In this document: in pieces, positions 1 through 64,000 of the stretch
Position numbering within the stretch: position 1 is the first letter of the stretch
Layout of the letters: every line of letters starts with the position of its first letter
NCBI GenBank assembly: GCA_951406725.2
Contig: OX597831.1
Span: forward strand, 65,162,001 to 65,226,000
Length of the DNA: 64,000 bases
Direction: 5' to 3'
From: Octopus vulgaris
Lineage: Eukaryota
Notes under the pieces: generated by a model
Told to the model about the DNA's origin: nothing
Databases searched by the model: none
The model's input: only the letters and a program-made list of their open reading frames with translations
Position numbers and translations under genes: made by a program

Positions 1-1075
1 TGAATACTAACCAGACAGTGAGATGCCACCACCTTCCTGTTCAGCCACATGGTCCAAGAAATTCTAGTTTGGAATCTATTTCAATGGATTTGATGCTGCT
101 CAAATTTCAATATTTCCTATGACACCATTTGATCTACCTTGACCAATAGCTGCCCAGTTTCCAGTAGCTATCTTGAACTTTCTATATCTCTCCATTCACC
201 CACCTGAGCCCAACAAGCTAGGTTCCTGTAATGAGCCTATGAAACTAAGTTGCATGGGATTAAACCAAATTGTTTAAAATTATATACATATGTATACATA
301 CACATGTATACATACATATGTATCTCATCCTTTAACATCTGCTCTCCATGCTGGTATGGGTTGGACAGTTTGACCAAAGTTGGCAAGCCAGAAAGCAGCA
401 CCAGGTTTCAGTCCTATTTGGCTGTGTTCCTATGATTGGATGCCTTTTCTAACACCAACTACTTTACAATATGCTGGGTGCTTTTAACATGGCACACACA
501 CTAAATATATACACTAGAAATACCCTAATAATGGGCTTCTTTCAGTTTCCATCTACCAAATCCATTCACACAAATTTTTTTATAGAAGACACTTGTTCAA
601 AGTGTCACACAATGGAACTGAATTTGAAATCAGATGTAATGTGAACTTTTAACCACAGCCAAGTCTGCACCTAATGTGTGGATGTATATTATCATTTCAC
701 ATTGCATTTGATGCCAGTACAAGTCGGCCAAGGGGTTATGAAGAAATTGGTTACCGACTGCACTGCAAAACAGGCGAAGAGAACAACATCTCACTCACAT
801 TCTATTATTGGTATGGTTTCTCTGCTTGCATTCCCTTGCTGGAACCATATATACATAACCATGTATATACAGAAAATGCTAATTTGGTGGGGTTGTTCTG
901 TATCCAGTAGGGGATGTATTTTAAAGAAGTTTCAAGGATAACAAAATATTTACTAACTGGGCAGGGTGGATTCAATACTAATAGAGTCAAATTTCCTATA
1001 AACTTAGTTCTAACAAAGATATCAAGTCTTGCTTGATGGCTTATTCAACCAGACTTATGCCACCAGAACAAACAT

Positions 1076-1457
1076 TACTCCTTTATTGGTTTCAGTCATT
1101 TGACTGGCCATGCTGGAGCACCGCCTTTAGTTGAGGAAATCGACCCCCAGGACTTATTCTTTGTAAGCCTTGTACTTATTCTATCGGTCTTGTTTGCCGA
1201 ACCGCTAAGTTACGGGGACGAAAACACACCACCATCGGTTGTCAAGCGATGTTGGAGGGGACAAACACAGACACACAAACACTTATATATACATATATAC
1301 GACGGGCTTCTTTCAGTTTCCGTCTACCAAATCCACTCACAAGGCTTTGGTCGGCCCAAGGCTATAGAAGACACTTGCCCAAGGTGCCACGCAGTGGGAC
1401 TGAACCCAGAACCATGTGGTTGGTAAGCAAGCTACTTACCACACACAGCCACTACTG
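1076..1457 (-). mobile_element. tRNA-derived SINE family A (CORE-like)
   Basis: A box TGGCTGTGTG, B box GGTTCAGTCCC, accttgggcaagt core, gagtaa tail. Confidence 0.85.
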
Positions 1458-2888
1458 TACCTTTAAAAAAAAAAAAAAATTCACATAATTTTACTTGCAA
1501 GGATTTTCTCCACTGACTTCACCTAAAAAACTGAATCACCAAAACTACATCTAAATTTATTTTGATATAATTTTTCATTCGAAACTAAGAATTTGGTCTG
1601 AACTAACTTCTAATTTTCTCTAGAGTACAGAAGTTCCCTATAAAATACCACTCCCATATCTAAATTATTACACTCATATTAATATCTAAAAGGATACTGA
1701 GAAGTCATACACGTGATCTCTGCTCTCCTATGTTCAGAATCTCACTTCTAGGCTTTCCTCTGCACCTATTGTAAAACTTTTACTTCTGAACATACCAGCT
1801 AGAGTTCATCTTCGCAAAAATTGCCCCACTGCACCTACTTCCTCGCTGCCTTTTCTGACGTTTTCTCCATATACTGAATCAAACATCACCTGTAAATCCT
1901 TTGTTTTGTATCTTTTCTTTCCACACAAATGTGTCTTCGTACAGTAGCCACCCAACATCTTTGGCCTAACAACTAAACCCCTATCAATTCTTACTCATGC
2001 TAGAATTTTAAAATCAAATTGCATCAGCATTTTTTTGAATTTAAAATACTATTGTAGTTAGTATAAGAGAGAAATGCTACAAACAAGAGCTAAGTTTATA
2101 TTACCACAATGTCAATTAATAATAATAATGCATGGTAATAATTATAGGGGAGTTAATCCTTTCAAATTTTCCAAAGCATTTAGCTAAAGATTAATAGCCA
2201 GTAGTCTATGAAAGGTTAGCTTTTCATAGACTGATGTCTATTTGAATTAAGCAAACTGAGGTAAGCAGAGTTGAATTTTGCTAAATAATACCGGGAAAAA
2301 AATGACAAGCAAACAGAATTCCTTTCTTATATTTAACAGTCTAATCATATGCGAATTAGTCTTTTAAAGTATTTGTATTTGTTACAAAAATCAAAAATAG
2401 TTATTGCATGTTATACAGCAAGAGAATGTGGTGATATTAGCAGTGCTAAAATTAGCTAAATTCTTGTTCAGTGTCTTCAGCAACAACTTTACAGCATTCA
2501 AGGTTTTTCTAAGAATGGGTAACTTTCCAAAATGTTACTTATGAAATTTGCATACTATCTACATCTAAAGTGACATTATCACAATATAAAGGATTTTAAA
2601 ATATTTAGAAATTCATCTGAAATAGCAAGAAATGTAAAAGGCAAATGCAATAAGTATTCTTTAAAAACTGTCACAAGTTCAAACAGTTATAGCAATTATG
2701 CCCAGAGGAACAAGTACTATTTGAGCCACCAGTACCACTATAAAATAGATATTGTTCATTTGTCACATTCATTCCATAAGTGGTACAAAATAGATTCAGT
2801 TGTAAAATAATTGCTCGAAAACAAATATTCGCGATGTTCATCATCGTGCAAGTTTGCTTGTACAAGTCGAATTCGGATCACTAACTTG

Positions 2889-3295
2889 GGATCTTTTCGG
2901 TTGGAATGGCAGTTTTTTCTAGCGGTGTCATATGAAATTGTCACCCATAATTATGACCCTAGTATCGATCTATTGCATTTCAATCTGTTTTAGGGTTGGG
3001 GGAAGGGTATCTCTTTTTCTCCAGAAACGTAAATAAACCCAATATGTTTCTTAAACGAGGGACATATTCATACGGCACAGAATGTTTTCATCTCAATAGA
3101 CGTCATTGATTGGTTGAAATTGCAGAAATTGAAGAGAAAAAAAACAACAAATATCTTACAAACTATAGAATCTTCTCAATAAAGCCAAGAGAAAAAGTAT
3201 GTTTTATAAACACATTCTACCAGTATACGAAATTTAAAAGTGTTTAGTTACGTGGAAATTATTTTAAAAAACTGCCGTTCAAACCGAAAAGATCT
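2889..3295. mobile_element. About 410-bp MITE with 8-bp TSD (hAT-like)
   Basis: TIRs GGATCTTTTCGGTT... / ...AACCGAAAAGATCT; TSD ctaacttg on both sides. Confidence 0.85.
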
Positions 3296-3605
3296 CTAAC
3301 TTGTCTTATTGTATCAGAAGACCAAAGAAAACTAACTGAGAGTTAATAGTTTTGATTTGTCATGTTTTATCAAAATGAGTTTGTAAATCCACAGTTTGGT
3401 CATAAAAAAATGTCTAAATTAGGGGAGAGGACACAGTAACTTTAGAATATTGTCACTGTCTTGAAATGAACTAGCAAACACAATGGTCTGACGAGGAAGT
3501 AGGCAAATTCTCCAAAACAAGTGCCATATATTCCAATAACAGCTAGAAATGTAAACAAAGACAATTTTAAATAACTGTTATGGTTCCACAGCAATGGGAA
3601 CGCCA

Positions 3606-3761
3606 CAAATTCCGCCGAGGTCAACTTTGCCTTTCATCCTTTCGGGGTCGATGAATAAAGTACCAGTTTCGCACTGGGGGAGGCGATATAATCGACCCAA
3701 TCCCTTCGTCTGTCCTTGTTTGTCCCCTCTATGTTTAGCCCCTTGTGGGCAGTAAAGAAAT
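3606..3761 (+). mobile_element. SINE family B, 5'-truncated
   Basis: Same central domain and tail. Confidence 0.8.
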
Positions 3762-5815
3762 ACATACATAATACCCATAACAGCCACCGATAATACATGA
3801 ACCACCAGAGGTCCACAGCGAATTTTATGTCCAGCTTGGTTGCGAAAGTAATGCTAAGTTAAATTATTGTGATCCACGAATTCTGGGAACCACCTTCCGA
3901 AAAACGGTAATGCCTCGTCATAACAGAAAAAGAAAAGAAAAACCTTATACAGTTGTGGCGAGTGATATCGTTTCCGTAGTCCCGTATTGGGATAGGAAAA
4001 ATTTGTGCTAAGCCAGATGCAAGAATGTGCAACAATAATTATTGTGATGATGTAATTGATAAATATATACTGTTGCGAATAATGGTGATGAGTGGCACTC
4101 AATTGGCACTTCTTTCAACGCATTACCAGAACATAATCCAACAACTGGTAACCATTAAACGTATCCTACATAAACCATTTAACTTTACCGGGCTCAAATG
4201 TTAGCTGGAAGAAATGCTTACTAATCTAAATGCTTATAACATACCAAATTCTACCCTAGCCAAAGATAGTATGTTAAAAAAAAATAAAGGTAAAATTTAA
4301 CCAGATCTAAAATATCAAAGATTATTGATTTAGTGGTGAGTGTCAAGGTTGATCAAAATCCTACAACTGACAACCGTCCGATCGACATTTGTGGTTACGA
4401 AACATTACAGAAATTTCTACCCAGCTGACATGTGGGGAGATATAACGATGTTGCTTTTATAAATTACATGCATTTTTAAATCAGGGACGTTTCTTTTTTT
4501 GCACACCCCCATAAAAAAAATAAAAAAAATACTTCATTAAATTGTAGAGTAATTAGGTGAGTGGACAAGATCATATTCCGAACGGCAAGATACAAGAAAT
4601 AAAAATACACACCTTCCAATTAAACAGGCTGCCATTTTATAAATAAATTTACCCATTAATTATTTTTATCTAAGCCAACACAGGAAAAAAAATACTGTTA
4701 ATCTCATCGGTCCCAGAAATTGCAAAAATATACGATGAGAATATATATTATTTTGGTGAAATATTACACACACACACACACATTATATATATATTAACCG
4801 AAAGATATACGAATGCATCTTTTCCCCTGACTTATGAATCACTTAGACGAATCACGCATGTATGTATATATTATATATATATATAGGTCTGTCTCAGCCA
4901 TAACACGAATGAAAATAATATTAAAACGAGTAACATGTAGTAAAATAGACTTGGACGGAGAAGGGTTGGTTTCACCTTAAGACAAAAAAAGCGAAAGCGA
5001 TGACCTTAAGAGATCAATAGACATACAAAATATATTGCATGATCGATCGCTTGGACAACAGTAAAGTGATAAAAAAAAGAGGAGTATTTAATAAAATGCT
5101 GCATTCATAGAAATGTAGAAATTTACAATATGGGTAACTTGCAAGATAATTGATTGCCTTATAACAGTTTGCTGTAGGTCAAGACTGATTGAACAGTGAT
5201 GGCCATTTACGTCTTTTGTCTTAATTAAACCTCACCAAGAGCTATTAATGTCCATTGTGTCCTTTGTTGGGGTTTTTTTAAGACAGAAAGGGCGTATTTG
5301 GGGTGGATTTGATTATTTTTAGCTAATTGAACCACTGCGGAAAGAGTACACCATTGCTTTAAATGGTTAATAAAATAGGTGTGTGTATAATTGTCTTGCC
5401 GTGAAATAATCGGGAAAATGTAAATAATAAAACAGCTGAAGTGGGTTTAATATGAAAGCGTCTTCGTTGGCGACTGTAAAAATTGGTAAAAATTCATTTT
5501 AAAATATTTTAAAATTAATATAAACGGTACAGACATATTAAAGACATAATAATTACACTTCATCACAATTACAGCAGTTTTAAATATAATAAAATATAGA
5601 ACAAATATTCGGCGAACAATAGGAAATAAACTTGGAGAATTTTAAAGAACGTCAAAAACTGAAACGGCCAAAAAGGAGGAAGAATCAATGGTAAAAATAT
5701 GAAATAAGAGGGATTGGCAAGAGAAAAGGAAGAGAAATGTCTAATATGAAGTTATATGTTGCCTGCAAAATATATAAAAGAAAGATTAATGGGATTAGAA
5801 AAGATAAATAAGTAC

Positions 5816-5925
5816 CTTGCAGATATTAATACAGCACGTTAAGAGTGAAGAGTGTCGTATGAAGAGTGCGACAAACAGCAGTGCGAGTGGCAAAACAACC
5901 TTCACCCGTTTTAAACGACCTTCGC
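5816..5925 (-). other. Putative non-coding first exon
   Basis: Starts about 30 nt after the TATA candidate, CpG-rich, ends at AAG|gtactt donor; no coding partner found in window. Confidence 0.3.
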
Positions 5926-5946
5926 TCTCAAAGCACCGCGTCCTTT

Positions 5947-5956
5947 CCTTATATAG
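5947..5956 (-). promoter_or_regulatory. Candidate TATA box of a downstream minus-strand gene
   Basis: CTATATAAGG fits TATAWAWR, in a CpG-enriched unique segment, with a (GA)-rich tract upstream. Confidence 0.4.
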
Positions 5957-5994
5957 AAGCTCAAGGTCGTTATTGTGTTGAGACGACACTCTAT

Positions 5995-6230
5995 CACTCT
6001 TTCTTCCTCTCTCTCAGTGTTTCCCTCTCACTCTTTCTCTCTCTCTCTCTCTTGCTTTCTTTCTTTCTTTTTGCATTTGTCTTCAATTTCCCCTTCTCTT
6101 TTTATTCTTCTTTCTCTCTCTCTCTCTCTCTGCCTCTCATTCTTGCTTTACTCCTCTCTCTCTCTCTCACTCCTTTCCTTCCTTTTTGTATTTGTCTTCA
6201 ATTTCCCCCCTCTCTTTTTATTCTTCTTTA

Positions 6231-6263
<33 letters not shown>

Positions 6264-6960
6264 GCCTCTCATCCTTGCTTTACTCCTCTCTCTCTCTCTC
6301 TTCTTTTCTTTCTTTTTGCATTTGTCTTCAACTTCCCCCTCTCTTTTTATTCTTCTTTTTTCTCTCTCTCCCTCTCTCTGTCTTTCATCCTTGCTTTACT
6401 CCTCTCTCTCTCTCTCTTGCTTTCTTTTTGCATTTGTCTTCAATTTCCCCCTCTCTTTTTATTCTTCTTTGTCTGTCTCTCTCTCTCTCTCTCTGCCTCT
6501 CATCCTTGCTTTACTCCTCTTTCTCCCTCTCTACTTTTCTTACTCTCTCTTTTTTTTTTCTTGCTTTAACCTCCTCTGTCTATTCCTGTTTCTCTCATTC
6601 TCTCTACTCGCTTTCCTTCTCTCTTAACCTTGGTCTCTCCCTTATATTTCTTTTCTCTCTCTCTCTCTCTCTTTCTAGATTTTCTTTCTCTTTCTCTCTT
6701 AACCTTGGTCTCCTTTCTCTATTTCTTTTCTCTCTCACTTTCTAAATGTTCCTTCTTTTTCTCTCTTAACCTTGATCTCTTCTCCCTTTCTCTTGTCTTT
6801 ATCTCTTCTAGCCCCCCCTCTCTCTCTCTTTCTATTTCTTATCTCTGTCATATTTTCTTTTTCTCTATTTTAATTTTTTTTTACTCCTTTTTTTCCCTTC
6901 GCCTTTCACTTTCAGTTACGTTAGCACTTACCCCTACTCTCTATTTACCTTTCTATCTAT
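5995..6960. repeat. CT/GA-rich low-complexity tract containing about four 115-130-bp tandem units
   Basis: Recurring ttttgcatttgtcttcaatttccccc...(ct)n gcctctcatccttgctttactcc. Confidence 0.9.
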
Positions 6961-7937
6961 AACTCCTTTAACTTTATTCCCTCTTGCCATTGTCTCTTTT
7001 CCAAACTGGTTGCTACTGGGGAAGTCACAAGGCAAAGCATATATTTTGGACGGCAGTCTGACCACATTTTTTAATTTCTTGAACCTTCCAGTGACTCATG
7101 TTTTAGAATTTTTACTGTAGCATAAGAAAGAAGGAAGAAAAACTTATTAAATATCGAACTATGATGCCCATCAAGGATAAGTTCGATTGGAACTGAGGCG
7201 ATTGACTTAATTTGAGTAGTTTTTAGTGACAATTTCTACCTTAACCAAGAATCACCTCATGACGTGTATGACAGCACGTCAGTATTCATTGTGTATACGG
7301 GTAATAAATGGATAGATCGCTCGTCTGGAATATTCAAATGAAGAATAACTGGTATGTTTTACACTTGATTTAATCTGTAGAACAGGAAACATACTTCCCT
7401 GTCTTCCCCGCTTCTTACCCTCGCCTCCTCTCCTCCTTTTTCGAAAGCTAATAAATATCTTTTTCTTAGTTTACAAAAGTACACAGCAGACAGCTGGCTT
7501 CCACGGCATTTCATATCAGCATTTACAAGAACTTTACCGTATTGTTCCACTTATAAATCCATGTTCTAAACGGTGAAAATATATGAAGGTTTTGGTTTTG
7601 TATTCTAATTGTCTTATTACATACCTACCGTAATAGTACAAATAACATGTAACCAATAATTTAGTTGTACAAAAACCCAAGAAATCTTAGTGCGAGTGGT
7701 GCATAGGCTTAAAGAAGACATCAGGGTGGAACAGGAGATGATAAAATAGTTATTCTTGATTGAGATGACACTGATTTGCGTCTCGTTAGACTGAAAAACT
7801 GTGATGCATCAACTAACAGAGTGGTGCACCAGGCTTCAGATAAACTAAGATGGTAGCATCAGCTAAGGCCTTCGTGGTTTTATTAAAGGCCGCAGACTGT
7901 ACCATGAAGAGTGATAGGCTGGTGTTTTTATATGCAA

Positions 7938-8313
7938 CTAGCAGTATCGCCCGGCGTTGCTCGGGTTTGTAAGGGAAATAACTAGATAAGCATTTTTAGA
8001 GAGTTATAGCCAAAAAGTAGCAAAAAAATGCATTAAAAATGGAAAAAAAATTATGGTAAATTTTTTTAAAATCGTTGACTCATCGTAGACATTTTTAGAG
8101 AGTTACTTCCCTTATATAATAGCGAAAAAATGCATTAAAATGGAAAAAAATTATGGTAAATTATTTTTAAAATCGTAGACGCGCGCTAATACCCAGAAGG
8201 GCTCGATATGAACCACGACTATAAGATACCCGGTTTAGGAATCTAAATCGTTTAGTAGTTAGGAATCTAAATCGTAGGAGACAGACACACAACTTCTCTT
8301 TTATATATAAAGA
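7938..8313 (-). mobile_element. Non-autonomous Helitron-like element
   Basis: Minus strand starts TC, ends with a GC-rich hairpin and CTAG, inserted between A and T; internal duplicated block. Confidence 0.7.
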
Positions 8314-8736
8314 TGTCGGAGAGCATTTGTAAGGGGTTACATAAATTCCACTGCAAGCCTATTGTTTGCCTGAACACTTCATACAGCACTTTTGCAGGTA
8401 TATTCAGTACCCATATCAAATACTGTACATGATATGGACTCGCTACACAGATCAAATAAATATCTCCTAGACGGTATTTTCAAATTATTAATAAATAAAG
8501 CATATTTGAATTTTTTTAAAAATGCAAGTACCTATTTATGTTAGTGTATGTCTGTGCGTGTGTGAGCAAATATACATAGTAGAAATACGAACATGGTGAA
8601 TTTAACTGTTTCTCTGTAGATTGAAAATTAACGGACAGCCTTAATCGCTATTCAGATATTATCGTGTTCTCATCAGAGGTGTCTACATTATTTGACGAAT
8701 CATATTTTTATCTGTGTCCACTTTAGTAGGATTTTC

Positions 8737-8773
<37 letters not shown>

Positions 8774-8819
8774 TGATAATGATGATGATGGAGGTATATA
8801 TATACATACATATATATAT

Positions 8820-9100
8820 ATCATCATCATTTAATGTCCGTTTTCCATGCTACCATGATGGTTTGACTGAAAACTGATAAGCTGGGGAGCTGCACCAGGT
8901 TTCAATCTGATTTGGCAGAATTTCTACAGCTGGATGCCCTTCCTAATACCAACCACTCCAAGAGCGTAATGGATGCTTTTGACATGCTACTAGCATGGGT
9001 ATCAGTTACAAAACACTGGCATCGGCCACAACAATCTCATTTGGGGTTTGACAGGTCATCACAAGCACGGTGTATTGCCAAAGGTTTCAGTCACTTGTCA
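8820..9100 (-). mobile_element. RTE LINE 3' tail copy
   Basis: Shared tail sequence and (GAT)n. Confidence 0.7.
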
Positions 9101-9436
9101 CTGTAGTTTAGTTAATTCAGAAGTCTAAATGGGAAATATTATTTCTTGCTTTTTTGTATTTTGTATTCATTACCTTGATCTTTCTGTCCCAGTTAAAAAA
9201 GCAGTTTTTAGTTTTTAAAACCAAAAGAAAGGCAATCAGAATAAAATGTTAACAATATTATTTCTTTAATTTTGAAAATTGCATTGGATTCTACATCCTT
9301 AGATTTACAATCTTTGTCAGTTTTCTAAAATTTGGTTTAAAATAACTAACAATTTTCTATTGTCGTAACTTTTTCTCTTCATTTTCTACTATTATTGGTT
9401 GTTCGTAAAATGTCCACTGATGCTTTGTTTCCCTTC

Positions 9437-10260
9437 ATCATCATCGTTTAACATCCGTTTTCCATGCTGGCATAGGTTGGATGGTTCGACTGGGGTCTGG
9501 GAAGCCAGGAGGCTGTGCCAGGCTCCAGTCTGATCTGGCAGTGTTTCTACAGCTGGATGCCCTTCCTAATGCCAACCACTCCGAGAGTATAGTGGGTGCT
9601 TTTTACGTGCCACTGGCTCAGGGGCCAGAGGAGGCTGGCATCGACCACAATCGGATAGTGCCTTTTATGTGCAACCAGCATGGAAGCCAGTCAAGGTGGC
9701 GCTGGCATTGGTCACATTCAGGTGGAGCTTTTTACGTGTCACCGGCATGGGGATCACAACTACAATTTCCATTTGATTTTGATGTTGATGTACTTGACTT
9801 AATAGGTTCCCTCAAGCATGGCATGTTGCCCTATGATCCAAGGTACTTTCAAGTAAGCTAGTTATGTGACACTGGTATAGGTTACAGCTGTGAACTCACT
9901 TTATTTGCTGGGTTTTCTCAGTCACAGCAGAGGTCTTGGTCTTTTGTCATTGCCTCTGTGAGGCCTAATGTTCAAAGGTCATGGTTCACCACCTCATCTC
10001 ATGTCTTCCTAGGTCTCCCTCTACTCCGGATTCTTTCCACTGTTAGGGAGTGACATTTCTTCACACAGCTCTCCTCATCTATCTGTAGTACATGACCATA
10101 CCAGCACAAACGTCTCTCTTGCATGCCACATCCAAAGCTTCTTATGTCCAACATTTCTCTCAGGGTGCTTACACTCTGTTGTGTGTGCACACTGACATTA
10201 CACATCTAGTGGATCATGCTAGCTTCATTTCTTTCGAGCCTACGCATGTTTTCAGCAGTC
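9437..10260 (-). mobile_element. 5'-truncated RTE-clade LINE: ORF C-terminus, repetitive 3'UTR, (GAT)n tail
   Basis: RRLCWYGHV...RGRPRKT followed by the abundant ggatgcccttcctaa tail sequence. Confidence 0.85.
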
Positions 10261-10344
10261 ATGGCCCATGTTTTGGTTGGATGGTGTGGGAGGAGTTAGA
10301 GTAACCCCAAATACACAGACAGACACTGTTACACATTTAAGTAT

Positions 10345-11520
10345 ATATATTTGTTGTTGAATATCATCCTGGAAAGATTCGATGATCCTCAGCAGCTTTG
10401 GTGGACATCTGATTTTTTGAAGCAGGATGAAGAGGCCTTTTCTACTGACCAAGTCAAAGGCCTTTGTCAGATCAATGAAGGCCATATATAATGGTATTTT
10501 CTGCTCTCTGGACTTCTCCTGAAGTTGGCGTATGGAGAATATCATGTCAATAGTTGATCTGCTTCTTCTAAAGCCACACTGCGATTCTGGATAAATTCGA
10601 GAAGCAAGCAGTTGTAGCCTGGACAGGATTACACAGGCAAAAGTCTTTCCAACAGTGCTGAGAAGAGATATTCCACGGTAATTGTTGCAATCACCATGGT
10701 CACCTTTGCTTTTGTAAAGCGTGATGATGTTAGCATCCCACATATCCTGACGGACTGTACCCTCTTCCCAGCACAGACAGAGAAGCTCATGAAGGTGTTG
10801 AAGCAGGGCAGTGTTTTTTCTGGCTTTGATGATCCCTGAGGGTATTCCGTCTTTTCCTGGAGCCTTGCCACTGGCTAGGGAGTCGATAGCTTTGGTGAGC
10901 TCTGCTATGGACAGCAGACTAAGTTTGCACATGGCTGGCAAAATCTTGACATCCTCGATTGCAGCTTCAGTGACTGTGGTCTCCCATGAGTAGAGATCCT
11001 GGTAGGACTCCACCCATCTATCCATTTGCTTGCTTTGGTCATTGATGAAATCTCCAGTAGTTGATTTCAGAGGGGCTGACTTGGTTGCAGATGGACCGAG
11101 GGCCTTCTTCAAACCAGAATGCATCCCATGGGTGTCACCACTGTCAGCAGCTGACTGGATACTCTGACAGATTTCCTGCCAATACCTATTTGCACAGCGT
11201 CTGGCAGTCAGTTGGGTTTTACTTCTTGCCTTTCTGAGTTCTTGAGTGTTTTTGTAGAAGAATCACTCTTGTATTGCATCAGATCTGTACGCTTTGCTTC
11301 GATAACTGTTTCCAGCTTTGAGAGCCCAGCACTAAACAAAATCTGGGTTTTGCCTTTCTCTCATGCTGAAAGTATCTATTGATGTGGTATACAAAGCTTC
11401 CTGGATACAATTCCACCTACTTTCAGCAGAGGAGGATGGGCAGCTACTAAGAACAGCCTTGATAGAAACAGCAAAACGTTTCCGCAGTGTAGGGTCTGAG
11501 ATTCTGGCAGAAATGAAATA
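10345..11520 (-). mobile_element. RTE/BovB-like LINE fragment, N-terminal reverse transcriptase region
   Basis: 290-aa ORF with KAPGKDGIP, DCNNYRGISLL, ESQCGFR and FIDLTKAFD; truncated before the YADD motif, frameshifted upstream. Confidence 0.92.
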
Positions 11521-11571
11521 AGCTACAGCTGGAATTGAAAAGGGGTCAGAGAATTGATTTGCTAGATTTAC

Positions 11572-11802
11572 ATGCTGGTGGCAAGTAAAAAGCAACACCC
11601 AAACATGATCAGTGCCAGTGCCGTCTGACTGGCTCCTGTGCCGGCGGCACATAAAAAGTACCATCTAAACATGGTCGATGCCGGTACTGCCTGACTGGCT
11701 CCCATGCTGGTGGCACATAAAAACCACCCACTACATTCACGGAGTTGTTAGCATTAGGAAGGGCATCCAGCTGTAGAAACCTTGCCAGATCAGATTGGAG
11801 CC
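11572..11802 (+). mobile_element. RTE LINE 3' tail copy, partial
   Basis: gtgccggcggcac units and ttaggaagggcatccagctgtag. Confidence 0.75.
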
Positions 11803-13324
11803 TAAGATAGATTTGACATCCCACCTGCATCCACTCAATATTTTTACAGATATTTATGGCTACATTATCTAATTTGTCCTTTATTTTTAAATCAGTAAGT
11901 GTGATCTGAAGATTTGGCTGCTATCTTTAGCATTTCAAGCGATCATGTTGAAATTCTCTCATTGTGATGAAGATGCTTACTTTTTCCAATTATGATATAT
12001 TTGTATTTATTATCAATGTCACTTTATGATTAAATTTCATGCCCTATTTGTTCCATTTGATGTGTTTTGTTCTGGTTCTTGCTAATTGCATCCATCAATA
12101 ATATATTCAAGGTGAATTTAATTCATGTAATTTCAGTTATATGGAGTCTTATGTATTTTTACTAAGTGTTCTGTATTCTGAAATTCTTCCTCTATTGTTC
12201 CGTTGCTTGCTCTACTTGTTTGTTTTATTTATTAACAATTACTGTTTATTTTATTCTGTAGATTTCATTTCGTAGTGCATCGTTTTGCAAAGGGAAAATC
12301 TAAATATTCTTCTGAATAGATATTTTAGAACAGTCATGTAATTATGTGGACATTCACCGTCTTCTGCTACTTACAGTCATTTGTTAGTGTCTTTCTTATA
12401 AAAGGACATAATATACCCACTGTTCTTTATCTCTATATTAATGTTTGAACATTGAAGCGTAGTGTCATTTAGATTTGTACTTATTCTGACATGGTTTCTA
12501 TGGCTGGATGCCATAGAAACAACTTAATAGAGTGTATCGAGTGCTTTTTACATGACATCAGCAGCAAGTAGTGAGGTCACGAAATAACTAGCAAGGCAAG
12601 ACCCCTCTCTCTCTACTGAGCAGGGAATACTGTTGAAGGTAGTGACTTTGTGCAAGGTTATAAGAGATTAGAGTATGATGGAGGGACAGAAGCAAGTGTC
12701 TTGCTGTAGAGGAGATACAAGGCTGCCTCAGTTGGTAAAAATGTGTCATGATGTACTCTTAATTTATAGGGAAGCGTGTATAAGTGAAATGGTGCAGAGG
12801 ACTGGAATGCAGTGAGTACTGAACACAGGTGGAGGGGGCTGATGTTAAGAAGATGAGTTGTGGGAAAGGGATTCATCAAGAACAGATTGTGTAGGAGCAC
12901 AGACGTGAATGATATACCTTTAGGGCCCCACTTTTGCTTAGATGGATGGGTCTACTCAAGCACAGCAAATTGGCAGTCATTCTGTGAGGCTCAACATCTG
13001 GAGGTTAAAATGTTGCCGTTTTGTCCTACATCTCCCCAGATCTTCCTCTTCCACAGGTTCCATCTACATTTAGTGATTGGCACTTCTTTATGCAGCTTGG
13101 TCACAGGTTTAGATACATATGAATAAGGCAGCTGTCCTTATCCTTATGTATCACATGGCCGTACCAGCACACTCCATCTGATGATTCTTATGCCAACTAA
13201 GATAGCTGATTTTTCTGTTAAGGCCATGTTGGAAGACCCTCTTTTTCCCATGCATGCTCCACATTTAATAGCCTTTCATAACCAAAGTACAAATATATGG
13301 GAAACTACCACCTGTATCATCTCT

Positions 13325-13578
13325 TGTGAAAAGTAGGAGAGTCCAGTTTGCTGGACATTGTTGTAGAGCTGAAAACGAGGCAATTTCTACTATTCTCCTC
13401 TGGAACCCATCTACTCACGATACCAGAGGGCGCACACTCTCCTACTCTGATGTAATCTCCAGGGATACAGGCATCCAGCAACAGGACCTCCATAATGCTA
13501 TGATGGACCGTGAAGTCCAGCGTAACATAGTAAATTCCATTGTCTTGACCACAGTCGAACAATGATGATGATGATGAT
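13325..13578 (+). mobile_element. 3' end of another RTE-like LINE
   Basis: RRVQFAGHCCR...LLWNP...MMDREV then stop and (GAT)n; lies within an older degenerate minus-strand LINE relic (about 12930-13960). Confidence 0.75.
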
Positions 13579-14082
13579 AGCAGCACTTCCATACCTCTTT
13601 TTTTTTCAGAATCACTAAGCACAAGTGTACCGATATCCATCTACACACACTTCTCACCCATATCTTAATTTTTTCTGATACATTGTCTTCAACCTGGAAC
13701 ACCTCACACTGTAGAACATTAGCAAACCAATTTCCTATTTCTTCTTTTACTATGTAAGCCTGAAACCTAGCTTATCTTCTAGCTATCTGATAAAATTCTC
13801 TCCTGCTTCTATTTCACCAGTCTTTCCAAGCCTGTGTCTTTACTTTTATGGTTCTGTCTACTTCACTGTTCCACCACAATGTTACCCTTGGTTTGTTTGG
13901 AACTTTGCATCAACCACAGATTTAGTCTGTTGCCCACAGTAGGTCATCCCAAAGGAACTTTCTGATCTTTTCTACATTACATGCCGCAGTAAGTTATAGC
14001 TTAGTGAACCAATATTTTCGAAGACTTTGCATAATGTGAAAAAAATGGCTAATAGAATTACAATCACAATGATAAAATGTTT

Positions 14083-14392
14083 CATCATCATCATCATTTA
14101 ATGTCCGCTTTCCATGCTAGCACGGGTTGAACGGTTCAGCTGGGGTCTGGGAAGCCAGAAGGCTGCACCAGGCCCAGTCTGATCTGGCAGTGTTTCTACA
14201 GCTAGATGCCCTTCCTAACGCCAACCACTCCGTCAGTTTAGTGGGTGCTTTTTACATGCCACTGGCACAGGTGCCAGACAAGGCTGGCAAACGGCCACGA
14301 TCGGATGGTGCTTTTTACGTGCCACTGGCACGGGGGGCCAGACGAGGCTGGCATTGGCTACAATCGGATGGTGCTTTTTACGTGCCACCGGC
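14083..14392 (-). mobile_element. RTE LINE 3' tail copy
   Basis: Shared tail sequence and (GAT)n. Confidence 0.8.
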
Positions 14393-14826
14393 TAGTTTGT
14401 TTCTATTTATTTAATTTTTGAAAAGACAATGTCACTTTCTATTATTGTTAGCTCTGTACAACTCCTGACCCAGCAGGTTTATCATCAAAAGTATTTCACT
14501 AATGGCCATTCTATTTTTTGACTTTATTTTTAGATGCAATGTATCTAGGACTACACTTTTCAATGTGACATTCCTTTTCAGACAATAGGATGAAAGTTCA
14601 GAGAAAATATGATTGCAATTTGTGGCCTGTCAAGTAAATATGTAGAGACTCATTTGTTTCTGCTATTGTTCATATTTTTAAATTAATGCTTCTTAATGTT
14701 CCTTTTGCTATTTTATTGCTGCTAGAATTCTTTCTATGTGATTACCATTCATGCAGTTGTCATTGCTTTTGTCACTCATCTTATTGGTAGACAGAACAGT
14801 GTCTCTTGTTAGAGGTGATAATACAC

Positions 14827-15075
14827 TTCTTCTTCTGGGTTGAGCTGGCTTCATTTATCCTCAATGCTGCATCTCTCACAAACGCCGACCAGGCCCGGCG
14901 ATTTGAGGCTAACGACCGCGTGATCTCCAACCACTCCTTATTCCAGCGGTGAACGCCGTAGATATGGGGGTCGATGGTTGGGTTCCAGATCAGCCTTGAC
15001 CGTCATCAGCCAGGTTTTTCGTTGTCCACCACAACGCTTTCGCCAACCCTGAAAGGGGAGCTGGGACAATTGCTT
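14827..15075 (-). mobile_element. 3' end of an RTE-clade LINE with (GAA)n tail
   Basis: [23 protein letters not shown]...LASNRRAWSAFVRD; second copy at 48296. Confidence 0.75.
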
Positions 15076-15532
15076 TGTAGATGAATTCTCCTGGTGACAA
15101 ATACACCTCTCAGGTTGTCTCTTTATGAGTGGACTAAAAAGAGACATCTATGTTATACTTAGCAACTTTGATACCTCTATGGTGGCTGATATCACAATTG
15201 ACAAATAATGCTTCCTTTCTCAATTCCAACTCAATTTCTAATGTGTTTACATTAAGATGGTGAGAAAACCAGAAAATTTAAAACAATCTAAGAAAAATGA
15301 ATTACTGTGATTTTTTTATAAACAGAACACAATGGCAATACCATGATTTGAGTTCATTAACTTTGGGTCCGTTTCAAGAAAGAAAAATCTTGTTTCAATT
15401 TGCAGGTCTCTCCAACTCATTTTAACATATCTGTATTAACCATTCATGTAAATATGCTACATACAAAAAAAAAGGAAAAAAAAAAGATTTAAAAAAACCA
15501 AACAAAATGACAAAATAAATGAAATATTAAAT

Positions 15533-15538
15533 TTTATT
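15533..15538 (-). terminator. Candidate polyadenylation signal of ACO1
   Basis: AATAAA on minus strand about 390 nt after the stop, followed by T/GT-rich sequence; an alternative AATAAA lies at 15802-15807. Confidence 0.45.
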
Positions 15539-15922
15539 AAAAAGTAGTCAGAGACCGGGATGTTGGACACTATCCATACATTGATCCTTCTGATAGCTAA
15601 AACAGGATTTTTTTTTTCAGCCTTAGACAGGATTTTTCTAGATGACCAATGTATTGATTACTGTATGTAGATATAATATTTTAAACAGTAGCATCAATAA
15701 TGGCAACCTTCCTAACTGTAAACCAGTGTTAGTGAGTCTACTTAAGCATAACAAACATATTACTAATGTTACCCCATCAATAAAGGACAGGTTTGGATTA
15801 ATTTATTTAAAATCTCAGAAGGCACTCGACTATCTATTACTGCTCACAAAGCAGTTTTCGAAGTAGTAATTGCCTCAATGAGATCCAGTAGAAATAAATG
15901 TCTCTATCCTTTCGAGTCAACA

Positions 15923-16033
15923 TCATAGCATACCACGTATCATGTAGTTCAAGATGCCACCGTTCAAAAAGTATGTGCACTCCACATCCGTGTCGAATCG
16001 TAAAAGCACCTCAAATGTCTTTCCAGTACTCAG
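15923..16033 (-). CDS. ACO1: ACO1 last coding exon ([36 protein letters not shown])
   Basis: 111 nt, ttgcag acceptor, TGA at 15925-15923. Confidence 0.95.
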
Positions 16034-19000
16034 CTGCAAATAAGAAAAAAATAAAAAGTATAACAAACAATCAATGGAAATATGCAATCATAAGCACGGA
16101 AAACGGACGTTAAACGATGATGATGATGATAAAGTAAGTGTATAGAAATGAAATACATAAAAAAAAATTTTACATCAGAAAAAGCACAAATAATTCTTTA
16201 ACCCTTTTGATATTAACCCAGCTGAGACAACCTCAAGTTCTAAGATAAACTTACTACTGTTTTAAAGTGGTCTAAATTATGATCTTCCATCAAAATTTTA
16301 TGCTAAATATATGCCAGCTTAATAATTAGTTATTTTACTAAATACTTCATTATTTTAAAGATTAATTGAAACAAAGGCAGCATGTAGGAGGCACCATTCG
16401 AGCGGGATCGTTACCAGCATCGCCTTACTGGCACCTGTGCCATTGGCATGTGTAAAAAATTCGAGCGAGGTCGTTGCCAGTACCACCTGACTGGCCCCCG
16501 TGCCGGTGGCATGTAAAAGCACCTATTACACCCTCAGAGTGGTTGGCGTTAGGAAGGGCATTCAGCTGTAGAAACTCTGCCAGATCAAGACTGGAGGCTG
16601 GTGCCATCCAACCCATGCTAACATGGAAAGCGGACGTTAAACGACGATGATGATGAAAGGCAGCATATGTTAACAGAAATATGGTAACAAAAGGAATAAA
16701 TGAAAATCTAGGTGAAAAAGACATGACGACACTTACTTCAACGGTTGTTGTTAGTTGAGGTTTTATTTCTGATGGTACAGTAATTGTATATTGTTCTTTT
16801 CCAGTCAGGCCAAGGGATTCAGCTGATTCACCTGGCAAATATTGCAGAGGAATGATACCCATCCCAATAAGATTACTGCGATGAATTCGTTCAAAGCTTT
16901 CAGCTAGCACAGCACGGACACCCTAGATGTATAGATAAAAGGAGAACATTACATATTATTCAACACAGACTAACTACGTTAGTTAACATGGGAAAATGCT
17001 GCAGAAACATACATTTATATTATTCCATATTTGAACAGATTAGAAGAATGTGAAGATTCAGATGGTTGAGCATGTAATTCAATTACCTAACTAAAACAAT
17101 GTACAGTTCTATATTTAAGAGATGAATTATGTACATTATTTACATTTGACAGATATTTGTCCTCAACTTGTTTGTTGTTAGCACAACGTTTCGGCTGATA
17201 TACCCTCCTTCATCAGGTGTCTTGGGGGAAATTTTGAACCTGGGTTCTCATTCCTAAGGTATTTTTCAATGTACTTATTATTATTATTATTCAGGTCTCA
17301 GCCTGGAATCGAACTCGGAATTTTGGGGTTTGATTCCAGGCTGTGACCGGGATAATAATAATAATTACATCGAAAAATACCTTAGGAATGAGAACCCAGG
17401 TTCGAAATTTTCCCAAAACACCTGATGAAGGCCTAAGAAAGCATAAGAAATTTTCAAATGAAAGATAAATAAATATCCAATTTGATTCATTTAGGGATGG
17501 TAGGGTTAGTATGAGTTAGTAATCCATCAAAATCATTGATCTCACAACTTTCAAAAGAAAGGATAAATTAAAAGTTGGAGTGTACATTAAGCTAACAGCC
17601 AATCAAATCATCAACTACAAAAGGTGGACAGTCACCATATTCAATCTCTAACAGAGAATGTTTATAATAAATCTATTAAATTCAAAGTGGATGAGGAGAG
17701 AATTATTGATTACAATAGATAAGTTAAGATTCAGAAATTCTTATCAACAATAATAGTGACCTATGCCTTGCCATTCTCCATATGCCAGCATTGTAAAATA
17801 ATGTCATGGATTAAACATTGTCAATGGTTATGTCTGCTGTGCAGTTCATTGTGTAAAAGATCAGAGGAATAAGTATCATACTTGGAAACAAGCAAGGGTT
17901 GGGGACATGAGGGGCATCCAGCTATAGAATATTGCTTCAATTTAGTCTCATCCAACTCATGCCAGCATGGAAAAAACAGCTGTAAAAATGATCATGAAGA
18001 AGATGATGATGAGGACACTGACTGAATACTTTTGTTATACTTTCAAAAAACAAAACAAAAAAAAAACCCCCAGAGATTAACAGGTGGATTCATAATAAAC
18101 ATGGCAATTGAAGCAAAACTTGTCAACTTACCAGCATTGAAGGCCCTTTAGCTGCCCAGTCTCTGGAAGAACCAGAACCATATTCTTTTCCTGCTAATAT
18201 GATAACACTATCATTGGTTTGCTTATATTTTTCAGCTGCATCAAATACATCCATCTGAAGAAGATAAAAAAAACGTATTTTATACATAAGGTCTCATTAA
18301 AATTACAGCTAAGATTAGAAAATAATTTTTTCCTAAAAACTTATGGGGCAATCCAACTCTAGAGATAACTCTCATTTCAGTTTGAAAAGACATGTTTAAA
18401 GTGCACCAGGGTTGCTTATCTAATTCCTGAATGTGATATTATAGTGGATTTTAATCATTTGTATTTAAGGATTAAAAAAAAATACTGACATAATATACAT
18501 CCTACAAATTACATGGAATTGGGTAATGTAATTTCTGATTCAAAAATCTATGGTAGTTTGAAGACCTGCAAGGGTTTTGAATTTGGAATCTTAGAATAAA
18601 TTAAAAGAATAAATTCTTTTTTTAAATACTTTAACCCTTTAGTGTTCGCATTATTCTGCCAAAATTAATCCTTTTTTATCCACATTGTTTTGAACTAATC
18701 ATGCATTAATCTTGTAGCTATGAGATTTTGATGAGGTAGCTGTTAATTTTTAAAACTATATTGTAGGGTTGGTGTGAGAGACCAGATCTGGCCAGTTTGA
18801 ACATAAAACAGGTAGAATATTTTGGCTGGATTTGGCCAGTTTAAATGCTAAAAGGTTAAATACCAGGACTCAAAAGTTACCAAAAACCAACCACAATCAT
18901 CATCATCATCATCGTCGTTTAACGTCCGTTCTCCATGCTAGCATGGGTTGGACGGTTCGACCGGGGTTCTGGGAAGCCAGAAGGCTGCACCAGGCTCCAG

Positions 19001-22000
19001 TCTAATCTGGCAATGTTTCTACAGCTGGATGCCCTTCCTAACGCCAACCACTCCGTGAGTGTAGTGGGTGCTTTTTACGTGCCACCTGCACAGGTGCCAG
19101 GCGGGGCTGGCAACGGCCACGGTCAGATTGGTGTATTTTATGTGCCACTGGCACGGAAGCCAGTCGAGGCGGCGCTGGCATCGGCCACGAGTCGGATAGT
19201 GCTTTTTACGTACCACCAGACCAGGGATCCTGGCTGGTTCAATTCGATTTCGATTTCGCTTGCCCCAACATGTCTTCACAAGCAAAGGGGTTGGCAAGGG
19301 TGCCTGTCATACGGTCGCATTGGATTATTTTACGTGCCACGGCCACGAGTCGGATAGTGCTTTTTACGTACCACCAGACCAGGGATCCTGGCTGGTTCAA
19401 TTCGATTTCGATTTCGCTTGCCCCAACATGTCTTCACAAGCAAAGGGGGTTGGCATGGGTGCCTGTCGTACGGTCGCATTGGATTATTTTACGTGCCACG
19501 GCCACGAGTCGGATAGTGCTTTTTACGTACCACCAGGCCAGGGATCCTGGCTGGTTCAATTCGGTTTCGATTTCGATTTCGCTTGCCCCAACATGTCTTC
19601 GCAAGCATGGGGGGTTGGCATGGGTGTCTGTCGTCGGATGAGGTTCTATATCGACTTCGCTTGCCTCAACCGGTCTTTGTGTCCAAGGGAGGAAAGGCAT
19701 TCATAAGTGGGCTGGGCTAACTTGTCCTGCCTGGTCTTCTCACGTACAGAATATTTCCAAAGGTCTCGGTCTCTGGTCATTTCCAATGCCCATATTAAAT
19801 GGAATTCAATGCAAAGTAACCATTTAAACTAAGATAAATTTTATTGCTAATATAATAAAAACACTTGCATATTGGGAAATCTAGAATAAAACAGATTTTT
19901 AAGTAAACTGTAAAACTTTGGTATATTTCTTCAGTAGTTCTTTTATAGCAATAGCCACACTTACATGTATAACTTTTACAAAAATGTACAAGTATTGTAT
20001 ATTTTATTGTAGCTAAAAGAATCTTAAGTCACCTCCTACTAAAGGGAGTCTTTTTTTCCTCCCATTATTTTGCAAGTTATTTGACAACATTCACTTGTGC
20101 CAGTGTAGTGAAACAAGCACCCAGCACACTCTGTAAAGTGGTTGGCATTAAGAAGGACAGCCAGCTGTAGAAACCATGCCAAAGCAGACATTGGAGCCCA
20201 AAGCAGTGCTCTGGTTCATTGGATCCTGTCAAACAGTCCAACCAATACCAGCATGGAAGATGGACATTAAACGATGATTACGAAAATGGCATTCTGAGAC
20301 ACTGGTTAGGGCATGCTTAAAACATTTTAAACCTATCTCACTTGTATCACACAGAAAGGTAGAGAAAGACACAGAACTTGTGTTGGCACTTACTCAAGAG
20401 AAATATACATTACAGATATGAAAAATAACCATTTAGGGATGTTAGCTCTAAGAATAATACACAGGGTTACTGAAACTGCTTGTCTTGAAGACAGGATGTG
20501 CAGTTATATACTACAATATCTAATGCTAAATACTCAGAGAATAGAAGTTAAAGAATTTGCCATTATAAACATATAATTTCAAACAAAATTACTGTTAGCT
20601 AACAAAGGTTGATATTCTTTTTAGTTATCCATAAAAAAAAAAGCTGTCTGCACATACATATATAGCTTTAATCACTAAACCTTATTCCAAGTAAAAAAAA
20701 ACTAGGCATAAGATAAAAGAAGAGATACTGAGATTTTAAAATACATGTTTAACTACAGTCATCCTTAAAATTTTTTAAATTATATCCTCTGTGTGAAAAG
20801 TCTGGCTGCATACACATTAGCATATGTCAGGTGCATACAATTGACAACACAGTTAATTAAGATTTATTCAGTGAGTTCTATTCAACACATGTTTACACGT
20901 GGAATCCATTAGATGAAGGCATTTTCAAAGCTTTGACCGATAAAGTTGAACTGAAAAACCCTACAACGAGGCATGAATTGCACGAAGCCGTCTTGCAGTC
21001 TTGGGAAGAGCTATCTGAGCGGAAAATTTGTGGTTGTATTCAACATCAAACTCGTGTTCGGCGTCAAATAGTTGACTGTCGTGGTGGTAACAGATTTGTG
21101 TAATAAATTTTGTGTTTATTTTTGTTTCATAATATATATTTTTTCGGATGCAGCCAGACTTTTCGCACAGAGGTATTTTGTTTTATTTTCTACTGATTTC
21201 AAGTGTCACAACATCCTTTTGTTGCCTTAAAGATTCATAAAACAATGCTGTAAAATGATGACAAGTCCAGCACTAATAACACTAACTGAACTAAAGAGAA
21301 ACAAAAGACACATTCATCTTGCTTATAATAATTTCTGAGGAACTTTTGCAGAAAAGAGGTATACATGATTGAATCAACCTGATTATATTACTGGTACTTA
21401 TTTTACTGACACAGAAGGGGTGAAAGGTGATGTCAACTCTGGCAAGATTTGTGTATATAATACCTTTATCTTCTCTCTTAGTCAGTGTCAATGTACGAGG
21501 TGGTATCAAAAGGTTCCCGGACTAGTTGTGTTTAATAAAAAATAACTTATTTACCTAAGTTTTAATATCATCTCCTTCAAAATAGTCACCTTGCACCAGT
21601 TCCTGCATTCCTGCCACTTTTGGAATCTGGCCTGGAAATTGTTTTTTGTGAGTGCGATTTGCTCTTGATCTCAACAACAGTGTTAACCCTTTCATTACTG
21701 TATTTATTTTGAGATGCTCTGTGTTTCTTTCAATTATTGTAAATATAACAAAGAATTTAGTAAAATAACTTTGCTACCATTAAGCTAGTGTTAGGAACAT
21801 AAATTGTGATTAAGGTTTGGTGGAAGATTTTAATTCAAAACTTAAGAAAAACAAGACATTTGTACTACAGAGCCAGAGGCGGTTTTGGCCGGGTTGGTAA
21901 TGAAAGGGTTAAAACGGCAACCTTTGAGCTTGGTGACAGGTCGCGTTGTTGTAAAGAATCCAGTTCTTTGTGGCCCACAGATACAGTCGCTTTCACTAAA

Positions 22001-25000
22001 TGTCCTCCCTCAAATGCTACAAAACATCATTGATTGTCCTCCAATGATCCTCATGCACAAACTGATGACTTTTTCTACATTTCCGGGGTGTGACGCTCGT
22101 GGCAAGTCTTCCAAGGATGTTCTTCCACTTTTGAAGCCCCAGTGCCACTTGAAACATTACATTTGATCCATTTCCTGGTCACCATAAGCTTGCCAAAGCA
22201 TGCTCAATGTTCCTGCAGCAGACTTCCCAAGCTTAATACAAAATTTCACATTGGCTCTTTTATTCCAACTTCTGTCCATGGCAAAAATTGCAAACTACAT
22301 CATACATGTGATCACAAAAACACAAATTTCATAACCTGTAAAGTAAACACAGTGATGTCACGCAGCACGCTGCCTCATGGAGGTCACCTCTATCTCTCAC
22401 TGCACATGCATCCATGTACTGCCACCTGTTGGTGCATTACAGAACTAGTCTGGTAAAATTTGGATACCATCTCATATATTCTTATTTCCATTTCATGAAC
22501 ACATAACTCAGAGAGCCTTTCTGTTTGACATTAACAGATAATCATACTCTATTTCAGATAATCAGACAGCTAATTTTAATATTATACCACACAAATCATC
22601 ATCATCATCATCATTTAACATCCGTTCTCCATGCTAGCATGGGTTGGACGGTTTAACTGAGGTCTGGGAAGCCAGAAGGCTGCACCAGGCTCCAGTCTGA
22701 TCTGGCAGTGTTTCTACAGCTGGATGCCCTTCCTAACGCCAACCACTGTGAGTGTAGTGGCTGCTTTTTACGTGCCAGGTGAGGTTGGCAATGGCCACAA
22801 TTGGAGTGGTGCTTTTTACATGCCACCAGCACAGAAGCCAGTCAAGGCGGTGCTGGCATCAGCCACGTTCGGATGGTGCTTTTTACGTGCCACCGGCACA
22901 GGGATCACAACTGCAGTTTCCATTGATTTTTGATATTGGTGTACTTGACTCAATGGATCTCCTCAAGCACAGGGTCGAAACGGTGTTTCTTTACTTGCCA
23001 CCTGCACAGGAGTCAGTCCAGCGGCCCTGGCAACTGCCGGGTGCCAGTCATAGGATTGGTTCAATTTCGATTCCAATTTATTAAATATTAAATCTATATA
23101 AGAAAAACAGTCACTCACCGTGGCTCCAGTTGGTATGTGTAGAGTTTTAGGTCCTGGTTTAGACATAAATTTATTGACAAGTCTTATATTTGCAAAAGTG
23201 CCACGAGCCATGACAGCATCGTTACCTCTGCGAGAACCATAAGAGTTGAATTCTCGAGGTTTCAAGCTAGAAAAGAAAAAAATGTGAATTTTTATTACCA
23301 CAAGCAATTTTCTTTATTTAAAAATTAAAAAAAAGAAGATAAATGTAAGAAAAAAATTAATTAAAAAAGTACTTAACAACAAACAGGCACAACAAAACTC
23401 AATAATACTGCTGCATTATAAATATTTGTTATGTTGGCATATTACTAGATGCAATAACATCTAATAATATACCAACATAACAACAAATATTTTTTTTACT
23501 ACTTATGCATCAAAAAATTAATCATTGCAAACCATACAAAAAAGTGAATCAAACTGACACACCAAACTGAAATTTACTGCTTTTTCCAAATTTAGTAATT
23601 GTTGTGATTTTTATCAGTTCTATGTACATAGATACAGACAACAGCAAATATACTGAACATCTGACTTCACTGAAAAAGTCATCTATATATATAAAACAAA
23701 GGATATGTGTGTGTAGTATGTCTTTGTCACATATGTATATGTGTGTTTAATAATGTACGTAATGGGCACGTAAATACACACACACTCTGACATAAATCTA
23801 GTAAGAAAGACATACACACTAATATATGTGACGTTGTTGCCATTGTATAAAATGTCCTTTACTACCTCGTACATATCAAATGTGCAAACTCACAAAAGTA
23901 GAAAAATAAAAGTGAAATAACATTATATCACACAAGAAAGCAAATTTACAAACAGAAATTACAAACCCCATTTCAGCAGATAAATCAACTGATTTTCACC
24001 AAATTTTACACATATTACTTATGTGCTAAGGATGGTCAAGCACTATAACATTTTGCCCAGAGCTCCCGCATAAAGCAAGAAACCAGGGGAAAAGGTGTTT
24101 CACATGGGTTTTTCTCTAAAAATTAGTTTTTAACTAATTCTCTCCCTTTGATTTCTGCAGTTTTCAAATGATTCTCTTGCTTACGTATATTCTTTCTCAC
24201 CTTCTCTAAGTTCCTCTCTAAGTCTATGTCTGTTTCATTCACTCACACTCTCTGAAAATTGACATCAGTCAATTTCGATTTTGTTGTGCGTAAATATCTT
24301 TGTCTTCACGCTTTTTGTATATTCTCCCTACAACATGACCTCACTTATTAAAAAATTTTTTGCACTCTATTTAGATACACTATTTACATTTCTCCCTCTA
24401 TCGAAAACCGTTGTGATACAGCTAATAAGCCTTCATTACTAACCAATGAGAATTCAACCATGCCTCTGAGTGTAGATGTGTTAGAAAAAGATATCCTAAT
24501 ATGGCTCAAGATTTTTCCACTCGACCTATTTTCTTCTAGAGCTTTATCTGCTGAAATGGGGTTTGTAATTTCTGTTTACAAATTTACTTTCTTGCGTGAT
24601 ATAATATTATTTCACTTTTATTCTTCTACTTTTGTGTGTTTGCACATTTGATATGTACGAGGTAGTAAAGGACATTTTATACAATGGCAACAACATCACA
24701 TATATTAGTGTGTATGTCTCTCTTACTAGATGTATGTTCAATTAACAATTCATAATCATCGCAGCTGTTGCAAAGTATTTACAGGTTGTTTATATTCAGT
24801 TAACTCACACTGTTTACAAAAATATAGGCATACTACATGCATACAAAAATAATGTATAATGTTCATAATTCATAGCTTAAAATATTGTAAAAATATGTCA
24901 CCAAAAAAAAAAAAACAATTTCTCCAGAAACACCTATAAAGCAAGGAGGAGTGCAGAAAATCAAAGGCATGAGTCTCAAGAGATAAGGGACATGAGACTT

Positions 25001-28000
25001 TCTCAACATCAGTAAAGGCATGCTGCAGCATGTCAGATGGAGTATCAGTACAGAAGGCACATGACACTTTCCAAAGATCAGCAAAGGCATGCTGTAGCAT
25101 GTCTGATGGAGTCCCAAGAGAGAAGGGAGATGAGACTTCCCCAAGATCAGCAAAGGCATGCTGCACCACTTGATGCTGAATCATTAAAACAATGTTTAGC
25201 ACGCCAGATTACATAGAGGTCCAATAAAATAGCTCTCAGAAACAAAGCACGTACAAATTCTTTTTTCACAACACCTGGAGCTGCTTTCAGATATGATCCA
25301 TCCCATTCTTATAAAAATTATAATTCTGTCCAAATTGGTGTGCTAAACTCAAATTGTCGTTTAAGCAAATCTTTAAAATATTCTCCACAAATGTTTTATT
25401 ATCAATGCTACTCTTTCCTATATCACCAGTTTCAACATAACTGTAATATACATATATACACACACACACAAACTGTGCCATTTTAATACCGAGCAATGCT
25501 GGGTATCTCTGCTAGTCTAAAATACAAAAATGAAAAAAAAAAAAGAAGAAAATAATAGACATAATCATCCTTGATACATCCGCCTATATTCTGAATTGTT
25601 CCAAGCGTCAAAAGCACAATACTCTTGTTTTGAAAATCTGAAAACTATCTCCCCCACTGACACTGGGAGACAAAATTACTGCAAAGAGGATTATAGGAAG
25701 ACAGAACATATTCAACTGAAGCACAATCTCACCCACTTCAAAATAACTTCTACACTAAATTTTGAATGAAAATATTCTCGTCTAAAAGGTAAATCAAGTT
25801 CCCATTAAATACATCTCTTCTTTCTTTACCCAATCCAAATGATTTCAACTCAGTTTACAATACTAACAAAAATAATCTCAAACCTGTTCTCATTTCTTCT
25901 AATCAACTATTATTTCACATTTCTTTACATTTTCCTTTTTTTTTTTACTGTTGTCAAATTATACCTCATTTGTTTACTATTGTCAAATTCACAGGCCCAA
26001 ATGATGTGTAAACTACCACCAGCAACAATTTGGCTGAAGATTAGCTCTAATTCTAATGAAATACCTATTTCTTTACTACCCACAAGGGGCTAAACACAGA
26101 AGGGACAAACAAGGACAGACAAACGGATTAAGTCGATTATAACGACCCCAGTGCGTAACTGATACTTAATTTATCGACCCTGAAAGGATGAAAGGCAAAG
26201 TTGACCTCGGCAGAATTTGAACTCAGAACGTAACGGCAGACGAAATACAGCTACGCATTTCGCCTGGCGTGCTAACATTTCTGCCAGCTCGCTGCCTTAA
26301 GAAATACCTGGGAGGAGAATAACAGAAGCTCACAACAGTAAGCTCTGTCACAGTGAAAAGGGGACACCAATTACAACAGCATTTTCATTCAAAACTGTTG
26401 AACTAAAACCATATTGAACCTGTCCGATATCAATCAGCAGGATTCACTAGACTCTCAGTCATATGTATATCAGATTTGTAAAACAAGAAAACTGAGTCCT
26501 GACGTTTTTGCAGGATCTTATCTTGTTTTACATACTGAAGAGTAAATGGTTTATATATCAAATGTTTAGCTCAAAATTATCTATAAAGTTACATACAATA
26601 TAAATCCAAGCCACATAAAAATCATAGCACTTGATAGATTTATTACTAACTTGTGATATAAATCAACTATTTCGCAATATCTAAGTCATAAATGCTATGT
26701 TATTTAGTACTGAGGTTGCTAACTACTTGACTACCAAACCAAATAGTAATCAAACTAGCAGTATGACCAAGCAACGCCGGGTCATAGTGTTAGTGCATGC
26801 ATATAGAGCTGTGTGCGTGCACACATACACGCGAGTACTGTCCAAACCAATCACATACAGCTACCTGGTATTCAATTGGGCATTTTGATCGGGTTTTGGA
26901 TGGAAAATTCACAAAAAAGTCACTTCTATTGATTTTTTAATGGCCTTGCAGGGTAACTGGGGAAATGTAAAGATGTGCACAACCACTCTTGGACGGTTTT
27001 GAATGACCACAGAAAGTGCGAGCCCTCTAATTGAAAAATTGTGGATTTGTATAAAGGACACATGCAGACATTTTGCCGTTTATATATGTAGATTACGTGG
27101 AGATCTGTATAGAGAGGAATAAGCTTCGATAAAGTTATAAAATATTAGAACTACAAAAGCAGAGAGGTGAACAACAAGCAAGACAGGAAACATGTTTTCT
27201 TCAAAAATTAGACAAAAACAAAATATACCTACTTTAAAGAAGCTAAGTAACGAGCAGCAGGTGAATTTCTAGCAATGCTACCAGCTGGAGATATATGGTC
27301 TGTAGTAACAGAGTCTCCAAAATTCATAAGGACATAGGCATTTTTAATGGAATCAATAACAGGAAGTTCTTTAGTCTGGAAAAAAAAAAGTTGTTAAAAT
27401 ATAATCCTGAAATTGTGTAAAGTTAATAATTAATAATTTTTAAAAAAACAATCAAACATTTTCATTGATTTAAAGTGACAGAATCCAATCCAAAATTACC
27501 TACATCATAACATGGTCTGTAAGCAACATTCAGTATTCTGAATGTTGCTTACCAACCACATGGTTCTGGGTTCAGTCCCACGGCGTGGCACTTTGGGCAA
27601 GTGTCTTCTACTATAGCCTCGGGCCGACCAAAGCCTTGTGAGTGGATTTGGTAGACGGAAACTGAAAGAAGCCTGTCGTATATATGTACATATATATGTG
27701 TGTGTTTGTGTGTCTGTGTTTGTCCTCCCAACATCGCTTGACAACCGATACTGGTGTGTTCATGTCCCCCGTAACTTAGCGGTTCGGCAAAAGAGACTGA
27801 TAGAATAAGCACTAGGCTTACAAAGAATAAGTCCTGGGGTCGATTTGCACGACTAAAGGCGGTGCTCCAGCATGGCCGCAGTCAAATGACTGAAACAAGT
27901 AAAAGAGTAAAGAGTATTCAAAATAATCAAAGTCAATCTCTTAATTTCTGCTTCTTGCAATATCACCAATAGTATGGCTGTTACTATTATAAAGGAAATG

Positions 28001-31000
28001 GTGGTTTGAGAATACCCAAGCTGTTTAATATTAAAGGAACAGTTGATTTATAGAAAGTTATGCTGTATGTATAAAGTGAAGCTGGAATACAATGAGATCG
28101 ATTCTTTTCTGTTTAAGAGCATAGTTGATAGGGATCTGAATTTAAGAAACTTTCCTTTAAAAACTAAACATCTACAATCAAAATATTTTCATCTGATACT
28201 TTTGTGAAATAAAAGGTAAACCCATAGTAATCTGGTTCCAAGTTCCAGTTATTATTTCCTTTCATTTACAATGTTGAGACTAAAACATTACTAGTCAACT
28301 TTTACCGATCCATTTAAATTTGCAAGGCTAATCACCTATCGAAAAATATATCTGATTATGAGAAATCTAAAACTGATTTTCACATACATAACTCAAAATA
28401 TATATAATATTATATATATAATATATAATATAAATTTTGAGAAGATAATTGTGAACACATCTATCATAGGGTAATTTTATAATTTCAATGCATATAGATA
28501 AAATTATAACGTACCATGTTATCAAAAAATGGAGGGGATTTAATGTATGATGACCTTGGATTCCAAGGGTACAATAAATCATCAGGTGTAGCAAGTTTAT
28601 TCCAACGGTCATTACCAGTCTAAAATTGAAACAAAATGTAAGACAGGTTTTAATATAACAAACTTCACAGGTTAAAAAATATTACCTAGATTTTAGAAAA
28701 CATTGGTATATGCAAACAAAAGAACAATATACATTACTTGAAAAAAAAAAGGATACGAAAACTTTACAAATTATGTATATATATAATATATAAATAATTT
28801 ATTGTAGTTTTGTTAGTATTTTTTAAATATCTCTATTATAAATATTTGAAGTTTGCCTATTAAGTTTACTTATATGGAAATACACAACAAAGTTTTTTGA
28901 CTTGTATCAACAAAATAATCTATAAGTACCGTAAATCCACGAGGATAATCCGCATTTTCCCCCCCAAAATTTAAAGATCAAAATCCCTAGTGCGTACTAT
29001 ATACGAGGTTAAAAATGGAAATTATTTTCTGAGCAATGTCCAAGTCTCTATTTGCTGTCTGGCAATGTTTATTCAGACGCATTTTGTGATGTCGGGTGCG
29101 AAAATACCTTAAATCATCCATAACTTGCAGTTAGCAACATTTATTAAACGTTATTACTGTTATTTCTTTATTTTCTGCAAACAAAATGCACAAAAAAGTT
29201 ACACATTTGCATTATGTTATATATATATATATACAATAATAATAAAGGACGTTACCGTATACATTTTTACAACGTTATATAGACCTCCTTGACTCAAGTT
29301 AGAGAAGGGATGCGTATTATACACAAGGTTTAGGTTTTCCAGAGGTACAGCCCCCTAAAAATCCCCTGCGTATTATACTCAAGGGTGGACTTTACTCGAG
29401 GATTTACAGTAAGTAAAAGATTAGTCGTGATTCCACTGCAGGTAAGCAGGGCACCCAAACACTGCCATTATGTGATTAAAGCAGGTTTTGAATAATTCAG
29501 GAACAAAACATACTTCAGTAAAAAAACTTGGCTTTTTATAAATATTCTTTTTAATATAAACTTACAGTAAGACTTCCAGCTTTGTAAAAACAAAATTACC
29601 TAACTAAATAATGTAAATTATTAGATTATACAAAAATATACCAAACAATTTTGCATTTTTGGCAAATGTCAGAGAAATACAACATCTTTGAATATGGCTT
29701 TGTCAAGTGTTTCTTAATGAGTTGCTGATTAGTTACTCAGCCATATCTAACCCAAACATTCTGTTTTATGTTTGAAATGTCAAGATCTGGCTTCTTACAC
29801 CTACCCTACAATGCCATTCTAAAGATATACAATCACATCATCAAAATCTACAAGATAATGCATAATTATTTCAATAAATAAGTATTACATTTATTGGAGT
29901 GATTTGAATTCTAAGGAGTTAGTCAGATTACATAGCATGATTTTTTTAAAAATCTCAGCTCATTAATATTATAGAGAGGAAAATTACAGCTAATAAATTA
30001 GGTGAGTTGCAAAGACTAAAAAGAAATAGGACAAGCATGCTCTAATGGATGTGTAATGTTAATGTGCATGAATCCAAATCCAAAAGTGCACTAGAAAGAA
30101 TGCTGCACTGGTAGGATCATGTGATGCATATGGAGATGCACTACTAAGTAAAGAAGTGGCAAGCACTTTAAGTTAGTTGAAGCTGTGGAAGGAAACTAAA
30201 GAAAACATATGAAGTGGTAAAGGCTGACCTGAAGAGGCAGTATCTGACAGAAGTGACTAGGGGCTGTACTGATGGTGGTATGTGTGTGGTAGTGCAGCAA
30301 ACCTGCCCACCCATGGCCAAATGTACCCTGACATGACTGTAGTGTTTAGAGGCTGAGATATTTTGCACCATACCAAGCCTATATTTACTACCCCTCAAGG
30401 CGGCGAGTTGGCAGAAACGTTAGCACGCCGGGCGAAATGCGTAGCCATATTTCGTCTGCCGTTACGTTCCGAGTTCAAATTCCTCCGAGGTCGACTTTGC
30501 CTTTCATCCTTTCGGGGTCGATAAATAAAGTACCAGTTTTGCACTGAGGTCGATGTAATCGACTTAATCCCTTTTTCTGTCCTTGTTTGTCCCCTCTATG
30601 TTTAGCCCCTTGTGGGCAATAAAGAAATATATATTTACTACCCCTACCTCACCTTATATTTTTATCCCCCACCATCTACTATTGTTTTCCCACCCTTCAT
30701 CTTCCTCTTTATCATTCATAACCATGCATCATTAATTTCCCCACCACCTGTTTTAACTGCATCATCCTCACCCTTCTGACTCCCTTGCTTCTCCCTAAAC
30801 CTATATATAAGAGACTGCAATGAATCACACTCATCCTCTCTAGCTAGTACACTCAAACTTTGCTTCTGTACTGTCAACCATCACTCCCTTTACTCTGAGC
30901 CATTTCTATTGCCCACCTCCAAATAAGTCTGCTTTTCTCATTATACTCTTGCATCTTTTCTGGTTTTTCTGATATTATTACTCTGTCTTTCCTATTCCCC

Positions 31001-34000
31001 TCTCTGGTCACCTGAGCAAATGTACATACATTGGGTTATTGAGTACTCTCTATCCTTATTATGTACAAGGTACTCTCTCCCTCCTCTGCCGGTCGCTCAA
31101 GATCCCTCCCTTCTATAGGGACTGGTGAACTAAACATCCTGCAATGTGGGAACTATGGAAATTCTTAACATAAAAACTGAAGTAGATTAAAAAAAAAAAA
31201 TCACAGCTATACTCACTGTTATTTTTGAATAGACTTCTTTGAACATAGCTGGAATTACATTCTTCTTTTCAACAACCTAAAAGTTTAAAATATTTCAAGA
31301 TTAAAATTCTTAGAACAAAGGTAAAGTGCTTTGAATTCAAAGATGTAAAAATTTCATTAGATTCTCACCAATTTTCAAAGTCTCATTTATCATTAGTAAC
31401 CAGTTTCCAACATCATAACTACAAACTTGCATTATCTATTTATATCAATTTCAACTTTTACTTAAGAAAGAAAATGCTCAACTAAAAATCAGTCAATTTC
31501 TAAAATTTTACAATTCTTTTTTATAACAGAAGCAATCCATACATACCCTAAATTTCAAATAATGAGATGTGAAATAAAAACAGTTGGGCATATCTTGATA
31601 AAACTGGCAAAAATAGAACACCAAAAAATAATGAAAGTTTACCTAAAGTAAATTGAAACGCCTATAAAAAGAAAGCGACTTTTATAGATTACCCTGGTAC
31701 TGATTTAAAAGTGAAGAAAGAAATTAAAAAGGGTGGAGGGATCATTAATACAATCTGTACCAGAGTGACTTTTTTATATGTATTAAACTGAGATGCTTAA
31801 TTATTACACCTTAACTATCAATTAAATAATATTCAAATTCCAAATATCTTAATGACTTTGATACAATGAACCAATTCACAACTACCATTAGAGAAATGGC
31901 ACTACTGTGGTTTTTTACATCTGCTTTTTCTATGCTGGTATGGGTCGAAGCACCATTCTACAGCCAGATGCGCTTCTGGCAATCAATCCTTATTTTATTT
32001 TCAAATAAGATATTTCTGCTGCACTCATCTTTACATGAGACCAGCATAAACTGCTGAGCTACAGGATCATCATCATCATTTAACGTCCGTTTTCCATGCT
32101 AGCATGGGTTGGATGGTTCGACCGGGGTCTGGTAAGCCATGGAGGCTGCACCAGGCTCTAGTCTGGTTTGGCAATGTTTCTACAGCTGGATGCCCTTCCT
32201 AACGCCCACCACACCGTGAGTGTAGTGGATGATTTTTATGTGCCAGGGTAGGTTGGCAAATGGCCACGATCGGTTGGTGCTTTTACGTGTCACCGACACG
32301 GACGCCATCAAGGATGTGTAGCTTAAAGGAGACACAAAACACATCACTTGCTGAAACAGTGTCAATGAGAAAACACAGAGATAAAAGCAGTCTTACATAT
32401 TAAATTTCATTTACCAGACACTGTAAATTAAATTTAATGATAAGTTCAAAGATATAATAAAGGACACACACAAGGTAGCATGCACTGGAATAGAACCCCA
32501 AACCATATGATTGTGAAGTAAACTTCATAATTACATAACCACTAAGGTGGTGAGCTGGCAGAACTGTTAGCTCACCAGGAAAAATGCTTGGCAGCATTTT
32601 GTCCATCCTTATAATCTGAGTTCAAATTTCACCAAAACTGACCTTGTCTTTCATCCTTCTGGGGTCAGTAAAGTTAAGTACCAGTTGATGTAATCAACTT
32701 AGTCCCTTCCCTAAAATTGCTGGACTTGTACCAAAATTTGAAGCCATAATTACATAAACGATTAGCAGGAGAGTAACAGTAGAGCATTTTTAGAATCTAA
32801 TGAAGTCTATAAAATATTTTTGGATTAGATATGTATTTTGCAGCATAGTATATTGTTGTGTGTTGCATTAAACGATGCAGAACAAAACTAATTGTTATTA
32901 CTTTATAAAACAACTTCTATGTTGGGTACTATTACATCAATAAAATAACAAAAAAAGGTTTTAATCACCTGGATTTCATTTCGGGTAGGCCATATGTCTT
33001 TGAGGTATATTGGTTTTCCATCAGCACTATAACCTATGAATTATTTTACAGAAGATGAGCTTCATTTAGAAATATAGTTTAATTCTTTAGTATGTAAAGT
33101 AGTTATGAAAATACTTGAAATACTGAGTCCAAAAATAAATTAGTATTCTATTATAAAACTGATTCACAAACATTGTGAAATAAGTTCACAATACAAATGA
33201 AACATCATAATTCTACAAATCAACTTAGCATTTCAACCCTCCAGGGTTCACCAAATACAATATGCATTACAATAAATATAAAAATTCTCAACAGTACCAG
33301 TATGCTGAGTCTATAAGTTACTTTATAAATTTCATTAGGTAACTATGTCTTAGTAAAACACCAGTTCAACAAAGTTATTGCAACCACTAATTCCATCTTT
33401 CAAAATCAATAATTTAAAAAATATTCATGCTGAATTCACCTTTTAAGTAAGTTTACCAATAAACTAAATGAATAAAAATAGCAGCTTAGGCTTAAATGTA
33501 GCAAGTATATGAAGTGAAAACTTCAATTACCTAATGGTTCTGTTTCAAAGTCTATGCAGATAGTTCCAGCTAAAGCATAGGCAATCACTAAGAGAGGCGA
33601 AGCTAAGAAGTTGGCTCGAGTAAGTGGGTGAACACGTCCCTCATAGTTTCTGTTTCCAGATAGCACACCGACAGCCACCAAATCACCCTGTGAAATAAGA
33701 CAATACATTTTGAACACTGAAATAATTTTACATTCACAAGACATATTTTTAGTTATGTTTTCTTTCATTTTTATGACATTTAAGAATAATACAACAATTT
33801 CCTAACTGACACTGGACAAATTTGTTAGAAAGGAGAAAGGCAAAAGCTTAGAAACCTCAGTTACAAGTAAGTGGGAAAGAGGACAAACCTTTTCAATAGC
33901 TGTAGATACTTCATCAAACAATGGGCCACTGTTTCCAATACAAGTCATACAACCATAGCCAACAATATTAAATCTGAATATGAAACACAAAGACAATATC

Positions 34001-37000
34001 TTAAATATAATAATACTCCCATTGTTACTATTTTTATATCTGGATGAATTTTTATTTGAGGAAAATTAATGTAGATTGGAAATAGTCTCTTTATGTTCAT
34101 AAAGCTTACCCTAATTCTTCTAGATAAGGTATAACACCACTTTCTTTGAGGTAATAGGTAACTACACCACTGCCAGGGGATAAGCTGGTTTTGATGTAAG
34201 GAAGTACTTTTAAACCAGCATCCACTGCCTTTTTAGCCAATAAACCTTTAAAAAAAAAAAGAGTAGATAAAGAAAAAAGTTTCATTCAGTAAATTTTACA
34301 TAAAAATAATAATAATAATATCAATTTAAAATGAAGAGAAGAAACAAAATAATTTACCAAATAATGAGTTGTAAAGTAACCATTAATTTCAACATCATGA
34401 AGGGCTAAAAATTAAATAATTTCTTAAAACACAAATATAATTAAAATTTCAAACTAACCTGCTCCTAGCATAACAGAAGGGTTGCTGGTGTTAGTACAAC
34501 TAGTTATGGCTGCCATAACAACAGAACCATGACTTAAAATTTCTTCTTTACTTTCAAACTCAAATGGAATGGTTATATCTAATTTATCAGGAGGAATCTG
34601 GAAACCCTGCAGAACAGAAATGAAAGAACTCATTAACTTCATTTAGCCTTTCGTTTTTTTTTTCTTAATTGTTAAATTAATTTAATTGTTACGCGTATCT
34701 AAAATTATTCGTTTTGTTTTTGTTTTGAGATACAAGTGTATTGTTTAAACTATTTTCCATTACTTAAGAAAAAAAAAACGAAAGGCTAAAACGAAAGCAA
34801 TGGAAAATAATTTAAACAATTAACAAACAAAATAATTCTATAATTTTATACACACGCTTTCCGAACGTAAACATAACAGTGACAGGATGTTGTCTCAGTT
34901 TTAGACACAGCAAATGATTTTAGCTAAATAGAGGCAATTGATTGGTTAAAATTCGAAAAATTAAACTTACAAATTACTATTTCCTCAAGAAAGCTAAGAG
35001 AAAAAATGTTTTATTTTGACACATTCTACCAGTATACAAAGTTTAAAAGTGTTTAGTTAACTAGAAATTGTGTTGAAAACTACCGTTCAAACCGAAAAGA
35101 TCCCTTTTATGTACAAATGACAATGGATTTGTTCAAAACTTTGGTAGCATCTTGCTGTGCCTCAATGTTTATGTTTTACATCATGAGATTCAACATAGTA
35201 AACATGTAAAGTTTAAGATTGTAAGCATTTATTTATTAACTTGGATTCTTTCTTCACCAAGGAAAGGCATACACATAGGCATAAAGATACATAGATAAAA
35301 ATGTGTGTATAGGTGTATCTCTTTCTCTCTCTCTCTCATATATGGAGAGAGAGAGAGAGGAGAAAGAGGGAGAGCAATGAATATCTACAACAAAATTCTT
35401 ATGTGGTTTACAAATAGGCTATTTTGGACGTATGACAGAGGGCTGGCAAACCAAATGGCTGCACCAGACTTCAATCTTGATCTAGCAGAGTTTCTACAGC
35501 TGGATGCCCTTCCTAACGCCAACCACTCCGAGAGTGTAGTGGGTACTTTTACGTGCCAGTCAGGCGGCACTGGCAACGACCTCGCTCGAATCTTTTACAC
35601 ATGCCATTGGCACGGATGCCAGTAAGGTGATGCTAGTAACGATCACGCTCGAATGGTGCTTTTTACATGCCACCGGCACAGAGGCCTGATAGCCGCTCTG
35701 GCAACGATCATGCTCGGATGGTGCTCTTAATACCCTACTAACACGGGGCTCGAGTGCCAGTAATGCGACGCTGGTAACGATCACGCTCGAATGGTGCCTT
35801 TTAAGTATGACTGGCACGGAAGCCAGTTAGCCGCTCTGTCAATGATCACACTCGTATGGTACTCATTGCACCCCGCTAGCATGCTATTTACATATAAGTA
35901 AATAATGAAAGGTTAAAATAGAAACAGTCTTATGTATGAAGTAATTTTATATGAGATTTACCTTGAAACCAGCTGGTGATGTCAAACAGTTCTTGAAATC
36001 TTCTTTCATATTTGTCACTAATACCTTGTCATGAGGACGCTTGGGTCCTGAACAGCACGAACTTACTGTGCTCAAATCCAATTCATAATACTGTTTAAGT
36101 AAAATAATAAAAACAAACAAAAAAATCACTAACATACATTTTCCCATACACATATGTGAAATTAATTTTGTAACAACAAATGTTTATCAAACTATAATTT
36201 TGAACTCAATATTATGTAAGCACCATAATGTAATCTAGACAAGATAATCATTCTAAGATCTTGCAGTTATGGTTAGACTAGGTTTTGCTGATAATGACTA
36301 ATAAAAATATGACAAAAGCCATTTACTGTACCACAAAAAATCATGTGCACTCTCCACTGCATTCTATATTCCACTGAATTTAATTAAAATTTCGGAGTGG
36401 TCTCCCCTATATTTTTGTCTTTTTTTGTTATGAAGAAGTCCTATACTTTTAGTTAACCTCGAGGCTTACTGTACGAAATATGCATGCATGCACTTTACTA
36501 CATGTTGTACTTCAAGTACTAGCCATTTGCCTTTACAATTCATTTAGATAATACTAGCACTATGACCTGGCAACGCCGGGTCATAGTGCTAGTGCATGCA
36601 TATACAGCTGCATGCATGTGCACATACACACACGAGTACTGTCCAAATCTCTGACCAATCACATACAGCTAGCTGGCATTCAATTGGCGTATCAAGTTTC
36701 GGGCATTTTGATTAGGTTTTGGATAGAAAATTCACAAAAAAGTCACTTCTATTGATTTTTTAATGGCTTTGCAGGGTGACTGGGGAAATGTAAAGATGTT
36801 CACAACCACTCTTGGACAGTTTTGAATGACCATAGAAAGTGCAAACCCTCTAACTGAAAAATTGTGGATTTGTATAAAGGACACACACACACAGACATTT
36901 TGCCGTTTATATATAGAGAGATGAAAGTTCTTTTCTTGGAGTCAAATATCTTTAAAACATTTCTTAAAATGGAGAAAAACACAGATGAATGTGTTCTACT

Positions 37001-40000
37001 AGTAATGAGTAACAAGATTATAAAAAGGGGAACTGGCTGATAAGTAAAGTAATAAATAAATAAAAAAAAGCTGAAGCTTGTACAGGATGGTACAAGCCAA
37101 ATCCCAAGCCAGCTAAATTGGAACCAGATATTGCCTTTACAATTGTAATAAGAGATAGTGTTACATTATAAGGAACAGACTACCTTTGAAACACAATCTG
37201 GTTGTATAGATACAAGGGGCAGTCAAAGGTTAACTGTACTTTTGGCAAAACTTTGTTTAGGTTGGCTGCACTGCCTTCAGTACTTGCATATTAAAAGGTG
37301 GCACTCTTGTGGGTATGTAACCAAGGTTTGGCCTTTATTGTTCCAGTTTTTTTTTTTTTAATTTTTTATTTCGCTTGGGAAACCTAGGTGCTGTAAACGT
37401 CTTTCTCTCTATTGCCAGCCTTGTCTGGCACCTGTGCCGGTGGCACGTAAAAAGCACCCACTACACTCTCGGAGTGGTCGGCATTAGGAAGGGCATCCAG
37501 CTGTAGAAACACTGCCAGATCAGACTGGGCCTGGTGCAGCCTCCTGGCTCCCCAGACCCCAGTTGAACCGTCCAACCCATGCTAGCATGGAAAGTGGACG
37601 TTAAACGATGATGATGATGATTGTTACAGAATAAACATGGCCACTCCACTGCCAGTGTGCACCAAGGAAGAACAGAGATTAGTGATCTGATTTCTCTGGC
37701 TTGGATGTGTGTCCAGGTTCGAAATTTATTGCAGGCAATATAAGGACAGCGCTATACTGCATAAAAGTGTGTATGAGTGGAGTAACAAGTTTTAAAATGG
37801 CCAGAGAAATGTGAAGCATGAAATGGGAGCAGGACACCCATCAACCTCCACCACAAGTTCAAGGGGCGGTTCTGGCAAACCAATGAATGAACATCAATGC
37901 GGTGGCATGTTCTCTGCAAATTAGTCATGTTTCTGAATATGAAATCATCTTAGACAAGCTTTACTTGCGTAAAGTCTGTGTGAGATAGGAGCCAAGGGAG
38001 CTTATCAAAGTGCATAACCACAACAATGCTTACTCAACCAGTACTACGATGAAGGTGAAGCTGTTTTGGAAAGAATAGTCACACTAGATGAGACTAGGAC
38101 CCATCACATTGAGCTAGAATTCAAAAGGTAAAGTATGGAGTGGAAACACCTAGAATTGCCAAAAAGAAATTCAAGACTTGACTTTCCACAGGAAAAGTTA
38201 TGCTGACTGTTTTGGGGGTGCAAATAGGCCTATACTGACGTATTTTACTGGAAAAGGGGTCTACAGTTACCAGTGTAGATTACAGTGAAACCAGCAAACG
38301 ACACCCAATGCTGAGGTCTATTGTCAAAGCAAGTATTATTGTTGCATGACAATGCATTCTCACATATGGCTGCCCACCACCCAGTTGAAACCATTGAAAA
38401 ATTGGGTCTCAAGCAGCTAGAACATCCTGCATAGAGTCCAGATCTCACCCCTTTTGACCTTCACCACTTTGGACCACTCAACCATACTTTACGAGGTCAT
38501 CAATTCGCTAAGAATGACAAAACACAGGACATGGTACATAAATGGCTGCGAAACCAGCCAAAAACCTTCTTCTCTGATGGAATAAGCAAACTAGCAGACA
38601 GCTGGAAAAAGTACATCAGAAAGCCAGGAGACAGTTGAAAAAATTATGCATTTGTTCAACCCCTGCTTTTGATTTAATAAATTACAGAAATAAGAGTGCA
38701 TACAATTTTTGACTTACCATATATTTATATTCTAACTAGAGGAGACTATAATCAATCAGAATTTATCAATAATCAAAAACATTTTTTCCTTTAGATGTTA
38801 AATAAATTTCTAGATAAGAGAAATCCTACAACTTACATCACTATATATAGGATCCTCCTCAGATTTGGTATAATCTCTAAACATTTTGTTTGCTTTAAGG
38901 AATGTTTCTATATATGAAAGTTTTTCTTCACTGCGATCTAAAAAGGAAGAAAATTTTGCAGAAAAAGTGAAATGTAGCAATTACCACATCATAAAATATA
39001 TATAATTTACTGTAACAACATAACAAACTGAATCTCGTTTAGATTCAAAGTAAAGTTTTTTCATGTCTAATAATGACCGACAACAACCATTTTCCTATTT
39101 TCATATAAACCTAGAATACGAAGTAACAACACTCATATTCTGATATCTAAACCTCAATTATCGAACTCATTTACTCTTTTACTTGTTTCAGTCATGTGAC
39201 TGTGGCCATGCTGGAGCACCGCCTTTAGCTGATCAAATCGACCCCAGGACTTATTCTTTGTAAGCCTAGTACTTATTTTATCGGTCTTTTTTTTGCCGAA
39301 CCGCTAAGTTACGGGGACATAAACACACTAGCATCAGTTGTTAAGCGATGTTGGGGGGACAAACACAGACACGCACATATATATACATATATACGATGGG
39401 CTTCTTTCAGTTTCCGTCTGCCAAATCCACTCACAAGGCTTTGGTCGGCCCGAGGCTATAGTAGAAGACACTTACCCAAGGTGCCACGCAGTGGGACTGA
39501 ACTCGGAAACATGTGGTTCATAAGCAAGCTACTTACCACACAGCCACTGTTATTTTTAGACATAACTGAAATTTACTTAACCAAATGTCATTAAAATGCT
39601 TGTTTCAGAAAAGTGTATGATGTATATGAATCAGATGTGAGCGAAAACTGATCCTCAAAATTTTGATTTGAAGAATTATGTTCCAAACCTCCAATCACTT
39701 ATAGATGGTAAATATTTCTCATTACGATAAGAAATGCTTTGTGAAAATTATTCAACCTTGACTGCATAAAGTTTAGACTGAAGATAATTGCATAAAACAG
39801 CAAATCTTAGATTTATGTAAAGTAGCACAATACTGCAAGAGATAAGTTTTATAAAGTGACATATCCTTTAGAATTTATCAAAAAGAAAATCAGTATACAG
39901 TCATTAGAATTTTTACTTTAATAAATGTCTAATAGACAGGTAGCAAGTAGCCATTTTAAAATAAGGCGCCAATTTGTGGTAGCTGGCAATATGACATAAT

Positions 40001-40767
40001 GTCGTATTGCTGAAGAAATATTATTGTCGTTTTTCCATTGGTTAATATAACTGCTCATATAAGAATTCTAAGAGTTACTTAAAGAATATTTGTATGTAAT
40101 TTCGATTCTTTAAAGTCAAGTTGAGCAGTTATAAAAACCCTGGATTTTGGGAAAAACTTCAGTGTTTGTTGGATGTAACTAAACTCCACGACACTCACTC
40201 CTTTGAGACATTGGTGATTTTTCATGCCATGTCCAAAGGAAAATCCAACAAGTCTTGTTTGGATTGTTACTCTTGTGTCAGTAACTCTTAGACACTGACA
40301 CAAGCACAAAGAAAAGATGTTAATGCAAAAAAAAAAAAAAAAGATGAAATAAGAACCCAAAGTAAATACAAAAATTAGCAATGGACAGATGGAAGAAAGT
40401 AAACTTGCACATACATACACACACACATCTGATTAAAAGTAATGTCAAATGTCTTACTGGTTTGTTGAAGATAATCCATACTCATTTGATCAATTGGAAA
40501 ATAACCAACAGTAGCTCCGTATTCAGGACACATATTGGATATCGTTGATCGATCAGCAATAGAAAGTTGGGCAACTCCTGGGCCGTAGAACTCAACAAAT
40601 TTACCAACAACACCAACACTTCGTAGATGCTAGACAGAACAAAAAGAGAACATCTTGATATAGAAATATAGAAAACTTTAAATCACACACCGGAGTTTTT
40701 TTGTTGTTGTTGTTGGTTTTGTTCTATGATGTTGCTGAGAGAGGTGGGAAAGAAAATATCCATATGG

Positions 40768-40799
<32 letters not shown>

Positions 40800-43700
40800 A
40801 AAGAAATGAAGTATATGAATAGGTCAGTGAGAATAAAGAGAGTGAATGGAGGTAAAAATAAGTGAAAAAAGATAAAATGAAATACAAGAAGAAAATGGCA
40901 AAGACAAGGAAGAAATAAACTTCATTTTTGACAGGCATCACAATAATTTTCAAATAAAGGTAAAAGCAAGGCTAGTTACAGCATCATTGAAAATAGATAC
41001 AGGAGAAACCTCAAGCTTTTCCTTATCCCAAACTGCAGCTAAAACTTTTAGTCCCTTGCCAAGAAAAAAAAAAAAATTTCATCAACTTGATAAAATTCTC
41101 TTTCCTGCCATCCCTCAACAATGACAGTTCTGTGGGCAAACAAGGCCATTAGCTCTAATACTGTCATTATCCCTAAATACTGCACTTCAGAGTTTGACCT
41201 TCAACTCACCCAATTCTTATCTCTCAATCAGGGTTTATCTCAATAGAGATATTTCCTGATCTTAATGGTAACAGAGACAGCCATTAACAGCAACCAGGAA
41301 TCGTTCACCTTAACCAGTAGCAGAGCTTTTGTAAAACCTTCTCAGAGAAATTTAGTGAAAGTAATGTTGTTACCTTCAACATCAAATTTCCTCTCTCATC
41401 ATCTGCATCCCCCATCTTAGTCCATCATTCCTCTACATTAACCTTTGCTTCAACCTGCTTATTACCTTACTCCACTCTAATGAAAGCATGCACGCTCATC
41501 ACCTTCTGTGACACACTGTCTGTGTCCTCTTTTATGCTCACTTAAGTGTTTGCTCTAGCACCCCATCACTACCGATTTCTTTACTACCCACAAGGGGCTA
41601 AACACAGAGGAGACAAACAAATGGATCAAGTCGATTATATCAACCCCAGTGCATAACTGGTACTTATTTAATTGACCCCGAAAGGATGAAAGGCAAAGTC
41701 AACCTCAGCGGAATTTGAACTCAGAACCTAGTGGCAGACGAAATACTGCTAAGCATTTCGCCCAACATGCTAACGTTTCTGCTAGCTCGCACCCCATCAC
41801 TACCTTCCTTTTATCTCTTTTAGCCATGTATCTTCTCTATAGCATGTCTCTCTATTACACTTTCCTTCACAAATACTTCCCCTTAGTAGTGGGAATTTTT
41901 TCCCTCTTCTTTTTTTCCTCCCTTGTTCTATTCCGTCTTATAAGTTACACAGTCACCTCACTAATGCTTGTGGCACAAAAAGTGCATCCAGTCCACTCTG
42001 CAAAGTGGCTGGCATTAGGAAGGGCATCAAACCAGAGAAACCAAGTCAAAGATGACACTGGAGTATGATGCAGCCTTGCAGCTTCTGGTTCCCTGTCAAA
42101 ACATCCAACCTATGTCAGTATGAAGAGTGGGCTGTTAAATGACGACAATGATAATGAGTAACCTTCAAGTATACAAACCATCAGGCATTTGCCATATTCT
42201 GAACGCCTTACTTCCCTGCGCATGGATACATTGAAACTCCAATGTCTGGCAGCTGACTTGGCAGACACCCATAAAATTATCAACCATCTTACAAACAATA
42301 ACTCTGAGCACCTTTTCAAACTCCATCTGTCTAACATCCGTGGACATGTTTACAAAGTCAGAAAGCAGCACAGCTCCCATGACTTTCGGAAACATTTTTT
42401 CACGCTAAGAGTTGCTGAAGCATGGAACAGACTGCCGGCATCAGTTGTTAGTTGTCGGAGCACTGCATCCTTCAAAACTTCCATGCTTCCTGAGATTCGC
42501 CGACACTACACCTGAATTTCTCCCCTCCATACACACACAAGCATGTATCTGACTCGTACATTGTTCGCTTTCCAGACATTTTGTACATTACTGCATATAC
42601 TTTATATGCTCTTTTTGACAAGTTGTGGTGCACTTGAGCACTGTATACAATAATTTCCTTATATATTATATTATATATATATATTATATAAACTATCAAA
42701 AGTTATTTGTATTTATTCAGGCCAGCCAGACTCAACACAAACGACTTTTGACAGCAGGAATAGCAGGATATTTTACCCCTATCATGTCACTTCCTAAATT
42801 TCCTCATGTTTATATGAATTTTTGAAACACATCCAGCATACCACTGCTACCACTACCACCACATCTCATCATTTTATTTCTGTTTTTTCATACAGGCATG
42901 AGTTGATTAGGTTTTCTGAAATACTGCTTTATAACTACGCAGTCTGTTGTCAACCCTTTTAGCTGCCTCTGACAATATGCAAAGACAGTATACCAATTTT
43001 AAATCTCTGGTACACAGAGTATACATCCAATACCATTAATCTTACAGATGCTAAACAGCTAAAGTCATACATGGAGCCTCCATGGAAATTAAGGCAAATT
43101 CCTCTTCAGAGTCCATACTATTAATGTAATCAGTTATTCTCTTCCCGGTCTGGTCAACTGGTTCCAACTATGGTTATTAACAAGGATAATGTTGGTGTTA
43201 GGAAGGATATCCAGCTGTAGAAACCATGCCAAATCAGACTGGAGTCTGATGTAGTCCCTCAGCTTACCAGCTCTGGTCAAACCATCCAACCCATGCCAGC
43301 GTAGACAATAGACGTTAAATGATGATGATGATGAATAAATGCTACTGCTGCTACTATCAACTCTACTACTATTTTCAACCAATATCACAAAATGTTTTTT
43401 TTTTTTTAGTAAAACAAGTAATAAAAATATATAGAAATAGAAATGTATGAATTACCTTAGTAATTGTAAGGACCACGTCAGTGGATGTTGTGTATTGATC
43501 AAGTTCACCAATCAATTTGTAACCAACAACTTTCGGAAGCACCATACTAATTGATTGACCAAGCATGACAGCCTCTGCTTCAATGCCACCGACACCTAAA
43601 ATAAATCATATTTGACTCTAGAGAAAATTAGACAACTTAATTGCTTTTATAAATAATTGATACAAAACAAGTGTTAGTCAGCGGAGTTCATAAGACTCTC

Positions 43701-44928
43701 ATCTTGCCTGTTATAAGGTTGAAGCTTCCATCATTGGCAGCACTATATCCTGTAACCCCTTGTAAAGATTCTTATTTATGAATGAACTAATCCTCCCACT
43801 TTTAGTACTATGTGGAATTACAGTTCACTACTTGCTATACTAAACTCAAGTACTTCAGTAAGTCTGGAGAAGGCAACAGGAAACTCTTTTATTGTGTCCT
43901 CTTCTAATAATGACATTAGAGTCAACATTCACCAATTTTCCATGAGTCAGTTGAATTACTCGTTAAATATCATTTACTATGTACTAACTCATTTTAATAC
44001 TTTCTAAAAGGTATTATCATTGCTATTTGCACCTGCAATAATAAATCAAACTTTCTATTCTAAAGTGTGGCTGTGTGGTAAGAAGCTTGCTTGCCAACCA
44101 CATTGTTCCAGGTTCAGTGCCACTGCATGGCATCTTGGTTAAGTGTCATTTACTACAGCTGAGAGCCAACCAAAGCCTTGTGAATGGGTTTGGTAGACAG
44201 AAACTGAAAGAAGCCCACACACAAATATATGTGTGTGTGTGTGTCTGTTTACACCCCTCCATCTCTTGTCATCTGATGTTGGTGTGTTTATGTCTCTGTA
44301 ACTTAGCAGTCTAGCAAAAGCGACTGATAGAATAAATACTAAGTTTACAAACAATAAGTCCTGGGGTCAGTTTCTTTGACGAAGGCAGTGCTCCAGCATG
44401 GCTGCAGTCAAATGACTAAAAACCAGTACTACAATAGGAAAGAAGACTAACTGATGCAACTGAAAGCAAAGAAAAAAAAAAAAAAAGAAACTAAAATGGA
44501 ATCATAAAGCAAGAATCTTGATTTTAAGATGTAGAACAAGTGATTTTTATTTTAAGATAAGAAACTAATTCCTTGTAGGGTATCCAAAGGAGTTAAACAT
44601 ATTTATCATTTAAGTTACAATACAAAAGTTGACTTAGATTGTCTTGAATTTCAAACACTAATCAATAAGACAAAGCCTCAACATAATCACTTCAGCTGTT
44701 AGAAATAGCAGCCAAATCCCTTTCGTGTCATAACTCATCATACTAAAAAGGTAAAAAAAATTTTTTAAAAAACCACTGGATAATGGATTTCTAGTAAGAA
44801 TATGTTAATAAAAAGATGGGAGAATTATGGTTGGAATGCCTTGGATGAAAACTTATGTATGGCGAAATTATGTACAAAAAACTTGACTGTTTGTACTTTT
44901 CTCTAGTTTCAGTTGATGTCAAACAGCA

Positions 44929-44965
<37 letters not shown>

Positions 44966-47900
44966 GAATTAGAGATAAAACCACTATTAGGCAACTCAAA
45001 CAGTGATAGACATAAACCAATACATAAATAACAAATAATATAAATATAATTAATATAATATATAATATACATATAATTTTTTTCCCAAAAAGTATAAAAA
45101 GAATGATAAATATAATATAAGTATAATGTGTTTTTACTTAATATATTATTACTTATTATATTATATTTATCATTCTTTTTATGCTTTTTGGAAAAAAAAA
45201 TTATATATATATATATTATATACTATATTAATTATATTTATATTATTTGTTATTTATGTATTGGTTTATGTCTATCACTGTTTGAGTTGCATAATAGTGG
45301 TTTTATCTCTAATTCATATTTTATATATTTATACTGTGAAATTTGATTTAATACTAAATCTGATTTTTCCCTGTAAGTTTGGAGCTATACTCCCTAATAT
45401 CATTATTATATATATATATATATAATACACTCTATAATTTTGTAGATACAAATTTATTATTCATATACGCAGGAGTGGCTGTGTGGTAAGTAGCTTGCTA
45501 ACCAACCACATGGTTCCGGGTTCAGTCCCACTGTGTGGCATCTTGGGCAAGTGTCTTCTGCTATAGCCCCGGGCCGACCAATGCCTTGTGAGTGGATTTG
45601 GTAGATGGAAACTGAAAGAAGCCTGTCGTATATATGTATATATATATATGTATGTATGTGTGTGTATGTGTTTGTGTGTTTGTCCCCCTAGCATTGCTTG
45701 ACAACCGATGCTGGTGTGTTTACATCCCTGTCACTTAGCGGTTCGGCAAAAGAGACCGATAAAATAAGTACTAGACTTACAAAGAATAAGTCCTGGGGTC
45801 AATTTGGTCGACTAAAGGCGGTGCTCCAGCATGGTCGCAGTCGCAGTCAAATGACTGAAACAAGTAAAAGAGTAAGAGTATACAAGAATGTTGTTGATAG
45901 TGACTTCAAAGTTTCAGCCAGCTAAGCCATTGTCAAATTGCAGCCCGATGATGGTTTACCTGGCTGAAAGTTTGAAGCCACCGTCAACCACATTCTTGTA
46001 TATTATGTGTCTATGTGTGTGCTGATAAACACTACAAATGTGAAGTATAAATTCTACACTACTTAAAGCAATACAGCAGTAGCCTTAACAAGCTAATTGT
46101 GCTCTGACACTTTTAAGTGTTTGAATTCCACAAGCACTACAGGCTGAAATCTCAATGAACTGAAATTGTGAATTCCAGGAAATTGCTCAGTAAACTTAGT
46201 GAGTGCAGCCGTTTATAGCACAATAGCTGGATGTATGGACAAGCATGGCCCAACAAACAGTTCTTTTAGTACTTGAGGTAAACCGATATACCATTAAAAG
46301 CTGAATAATAGGAATTGGAGAGTTTCCACATCTGCAAAGAAATCAGATAAAACAAATGGGATCTATTCTAAGGAGAATGTGATACAGAAGAAGATATTAA
46401 ATTTAGAGGATTTAAAGCGGTTTTTAAGACATTGTAAAAGAGAATAACAAGGTTATGGCCATTCAATGACTGACGAAGTAGAGAGGATTATGAAAAGTGA
46501 TGCTATTATAGGCGCAGGAGTGGCTGTGTGGTATGTAGCATGTTTACCAACCACATGGTTCTGGGTTCAGTCCCACTGTGTGGCACCTTGGGCAAGTGTC
46601 TTCTACTATAGCCTCGGGCCGACCAAAGCCTTGTGAGTGGATTTGGTAGACGGAAACTGAGAGAAGCCTGTCGTATATATGTATATATGTACATGTATGT
46701 ATATATGTGAGTCTGTGTTTGTCCCCCCAACATCGCTTGACAACCGATGCTGGTGTGTTTACATCCCCGTAACTTAGCGGTTCGGCAAAAGAGACCGATA
46801 GTATAAGTACTAGGCTCACAAAGAATAAGTCCTGGGGTCGATTTGCTCGACTAAAAAAAAAAAGGCGGTGCTCCAGCATGGCCGCAGTCAAATGACCGAA
46901 ACAAGTAAAAGAGAAAAGAGAGACTATTATATTTCAGTTTATGATGAAATTATATTTTAGCAGAATTAATTTATATTTTACTCTAATATTTCGAAATGCA
47001 ATTATTATGGATTGGTAGAATTATTAGAATGTTAAACAAAATGCCTCGCAGTACTTATTATGGCTCTTTAAGTTTTGTGTTTAAATCCCACCAAGCTTAC
47101 CTGTGCTTTACATACCACCTGGAGCCAATAAAATAAAGTACCAGTCGAGTATCAGGTTGATTCCACCAAGGTCAACTTTATTTTCCACCTCTCCCAGTTT
47201 AACAAAGTTTCTACCAGTCAAGTAATGGAGTTAATTTCATCACTTAACCCCTCATCTGCACACGCACACAAAATAAAAATAATTATTTCAGCTATGATGT
47301 ACACTTAAGCTTAGGTCTTTGGCACTGAGAGACAGACACAATCTGCTGCACCAAATGTCACCTGTCAGCACCACAATGTTTTGCAATTTACTGAAATTTA
47401 CTTTGCAGAAAAATTCCTAATAAGTAAGAATTTCTTCAGTAAATGACTCTGAAAATGTTCACCATCCAGCACCATGGCCACCTTAACTAACATATAGAAC
47501 AGTTGGAAGAACTCCTGCAGTATGTTATTGAATTTTCGTGACAGTAGTGATGCTTATTGTTGTCCAAATGCAGCACATGCAGTGGAATACAATTCCTGCT
47601 TTACCAAGTTTACTGTTCACATCACTTTCTAACCTTCATTAACAACTGATCACACTGCCCAGATAGGTTGATACAAATGTTATGATAGTCTGACAGTAAA
47701 CTTTTGACTCAAGAGATGGGGAATAACTTAGCCAGGAGGTTTTCATACAAGACATGCTGATATCAAGAGCAATAACAATACTTTTAGGTTAGTTATTAAA
47801 AAAAAAGACTTGAGGATGATGTAGGAAAGAACTTTTCTAAATATGGTTGTGTGGAAACTGTAGTGACAGTCAACGACAAAAGAGAAAAAAAAATGATGAT

Positions 47901-50900
47901 ATAACAGTTTATGATTCCACCACCATTCAAACGTTGAAAGCAAAGTAACATATACTGTTGTATGTTTACAGAGTTTAGTATAGATGTTTGTAGAGAGGGA
48001 AATGCCGAGTTTGGTGAAAATAACAGCTAGCTGTTATTTTCACCAAACTAATACACATAGTCGTGACTAGTTGCCTTGTTGACCAGTAAAGCTTCCTAAC
48101 TTGGAGTCTAAGTGAACATGATAAAACAGCTGAGTTTGGTGAAGGGATTTCAAGAGAGATTTTATGTGTAAGCAATGTAGAATTGGAAGCAAAATGGACA
48201 GCAAATGTAGAGGCTTTATCAATAGAAATGATACTTTTAAAGATTGATTCCTCAGAAAGTTTTGAAGGTCATGTGATTTAAGAGCAATTTTTACTTTCTT
48301 CTTCTTCTTACAGCATTCACCCGGGGTGGGTTGAGCTGGCTTCATTCATCCTCAATGCTGCATCTCTCACAAACGCCGACCAGACCTGGCAATTTGAGGC
48401 TAACGACCACGTGATCCCTAACCACTCCTTATTCCAGCGGTGAACGCCGTAGACATGGGGGCCCAGGTTGGGTTCCAGATCAGCCTTGACTGTCATCAGC
48501 CAGGTTTTTCATTGTCCACCACATTGCTTTCGCCAACCCTGAAGGGGAGCTGGGGCAATTGCTTCATAGATGAATTCTCCTGGCTGACAATGGAGGGCAT
48601 GACCCAGCCAACACAGACATCTTGTTAGGATGACTTGTCGGAGGGAGGTGATTCTGCACTGGTGTTGCACTGAATTGTTGGAGACAAAGTGATGCCATCG
48701 GACAATTTTTACTTTCCTTTATGGTTATTTTGTAAGCATCAAAATGATGTGTAGAACTCTTAGTTAGTGGATGGTTTATAACTGTTTCCAAGTGTTGGAG
48801 GCAGTGTTGTTCTGTAGAACTGAGAGTGAATAATTTGGCAGGGTTGGGGATATAAAACAACATATCTATGAGGGTTGCATCATTCACCTACTTTTCTGCT
48901 ATAGAGAGGTCAAAGGTGAAGTAGATTTGCGGTCAAGAATAGTCAAGAGAATTTCTGCCGACTGAAGTAATGAACACACTAAGAATTTCATGACATCCTT
49001 TGCAGTTGTGGGAAGTCATTCAAGAGTGAATTCAGATACTTCTGCTCTTCAATCCACCAGTAGATGTAACTGAATGTATGATGGACTATCAGAAATATCC
49101 CAAGGCTATCTGTATGACCTGTATGAAACACCTCCAGTAGTTGATGTAATACTAACTGGTACTGGATACAGCTTTGGAGAGAAGAGATAAGGATATTTTC
49201 GGTTTGAACAGCAGTTTTTAACATAATTTCTAGTTAACTAAAAAATTTTAAACTTTGTAAACTGGTAGAATGTGTTTATAAAACATCTTTTTCTCTTGGC
49301 TTTATTGAGAAAATTCTATAGTTTGTAAGATATTTGCTGTTTTTTTTCTTCAATTTCTGCAATTTCAACTAATCAATGACATCTATTGAGTTAAAAAACA
49401 TTCTGTGCTGTATGAATATGTCCCTCGTTTAAGAAACAGATTGGGTTTATTTACATTTGTGAAGAAAAAAAGATACCCTTTCTCCCACCCCTAACCCTAA
49501 AACAGATTGAAATGCAATAGATCGATTCTAGGGTCATAATTATGGGTGACAATTTCATGACACCGCTAGAAAAAAACTGCCGTTGAAACCGAAAAGATCC
49601 GAGATAATAGTCAGTCAACTTTTTCCCAACAAACCAACTGAGATTGTTACAAATATTATGGCAAGGGATCAAAAAGAAAGCAAAACGAAAACATTTGAAC
49701 AAAAGAAAAAAAAATCAAACACCATCCAAAGAATAAGAACAACAAAGATCATATAATATACTGCGTAACAATTATAAAATTTTAGTTATAAACTTACCCC
49801 AGCCTACTACACCAAGGCCGTTCACCATAGTGGTATGAGAATCAGTCCCAACTACGGAATCAGGATACAGCATACCATTACTGCTAAAAACAACCCTTGC
49901 GAGATATTCTAAATTCACTTGATGTACAATTCCAGAACCTGGGGGTATAATCTGCATGTTCTTCAAAGCTATTGAGCCCCACTGTAAATAAAAAGTTTCA
50001 AAAGTTGGGTAGAAAAAAATGTTTAAATATTTAAAACAAACAAAAATTAGATATAGACAAATTGAATTTGTTTGAGTCTTTAAAACTGTATCAAGGGTGG
50101 TCTTCTGTAGTTAGTAATTAAAATAATGTTAGTCCTCAACCAATATCTTATTTTACTGCCTGCAACTAAGAAAATAAAAATATTTTGCGTCTAGAGCAGT
50201 GTAGTAACAGATCATTTCTGGATCTTAAATACATTTGACAGACATGAATATCATGGTACACTGATTGGGAGTGGACACGGTTTAGATCACATACAAATTC
50301 CATCTGTATCCACAAGCAAACCTGAAAAAGACACAACTCTTTTACTTGTTTCAGTCATTTGACTGTGGCCATGCTGAAGCACCGCCTTTAGTCATGCAAA
50401 TCGACCCCAGGACTTTTATCGGTCCCTTTTACCGAACCGCTAGGTCACAGGGATGTAAGTACACCACCATCGGTTGTCAAGCAATGTTGGGGTTGGGTGG
50501 GGGTGGACAAACACAGACATACACATACATATATATATACATATATAGACGGGCTTCTTTCAGTTTCTGTCTACCAAAACCAGTCACAAGGCTTTGTTGG
50601 TCAGCCCGAGGCTATAGTAGAAGACACTTGCCCAAGATGCCATGCAGTGGGACTGAACCCGGAACCATGTGGTTAGTAAGCAAGCTATTTACCACACAGC
50701 CACATCTACGCCTACAACCTAAACATTCTAATTATGTCTCTCATGGGACATAAATTATGTTGACTCTAAATATAACGAACATTTAATATAATATATTATC
50801 AATACAATAGAGCAGCAAGATGGTGGAATTGTTAACACACCAGGCAAAATACTTGGAGGCATTTTGTCCATCTTTATGTTCTGAGTTCAAATTCCACCGT

Positions 50901-53900
50901 TTTTATTCTCGCAGCTATGCTCTCAGAACATCCACTTCCGCTACTGACTTGGTCGCCTAAATAAAGGAAGCTATCAACTACCTCTAGCTTACCTGACTGG
51001 TAGTCGATGGAATCTATTTTCTGTACATTTTTAGTGTTTATTGTACCCGTGCATCTTCCACTTGAATAAGATTGTGATGGTTGGTATAGGGATGTAACAT
51101 AAATGGATAATGTACAGTTGGTGAAGTTAGTGGTGGAAACTACAGGCAGTAAAAGAGATTGAAGAAGACTTAGGGACGGTTACGAGAGATTTTAGAATAT
51201 TGGGACTTACAGAGGGAATGATAGAGAATGAAAATGTTTGGAGAAAGCCAGGATTGAAAAGTGGTCATTATGATGATGATGATTATCTATTTGTGTGTGT
51301 GTGTGTGCGTGCATATGTACAGTATTTACTCTTTTACTTGTTTCAGTCATTTGACTGTGACCATGCTGGAGCACTGCCTTTAGTCGAGCAAATCAACCCC
51401 GGAACTTATTCTTTGTAAGTGCAGTACTTATTCTATCGGTCTCTTTTGCCGAACCACTAAGTGACGGGGACATAAACACACCAGCATCGGTTGTCAAGCA
51501 ATGCTAGGGGGACAAACACAGACACACAAACATACACGCACACATATATATACATATATACAACAGGCTTCTTTCAGTTTCCGTCTACCAAATCCACTCA
51601 CAAGGCTTTGGTCGGCCTGAGGCTATAGTAGAAGACACTTGCCCAAGGTGCCACGCAGTGGGACTGAACCCAGAACCATGCAGTTGGTAAGCAAGCTACT
51701 TACCACACAGCCACTCCTGCGCCTATTTCTCTTTTACTCTTTCTCTTTTACTTGTTTCAGTCATTTGACTGCGGCCATGCTGGAGCACCACCTTTTAGTA
51801 CTTATTCTATCGGTCTCTTTTTGCCGAACCGCTAAGTGACGGGGACGTAAACACACCAGCATCGATTGTCAAGCAATGCTAGGGGGACAAACACAGACAC
51901 ACAAACACACACACATATACATATATATACATATATACGACAGGCTTCTTTCAGTTTCCGTCTACCAAATCCACTCACAAGGCATTGGTCGGCCCGGGGC
52001 TATAGCAGAAGACACTTGCCCAAGATGCCAAGATGCCACGCAGTGGGACTGAACCCGCAACCGTGTGGTTGGTTAGCAAGCTACTTACCACACAGCCACT
52101 CCTGCGCCTATGTGTGTATTTTATTTTTATTTTTTTAAGTATAGCATATTTGCTTGCATGTACATGCAGTATGTCAAGAAATACTTCCTACTCTTCAATA
52201 ATGGAATGTTTAAAAAATATGTTACTAATTTGGCCTTACCTTGTGAAAACGGTATATAAAGTATACAAACATTTTTTTAAATTGAAATAATTTTTTTCTC
52301 CCCACTAAAGAATTATCCGTAATTATTGATGTAAATTCCTTATAGAAATGTGATTGTCTATCTGGGTCAACCATTTAACAAAATATTGTGCACTGAATGA
52401 GAGCAAGTGATATTTAGTAAAGGTACCAGCACTATTTCATAAGACATTACCACATTTTACACCAAAAAATCAGATGAAAAAAATTTTCTCTAATGACTGA
52501 TCAAAACAGATTAACAATGCCCCCCATGGAGACAAGTCAACAGAATGTAAAGGTTAACAGTATCAAAAGAAGTTGAATGCTCATTTTATAAAGTAATTAC
52601 AGGAGCTGTCAATAACAATTATTAAATCGTTACTAAATTTCAGAATTGTAATGTTCGCACCTGAACTATTTACCTGTATATATATAAGGTTAATTCAAAC
52701 ATGAAAACACAACAACGCGAGGACGTGGAACAAGTATAGTGTTATTGGACGCTCAGGAAAGAAGGAGGGTTTAACGTTTCGAGCAGAGCTCTTCGTCAGA
52801 AACATAGGAAAAGGAAAGATCCAACACACACACATACATACATACAACAGGCTTCTTCCAGTTTCCATCAACTAAATCCACTCTTTGGTTGGCCCAAGGC
52901 TATAGTAGAAGACACTTGCCCAAGGTGCCAAGCAGTGGGACTGAACCCAGTACTATGTGGTTGGTAAGCAAGCTACTTACCACACAGCCACTCCTGTATA
53001 GTACATACTTTTTTTTGTTTTCAAAATATTCCCAGCTTTGGGTGCATGACCAGAAATTGTATCTATTGTAGAAGTCACTAATATATTGATAATATGTTGG
53101 TTTCACATTTTGGTACAAAGCCAGAAATTTCATGGGGTTAGGGAAGTTGATTACATCAACCCCAGTGCCCAACTGGTACTTATTTTATTGTTCTCAAAAG
53201 GATGAAAGGTAAAGAAGACCTTGGCGGAATTTGAACTCAGAAAATAAAGATGGACAAAATGTGGATATTTTCGGTTTGGACAGCAGTTTTTTAAAATAAT
53301 TTCCACGTAACTAAAAAATTTTAAACTTCATATACTGGTAGAATGTGTTTATAAAACATCTTTTTTTCTTGGCTTTATTGAGAAAATTCTATGGTTTGTA
53401 ATATATTTGTTGTTTTTTTTTCTTCAATTTCTGCAATTTCAACCAATCAATGACGTCTATTGAGGTGAAAACATTCTGTGCCATATGAATATGTCCCTCG
53501 TTTAAGAAACAGATTGGGTTTATTTACATTTGTGAAGAAAAAAAGATACCCTTCCACCCAACCCTAAAACAGATTGAAATGCAATAGATCGATACTAGGG
53601 TCATAATTATGGGTGACAATTTCATATGACACCGCTAGAAAAAACTACCGTTCAAACCAAAAATATCTCAAAATGCCACTAAGCATTTTGTCTGGTGTGT
53701 TAATTCCGCCATCTTGCTGCCCTATTGTATTGATAATATATTATATTAAATGTTCATTATATGTTTCGTGAAATTAATATACAGAACACTGGATGGAGTT
53801 TTAAAGTTTTTTTACTTCATGAAAATTTAAAATGCTGTGTTTCAGTTAACTAAGATTCTGATTTTAAAATAAATATTTTCAAATTGAAAAAAATTTCTTG

Positions 53901-54187
53901 GCAGATCTTGTGCATAACAGTAAAAAATGTAATTAAAAAAAAATAAAGTGTTTAAAAAAAAAATGCCTACTTCAATGATACTTTTTGAGGGTATGATGTA
54001 GACAAACAGCAAGAATATTTAAAGAAAGCTAAACTATGAATTCCATGGGTTCCATTAATATGAATAAATATGATAAATATATCTGCGAGAATGAAAGCAA
54101 ATAAAAGGAATGTATACCTTCAAGAATCGAAATCTTTCTTCATTCCTTTCAAATTCACGAATTTCATTTTGTTGGAGAGCATCTGAA
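15923..54187 (-). CDS. ACO1: Cytoplasmic aconitate hydratase / iron-regulatory protein 1, 5'-partial multi-exon gene (18 coding exons in window)
   Basis: Spliced exons total 2263 nt and stay in frame, giving AcnA/IRP motifs [93 protein letters not shown] and [10 protein letters not shown]. All introns are GT-AG. Confidence 0.97.
16384..16655 (+). mobile_element. RTE LINE 3' tail copy nested in a TTAA-type MITE relic
   Basis: Tail sequence, (GAT)n, TSD aaaggcagcat. Confidence 0.8.
16737..16922 (-). CDS. ACO1: ACO1 exon ([32 protein letters not shown]...TTTVE)
   Basis: 186 nt, ctag acceptor, gtaagt donor. Confidence 0.95.
17182..17219 (-). ncRNA. Degenerate minimal hammerhead ribozyme motif
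   Basis: CAC CUGAUGA A GG...CC GAA ACGU U GUG; stem II reduced to 2 bp. Confidence 0.45.
17206..17431. repeat. Inverted duplication with about 105-bp arms in a retroposon carrying a tRNA B-box-like head
   Basis: ccttcatcaggtgt...gcctggaatc versus gattccaggc...acacctgatgaagg. Confidence 0.85.
18132..18254 (-). CDS. ACO1: ACO1 exon ([12 protein letters not shown]...[21 protein letters not shown]), catalytic Ser region
   Basis: 123 nt, ttcag acceptor, gtaagt donor. Confidence 0.95.
18635..18855. mobile_element. piggyBac-type MITE, different family
   Basis: TTAA CCCTTTAG ... CTAAAAGG TTAA. Confidence 0.7.
18896..19785 (-). mobile_element. RTE LINE 3' end with internal about 159-bp triplication
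   Basis: [15 protein letters not shown] at the 5' end, units near 19182/19340/19499, (GAT)n tail. Confidence 0.85.
20786..21173 (+). mobile_element. Tc1-type deletion derivative
   Basis: TIR CCTCTGTGYGAAAAGTCTGGCTGCAT; transposase C-terminal remnant AVLQSWEEL...IVDCRGG. Confidence 0.75.
21496..22474 (-). mobile_element. Internally deleted mariner element
   Basis: About 30-bp TIRs (CGAGGTGGTATCAAAA...), TA flanks, remnants [13 protein letters not shown] and QGDYFEGD. Confidence 0.8.
21687..21908. mobile_element. piggyBac-type MITE nested in the mariner
   Basis: TTAA on both sides, TIR CCCTTTCATTAC. Confidence 0.85.
22595..23075 (-). mobile_element. RTE LINE 3' tail copy
   Basis: Shared tail sequence and (GAT)n. 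Confidence 0.8.
23119..23266 (-). CDS. ACO1: ACO1 exon ([29 protein letters not shown]...HIPTGAT)
   Basis: 148 nt, ttctag acceptor, gtgagt donor. Confidence 0.95.
23790..24737. repeat. Long inverted repeat, about 195-bp arms (23790-23984, 24543-24737)
   Basis: Arms are reverse complements with scattered mismatches. Confidence 0.9.
24960..25167. repeat. 69-bp minisatellite, about three copies
   Basis: atcagyaaaggcatgctg at 25008, 25077 and 25146. Confidence 0.8.
26067..26298 (-). mobile_element. SINE family B
   Basis: Full length, gaaatacct duplicated at flanks. Confidence 0.85.
26755..27092 (-). mobile_element. Non-autonomous Helitron-like element, second family
   Basis: TC start, hairpin plus CTAG end; homologous to 36554-36921. 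Confidence 0.7.
27233..27375 (-). CDS. ACO1: ACO1 exon (TKELP...[28 protein letters not shown])
   Basis: 143 nt, ttccag acceptor, AA|gtaggt donor (phase 2, fits next exon). Confidence 0.93.
27547..27915 (+). mobile_element. SINE family A
   Basis: Same consensus, slightly 5'-truncated. Confidence 0.85.
28515..28619 (-). CDS. ACO1: ACO1 exon ([35 protein letters not shown])
   Basis: 105 nt, ttttag acceptor, gtacgt donor. Confidence 0.94.
28929..29409. mobile_element. TA-flanked Tc1/mariner/pogo-type MITE
   Basis: TA CCGTAAATCCACGAG ... CTCGAGGATTTACAG TA. Confidence 0.7.
30396..30629 (+). mobile_element. tRNA-derived SINE family B (MetaSINE-like central domain)
   Basis: B box GAGTTCAAATTCC, gcctttcatcctttcggggtcgataaa domain, 16-bp TSD tatatttactacccct. 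Confidence 0.85.
31217..31276 (-). CDS. ACO1: ACO1 exon ([20 protein letters not shown])
   Basis: 60 nt, ttttag acceptor, gtgagt donor. Confidence 0.92.
32067..32305 (-). mobile_element. RTE LINE 3' tail copy
   Basis: Shared tail sequence and (GAT)n. Confidence 0.75.
32545..32745 (+). mobile_element. Older SINE family B relative
   Basis: Diverged head and central domain, different tail. Confidence 0.7.
32969..33033 (-). CDS. ACO1: ACO1 exon ([22 protein letters not shown])
   Basis: 65 nt, catag acceptor, gtgatt donor, LKDIWP motif. Confidence 0.93.
33531..33687 (-). CDS. ACO1: ACO1 exon ([31 protein letters not shown]...DFETEPL)
   Basis: 157 nt, cacag acceptor, gtaatt donor. Confidence 0.95.
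33889..33973 (-). CDS. ACO1: ACO1 exon ([28 protein letters not shown]), second and third Fe-S Cys
   Basis: 85 nt, ttcag acceptor, gtttgt donor. Confidence 0.95.
34110..34245 (-). CDS. ACO1: ACO1 exon ([46 protein letters not shown])
   Basis: 136 nt, poly-T plus aag acceptor, gtaagc donor. Confidence 0.95.
34459..34606 (-). CDS. ACO1: ACO1 exon (GFQIPP...[24 protein letters not shown]), first Fe-S Cys
   Basis: 148 nt, ctgcag acceptor, gttagt donor. Confidence 0.95.
34930..35103. mobile_element. Diverged partial relative of the MITE (one end)
   Basis: Ends in ccgttcaaaccgaaaagatcc with the same subterminal sequence. Confidence 0.6.
35455..35880 (-). mobile_element. RTE LINE 3' tail copy with internal tandem units
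   Basis: Repeated aacgatcacgctcgaatggtgc units. Confidence 0.8.
35962..36090 (-). CDS. ACO1: ACO1 exon ([23 protein letters not shown]...PAGFK)
   Basis: 129 nt, cag acceptor, gtaaat donor, SGPKRP motif. Confidence 0.93.
36554..36921 (-). mobile_element. Non-autonomous Helitron-like element, second family
   Basis: Homologous to 26755-27092. Confidence 0.7.
37413..37620 (+). mobile_element. RTE LINE 3' tail copy
   Basis: Shared tail sequence and (GAT)n. Confidence 0.8.
37640..38718 (+). mobile_element. Degenerate mariner transposon (transposase pseudogene)
   Basis: Remnants [28 protein letters not shown] and [15 protein letters not shown] with stops and frameshifts. Confidence 0.85.
38837..38937 (-). 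CDS. ACO1: ACO1 exon ([34 protein letters not shown])
   Basis: 101 nt, ttttag acceptor, gtaagt donor, frame continuous with neighbours. Confidence 0.92.
39171..39548 (-). mobile_element. SINE family A
   Basis: Same consensus. Confidence 0.85.
40458..40629 (-). CDS. ACO1: ACO1 exon ([18 protein letters not shown]...[14 protein letters not shown]...YLQQT)
   Basis: 172 nt, ctag acceptor, gtaaga donor. Confidence 0.95.
41574..41788 (-). mobile_element. SINE family B
   Basis: TSD gcaccccatcactacc. Confidence 0.85.
42160..42660 (+). mobile_element. CR1-clade LINE 3' fragment
   Basis: LPYSERL...RGHVYKV...[21 protein letters not shown]...FK, typical CR1 ORF2 C-terminus. Confidence 0.85.
43456..43595 (-). 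CDS. ACO1: ACO1 exon ([26 protein letters not shown]...DVVLTITK)
   Basis: 140 nt, tttag acceptor, gtaatt donor. Confidence 0.95.
44065..44420 (+). mobile_element. SINE family A, diverged
   Basis: Same consensus. Confidence 0.8.
44961..45320. repeat. AT-rich palindrome, about 165-bp arms and 25-bp spacer
   Basis: aatatgaattagagataaaaccactatta... versus ...taatagtggttttatctctaattcatatt. Confidence 0.9.
45467..45879 (+). mobile_element. SINE family A
   Basis: Full-length consensus. Confidence 0.85.
45879..46002. repeat. 124-bp hairpin, probable tiny MITE
   Basis: About 54-bp imperfect arms tatacaagaatg.../...cattcttgtata, TA ends. Confidence 0.8.
46510..46922 (+). mobile_element. SINE family A
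   Basis: Full-length consensus. Confidence 0.85.
48296..48625 (-). mobile_element. 3' end of an RTE-clade LINE with (GAA)n tail
   Basis: Homologous to 14827-15075. Confidence 0.75.
48640..49180 (-). mobile_element. Possible highly degenerate Gypsy integrase relic
   Basis: [10 protein letters not shown]...SYIYWW resembles the H2C2 zinc-binding region; weak. Confidence 0.3.
49191..49600. mobile_element. Same MITE family, opposite orientation
   Basis: Same TIRs, gagataa duplicated at flanks, internal (CCCTAA)2. Confidence 0.85.
49798..49981 (-). CDS. ACO1: ACO1 exon ([27 protein letters not shown]...[15 protein letters not shown])
   Basis: 184 nt, tttacag acceptor, gtaagt donor. Confidence 0.95.
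50336..50714 (-). mobile_element. SINE family A
   Basis: Same consensus. Confidence 0.85.
51326..52109 (-). mobile_element. Two tandem SINE family A copies (51326-51724, 51735-52109)
   Basis: Head-to-tail copies of the consensus. Confidence 0.85.
52769..52803 (-). ncRNA. Minimal type I hammerhead ribozyme motif in a Penelope-like repeat fragment (about 52695-52825)
   Basis: GUUU CUGACGA A GAGC-UCU-GCUC GAA ACGU U AAAC: core boxes, 4-bp stem I, 4-bp stem II, palindromic stem III. Confidence 0.65.
53263..53668. mobile_element. Same MITE family, nested in an older SINE
   Basis: TIRs, TSD caaaatgt/caaaatgc; the SINE sequence resumes after it. Confidence 0.85.
54118..54187 (-). CDS. ACO1: ACO1 exon ([23 protein letters not shown])
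   Basis: 70 nt, ttttag acceptor, AAG|gtatac donor, aligns to IRP1 ADSLQKNQDLEFERNRERFEFLK. Confidence 0.92.
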
Positions 54188-55067
54188 CTAAAATACAATA
54201 AAAATAAAATTGTCAATTAAATACTTATCTATTATATAAAATTAATAAAGGAATATTGTCATCAATGAAAAATCTGTATCTGGGAATAAATTCTAAAAAA
54301 AATACAATAAAAATATCAAAATAGATAAATAAATATATAAATAAACCAGAAATATATATAAAAATAAATATATAAATAAACCAGAAAACTACACAAGATA
54401 AGCAGAGTTAGATCTGGATGTTCTCTTGGAGATACATTTTCTTTTGAAAACTATTTTAATGTCCATTGTTTCAGTGTTATGGCTTGCTGGGTCTGCAAAA
54501 ATCAAAAAAGGTGCTTTTTATGACTAAAAATTCTCGATAATGCCAACCTCCCATTGAAATGGGTCTGCTTTGTATTCTCCAGCTCTGTATATTGAAACAA
54601 ATATTAGTGCTACACAAAGCTGAATAAATTATAAGCATAACATAATAACTTTCCCAGTTTAAGAACATCCTATATCTTGATGTTGGACATGGGGGATAAT
54701 TTCAACCTACTTATAACTACTTGGCTACTAACTGACGCTAAGACCAATCGAGATGCCAAGCAACAACAGAGAAGAACACATCACTAACAGATACAATCAA
54801 AAGCCTATGGTTATAAGTAAAAGGATTTCCAATGCTAAACATTATTAAAAGGGCTACACCAATTAATTAGCAGATGATCAATATTGTTATGTTGGTGTGT
54901 TTATGTCCTCATAACTCAGTGGTTCGGCAAAAGAGGCCAATAAAATAAGTACTAGGTTTACAAAGAATAAGTCCTGGGGTTGATTTCTTCAGCTAAAATC
55001 CAGCATGGCCACAGTCAAATGGCTGAAACGTGTAAAAGAATATATATATATATATATACATATATAT

Positions 55068-55320
55068 ATCATCATCATCATTGTTGTTTAACGTCTACTT
55101 TCCATGCTAGCATGGGTTGGACGATTTTGACTGAGGGCTGGTGAACCAGATGGCTGCACCAGGCTCCAGTCTTGATTTGGCAGAGTTTCTACAGCTGGAT
55201 GCCCTTCCTAACACCAACCACTCTGAGAGTGTAGTGGGTGCTTTTTACGTGCCACCAGTTTTACACATGCCACCAGCACAGGTGCCAGTAAGGCGACGTT
55301 GGTAACGATAGTAAGGCGAC
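55068..55320 (-). mobile_element. RTE LINE 3' tail copy
   Basis: Shared tail sequence and (GAT)n. Confidence 0.75.
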
Positions 55321-55645
55321 ATCAAGAATGCCATTCTCAGAATCGTATTTTTGGTTTGGGATATTGTAGCTGGAAGTAATCTTTATAAGTAGGTTTGAAA
55401 ATTACAACTCAAACACAACAGGATATGACTGCATGTCAACAGTGATAATTTCTTGAACCAAATAATGTATCATTGACAATTGTTGATGTCCTTTATCTGT
55501 TTTTCCTTTCTTGTATTTCAGTTTAAAGTAGTTTGTGTTATTGATGAATATCCAGCATCTGGGGTTTTCCTCTTCATTTTACCAATTTCTTTTGACAATT
55601 CATCAGTATAGAACATTTTTAAGATGATTAGATGTTGTGAAAGTT

Positions 55646-56057
55646 AGATCTTTTTGGTTTGAATAGCAGTTTTTTAAAATAATTTCCACATAACTAAACA
55701 CTTTTAAACTTTGTAGAATGTGTTTATAAAACATCTTTTTCTCTTGGCTTTATTGAGAAAATTCTATAGTTTGTAATATATTTGTTGTTTTTTTCTTCTT
55801 CAATTTCTGCAATTTCAACCAATCACTGATATCTATTGAGGTGAAAAACATTCTGTGCCATATGAATATGTCCCTCGTTTAAGAAACAGATTGGGTTTAT
55901 TTACATTTCTGAAGAAAAAAAAGATACCCTTCCTCCCACCCCTAACCCTAACCCTAAAACAGATTGAAATGCAATAGATCAATACTAGGGTCATAATTAT
56001 GGGTGACAATTTCATATGACACCACCAGAAAAACTACCATTCAAACCAAAAAGATCC
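55646..56057. mobile_element. Same MITE family
   Basis: TIRs, TSD tgaaagtt, internal (CCCTAA)3. Confidence 0.85.
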
Positions 56058-56495
56058 TGAAAGTTTTAGCTTTTTATCCTCCTGTATAATATTGCAGAAA
56101 GTGAATTTTCATGGAAAATTTTTTGAAGAATAGAGAAGTAAATGATACTTTCTGCAATGTTTCCATATCAAGAGAGAAAAGCATAATATACAGAAGTTTG
56201 ACCATGCAAGGAGGCAAATTCAACACACACACAAATCCTCACTCAACAAGCTATTCTGCACTACTATTTTGTTAGCTGCCAGACTATAATGGATTCACTT
56301 TAGCTGGATCCCAAATTTGTCTATTTTGTGTGTGCTATGTAGAAAAATATATTTCCTGTGCTTACATAAGTATATTAGGTGATGGAAAAATGAAGCTACC
56401 TGCCCACTCCCATTCAAAAGAGGAACAACCAATCAATGAATTCCTTTCTAACCAAGCCAGGAATTCCACCCCTCTCAGGGATCCACTACTATACC

Positions 56496-56722
56496 TATTT
56501 CTTTATTACCCACAAAGGGCTAAACACCGAGGGGACAAACAAGGACAGACAAATGGATTAAGTCGATTACATCGACCCCAGTGCGTAACTGGTACTTAAT
56601 TTATCGACTCCCGAAAGGATGAAAGGCAAAGTCGACCTCGGCGGAATTTGAACTCAGAACGTAACGGCAGATGAAATACGGCTACGCATTTCACCCGGCA
56701 TGCTAACGTTTCTGCCAGCTTG
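56496..56722 (-). mobile_element. SINE family B
   Basis: Consensus match, ccactaNtatacc duplicated at flanks. Confidence 0.85.
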
Positions 56723-57379
56723 CCACTAATATACCATCCTGCTTTGGCTTGAGTCACAACTCCATAACTTGTGAGCACAAGAGGATGAATAGAAAGCTAA
56801 TTACTAATATGCTTATAGCTACAATATGTGTTGCTTTTTGTGCTTATCCTTTCCTCTTCTATTTTAGGCTAAGACTAAATATGTTGATTTTATGGTCACC
56901 CAATGATTGAACAAGTATGAGTCCTACATGTAGGTGTAGAATGTATTGTATACTGAGGGTTGCATCAGTGAACTTCATGGTTCAATGGCAATAAAATGTA
57001 GAAACCTTGGTAAAATTAACCTAATTCTTTCATACACTCTCAAACAGTAACTCTGCAATAGTGATTAATTATGAAATATTATAACATACCACTTGCAATT
57101 AATTACACTATGAATTTTCATGTGACAATACTTAGTTACATTATAAATAATTAGCCTCTAATTTACTGGTATTGGCTAATAAAACAAAGCCAATTAATTA
57201 ATAATCAGCGATTTTGCATGTCAGTGGTACATCCTATTCTTTTATTATCATTAAAAATGTATTTTAACTTCTTAAAATATATTACAATTAAAAACTTCTC
57301 TAGTTGAGAAGAACAATAAATAGATTATGAAAGTTATAATTATAGACTAGAACAGTTGTAGCAGAAATAGCAATCCCAA

Positions 57380-57566
57380 GCTGGTGGCACGTAAAAAGCA
57401 CCCACTACACTCTCAGAGTGGTTGGCATTAGGAAGGGCATCCAGCTGTAGAAACTTTGCCAGATCAGATTGGAGCCTGGAGCAGCCTTCTGGCTTGCCAT
57501 CCCTCAGTCAAACTATCCAACCCATATCAGCATAGAAAGCGGATGTTAAATGACGACGATGATGAT
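57380..57566 (+). mobile_element. RTE LINE 3' tail copy
   Basis: Shared tail sequence; an inverted copy follows at 57737-57880. Confidence 0.75.
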
Positions 57567-57736
57567 GAAATTATGCAATAATCATATCAATAATATTTGG
57601 ATAAATGAAAAGAAATTATTGTAAAAAATAAAAACAAAAAAATTCCCATTAAATTCATTTTTACAGGTATATAAAATATGGCAAGTGTTATAGAAGTGGT
57701 TTACATTACAAACCAAGTTAAATGCCATAATTAGAA

Positions 57737-57880
57737 TCATCATCATCATCATCATCGTTTAATGTCCGCTTTCCATGCTAGCATGGGTTGGACGATTTTA
57801 ACTGAGGGCTGGCGAACCAGATGGCTGCACCAGGCTCCAATCTTGATCTGGCAGAGTTTCTACAGCTGGATCCCCTTCCT
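57737..57880 (-). mobile_element. RTE LINE 3' tail copy, short
   Basis: Shared tail sequence and (GAT)n. Confidence 0.75.
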
Positions 57881-58304
57881 ATAGAATAGAACTATAATTT
57901 AAAATGATACTTGTAGAATTATACCTGATCATGAAAGAAAAATTAATTCTAAACTGATAATTTCAAATTACAATATACCCACATCATGTCAGAGTGAGAA
58001 GACTGGGTGTGGCTGTTTGGACATTCAGTCTGTTTTAGTATGGGAGATAAACACACACACACACAATGAATGTGCATAGAAATTACACACATACAGATAC
58101 AGACATTACACGTTCATAACTAGATGCTCACAAATATATTGAAATGACATGTCAGATAAGTCACCATCGAATCAGCAACATCAAATAGGCAGCAGCAAAA
58201 TAGTCATGCCAAAACATCTTGTGTCCACATCATGTAATACATCTTATTGCATACAGACATTGAAATATTGTGTTAAGCTACTTGTTTATATTTTGATGTT
58301 CAAG

Positions 58305-58497
58305 GCACCGGTGGCACGTAAAGAGCATCCACTACACTCACGGAGTGGTTGGCGTTAGGAAGGGCATCCAGCTGTAGAAGCCCTGCCAGATCAGACTGGA
58401 GCCTGGTGTAGCCTCCAGGCTTCCCAGACCCCGGTCGAACCGTCCAATCCATGCTAGCATGGAAAGCGGACGTTAAACGATGATGATGATGATGATG
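58305..58497 (+). mobile_element. RTE LINE 3' tail copy
   Basis: Shared tail sequence and (GAT)n. Confidence 0.8.
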
Positions 58498-58954
58498 AAG
58501 TGTAAATCTGTAAATTCTGTCTGTTGCAAGAAGAACGTAAGATGCAAAAACTGAATTTAAACAGAATCTATTCTCTCATGTTCTTTGATATTTTCCCAAA
58601 CAGTTTAACTCCCATCCAAAATTAGAACATAAACATCTAAAAAACTTGAAATTAAAATCAAACCCAGTGAATGTAAGCTAAATTAGTCATTTGTTTTGGC
58701 GGCCTAAGTAATAGAAACATAACTTCAATGAAACTGAAGCTCTAAAAATAAGCAGGAAGAGAGAATACAGAATTGACAAAAGATAAATTCCACCAGAAAT
58801 TATAACAAAAATGTTCTGTGATAATATCTGTATAACATTTTTGATATTGTGATAAAATGACCAAATAATTAGACTATTAAACTGACTTTTTAAAATTTTG
58901 ATTTAAAACACTGGACATGCATTCAAAAGGGAAAAGAAAAGAACAGACATAGTC

Positions 58955-59355
58955 TACTCTTTTACTTGTTTCAGTCATTTGACTGTGGCCATGCTGGAGC
59001 ACCGCCTTTAGTCAAGCAAATCGACCCCAGGACTTATTCTTTGTAAGCCTAGTACATATTCTATCGGTCTCTTTTGCCGAACTGCTAAGTTACAGTGACG
59101 TAAACACACCAGCATCGGTTGTCAAGTGATGTTGGGGAGACAAACACAGACACACAAACATATACATGCACACATATATATATACATATATACGACAGGC
59201 TTCTTTCAGTTTCCGTCTACCAAATCCACTCACAAGGCATTGGTCGGCCCGAGGCTTTAGTAGAAGACACTTGCCCAAGATGCCACGCAGTGGGACTGAA
59301 CCCGGAACCATGTGGTTGGTAAACAAGCTACTTACCACACAGCCACTCCTACACC
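58955..59355 (-). mobile_element. SINE family A
   Basis: Full-length consensus. Confidence 0.85.
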
Positions 59356-59825
59356 TATATGCAATTAATACTTTAGAAATATGGAAAGAAAAATGAGCGT
59401 GACAATCCTTGAGATTAAATATTATTTTCTTTATACCAGCTCTTTTGTATGGAATCACTCCCATAATTATGGTCATATGGCATCATATGAACTACTTTCT
59501 CAGACACTCAGAAAACTGCCAACCATTATTTTTTTTCATCAGTTTTATATATTTTCAGTGGGTTTGTTAGAAATACTAAATAACCATGACATCAAATCAC
59601 CGCTGACTACCTTACACTCAACATATTCAAGGTAAGTTTTTAGTGCTCCTTATTTCAATACCTACCAAAAAACTGAAAGAAAAAATTAAGAAAATCTATG
59701 TGGTTGCTCCTGCAAATTGAGCAACCACATAGGTTAAAAAAATAACCAGATCTCTCTCAAATAGCACACGCTCATCTTAAGGGAAGAATAGAACAGACAG
59801 TATAATCCTAATTACATTATCTTAC

Positions 59826-60864
59826 ATTACTATTGTAATACAACTATTCAACTCAGGTCAGGGTCCTCAGAAACAATAAAAATAGAAATGATGACAGAGT
59901 GAACAGATACGAAGTGATAACTAAACTTGTATATTCAAAAACAAAAATCACTTCCTTTTTTTTTTTTAGTTGAAGTATAATCCTAATTACATTATCTTGA
60001 AAATAAGATGGGATGGTCATGGCTGAAATGCTCTGATTACAGGCCTGCTCAATAAGGACAAATCTGGAGTTAAATAACATCAGCCATTTTATGCAATATA
60101 TTGATATATTCTTTTTATTGCCTGTAGATAAGAAAAAAAGTCCTCTCAAAAAACAAAGCAACAACCTAAAACCTCAGGAGACAATCTTGATTTCGCTAAA
60201 GCTCACTACTATTGTAATATAACCATTCAACTCAGGTCAGTGTCCTCAGAAACACAATAAAAATAGAAATGATGACAGAGTGAACAGATACGAAGTGATA
60301 ACTAAACTTGTATATTCAAAAACAAAAATCACTTCCTTTTTTTTTTTAGTTGAAGTATAATCCTAATTACATTATCTTGAAAATAAGATGGGATGGTCAT
60401 GGCTGAAATGCTCTGATTACAGGCCTGCTCAATAAGGACAAATCATTCAAAAACAAAAATCACTTCCTTTTTTTTTTAGTTGAAGTATAATCCTAATTAC
60501 ATTATCTTGAAAATAAGATGGGATGGTCATGGCTGAAATGCTCTGATTACAGGCCTGCTCAATAAGGACAAATCTGGAGTTAAATAACATCAGCCATTTT
60601 ATGCAATATATTGATATATTCTTTTTATTGCCTGTAGATAAGAAAAAAAGTCCTCTCAAAAAACAAAGCAACAACCTAAAACCTCAGGAGACAATCTTGA
60701 TTTCGCTAAAGCTCACTACTATTGTAATATAACCATTCAACTCAGGTCAGTGTCCTCAGAAACACAATAAAAATAGAAATGATGACAGAGTGAACAGATA
60801 CGAAGTGATAACTAAACTTGTATATTCAAAAACAAAAATCACTTCCTTTTTTTTTTTTAGTTGA
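59826..60864. repeat. Near-identical tandem duplication, about 381-bp unit with nested about 129-bp repeat
   Basis: aatagaaatgatgacagagtgaac at 59881, 60262 and 60772. Confidence 0.9.
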
Positions 60865-61324
60865 TTAGGCCTATCAGATGACTGACTAAATTACTCTACT
60901 TTTAGCTCGAATGACTTTAAGATTCAAGATAAGATCCACTGCTTTCTGGCTTCTCCAATAAAAACAGCCAAACTCAACACTACAAACTAATGAGTAACAT
61001 GTCGATTTTAGTGCTGCCACTTCTAACGACAGTGAGTTCTTTTTACTCTAAAGTATCCACTTTCAGCTGAATGGATAGGATCATGTGAGAACCATATATT
61101 TTGGCCAAAGAGAATATACAGTGCTGGTAATAAGAGATGAAGTGCCAATCCTCAGAAGATAGGTATCCCACAAACTCAGTTAGCCAGGATTTCTTATAGA
61201 CAAAAAAAAAAACAACAGAAATCTAGCTGAAATGTTCACATTTACAAATGTTACACTATAAGTGTATATATAATATACACACACAAAAGCCTTAGGAGTC
61301 TAAATAGAAGAAATATTCAGTTAA

Positions 61325-61545
61325 CCCTTTCATTACCGTATTTATTTTGAGATGCTCTGTGTTTCTTTCAATTATTTTAAATATGACAAAGAATTTAGTA
61401 AAATAACTTAGTTACCATTCAGCTAGTGTTAGGAACATAAATTGTGACTAAGGTTTGGTGGAAGATTTTAATTCAAAACTTAAGAAAACAAGACATTTGT
61501 ACTACAGAGCCAGAGGCGGTTTCGGCTGGGTTGGTAATGAAAGGG
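61325..61545. mobile_element. piggyBac-type MITE, same family
   Basis: TTAA flanks, near-identical to 21687-21908. Confidence 0.85.
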
Positions 61546-61616
61546 TTAATGTAAAATCTAAAAAATTTAAATAAATATAATAAAATAAACTTGAAGCTAA
61601 ATTATGATGTTCAGCT

Positions 61617-62043
61617 CAAAAGCACCATCCGAACGTGGCCGTTGCCAGCGCCGCCTTGACAGGCTTCTGTGCCGGTGGCACATAAAAAGCACCATCCGAA
61701 CGTGGCCGATGCCAGCCCCGCCTCGACTGGCCTCTGTGCCGGTGGCACATAAAAAGCACCATCCGAACGTGGCCGATGCCAGCACCGCCTCGACTGGCTT
61801 CTGTGCCGGTGGCACATAAAAAGCACCAACCGATCGTGGCCGATGCCAGACCCCCCTGGCACCTGTGCAGGTGGCACGTAAAAAGCACCCACTACACTCG
61901 CGGAGTGGTTGGCGTTAGGAAGGGCATCCAGCTGTGGAAGCACTGCCAGATCAGACTGGAGCCTGGTGCAGCCCCTGGCTTCCCAGACCTCGGTCGAACC
62001 GTCCAACCCGTGCTAGCGCGGAAAACGGACGTTGATGATGATG
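61617..62043 (+). mobile_element. RTE LINE 3' tail copy with 67-bp tandem array
   Basis: agcacc anchors at 61621, 61688, 61755, 61822 and 61884. Confidence 0.85.
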
Positions 62044-62984
62044 AATCTCTTCTACACGCAATGTAATATGTTTCAGCTAAGCAGCTTATATGAAAATACA
62101 GTATCATATATGAAAATTTTATGTGAGGGAGAGAGGTTTGGCACAAAAATCTTGCAGCAACAATATCAGCAAATAGTAGTAGAGAAAGACATATTAAAAG
62201 GAATGAATTAAAAACATTTTTGAAGACTACTAATTAAAAATGCATATATTAAGTCAGTGTGTAACAAAACATGAGGTCAACTTTGATTGAGCAGACCTAC
62301 GACTAATGGCATTCCAGCTGTGACCATCCTGTCTATAAGGGTTACTGAGGACTACATTATTCAATGTGCCCTTCCTGTTTAAGACAATAGGTGTGATTTG
62401 AGGGAAAATTTGGCTGTTATTTCTAGCAAGTAAACCAGCTGTAAAGAGGTTCCCTCATAGGCTCAACAACAGCAAAATATTACTGCAAAGGTTATTTTTT
62501 AACCTTCTAATCAATGTAATTAAACAATATCAATAATTTATAACTTTATTATCGTTATAATGTACAAATTAAGAACAAAAATACCCAATGTTTATATGAT
62601 GCTATTTTATCAAGAATTTCAGACTTGAATCTAGTCCAAGATTTCAGTATTCAATAGTCAAAGAGCTTCTTCACTGATCTCAGAGGTACATGCATTCTTG
62701 CCATAGATAATGAACAGTTACAGTTTCATTGTGTGTGGTTTATTCCAAGAACACTTTTACATCTAGATTAACTCTCTGCTTAACTTGTAGCCATTTGCAA
62801 CAAAATAAAATAATAGGTTTAAATACTTTGAATACGTGACAACATAACTCTAGATCCATATTGAAAAACCTACAAAAGTCTAGATTTAACAATGTTACTA
62901 ACACAACAGCACAAACTATTACTAGCAGCAAGACTGTAAGATGTTTATGTTGGACAGGTACTATTATGGAACCAACTGTCTTAC

Positions 62985-63077
62985 CCATTAGAATAGTGGT
63001 AGACAGTCTCCTGACTTGAGCCACTGCTGCCACAGCTGGTTTTGCCACCGCCTGGGTTTGGGGAATACCATGTAATG
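62985..63077 (-). CDS. ACO1: Putative ACO1 cassette exon encoding an IRP2-like insert (xITWYSPNPGGGKTSCGSSGSSQETVYHYSNG)
   Basis: Acceptor tatttcattgcag, donor GG|gtaaga, 93 nt, phase 2/2 matching the phase-2 start of the exon at 54187. PNPGGG falls at the same offset as in the IRP2 insert. Confidence 0.75.
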
Positions 63078-63389
63078 CTGCAATGAAATAACATGCAACA
63101 GGAATAGGATGGTGAAGCCCATCAAAGAAAAATAAATAAAGATAAAGGATGCATAAGTCTGAAATAAAACAATATTCTTTTGACAGAACTGTAAAAAAAA
63201 ATAACTGACAACCTAAGAAGAAAAAAAGCAGAAAAAGTCAACAGAAGAAAAAAATACTTGAAGTTTTACATGTATTGAAGTATATAGAAATTCTAATACA
63301 GTAATCCCTCACCCATCGCTGGTGTTACGTTCCAAAATAGGTGAAAATCCACGAAGTACTGTACTTTTTTTTAAAACTAATTTTTATAA

Positions 63390-63755
63390 TGAGCACCATC
63401 CGAGCGTGATCGTTGCCAGAGCACCCAACTGGCTTCCGTACCCATGGCACGTAAAAGAGCACCATTCGAGTGTGATCGTTACTAACGTCGCTTCACTGGC
63501 ACCTGTGCCGGTGGCACGTGTAAAAAGATTCGAGCGAGGACGTTGCCAGTGCCGCCTGACTGGCCCCCGTGCCGGTGGCACGTAAAAAGCACCACCCACT
63601 ACTCTCTCGGAGTAGTTGGCGTTAGGAAGGGCATCTAGCTGTAGAAACTCTACCAGATCAAGATTGGAGCCTGGTGCAGCCATCTGGCTCGCAAGCCCTC
63701 AGTCAAAATCGTCCAACCCATGCTAGCATGGAAAGCGGACGTTAAACGATGATGA
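63390..63755 (+). mobile_element. RTE LINE 3' tail copy with internal units
   Basis: Shared tail sequence and (GAT)n. Confidence 0.8.
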
Positions 63756-64000
63756 TAATGATATTTATTGTATTATAAATACAAAACACTACCACAGAGG
63801 AATCGATATAAGCCTAAATAAACCATGATGCAGTGAGGGATTACTGTATACAAGAATTGTGCAGCATCTGAAAGACATAATTGGTATCTATTACCCATTC
63901 CTCTATAGCTGAAACACTAAATATTTCATTCACAAATAATTTACAAGTTCAACAAGTCTCATGCTCTCTCAATGGCAGTTGAAAATTTATATATTTAATT

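What the first reader, a model, noticed from the sequence alone, without database searches (positions are those of the whole stretch)
62985..63077. Hidden IRP2-type insert exon (PNPGGG) in an invertebrate IRP1/aconitase gene
Seen: a 93-nt segment between a strong acceptor (tatttcattgcag) and donor (GG|gtaaga), 8.8 kb upstream of the SDALQQN exon. It is open in the phase-2 frame that intron requires and reads x-ITWYS-PNPGGG-KTSCGSSGSSQETVYHYSN-G; the ORF track shows only another frame. Established (from memory): vertebrate IRP2 differs from IRP1 by a Cys/Gly/Pro-rich 73-aa insert on its own exon at this position, starting C-AIQNA-PNPGGG, the same split codon plus five residues plus PNPGGG. The rest of this gene is IRP1-like, with three cluster Cys and GSSRDW (IRP2 has GNSRDW). 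Inference: one mollusc gene may make IRP1-like (skipped) and IRP2-like (included) isoforms by alternative splicing, so the insert would predate the vertebrate duplication. The CPFH heme motif at the end of the IRP2 insert was not found in this exon or elsewhere in the intron.
Basis: partly seen in the sequence, partly recalled or inferred. Interest (0 to 1): 0.88.

Follow-up and report, generated by a model that had tools for sequence, protein, structure and literature searches.

The report
IRP2's insert is an ancient cassette
The single octopus iron-regulatory/aconitase gene splices in a small exon that database isoforms also skip; it matches the insert thought unique to vertebrate IRP2 and recurs from clams and spiders to amphioxus and lamprey, so vertebrate IRP1 and IRP2 likely arose by splitting two ancient splice forms into two genes.

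Summary
Confirmed, and wider than proposed. The 93-nt phase-2/2 exon (63077-62985, minus strand) is spliced exactly as read in 4 of 4 runs laid. Each contig is 152 nt, the length a co-existing skip form predicts. Two Octopus species have 931- and 900-aa database isoforms differing by this exon. The genome search found one IRP locus.

The same insert occurs in IRP1-type proteins of 60 non-IRP2 species (molluscs, chelicerates, crustaceans, echinoderms, hemichordates, amphioxus, lampreys); 30 have both forms (insert-biased sample). Most inserts end in CPFH, 20 residues before a fixed anchor in 58 of 58 measurable, bat IRP2 included; in human IRP2 that Cys is the proposed heme-binding Cys201. Octopus alone lacks CPFH and keeps the S-PNPGGG half.

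Reviews call the insert IRP2-specific and of unclear function. Ten literature searches found no link; one clam paper noted the segment only. Function is untested. No skip-junction read was seen directly. The scan had not noted this before.

The parts
62985..63077 (-). 93-nt cassette exon, phase 2/2, adds 31 aa (S-ITWYS-PNPGGG-KTSCGSSGSSQETVYHYSN-G); homologue of the IRP2 73-aa insert
   Evidence: RefSeq X1/X2 versus X3 isoforms
63044..63064 (-). Ser-PNPGGG codons, the conserved 5' motif; Ser/Thr-Pro in 40 of 45 non-IRP2 species that have the motif
   Evidence: in register with human IRP2 in 6VCD
63078..63097 (-). Acceptor and pyrimidine tract; holds a TGCATG (RBFOX-type) hexamer at 63097-63092, a weak lead
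62979..62984 (-). 5' splice site gtaaga, used in all four runs laid
62935..62956 (-). Possible decayed CPFH tail in the intron: Cys-Pro codons in the exon's own frame, then His-x-x-x-Thr codons after a 2-nt shift; post hoc and untested
   Evidence: CPFHxxxT in 27 of 27 other molluscs
54118..54187 (-). Downstream exon (SDALQQN...), joined directly to the cassette exon in transcript contigs
49798..49981 (-). Exon with DSHTTM
34459..34606 (-). Exon with the first cluster cysteine (SCTNTSN)
33889..33973 (-). Exon with the second and third cluster cysteines ([11 protein letters not shown])
18132..18254 (-). Exon with GSSRDW
15923..63077 (-). Part of the cytosolic aconitase/IRP1-type gene inside the window (19 of the 22 coding blocks mapped; three more lie upstream, outside the window)

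Best explanation
This is a spliced exon of the only IRP gene found in this octopus, likely a cassette exon, and the likely homologue of the vertebrate IRP2 73-aa insert; it adds a predicted flexible surface loop just before the position of human IRP1 Ser138, and would let one gene make a plain aconitase/IRP1 form and a loop-bearing, more regulatable form.

Shown: the exon is spliced to both neighbours; long and short database isoforms exist; the insert sits at the same site in IRP2.

Inferred, history: the bilaterian ancestor had one IRP1-type gene with this cassette. After the vertebrate duplication IRP1 lost the exon and IRP2 fixed it. Lamprey still shows both forms.

Inferred, mechanism: the ancestral loop has two separable modules. 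The 3' module, C-x(1,2)-C...CPFH, would be a Cys3His heme, metal or redox sensor. The 5' module, [S/T]-PNPGGG, would be a proline-directed phosphorylation or docking site. Either could lower the stability of the nearby 4Fe-4S cluster and shift the included form towards the RNA-binding or turnover-prone state. Octopus keeps only the 5' module, so its long form would be tuned by phosphorylation or docking, not by heme. Lamprey keeps only the 3' module.

Odds: real exon 0.99; alternative splicing in octopus 0.92; homology to the IRP2 insert 0.95; the cluster-tuning mechanism about 0.35. The confidence given is for the first three together.
For: Splicing: 4 of 4 runs (4 studies, 3 coded organisms; RNA status is a guess by the tool) each hold one contig covering the exon (aligned 62985-63079, the last two bases shared with the upstream exon's end), with loose ends matching the upstream and SDALQQN exons and no intron cover (matched). 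All four are 152 nt; a k=31 graph gives 152 for include+skip, 654 for include only and 95 if all three exons had unspliced flanks. Isoforms: 931/928 versus 900 aa in both Octopus species with RefSeq sets, and a skip-form model in a third. Single gene: PF00330 hits two loci, the second is mitochondrial aconitase; all 14 matches of a bat IRP2 fall in this gene. Homology: human IRP2 (6VCD) aligns in register at the 5' motif and across both motifs with a hemichordate protein; human and rabbit IRP1 lack the insert. CPFH/CPMH in 60 of 62 insert-bearing species, its Cys 20 residues before the E-F-x-R-N anchor in 58 of 58 measurable; PNPGGG 16 residues after DHS in 33 of 45, octopus and IRP2 among them. 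An HMM of 19 invertebrate inserts without flanks scores bat IRP2 14.4 bits (0 of 1000 shuffles as high) and octopus 22.4 (0 of 1000). Both forms in 30 species of five phyla. With the insert cut out (anchor-based; some divergent rows may have kept theirs), IRP2 groups with lamprey (SH-aLRT 94) and octopus with molluscs. C-x(1,2)-C within 8-15 residues of CPFH in 33 of 59 non-IRP2 species. Ser138 lies near the cluster and its phosphorylation destabilises it (PMC3048577 passages); heme binding to C201 has been proposed (PMC2267205 passage).
Against: No skip-junction read or contig was seen. Unspliced flanks at the two neighbour exons alone would also give 152 nt, though that needs the cassette's own flanks to be absent. 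Database isoforms are predictions whose support I could not inspect. The lamprey insert scored only 6.1 bits, with 10 of 1000 shuffles as high. The octopus exon has one Cys and no CPFH, so the heme model cannot apply to it. In mammals the insert is reported unstructured and dispensable for iron-dependent degradation, and heme binding was seen only in its cleaved form. IRP2 has Ala, not Ser/Thr, before PNPGGG, and octopus has Ala at the Ser138 position. The tree is a quick search without bootstrap and holds no jawed-vertebrate IRP1. No structure model was obtained.
Confidence: 0.88

Rival explanations
1. The exon is homologous and alternatively spliced, but in octopus it is a functionally quiet remnant: the sensor half was lost when a nearer donor arose, and the loop is only tolerated.
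For: CPFH and CxxC are missing only in the two Octopus species among 62 insert-bearing species for CPFH. A possible decayed Cys-Pro...His-x-x-x-Thr tail lies just 3' of the donor. Deleting the insert from IRP2 does not change iron-dependent degradation.
Against: The 31 residues are identical in O. bimaculoides and O. sinensis while the whole proteins are 96-97% identical; no base differences in four runs from three organisms. The S-PNPGGG motif is intact at the ancestral spacing. The sample is small and the species are close, so this is modest evidence.
Confidence: 0.3
2. The loop works mainly as a degradation or cleavage tag, so the included isoform is a short-lived IRP2 equivalent.
For: The older 'iron-dependent degradation domain' models and protease sensitivity of the insert (PMC2267205 Background). 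CPFH, the Cys201 site, is near invariant.
Against: Several labs found the insert dispensable; degradation runs through FBXL5 and C-terminal sequences. The included invertebrate forms keep IRP1-type core motifs in 59 of 59. Octopus lacks CPFH.
Confidence: 0.12
3. The exon is constitutive in octopus and the short database isoforms are prediction artefacts or splicing noise.
For: No skip junction was observed directly. Contigs cannot give isoform ratios.
Against: The contig breaks exactly where a skip path predicts in 4 of 4 runs. Short forms are modelled in three Octopus species and in 33 of 65 species tabulated. Bivalve papers report a 942-aa cloned long form and, by its cysteine numbering, a short form (my inference; different species).
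Confidence: 0.06
4. Inserts at this site arose independently in several lineages (an insertion-tolerant loop), and the PNPGGG likeness to IRP2 is convergence.
For: The middle of the insert is unalignable and its length runs from 23 to 440 aa. No insert-bearing insect, nematode or annelid protein was retrieved (word-limited searches).
Against: Two motifs at fixed distances from both anchors are shared by protostomes, deuterostomes and IRP2. Junction residues change between isoforms as a phase-2 split codon predicts (starfish R/S, lamprey N/K).
Confidence: 0.03

Closest known systems
Vertebrate IRP2 (IREB2) 73-aa insert, also called 73d or the iron-dependent degradation domain
   Same: Same insertion point, PNPGGG at the same offset; own exon (PMC3048577 section 14); in most invertebrates also CPFH (human C201-H204) at the same distance from the anchor.
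   Different: Here the insert is optional and sits in a protein with IRP1-type active-site motifs. In IRP2 it was present in all three bat database proteins tabulated and the host lacks aconitase activity. The octopus version is 31 aa with one Cys and no CPFH.
IRP1/ACO1 cytosolic aconitase (human 2B3X, rabbit 3SN2) and invertebrate IRP1-like proteins
   Same: Best PDB match (1423 bits versus 1203 for IRP2); cluster cysteines and IRP1-type motifs present; the skip form is collinear with IRP1 at this site.
   Different: Human and rabbit IRP1 have no insert. The octopus gene can add one.
Ark clam SbIRP-1 (PMC8947174)
   Same: A cloned 942-aa cDNA with an extra segment Ser138-Gly189 that the authors call absent in vertebrate IRP1s (section 3.1).
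   Different: The passages seen make no link to the IRP2 insert, and the text has 0 occurrences of 'isoform' or 'splic'.
Partition of ancestral splice forms between gene duplicates, e.g. HBS1/SKI7 (outcome recalled; PMC6143672 seen as a search listing only)
   Same: One ancestral gene with two isoforms; duplicates each fix one form.
   Different: Not found reported for the IRP1/IRP2 pair in the ten searches. IRP2 also changed its active site, so splicing explains only the loop.

Membership tests
IRP1/ACO1 cytosolic aconitase | Closer to IRP1 than to IRP2 or mitochondrial aconitase over the whole length | tested here: met
   (1423 versus 1203 bits); tree nests octopus among molluscan IRP1-type proteins
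IRP1/ACO1 cytosolic aconitase | Three 4Fe-4S cysteines and IRP1-type active-site motifs | tested here: met
IRP1/ACO1 cytosolic aconitase | Aconitase activity and iron-switched IRE binding | not testable with these tools
   Needs assays. The one IRE-like hit in the genome was under the Rfam cut-off.
IRP2 (IREB2) protein | Degenerate aconitase site (GNTxP, GNKNFEGRLCD, EKIHKDHL) | tested here: not met
   Searches (bat IRP2; human IRP2) versus octopus
IRP2 (IREB2) protein | Insert always present | tested here: not met
   Short isoforms in databases and bubble contigs
IRP2 (IREB2) protein | Regulation by FBXL5-dependent degradation | not tested
   No search for octopus FBXL5 and no assay
IRP2-type 73-aa insert | Position just after DHSxQxD, with PNPGGG at offset 16 | tested here: met
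IRP2-type 73-aa insert | Sequence similarity of the insert alone, above shuffles | tested here: met
   octopus and bat IRP2 both 0 of 1000 shuffles; lamprey 10 of 1000
IRP2-type 73-aa insert | CPFH (Cys201) motif and several cysteines | tested here: not met
   Absent in octopus; present in 60 of 62 insert-bearing species
IRP2-type 73-aa insert | Encoded by its own symmetric exon at the same intron position | tested here: inconclusive
Cassette (skipped) exon | Both include and skip junctions are expressed | tested here: inconclusive

The most novel reading that the evidence does not exclude
The 'IRP2-specific' insert is a pan-bilaterian cassette exon. It encodes a Cys3His heme/metal sensor plus a phospho or docking motif next to the Fe-S cluster loop, so invertebrates and lampreys run a two-mode IRP system by regulated splicing of one gene. 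Jawed vertebrates froze the two modes as IRP1 and IRP2; octopus and lamprey each kept a different half of the loop.
Probability: 0.45. Interest if true: 0.92.

Novelty: new variant of a known kind. Interest (0 to 1): 0.82.

Why it matters
Reviews describe the 73-aa insert as unique to IRP2 and of unclear function (PMC4056636, PMC2854138, PMC2267205 passages). It has been contested as an iron or heme sensor and is needed for IRP2's tumour-promoting effect in xenografts. If it is an ancient optional exon, it is older than IRP2 and was lost from IRP1. Conservation across Bilateria then points to the residues that matter: [S/T]-PNPGGG, C-x(1,2)-C and CPFH. The natural isoform pairs (oyster, amphioxus and starfish with both motifs; lamprey with CPFH only; octopus with PNPGGG only) give ready-made, otherwise identical proteins in which the loop's effect on aconitase activity, cluster stability, IRE binding and turnover can be measured, which IRP2 itself does not allow. 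It also means published invertebrate IRP1 studies may have mixed two isoforms.

Tried and rejected
Other frames of the exon: the stop-free frame LHGIPQ... does not fit the flanking intron phases.

The run search listed no holder on record as RNA; 14 holders are guessed RNA; shares that I did not lay, and the four runs with next to none of the words, are not used as evidence.

No structure model was obtained: the folding machine was busy at four tries. The ESM Atlas gave only generic aconitase fragments.

IRE search: one hit at 29.9 bits, under the cut-off of 34, with no ferritin frame recognised by eye within 1.5 kb; no conclusion drawn. TGCATG is not enriched in the window (46 found, 44 expected); its two copies near the exon are a weak lead only.

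The first bubble simulation used an upstream exon end off by one base (153 nt) and was corrected. Among 150 cluster representatives, 43 had both anchors: 40 no insert, 2 one residue short, 1 an IRP2 insert; most are unnamed, so they do not date the exon. GSSRDW and three Cys were rejected as IRP1/IRP2 discriminators. Earlier scan notes held nothing on this feature.

Full report
1. The observation. On the minus strand, 63077-62985 is a 93-nt segment between ttcattgcag and gtaaga that reads ITWYSPNPGGGKTSCGSSGSSQETVYHYSN after one split base. The window is G000:C18:65162001-65226000. From adjoining stretches, the upstream exon (C18:65234391-65234254) ends DVSR-AG|gt and the next exon starts at 54187. 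Both introns are phase 2, and both the include and the skip join stay open. The whole gene maps as 22 coding blocks against an O. sinensis protein. PNPGGG follows 1 of 1018 AGs in the two introns, with 3e-5 expected by composition.

2. It is spliced. I laid 4 of the 24 listed runs (X4, X8, X9, X11: four studies, three coded organisms; the tool only guesses that they are RNA). Each gave one contig covering the exon and no intron, with loose ends identical to the neighbouring exons (matched). All four contigs are 152 nt. A k=31 graph (k taken from the tool's 31-letter words) gives 152 when include and skip forms coexist, 654 for include only, and 95 if all three exons also had unspliced flanks. 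Unspliced flanks at the two neighbours alone would also give 152, so the skip form is inferred, not read. RefSeq has 931/928-aa and 900-aa isoforms in both O. bimaculoides and O. sinensis; the 931- and 900-aa forms differ by these 31 residues, which are identical in the two species, and an O. vulgaris model is the skip form. Isoform ratios cannot be had from contigs.

3. One IRP gene. PF00330 hits two loci; the second is mitochondrial aconitase. All 14 matches of a bat IRP2 fall in this gene (stricter first look, so a floor). The protein is IRP1-type: 1423 bits to human IRP1, 1203 to IRP2, with [24 protein letters not shown] and DSHTTM where bat IRP2 has GNTGP, GNKNFEGRLCD, EKIHKDHL and DSHITM.

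4. The insert is ancient. Two insert-centred searches returned 22 of 764 and 33 of 742 candidates; cluster look-ups added isoforms. Of 65 named species tabulated (63 IRP1-type, 2 bat IRP2; unnamed records, hybrids, short fragments and the divergent proteins of section 7 left out), 62 have an insert form, 33 a skip form and 30 both: 2 octopuses, 4 gastropods, 9 bivalves, 5 chelicerates, 4 crustaceans, 3 starfish, 1 amphioxus, 2 lampreys. The sample was found through the insert, so it gives no prevalence. Insects, nematodes, annelids, squid, tunicates, cnidarians and sponges were not retrieved, which is not evidence of absence. Lengths run from 23 to 440 aa, but the ends are fixed. CPFH or CPMH is present in 60 of 62 species, its Cys 20 residues before the E-F-x-R-N anchor in 58 of 58 measurable, bat IRP2 included. 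A PNPGGG-type motif is present in 54 of 62; in 33 of 45 with the full motif it starts 16 residues after DHS, as in octopus and IRP2. Human IRP2 aligns across both motifs with a hemichordate protein, and the Cys of CPFH is residue 201. Lamprey shares CPFHLQP with IRP2 but lacks PNPGGG. An HMM of 19 invertebrate inserts without flanks scores octopus 22.4, bat IRP2 14.4, shrimp 20.7, barnacle 21.6 and scorpion 34.2 bits, each above all 1000 shuffles; lamprey scores 6.1, with 10 of 1000 shuffles as high. All 59 non-IRP2 long forms checked keep IRP1-type core motifs. Junction residues change between isoforms as phase-2 split codons predict (starfish R/S, lamprey N/K). A quick tree with the insert cut out joins IRP2 to lamprey (SH-aLRT 94) and octopus to molluscs (92); it has no bootstrap and no jawed-vertebrate IRP1. 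Human and rabbit IRP1 lack the insert. The simplest history is one ancestral cassette, lost in jawed-vertebrate IRP1 and fixed in IRP2 (inference).

5. How it likely works. The insertion point lies about three residues before the position of human IRP1 Ser138 (alignment), which is near the cluster and whose phosphorylation destabilises it (PMC3048577; PMC4184891, which also notes Ala at this place in invertebrates, as in octopus). The loop has two modules that were lost separately. The 3' one is C-x(1,2)-C followed 8-15 residues later by CPFH in 33 of 59 non-IRP2 species, often exactly 11: a plausible Cys3His ligand set, and the C201 site proposed to bind heme. The 5' one is [S/T]-PNPGGG, with Ser or Thr before the Pro in 40 of 45 non-IRP2 species: a plausible proline-directed kinase or docking site; IRP2 has Ala there, but a CDK1 site at Ser157 inside its insert is reported. 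I commit to the view that inclusion makes the cluster or the protein more responsive, shifting that isoform towards RNA binding or turnover, and that octopus does this through the 5' module only. This step is inference, about 0.35. Against it, the mammalian insert is reported unstructured and dispensable for degradation. A neutral remnant in octopus is the main rival (0.3).

6. What is known. Seen: PMC3048577 (sections 14 and 16 whole, plus passages), PMC2267205 (Background whole, plus passages), PMC8947174 (section 3.1 whole, plus passages), and passages of PMC2854138, PMC4112806, PMC4056636, PMC12896564, PMC4184891 and PMC7034838. No supplements or figures were seen; the alignment figures of the clam, earthworm and sponge papers may bear on this. 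The mammalian papers call the insert unique or specific to IRP2. The ark clam paper cloned a 942-aa form and noted Ser138-Gly189 as absent from vertebrate IRP1, with no link to IRP2 in the passages seen. The earthworm cDNA (890 aa) and the sponge alignment (902 columns) are short forms by length (my inference). Ten searches, one of them for PNPGGG anywhere (0 papers), found no report of the homology or of the splicing. The library lacks most subscription journals, so older crayfish, tick and lamprey papers (recalled, not seen) remain unchecked. The isoforms themselves already stand unremarked in RefSeq.

7. Side findings. The octopus intron reads G*DSWFHNSTCPT* in the exon's frame, and a 2-nt shift after Cys-Pro gives His-x-x-x-Thr, the tail found in 27 of 27 other molluscs. 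Read through, the exon would be about 50 aa, like abalone (51) and oyster (48). This may be a decayed tail left by a newer donor; it is post hoc. Divergent copepod and nematomorph IRP-like proteins carry the CPFH tail with altered active-site motifs.

8. Verdict. The gene is a member of IRP1/ACO1 and not of IRP2. The exon is a shortened homologue of the IRP2 insert that fails the CPFH test. New variant of a known kind; interest 0.82.

Noticed in passing
window 62956-62935 (minus): Cys-Pro codons in the cassette exon's frame, then His-x-x-x-Thr codons after a 2-nt shift; possibly the decayed CPFH tail of a once longer (about 50 aa) exon. Post hoc; needs squid or nautilus DNA.
   Followed up: partly
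window 63097-63092 and 62694-62689 (minus): TGCATG hexamers 20 nt upstream and 291 nt downstream of the cassette exon; none within 300 nt of six other exons checked; background 0.4 per kb. Weak hint of RBFOX-type control.
   Followed up: partly
proteins P0129, P0144, P0133 (unnamed), P0211 (Lepeophtheirus), P0165 (Gordionus): Divergent IRP-like proteins that carry the CPFH tail but lack GSSRDW and have altered active-site motifs; possible independent IRP2-like copies outside vertebrates.
   Followed up: partly
proteins P0108, P0113-P0118 (decapods, krill), P0106, P0109 (sea slugs): The insert has grown to 250-440 low-complexity residues while keeping CPFH at its 3' end; short forms exist in Penaeus and Panulirus.
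   Followed up: partly
window 6013-5798 (minus) and database protein P0008: An O. vulgaris model of 1482 aa fuses this aconitase to pyruvate kinase through a frame found in the window; probably an annotation fusion with the neighbouring gene.
   Followed up: no
upstream of the window, database proteins P0012 versus P0016: Two alternative N-termini in both Octopus species, suggesting alternative first exons.
   Followed up: no
L014:1501-1538 (G000:C12:53094508-53094545): IRE-like hairpin, 29.9 bits, under the Rfam cut-off; no ferritin frame recognised nearby.
   Followed up: partly
window 11262-10255 (minus): Open frame resembling a LINE reverse transcriptase fragment, by recalled likeness; many dispersed short repeats also fill the introns, with tandem arrays at 60314-60574 and 61618-61889.
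   Followed up: no
G000:C18:33472098-33487584 (+): Mitochondrial aconitase gene on the same contig.
   Followed up: yes
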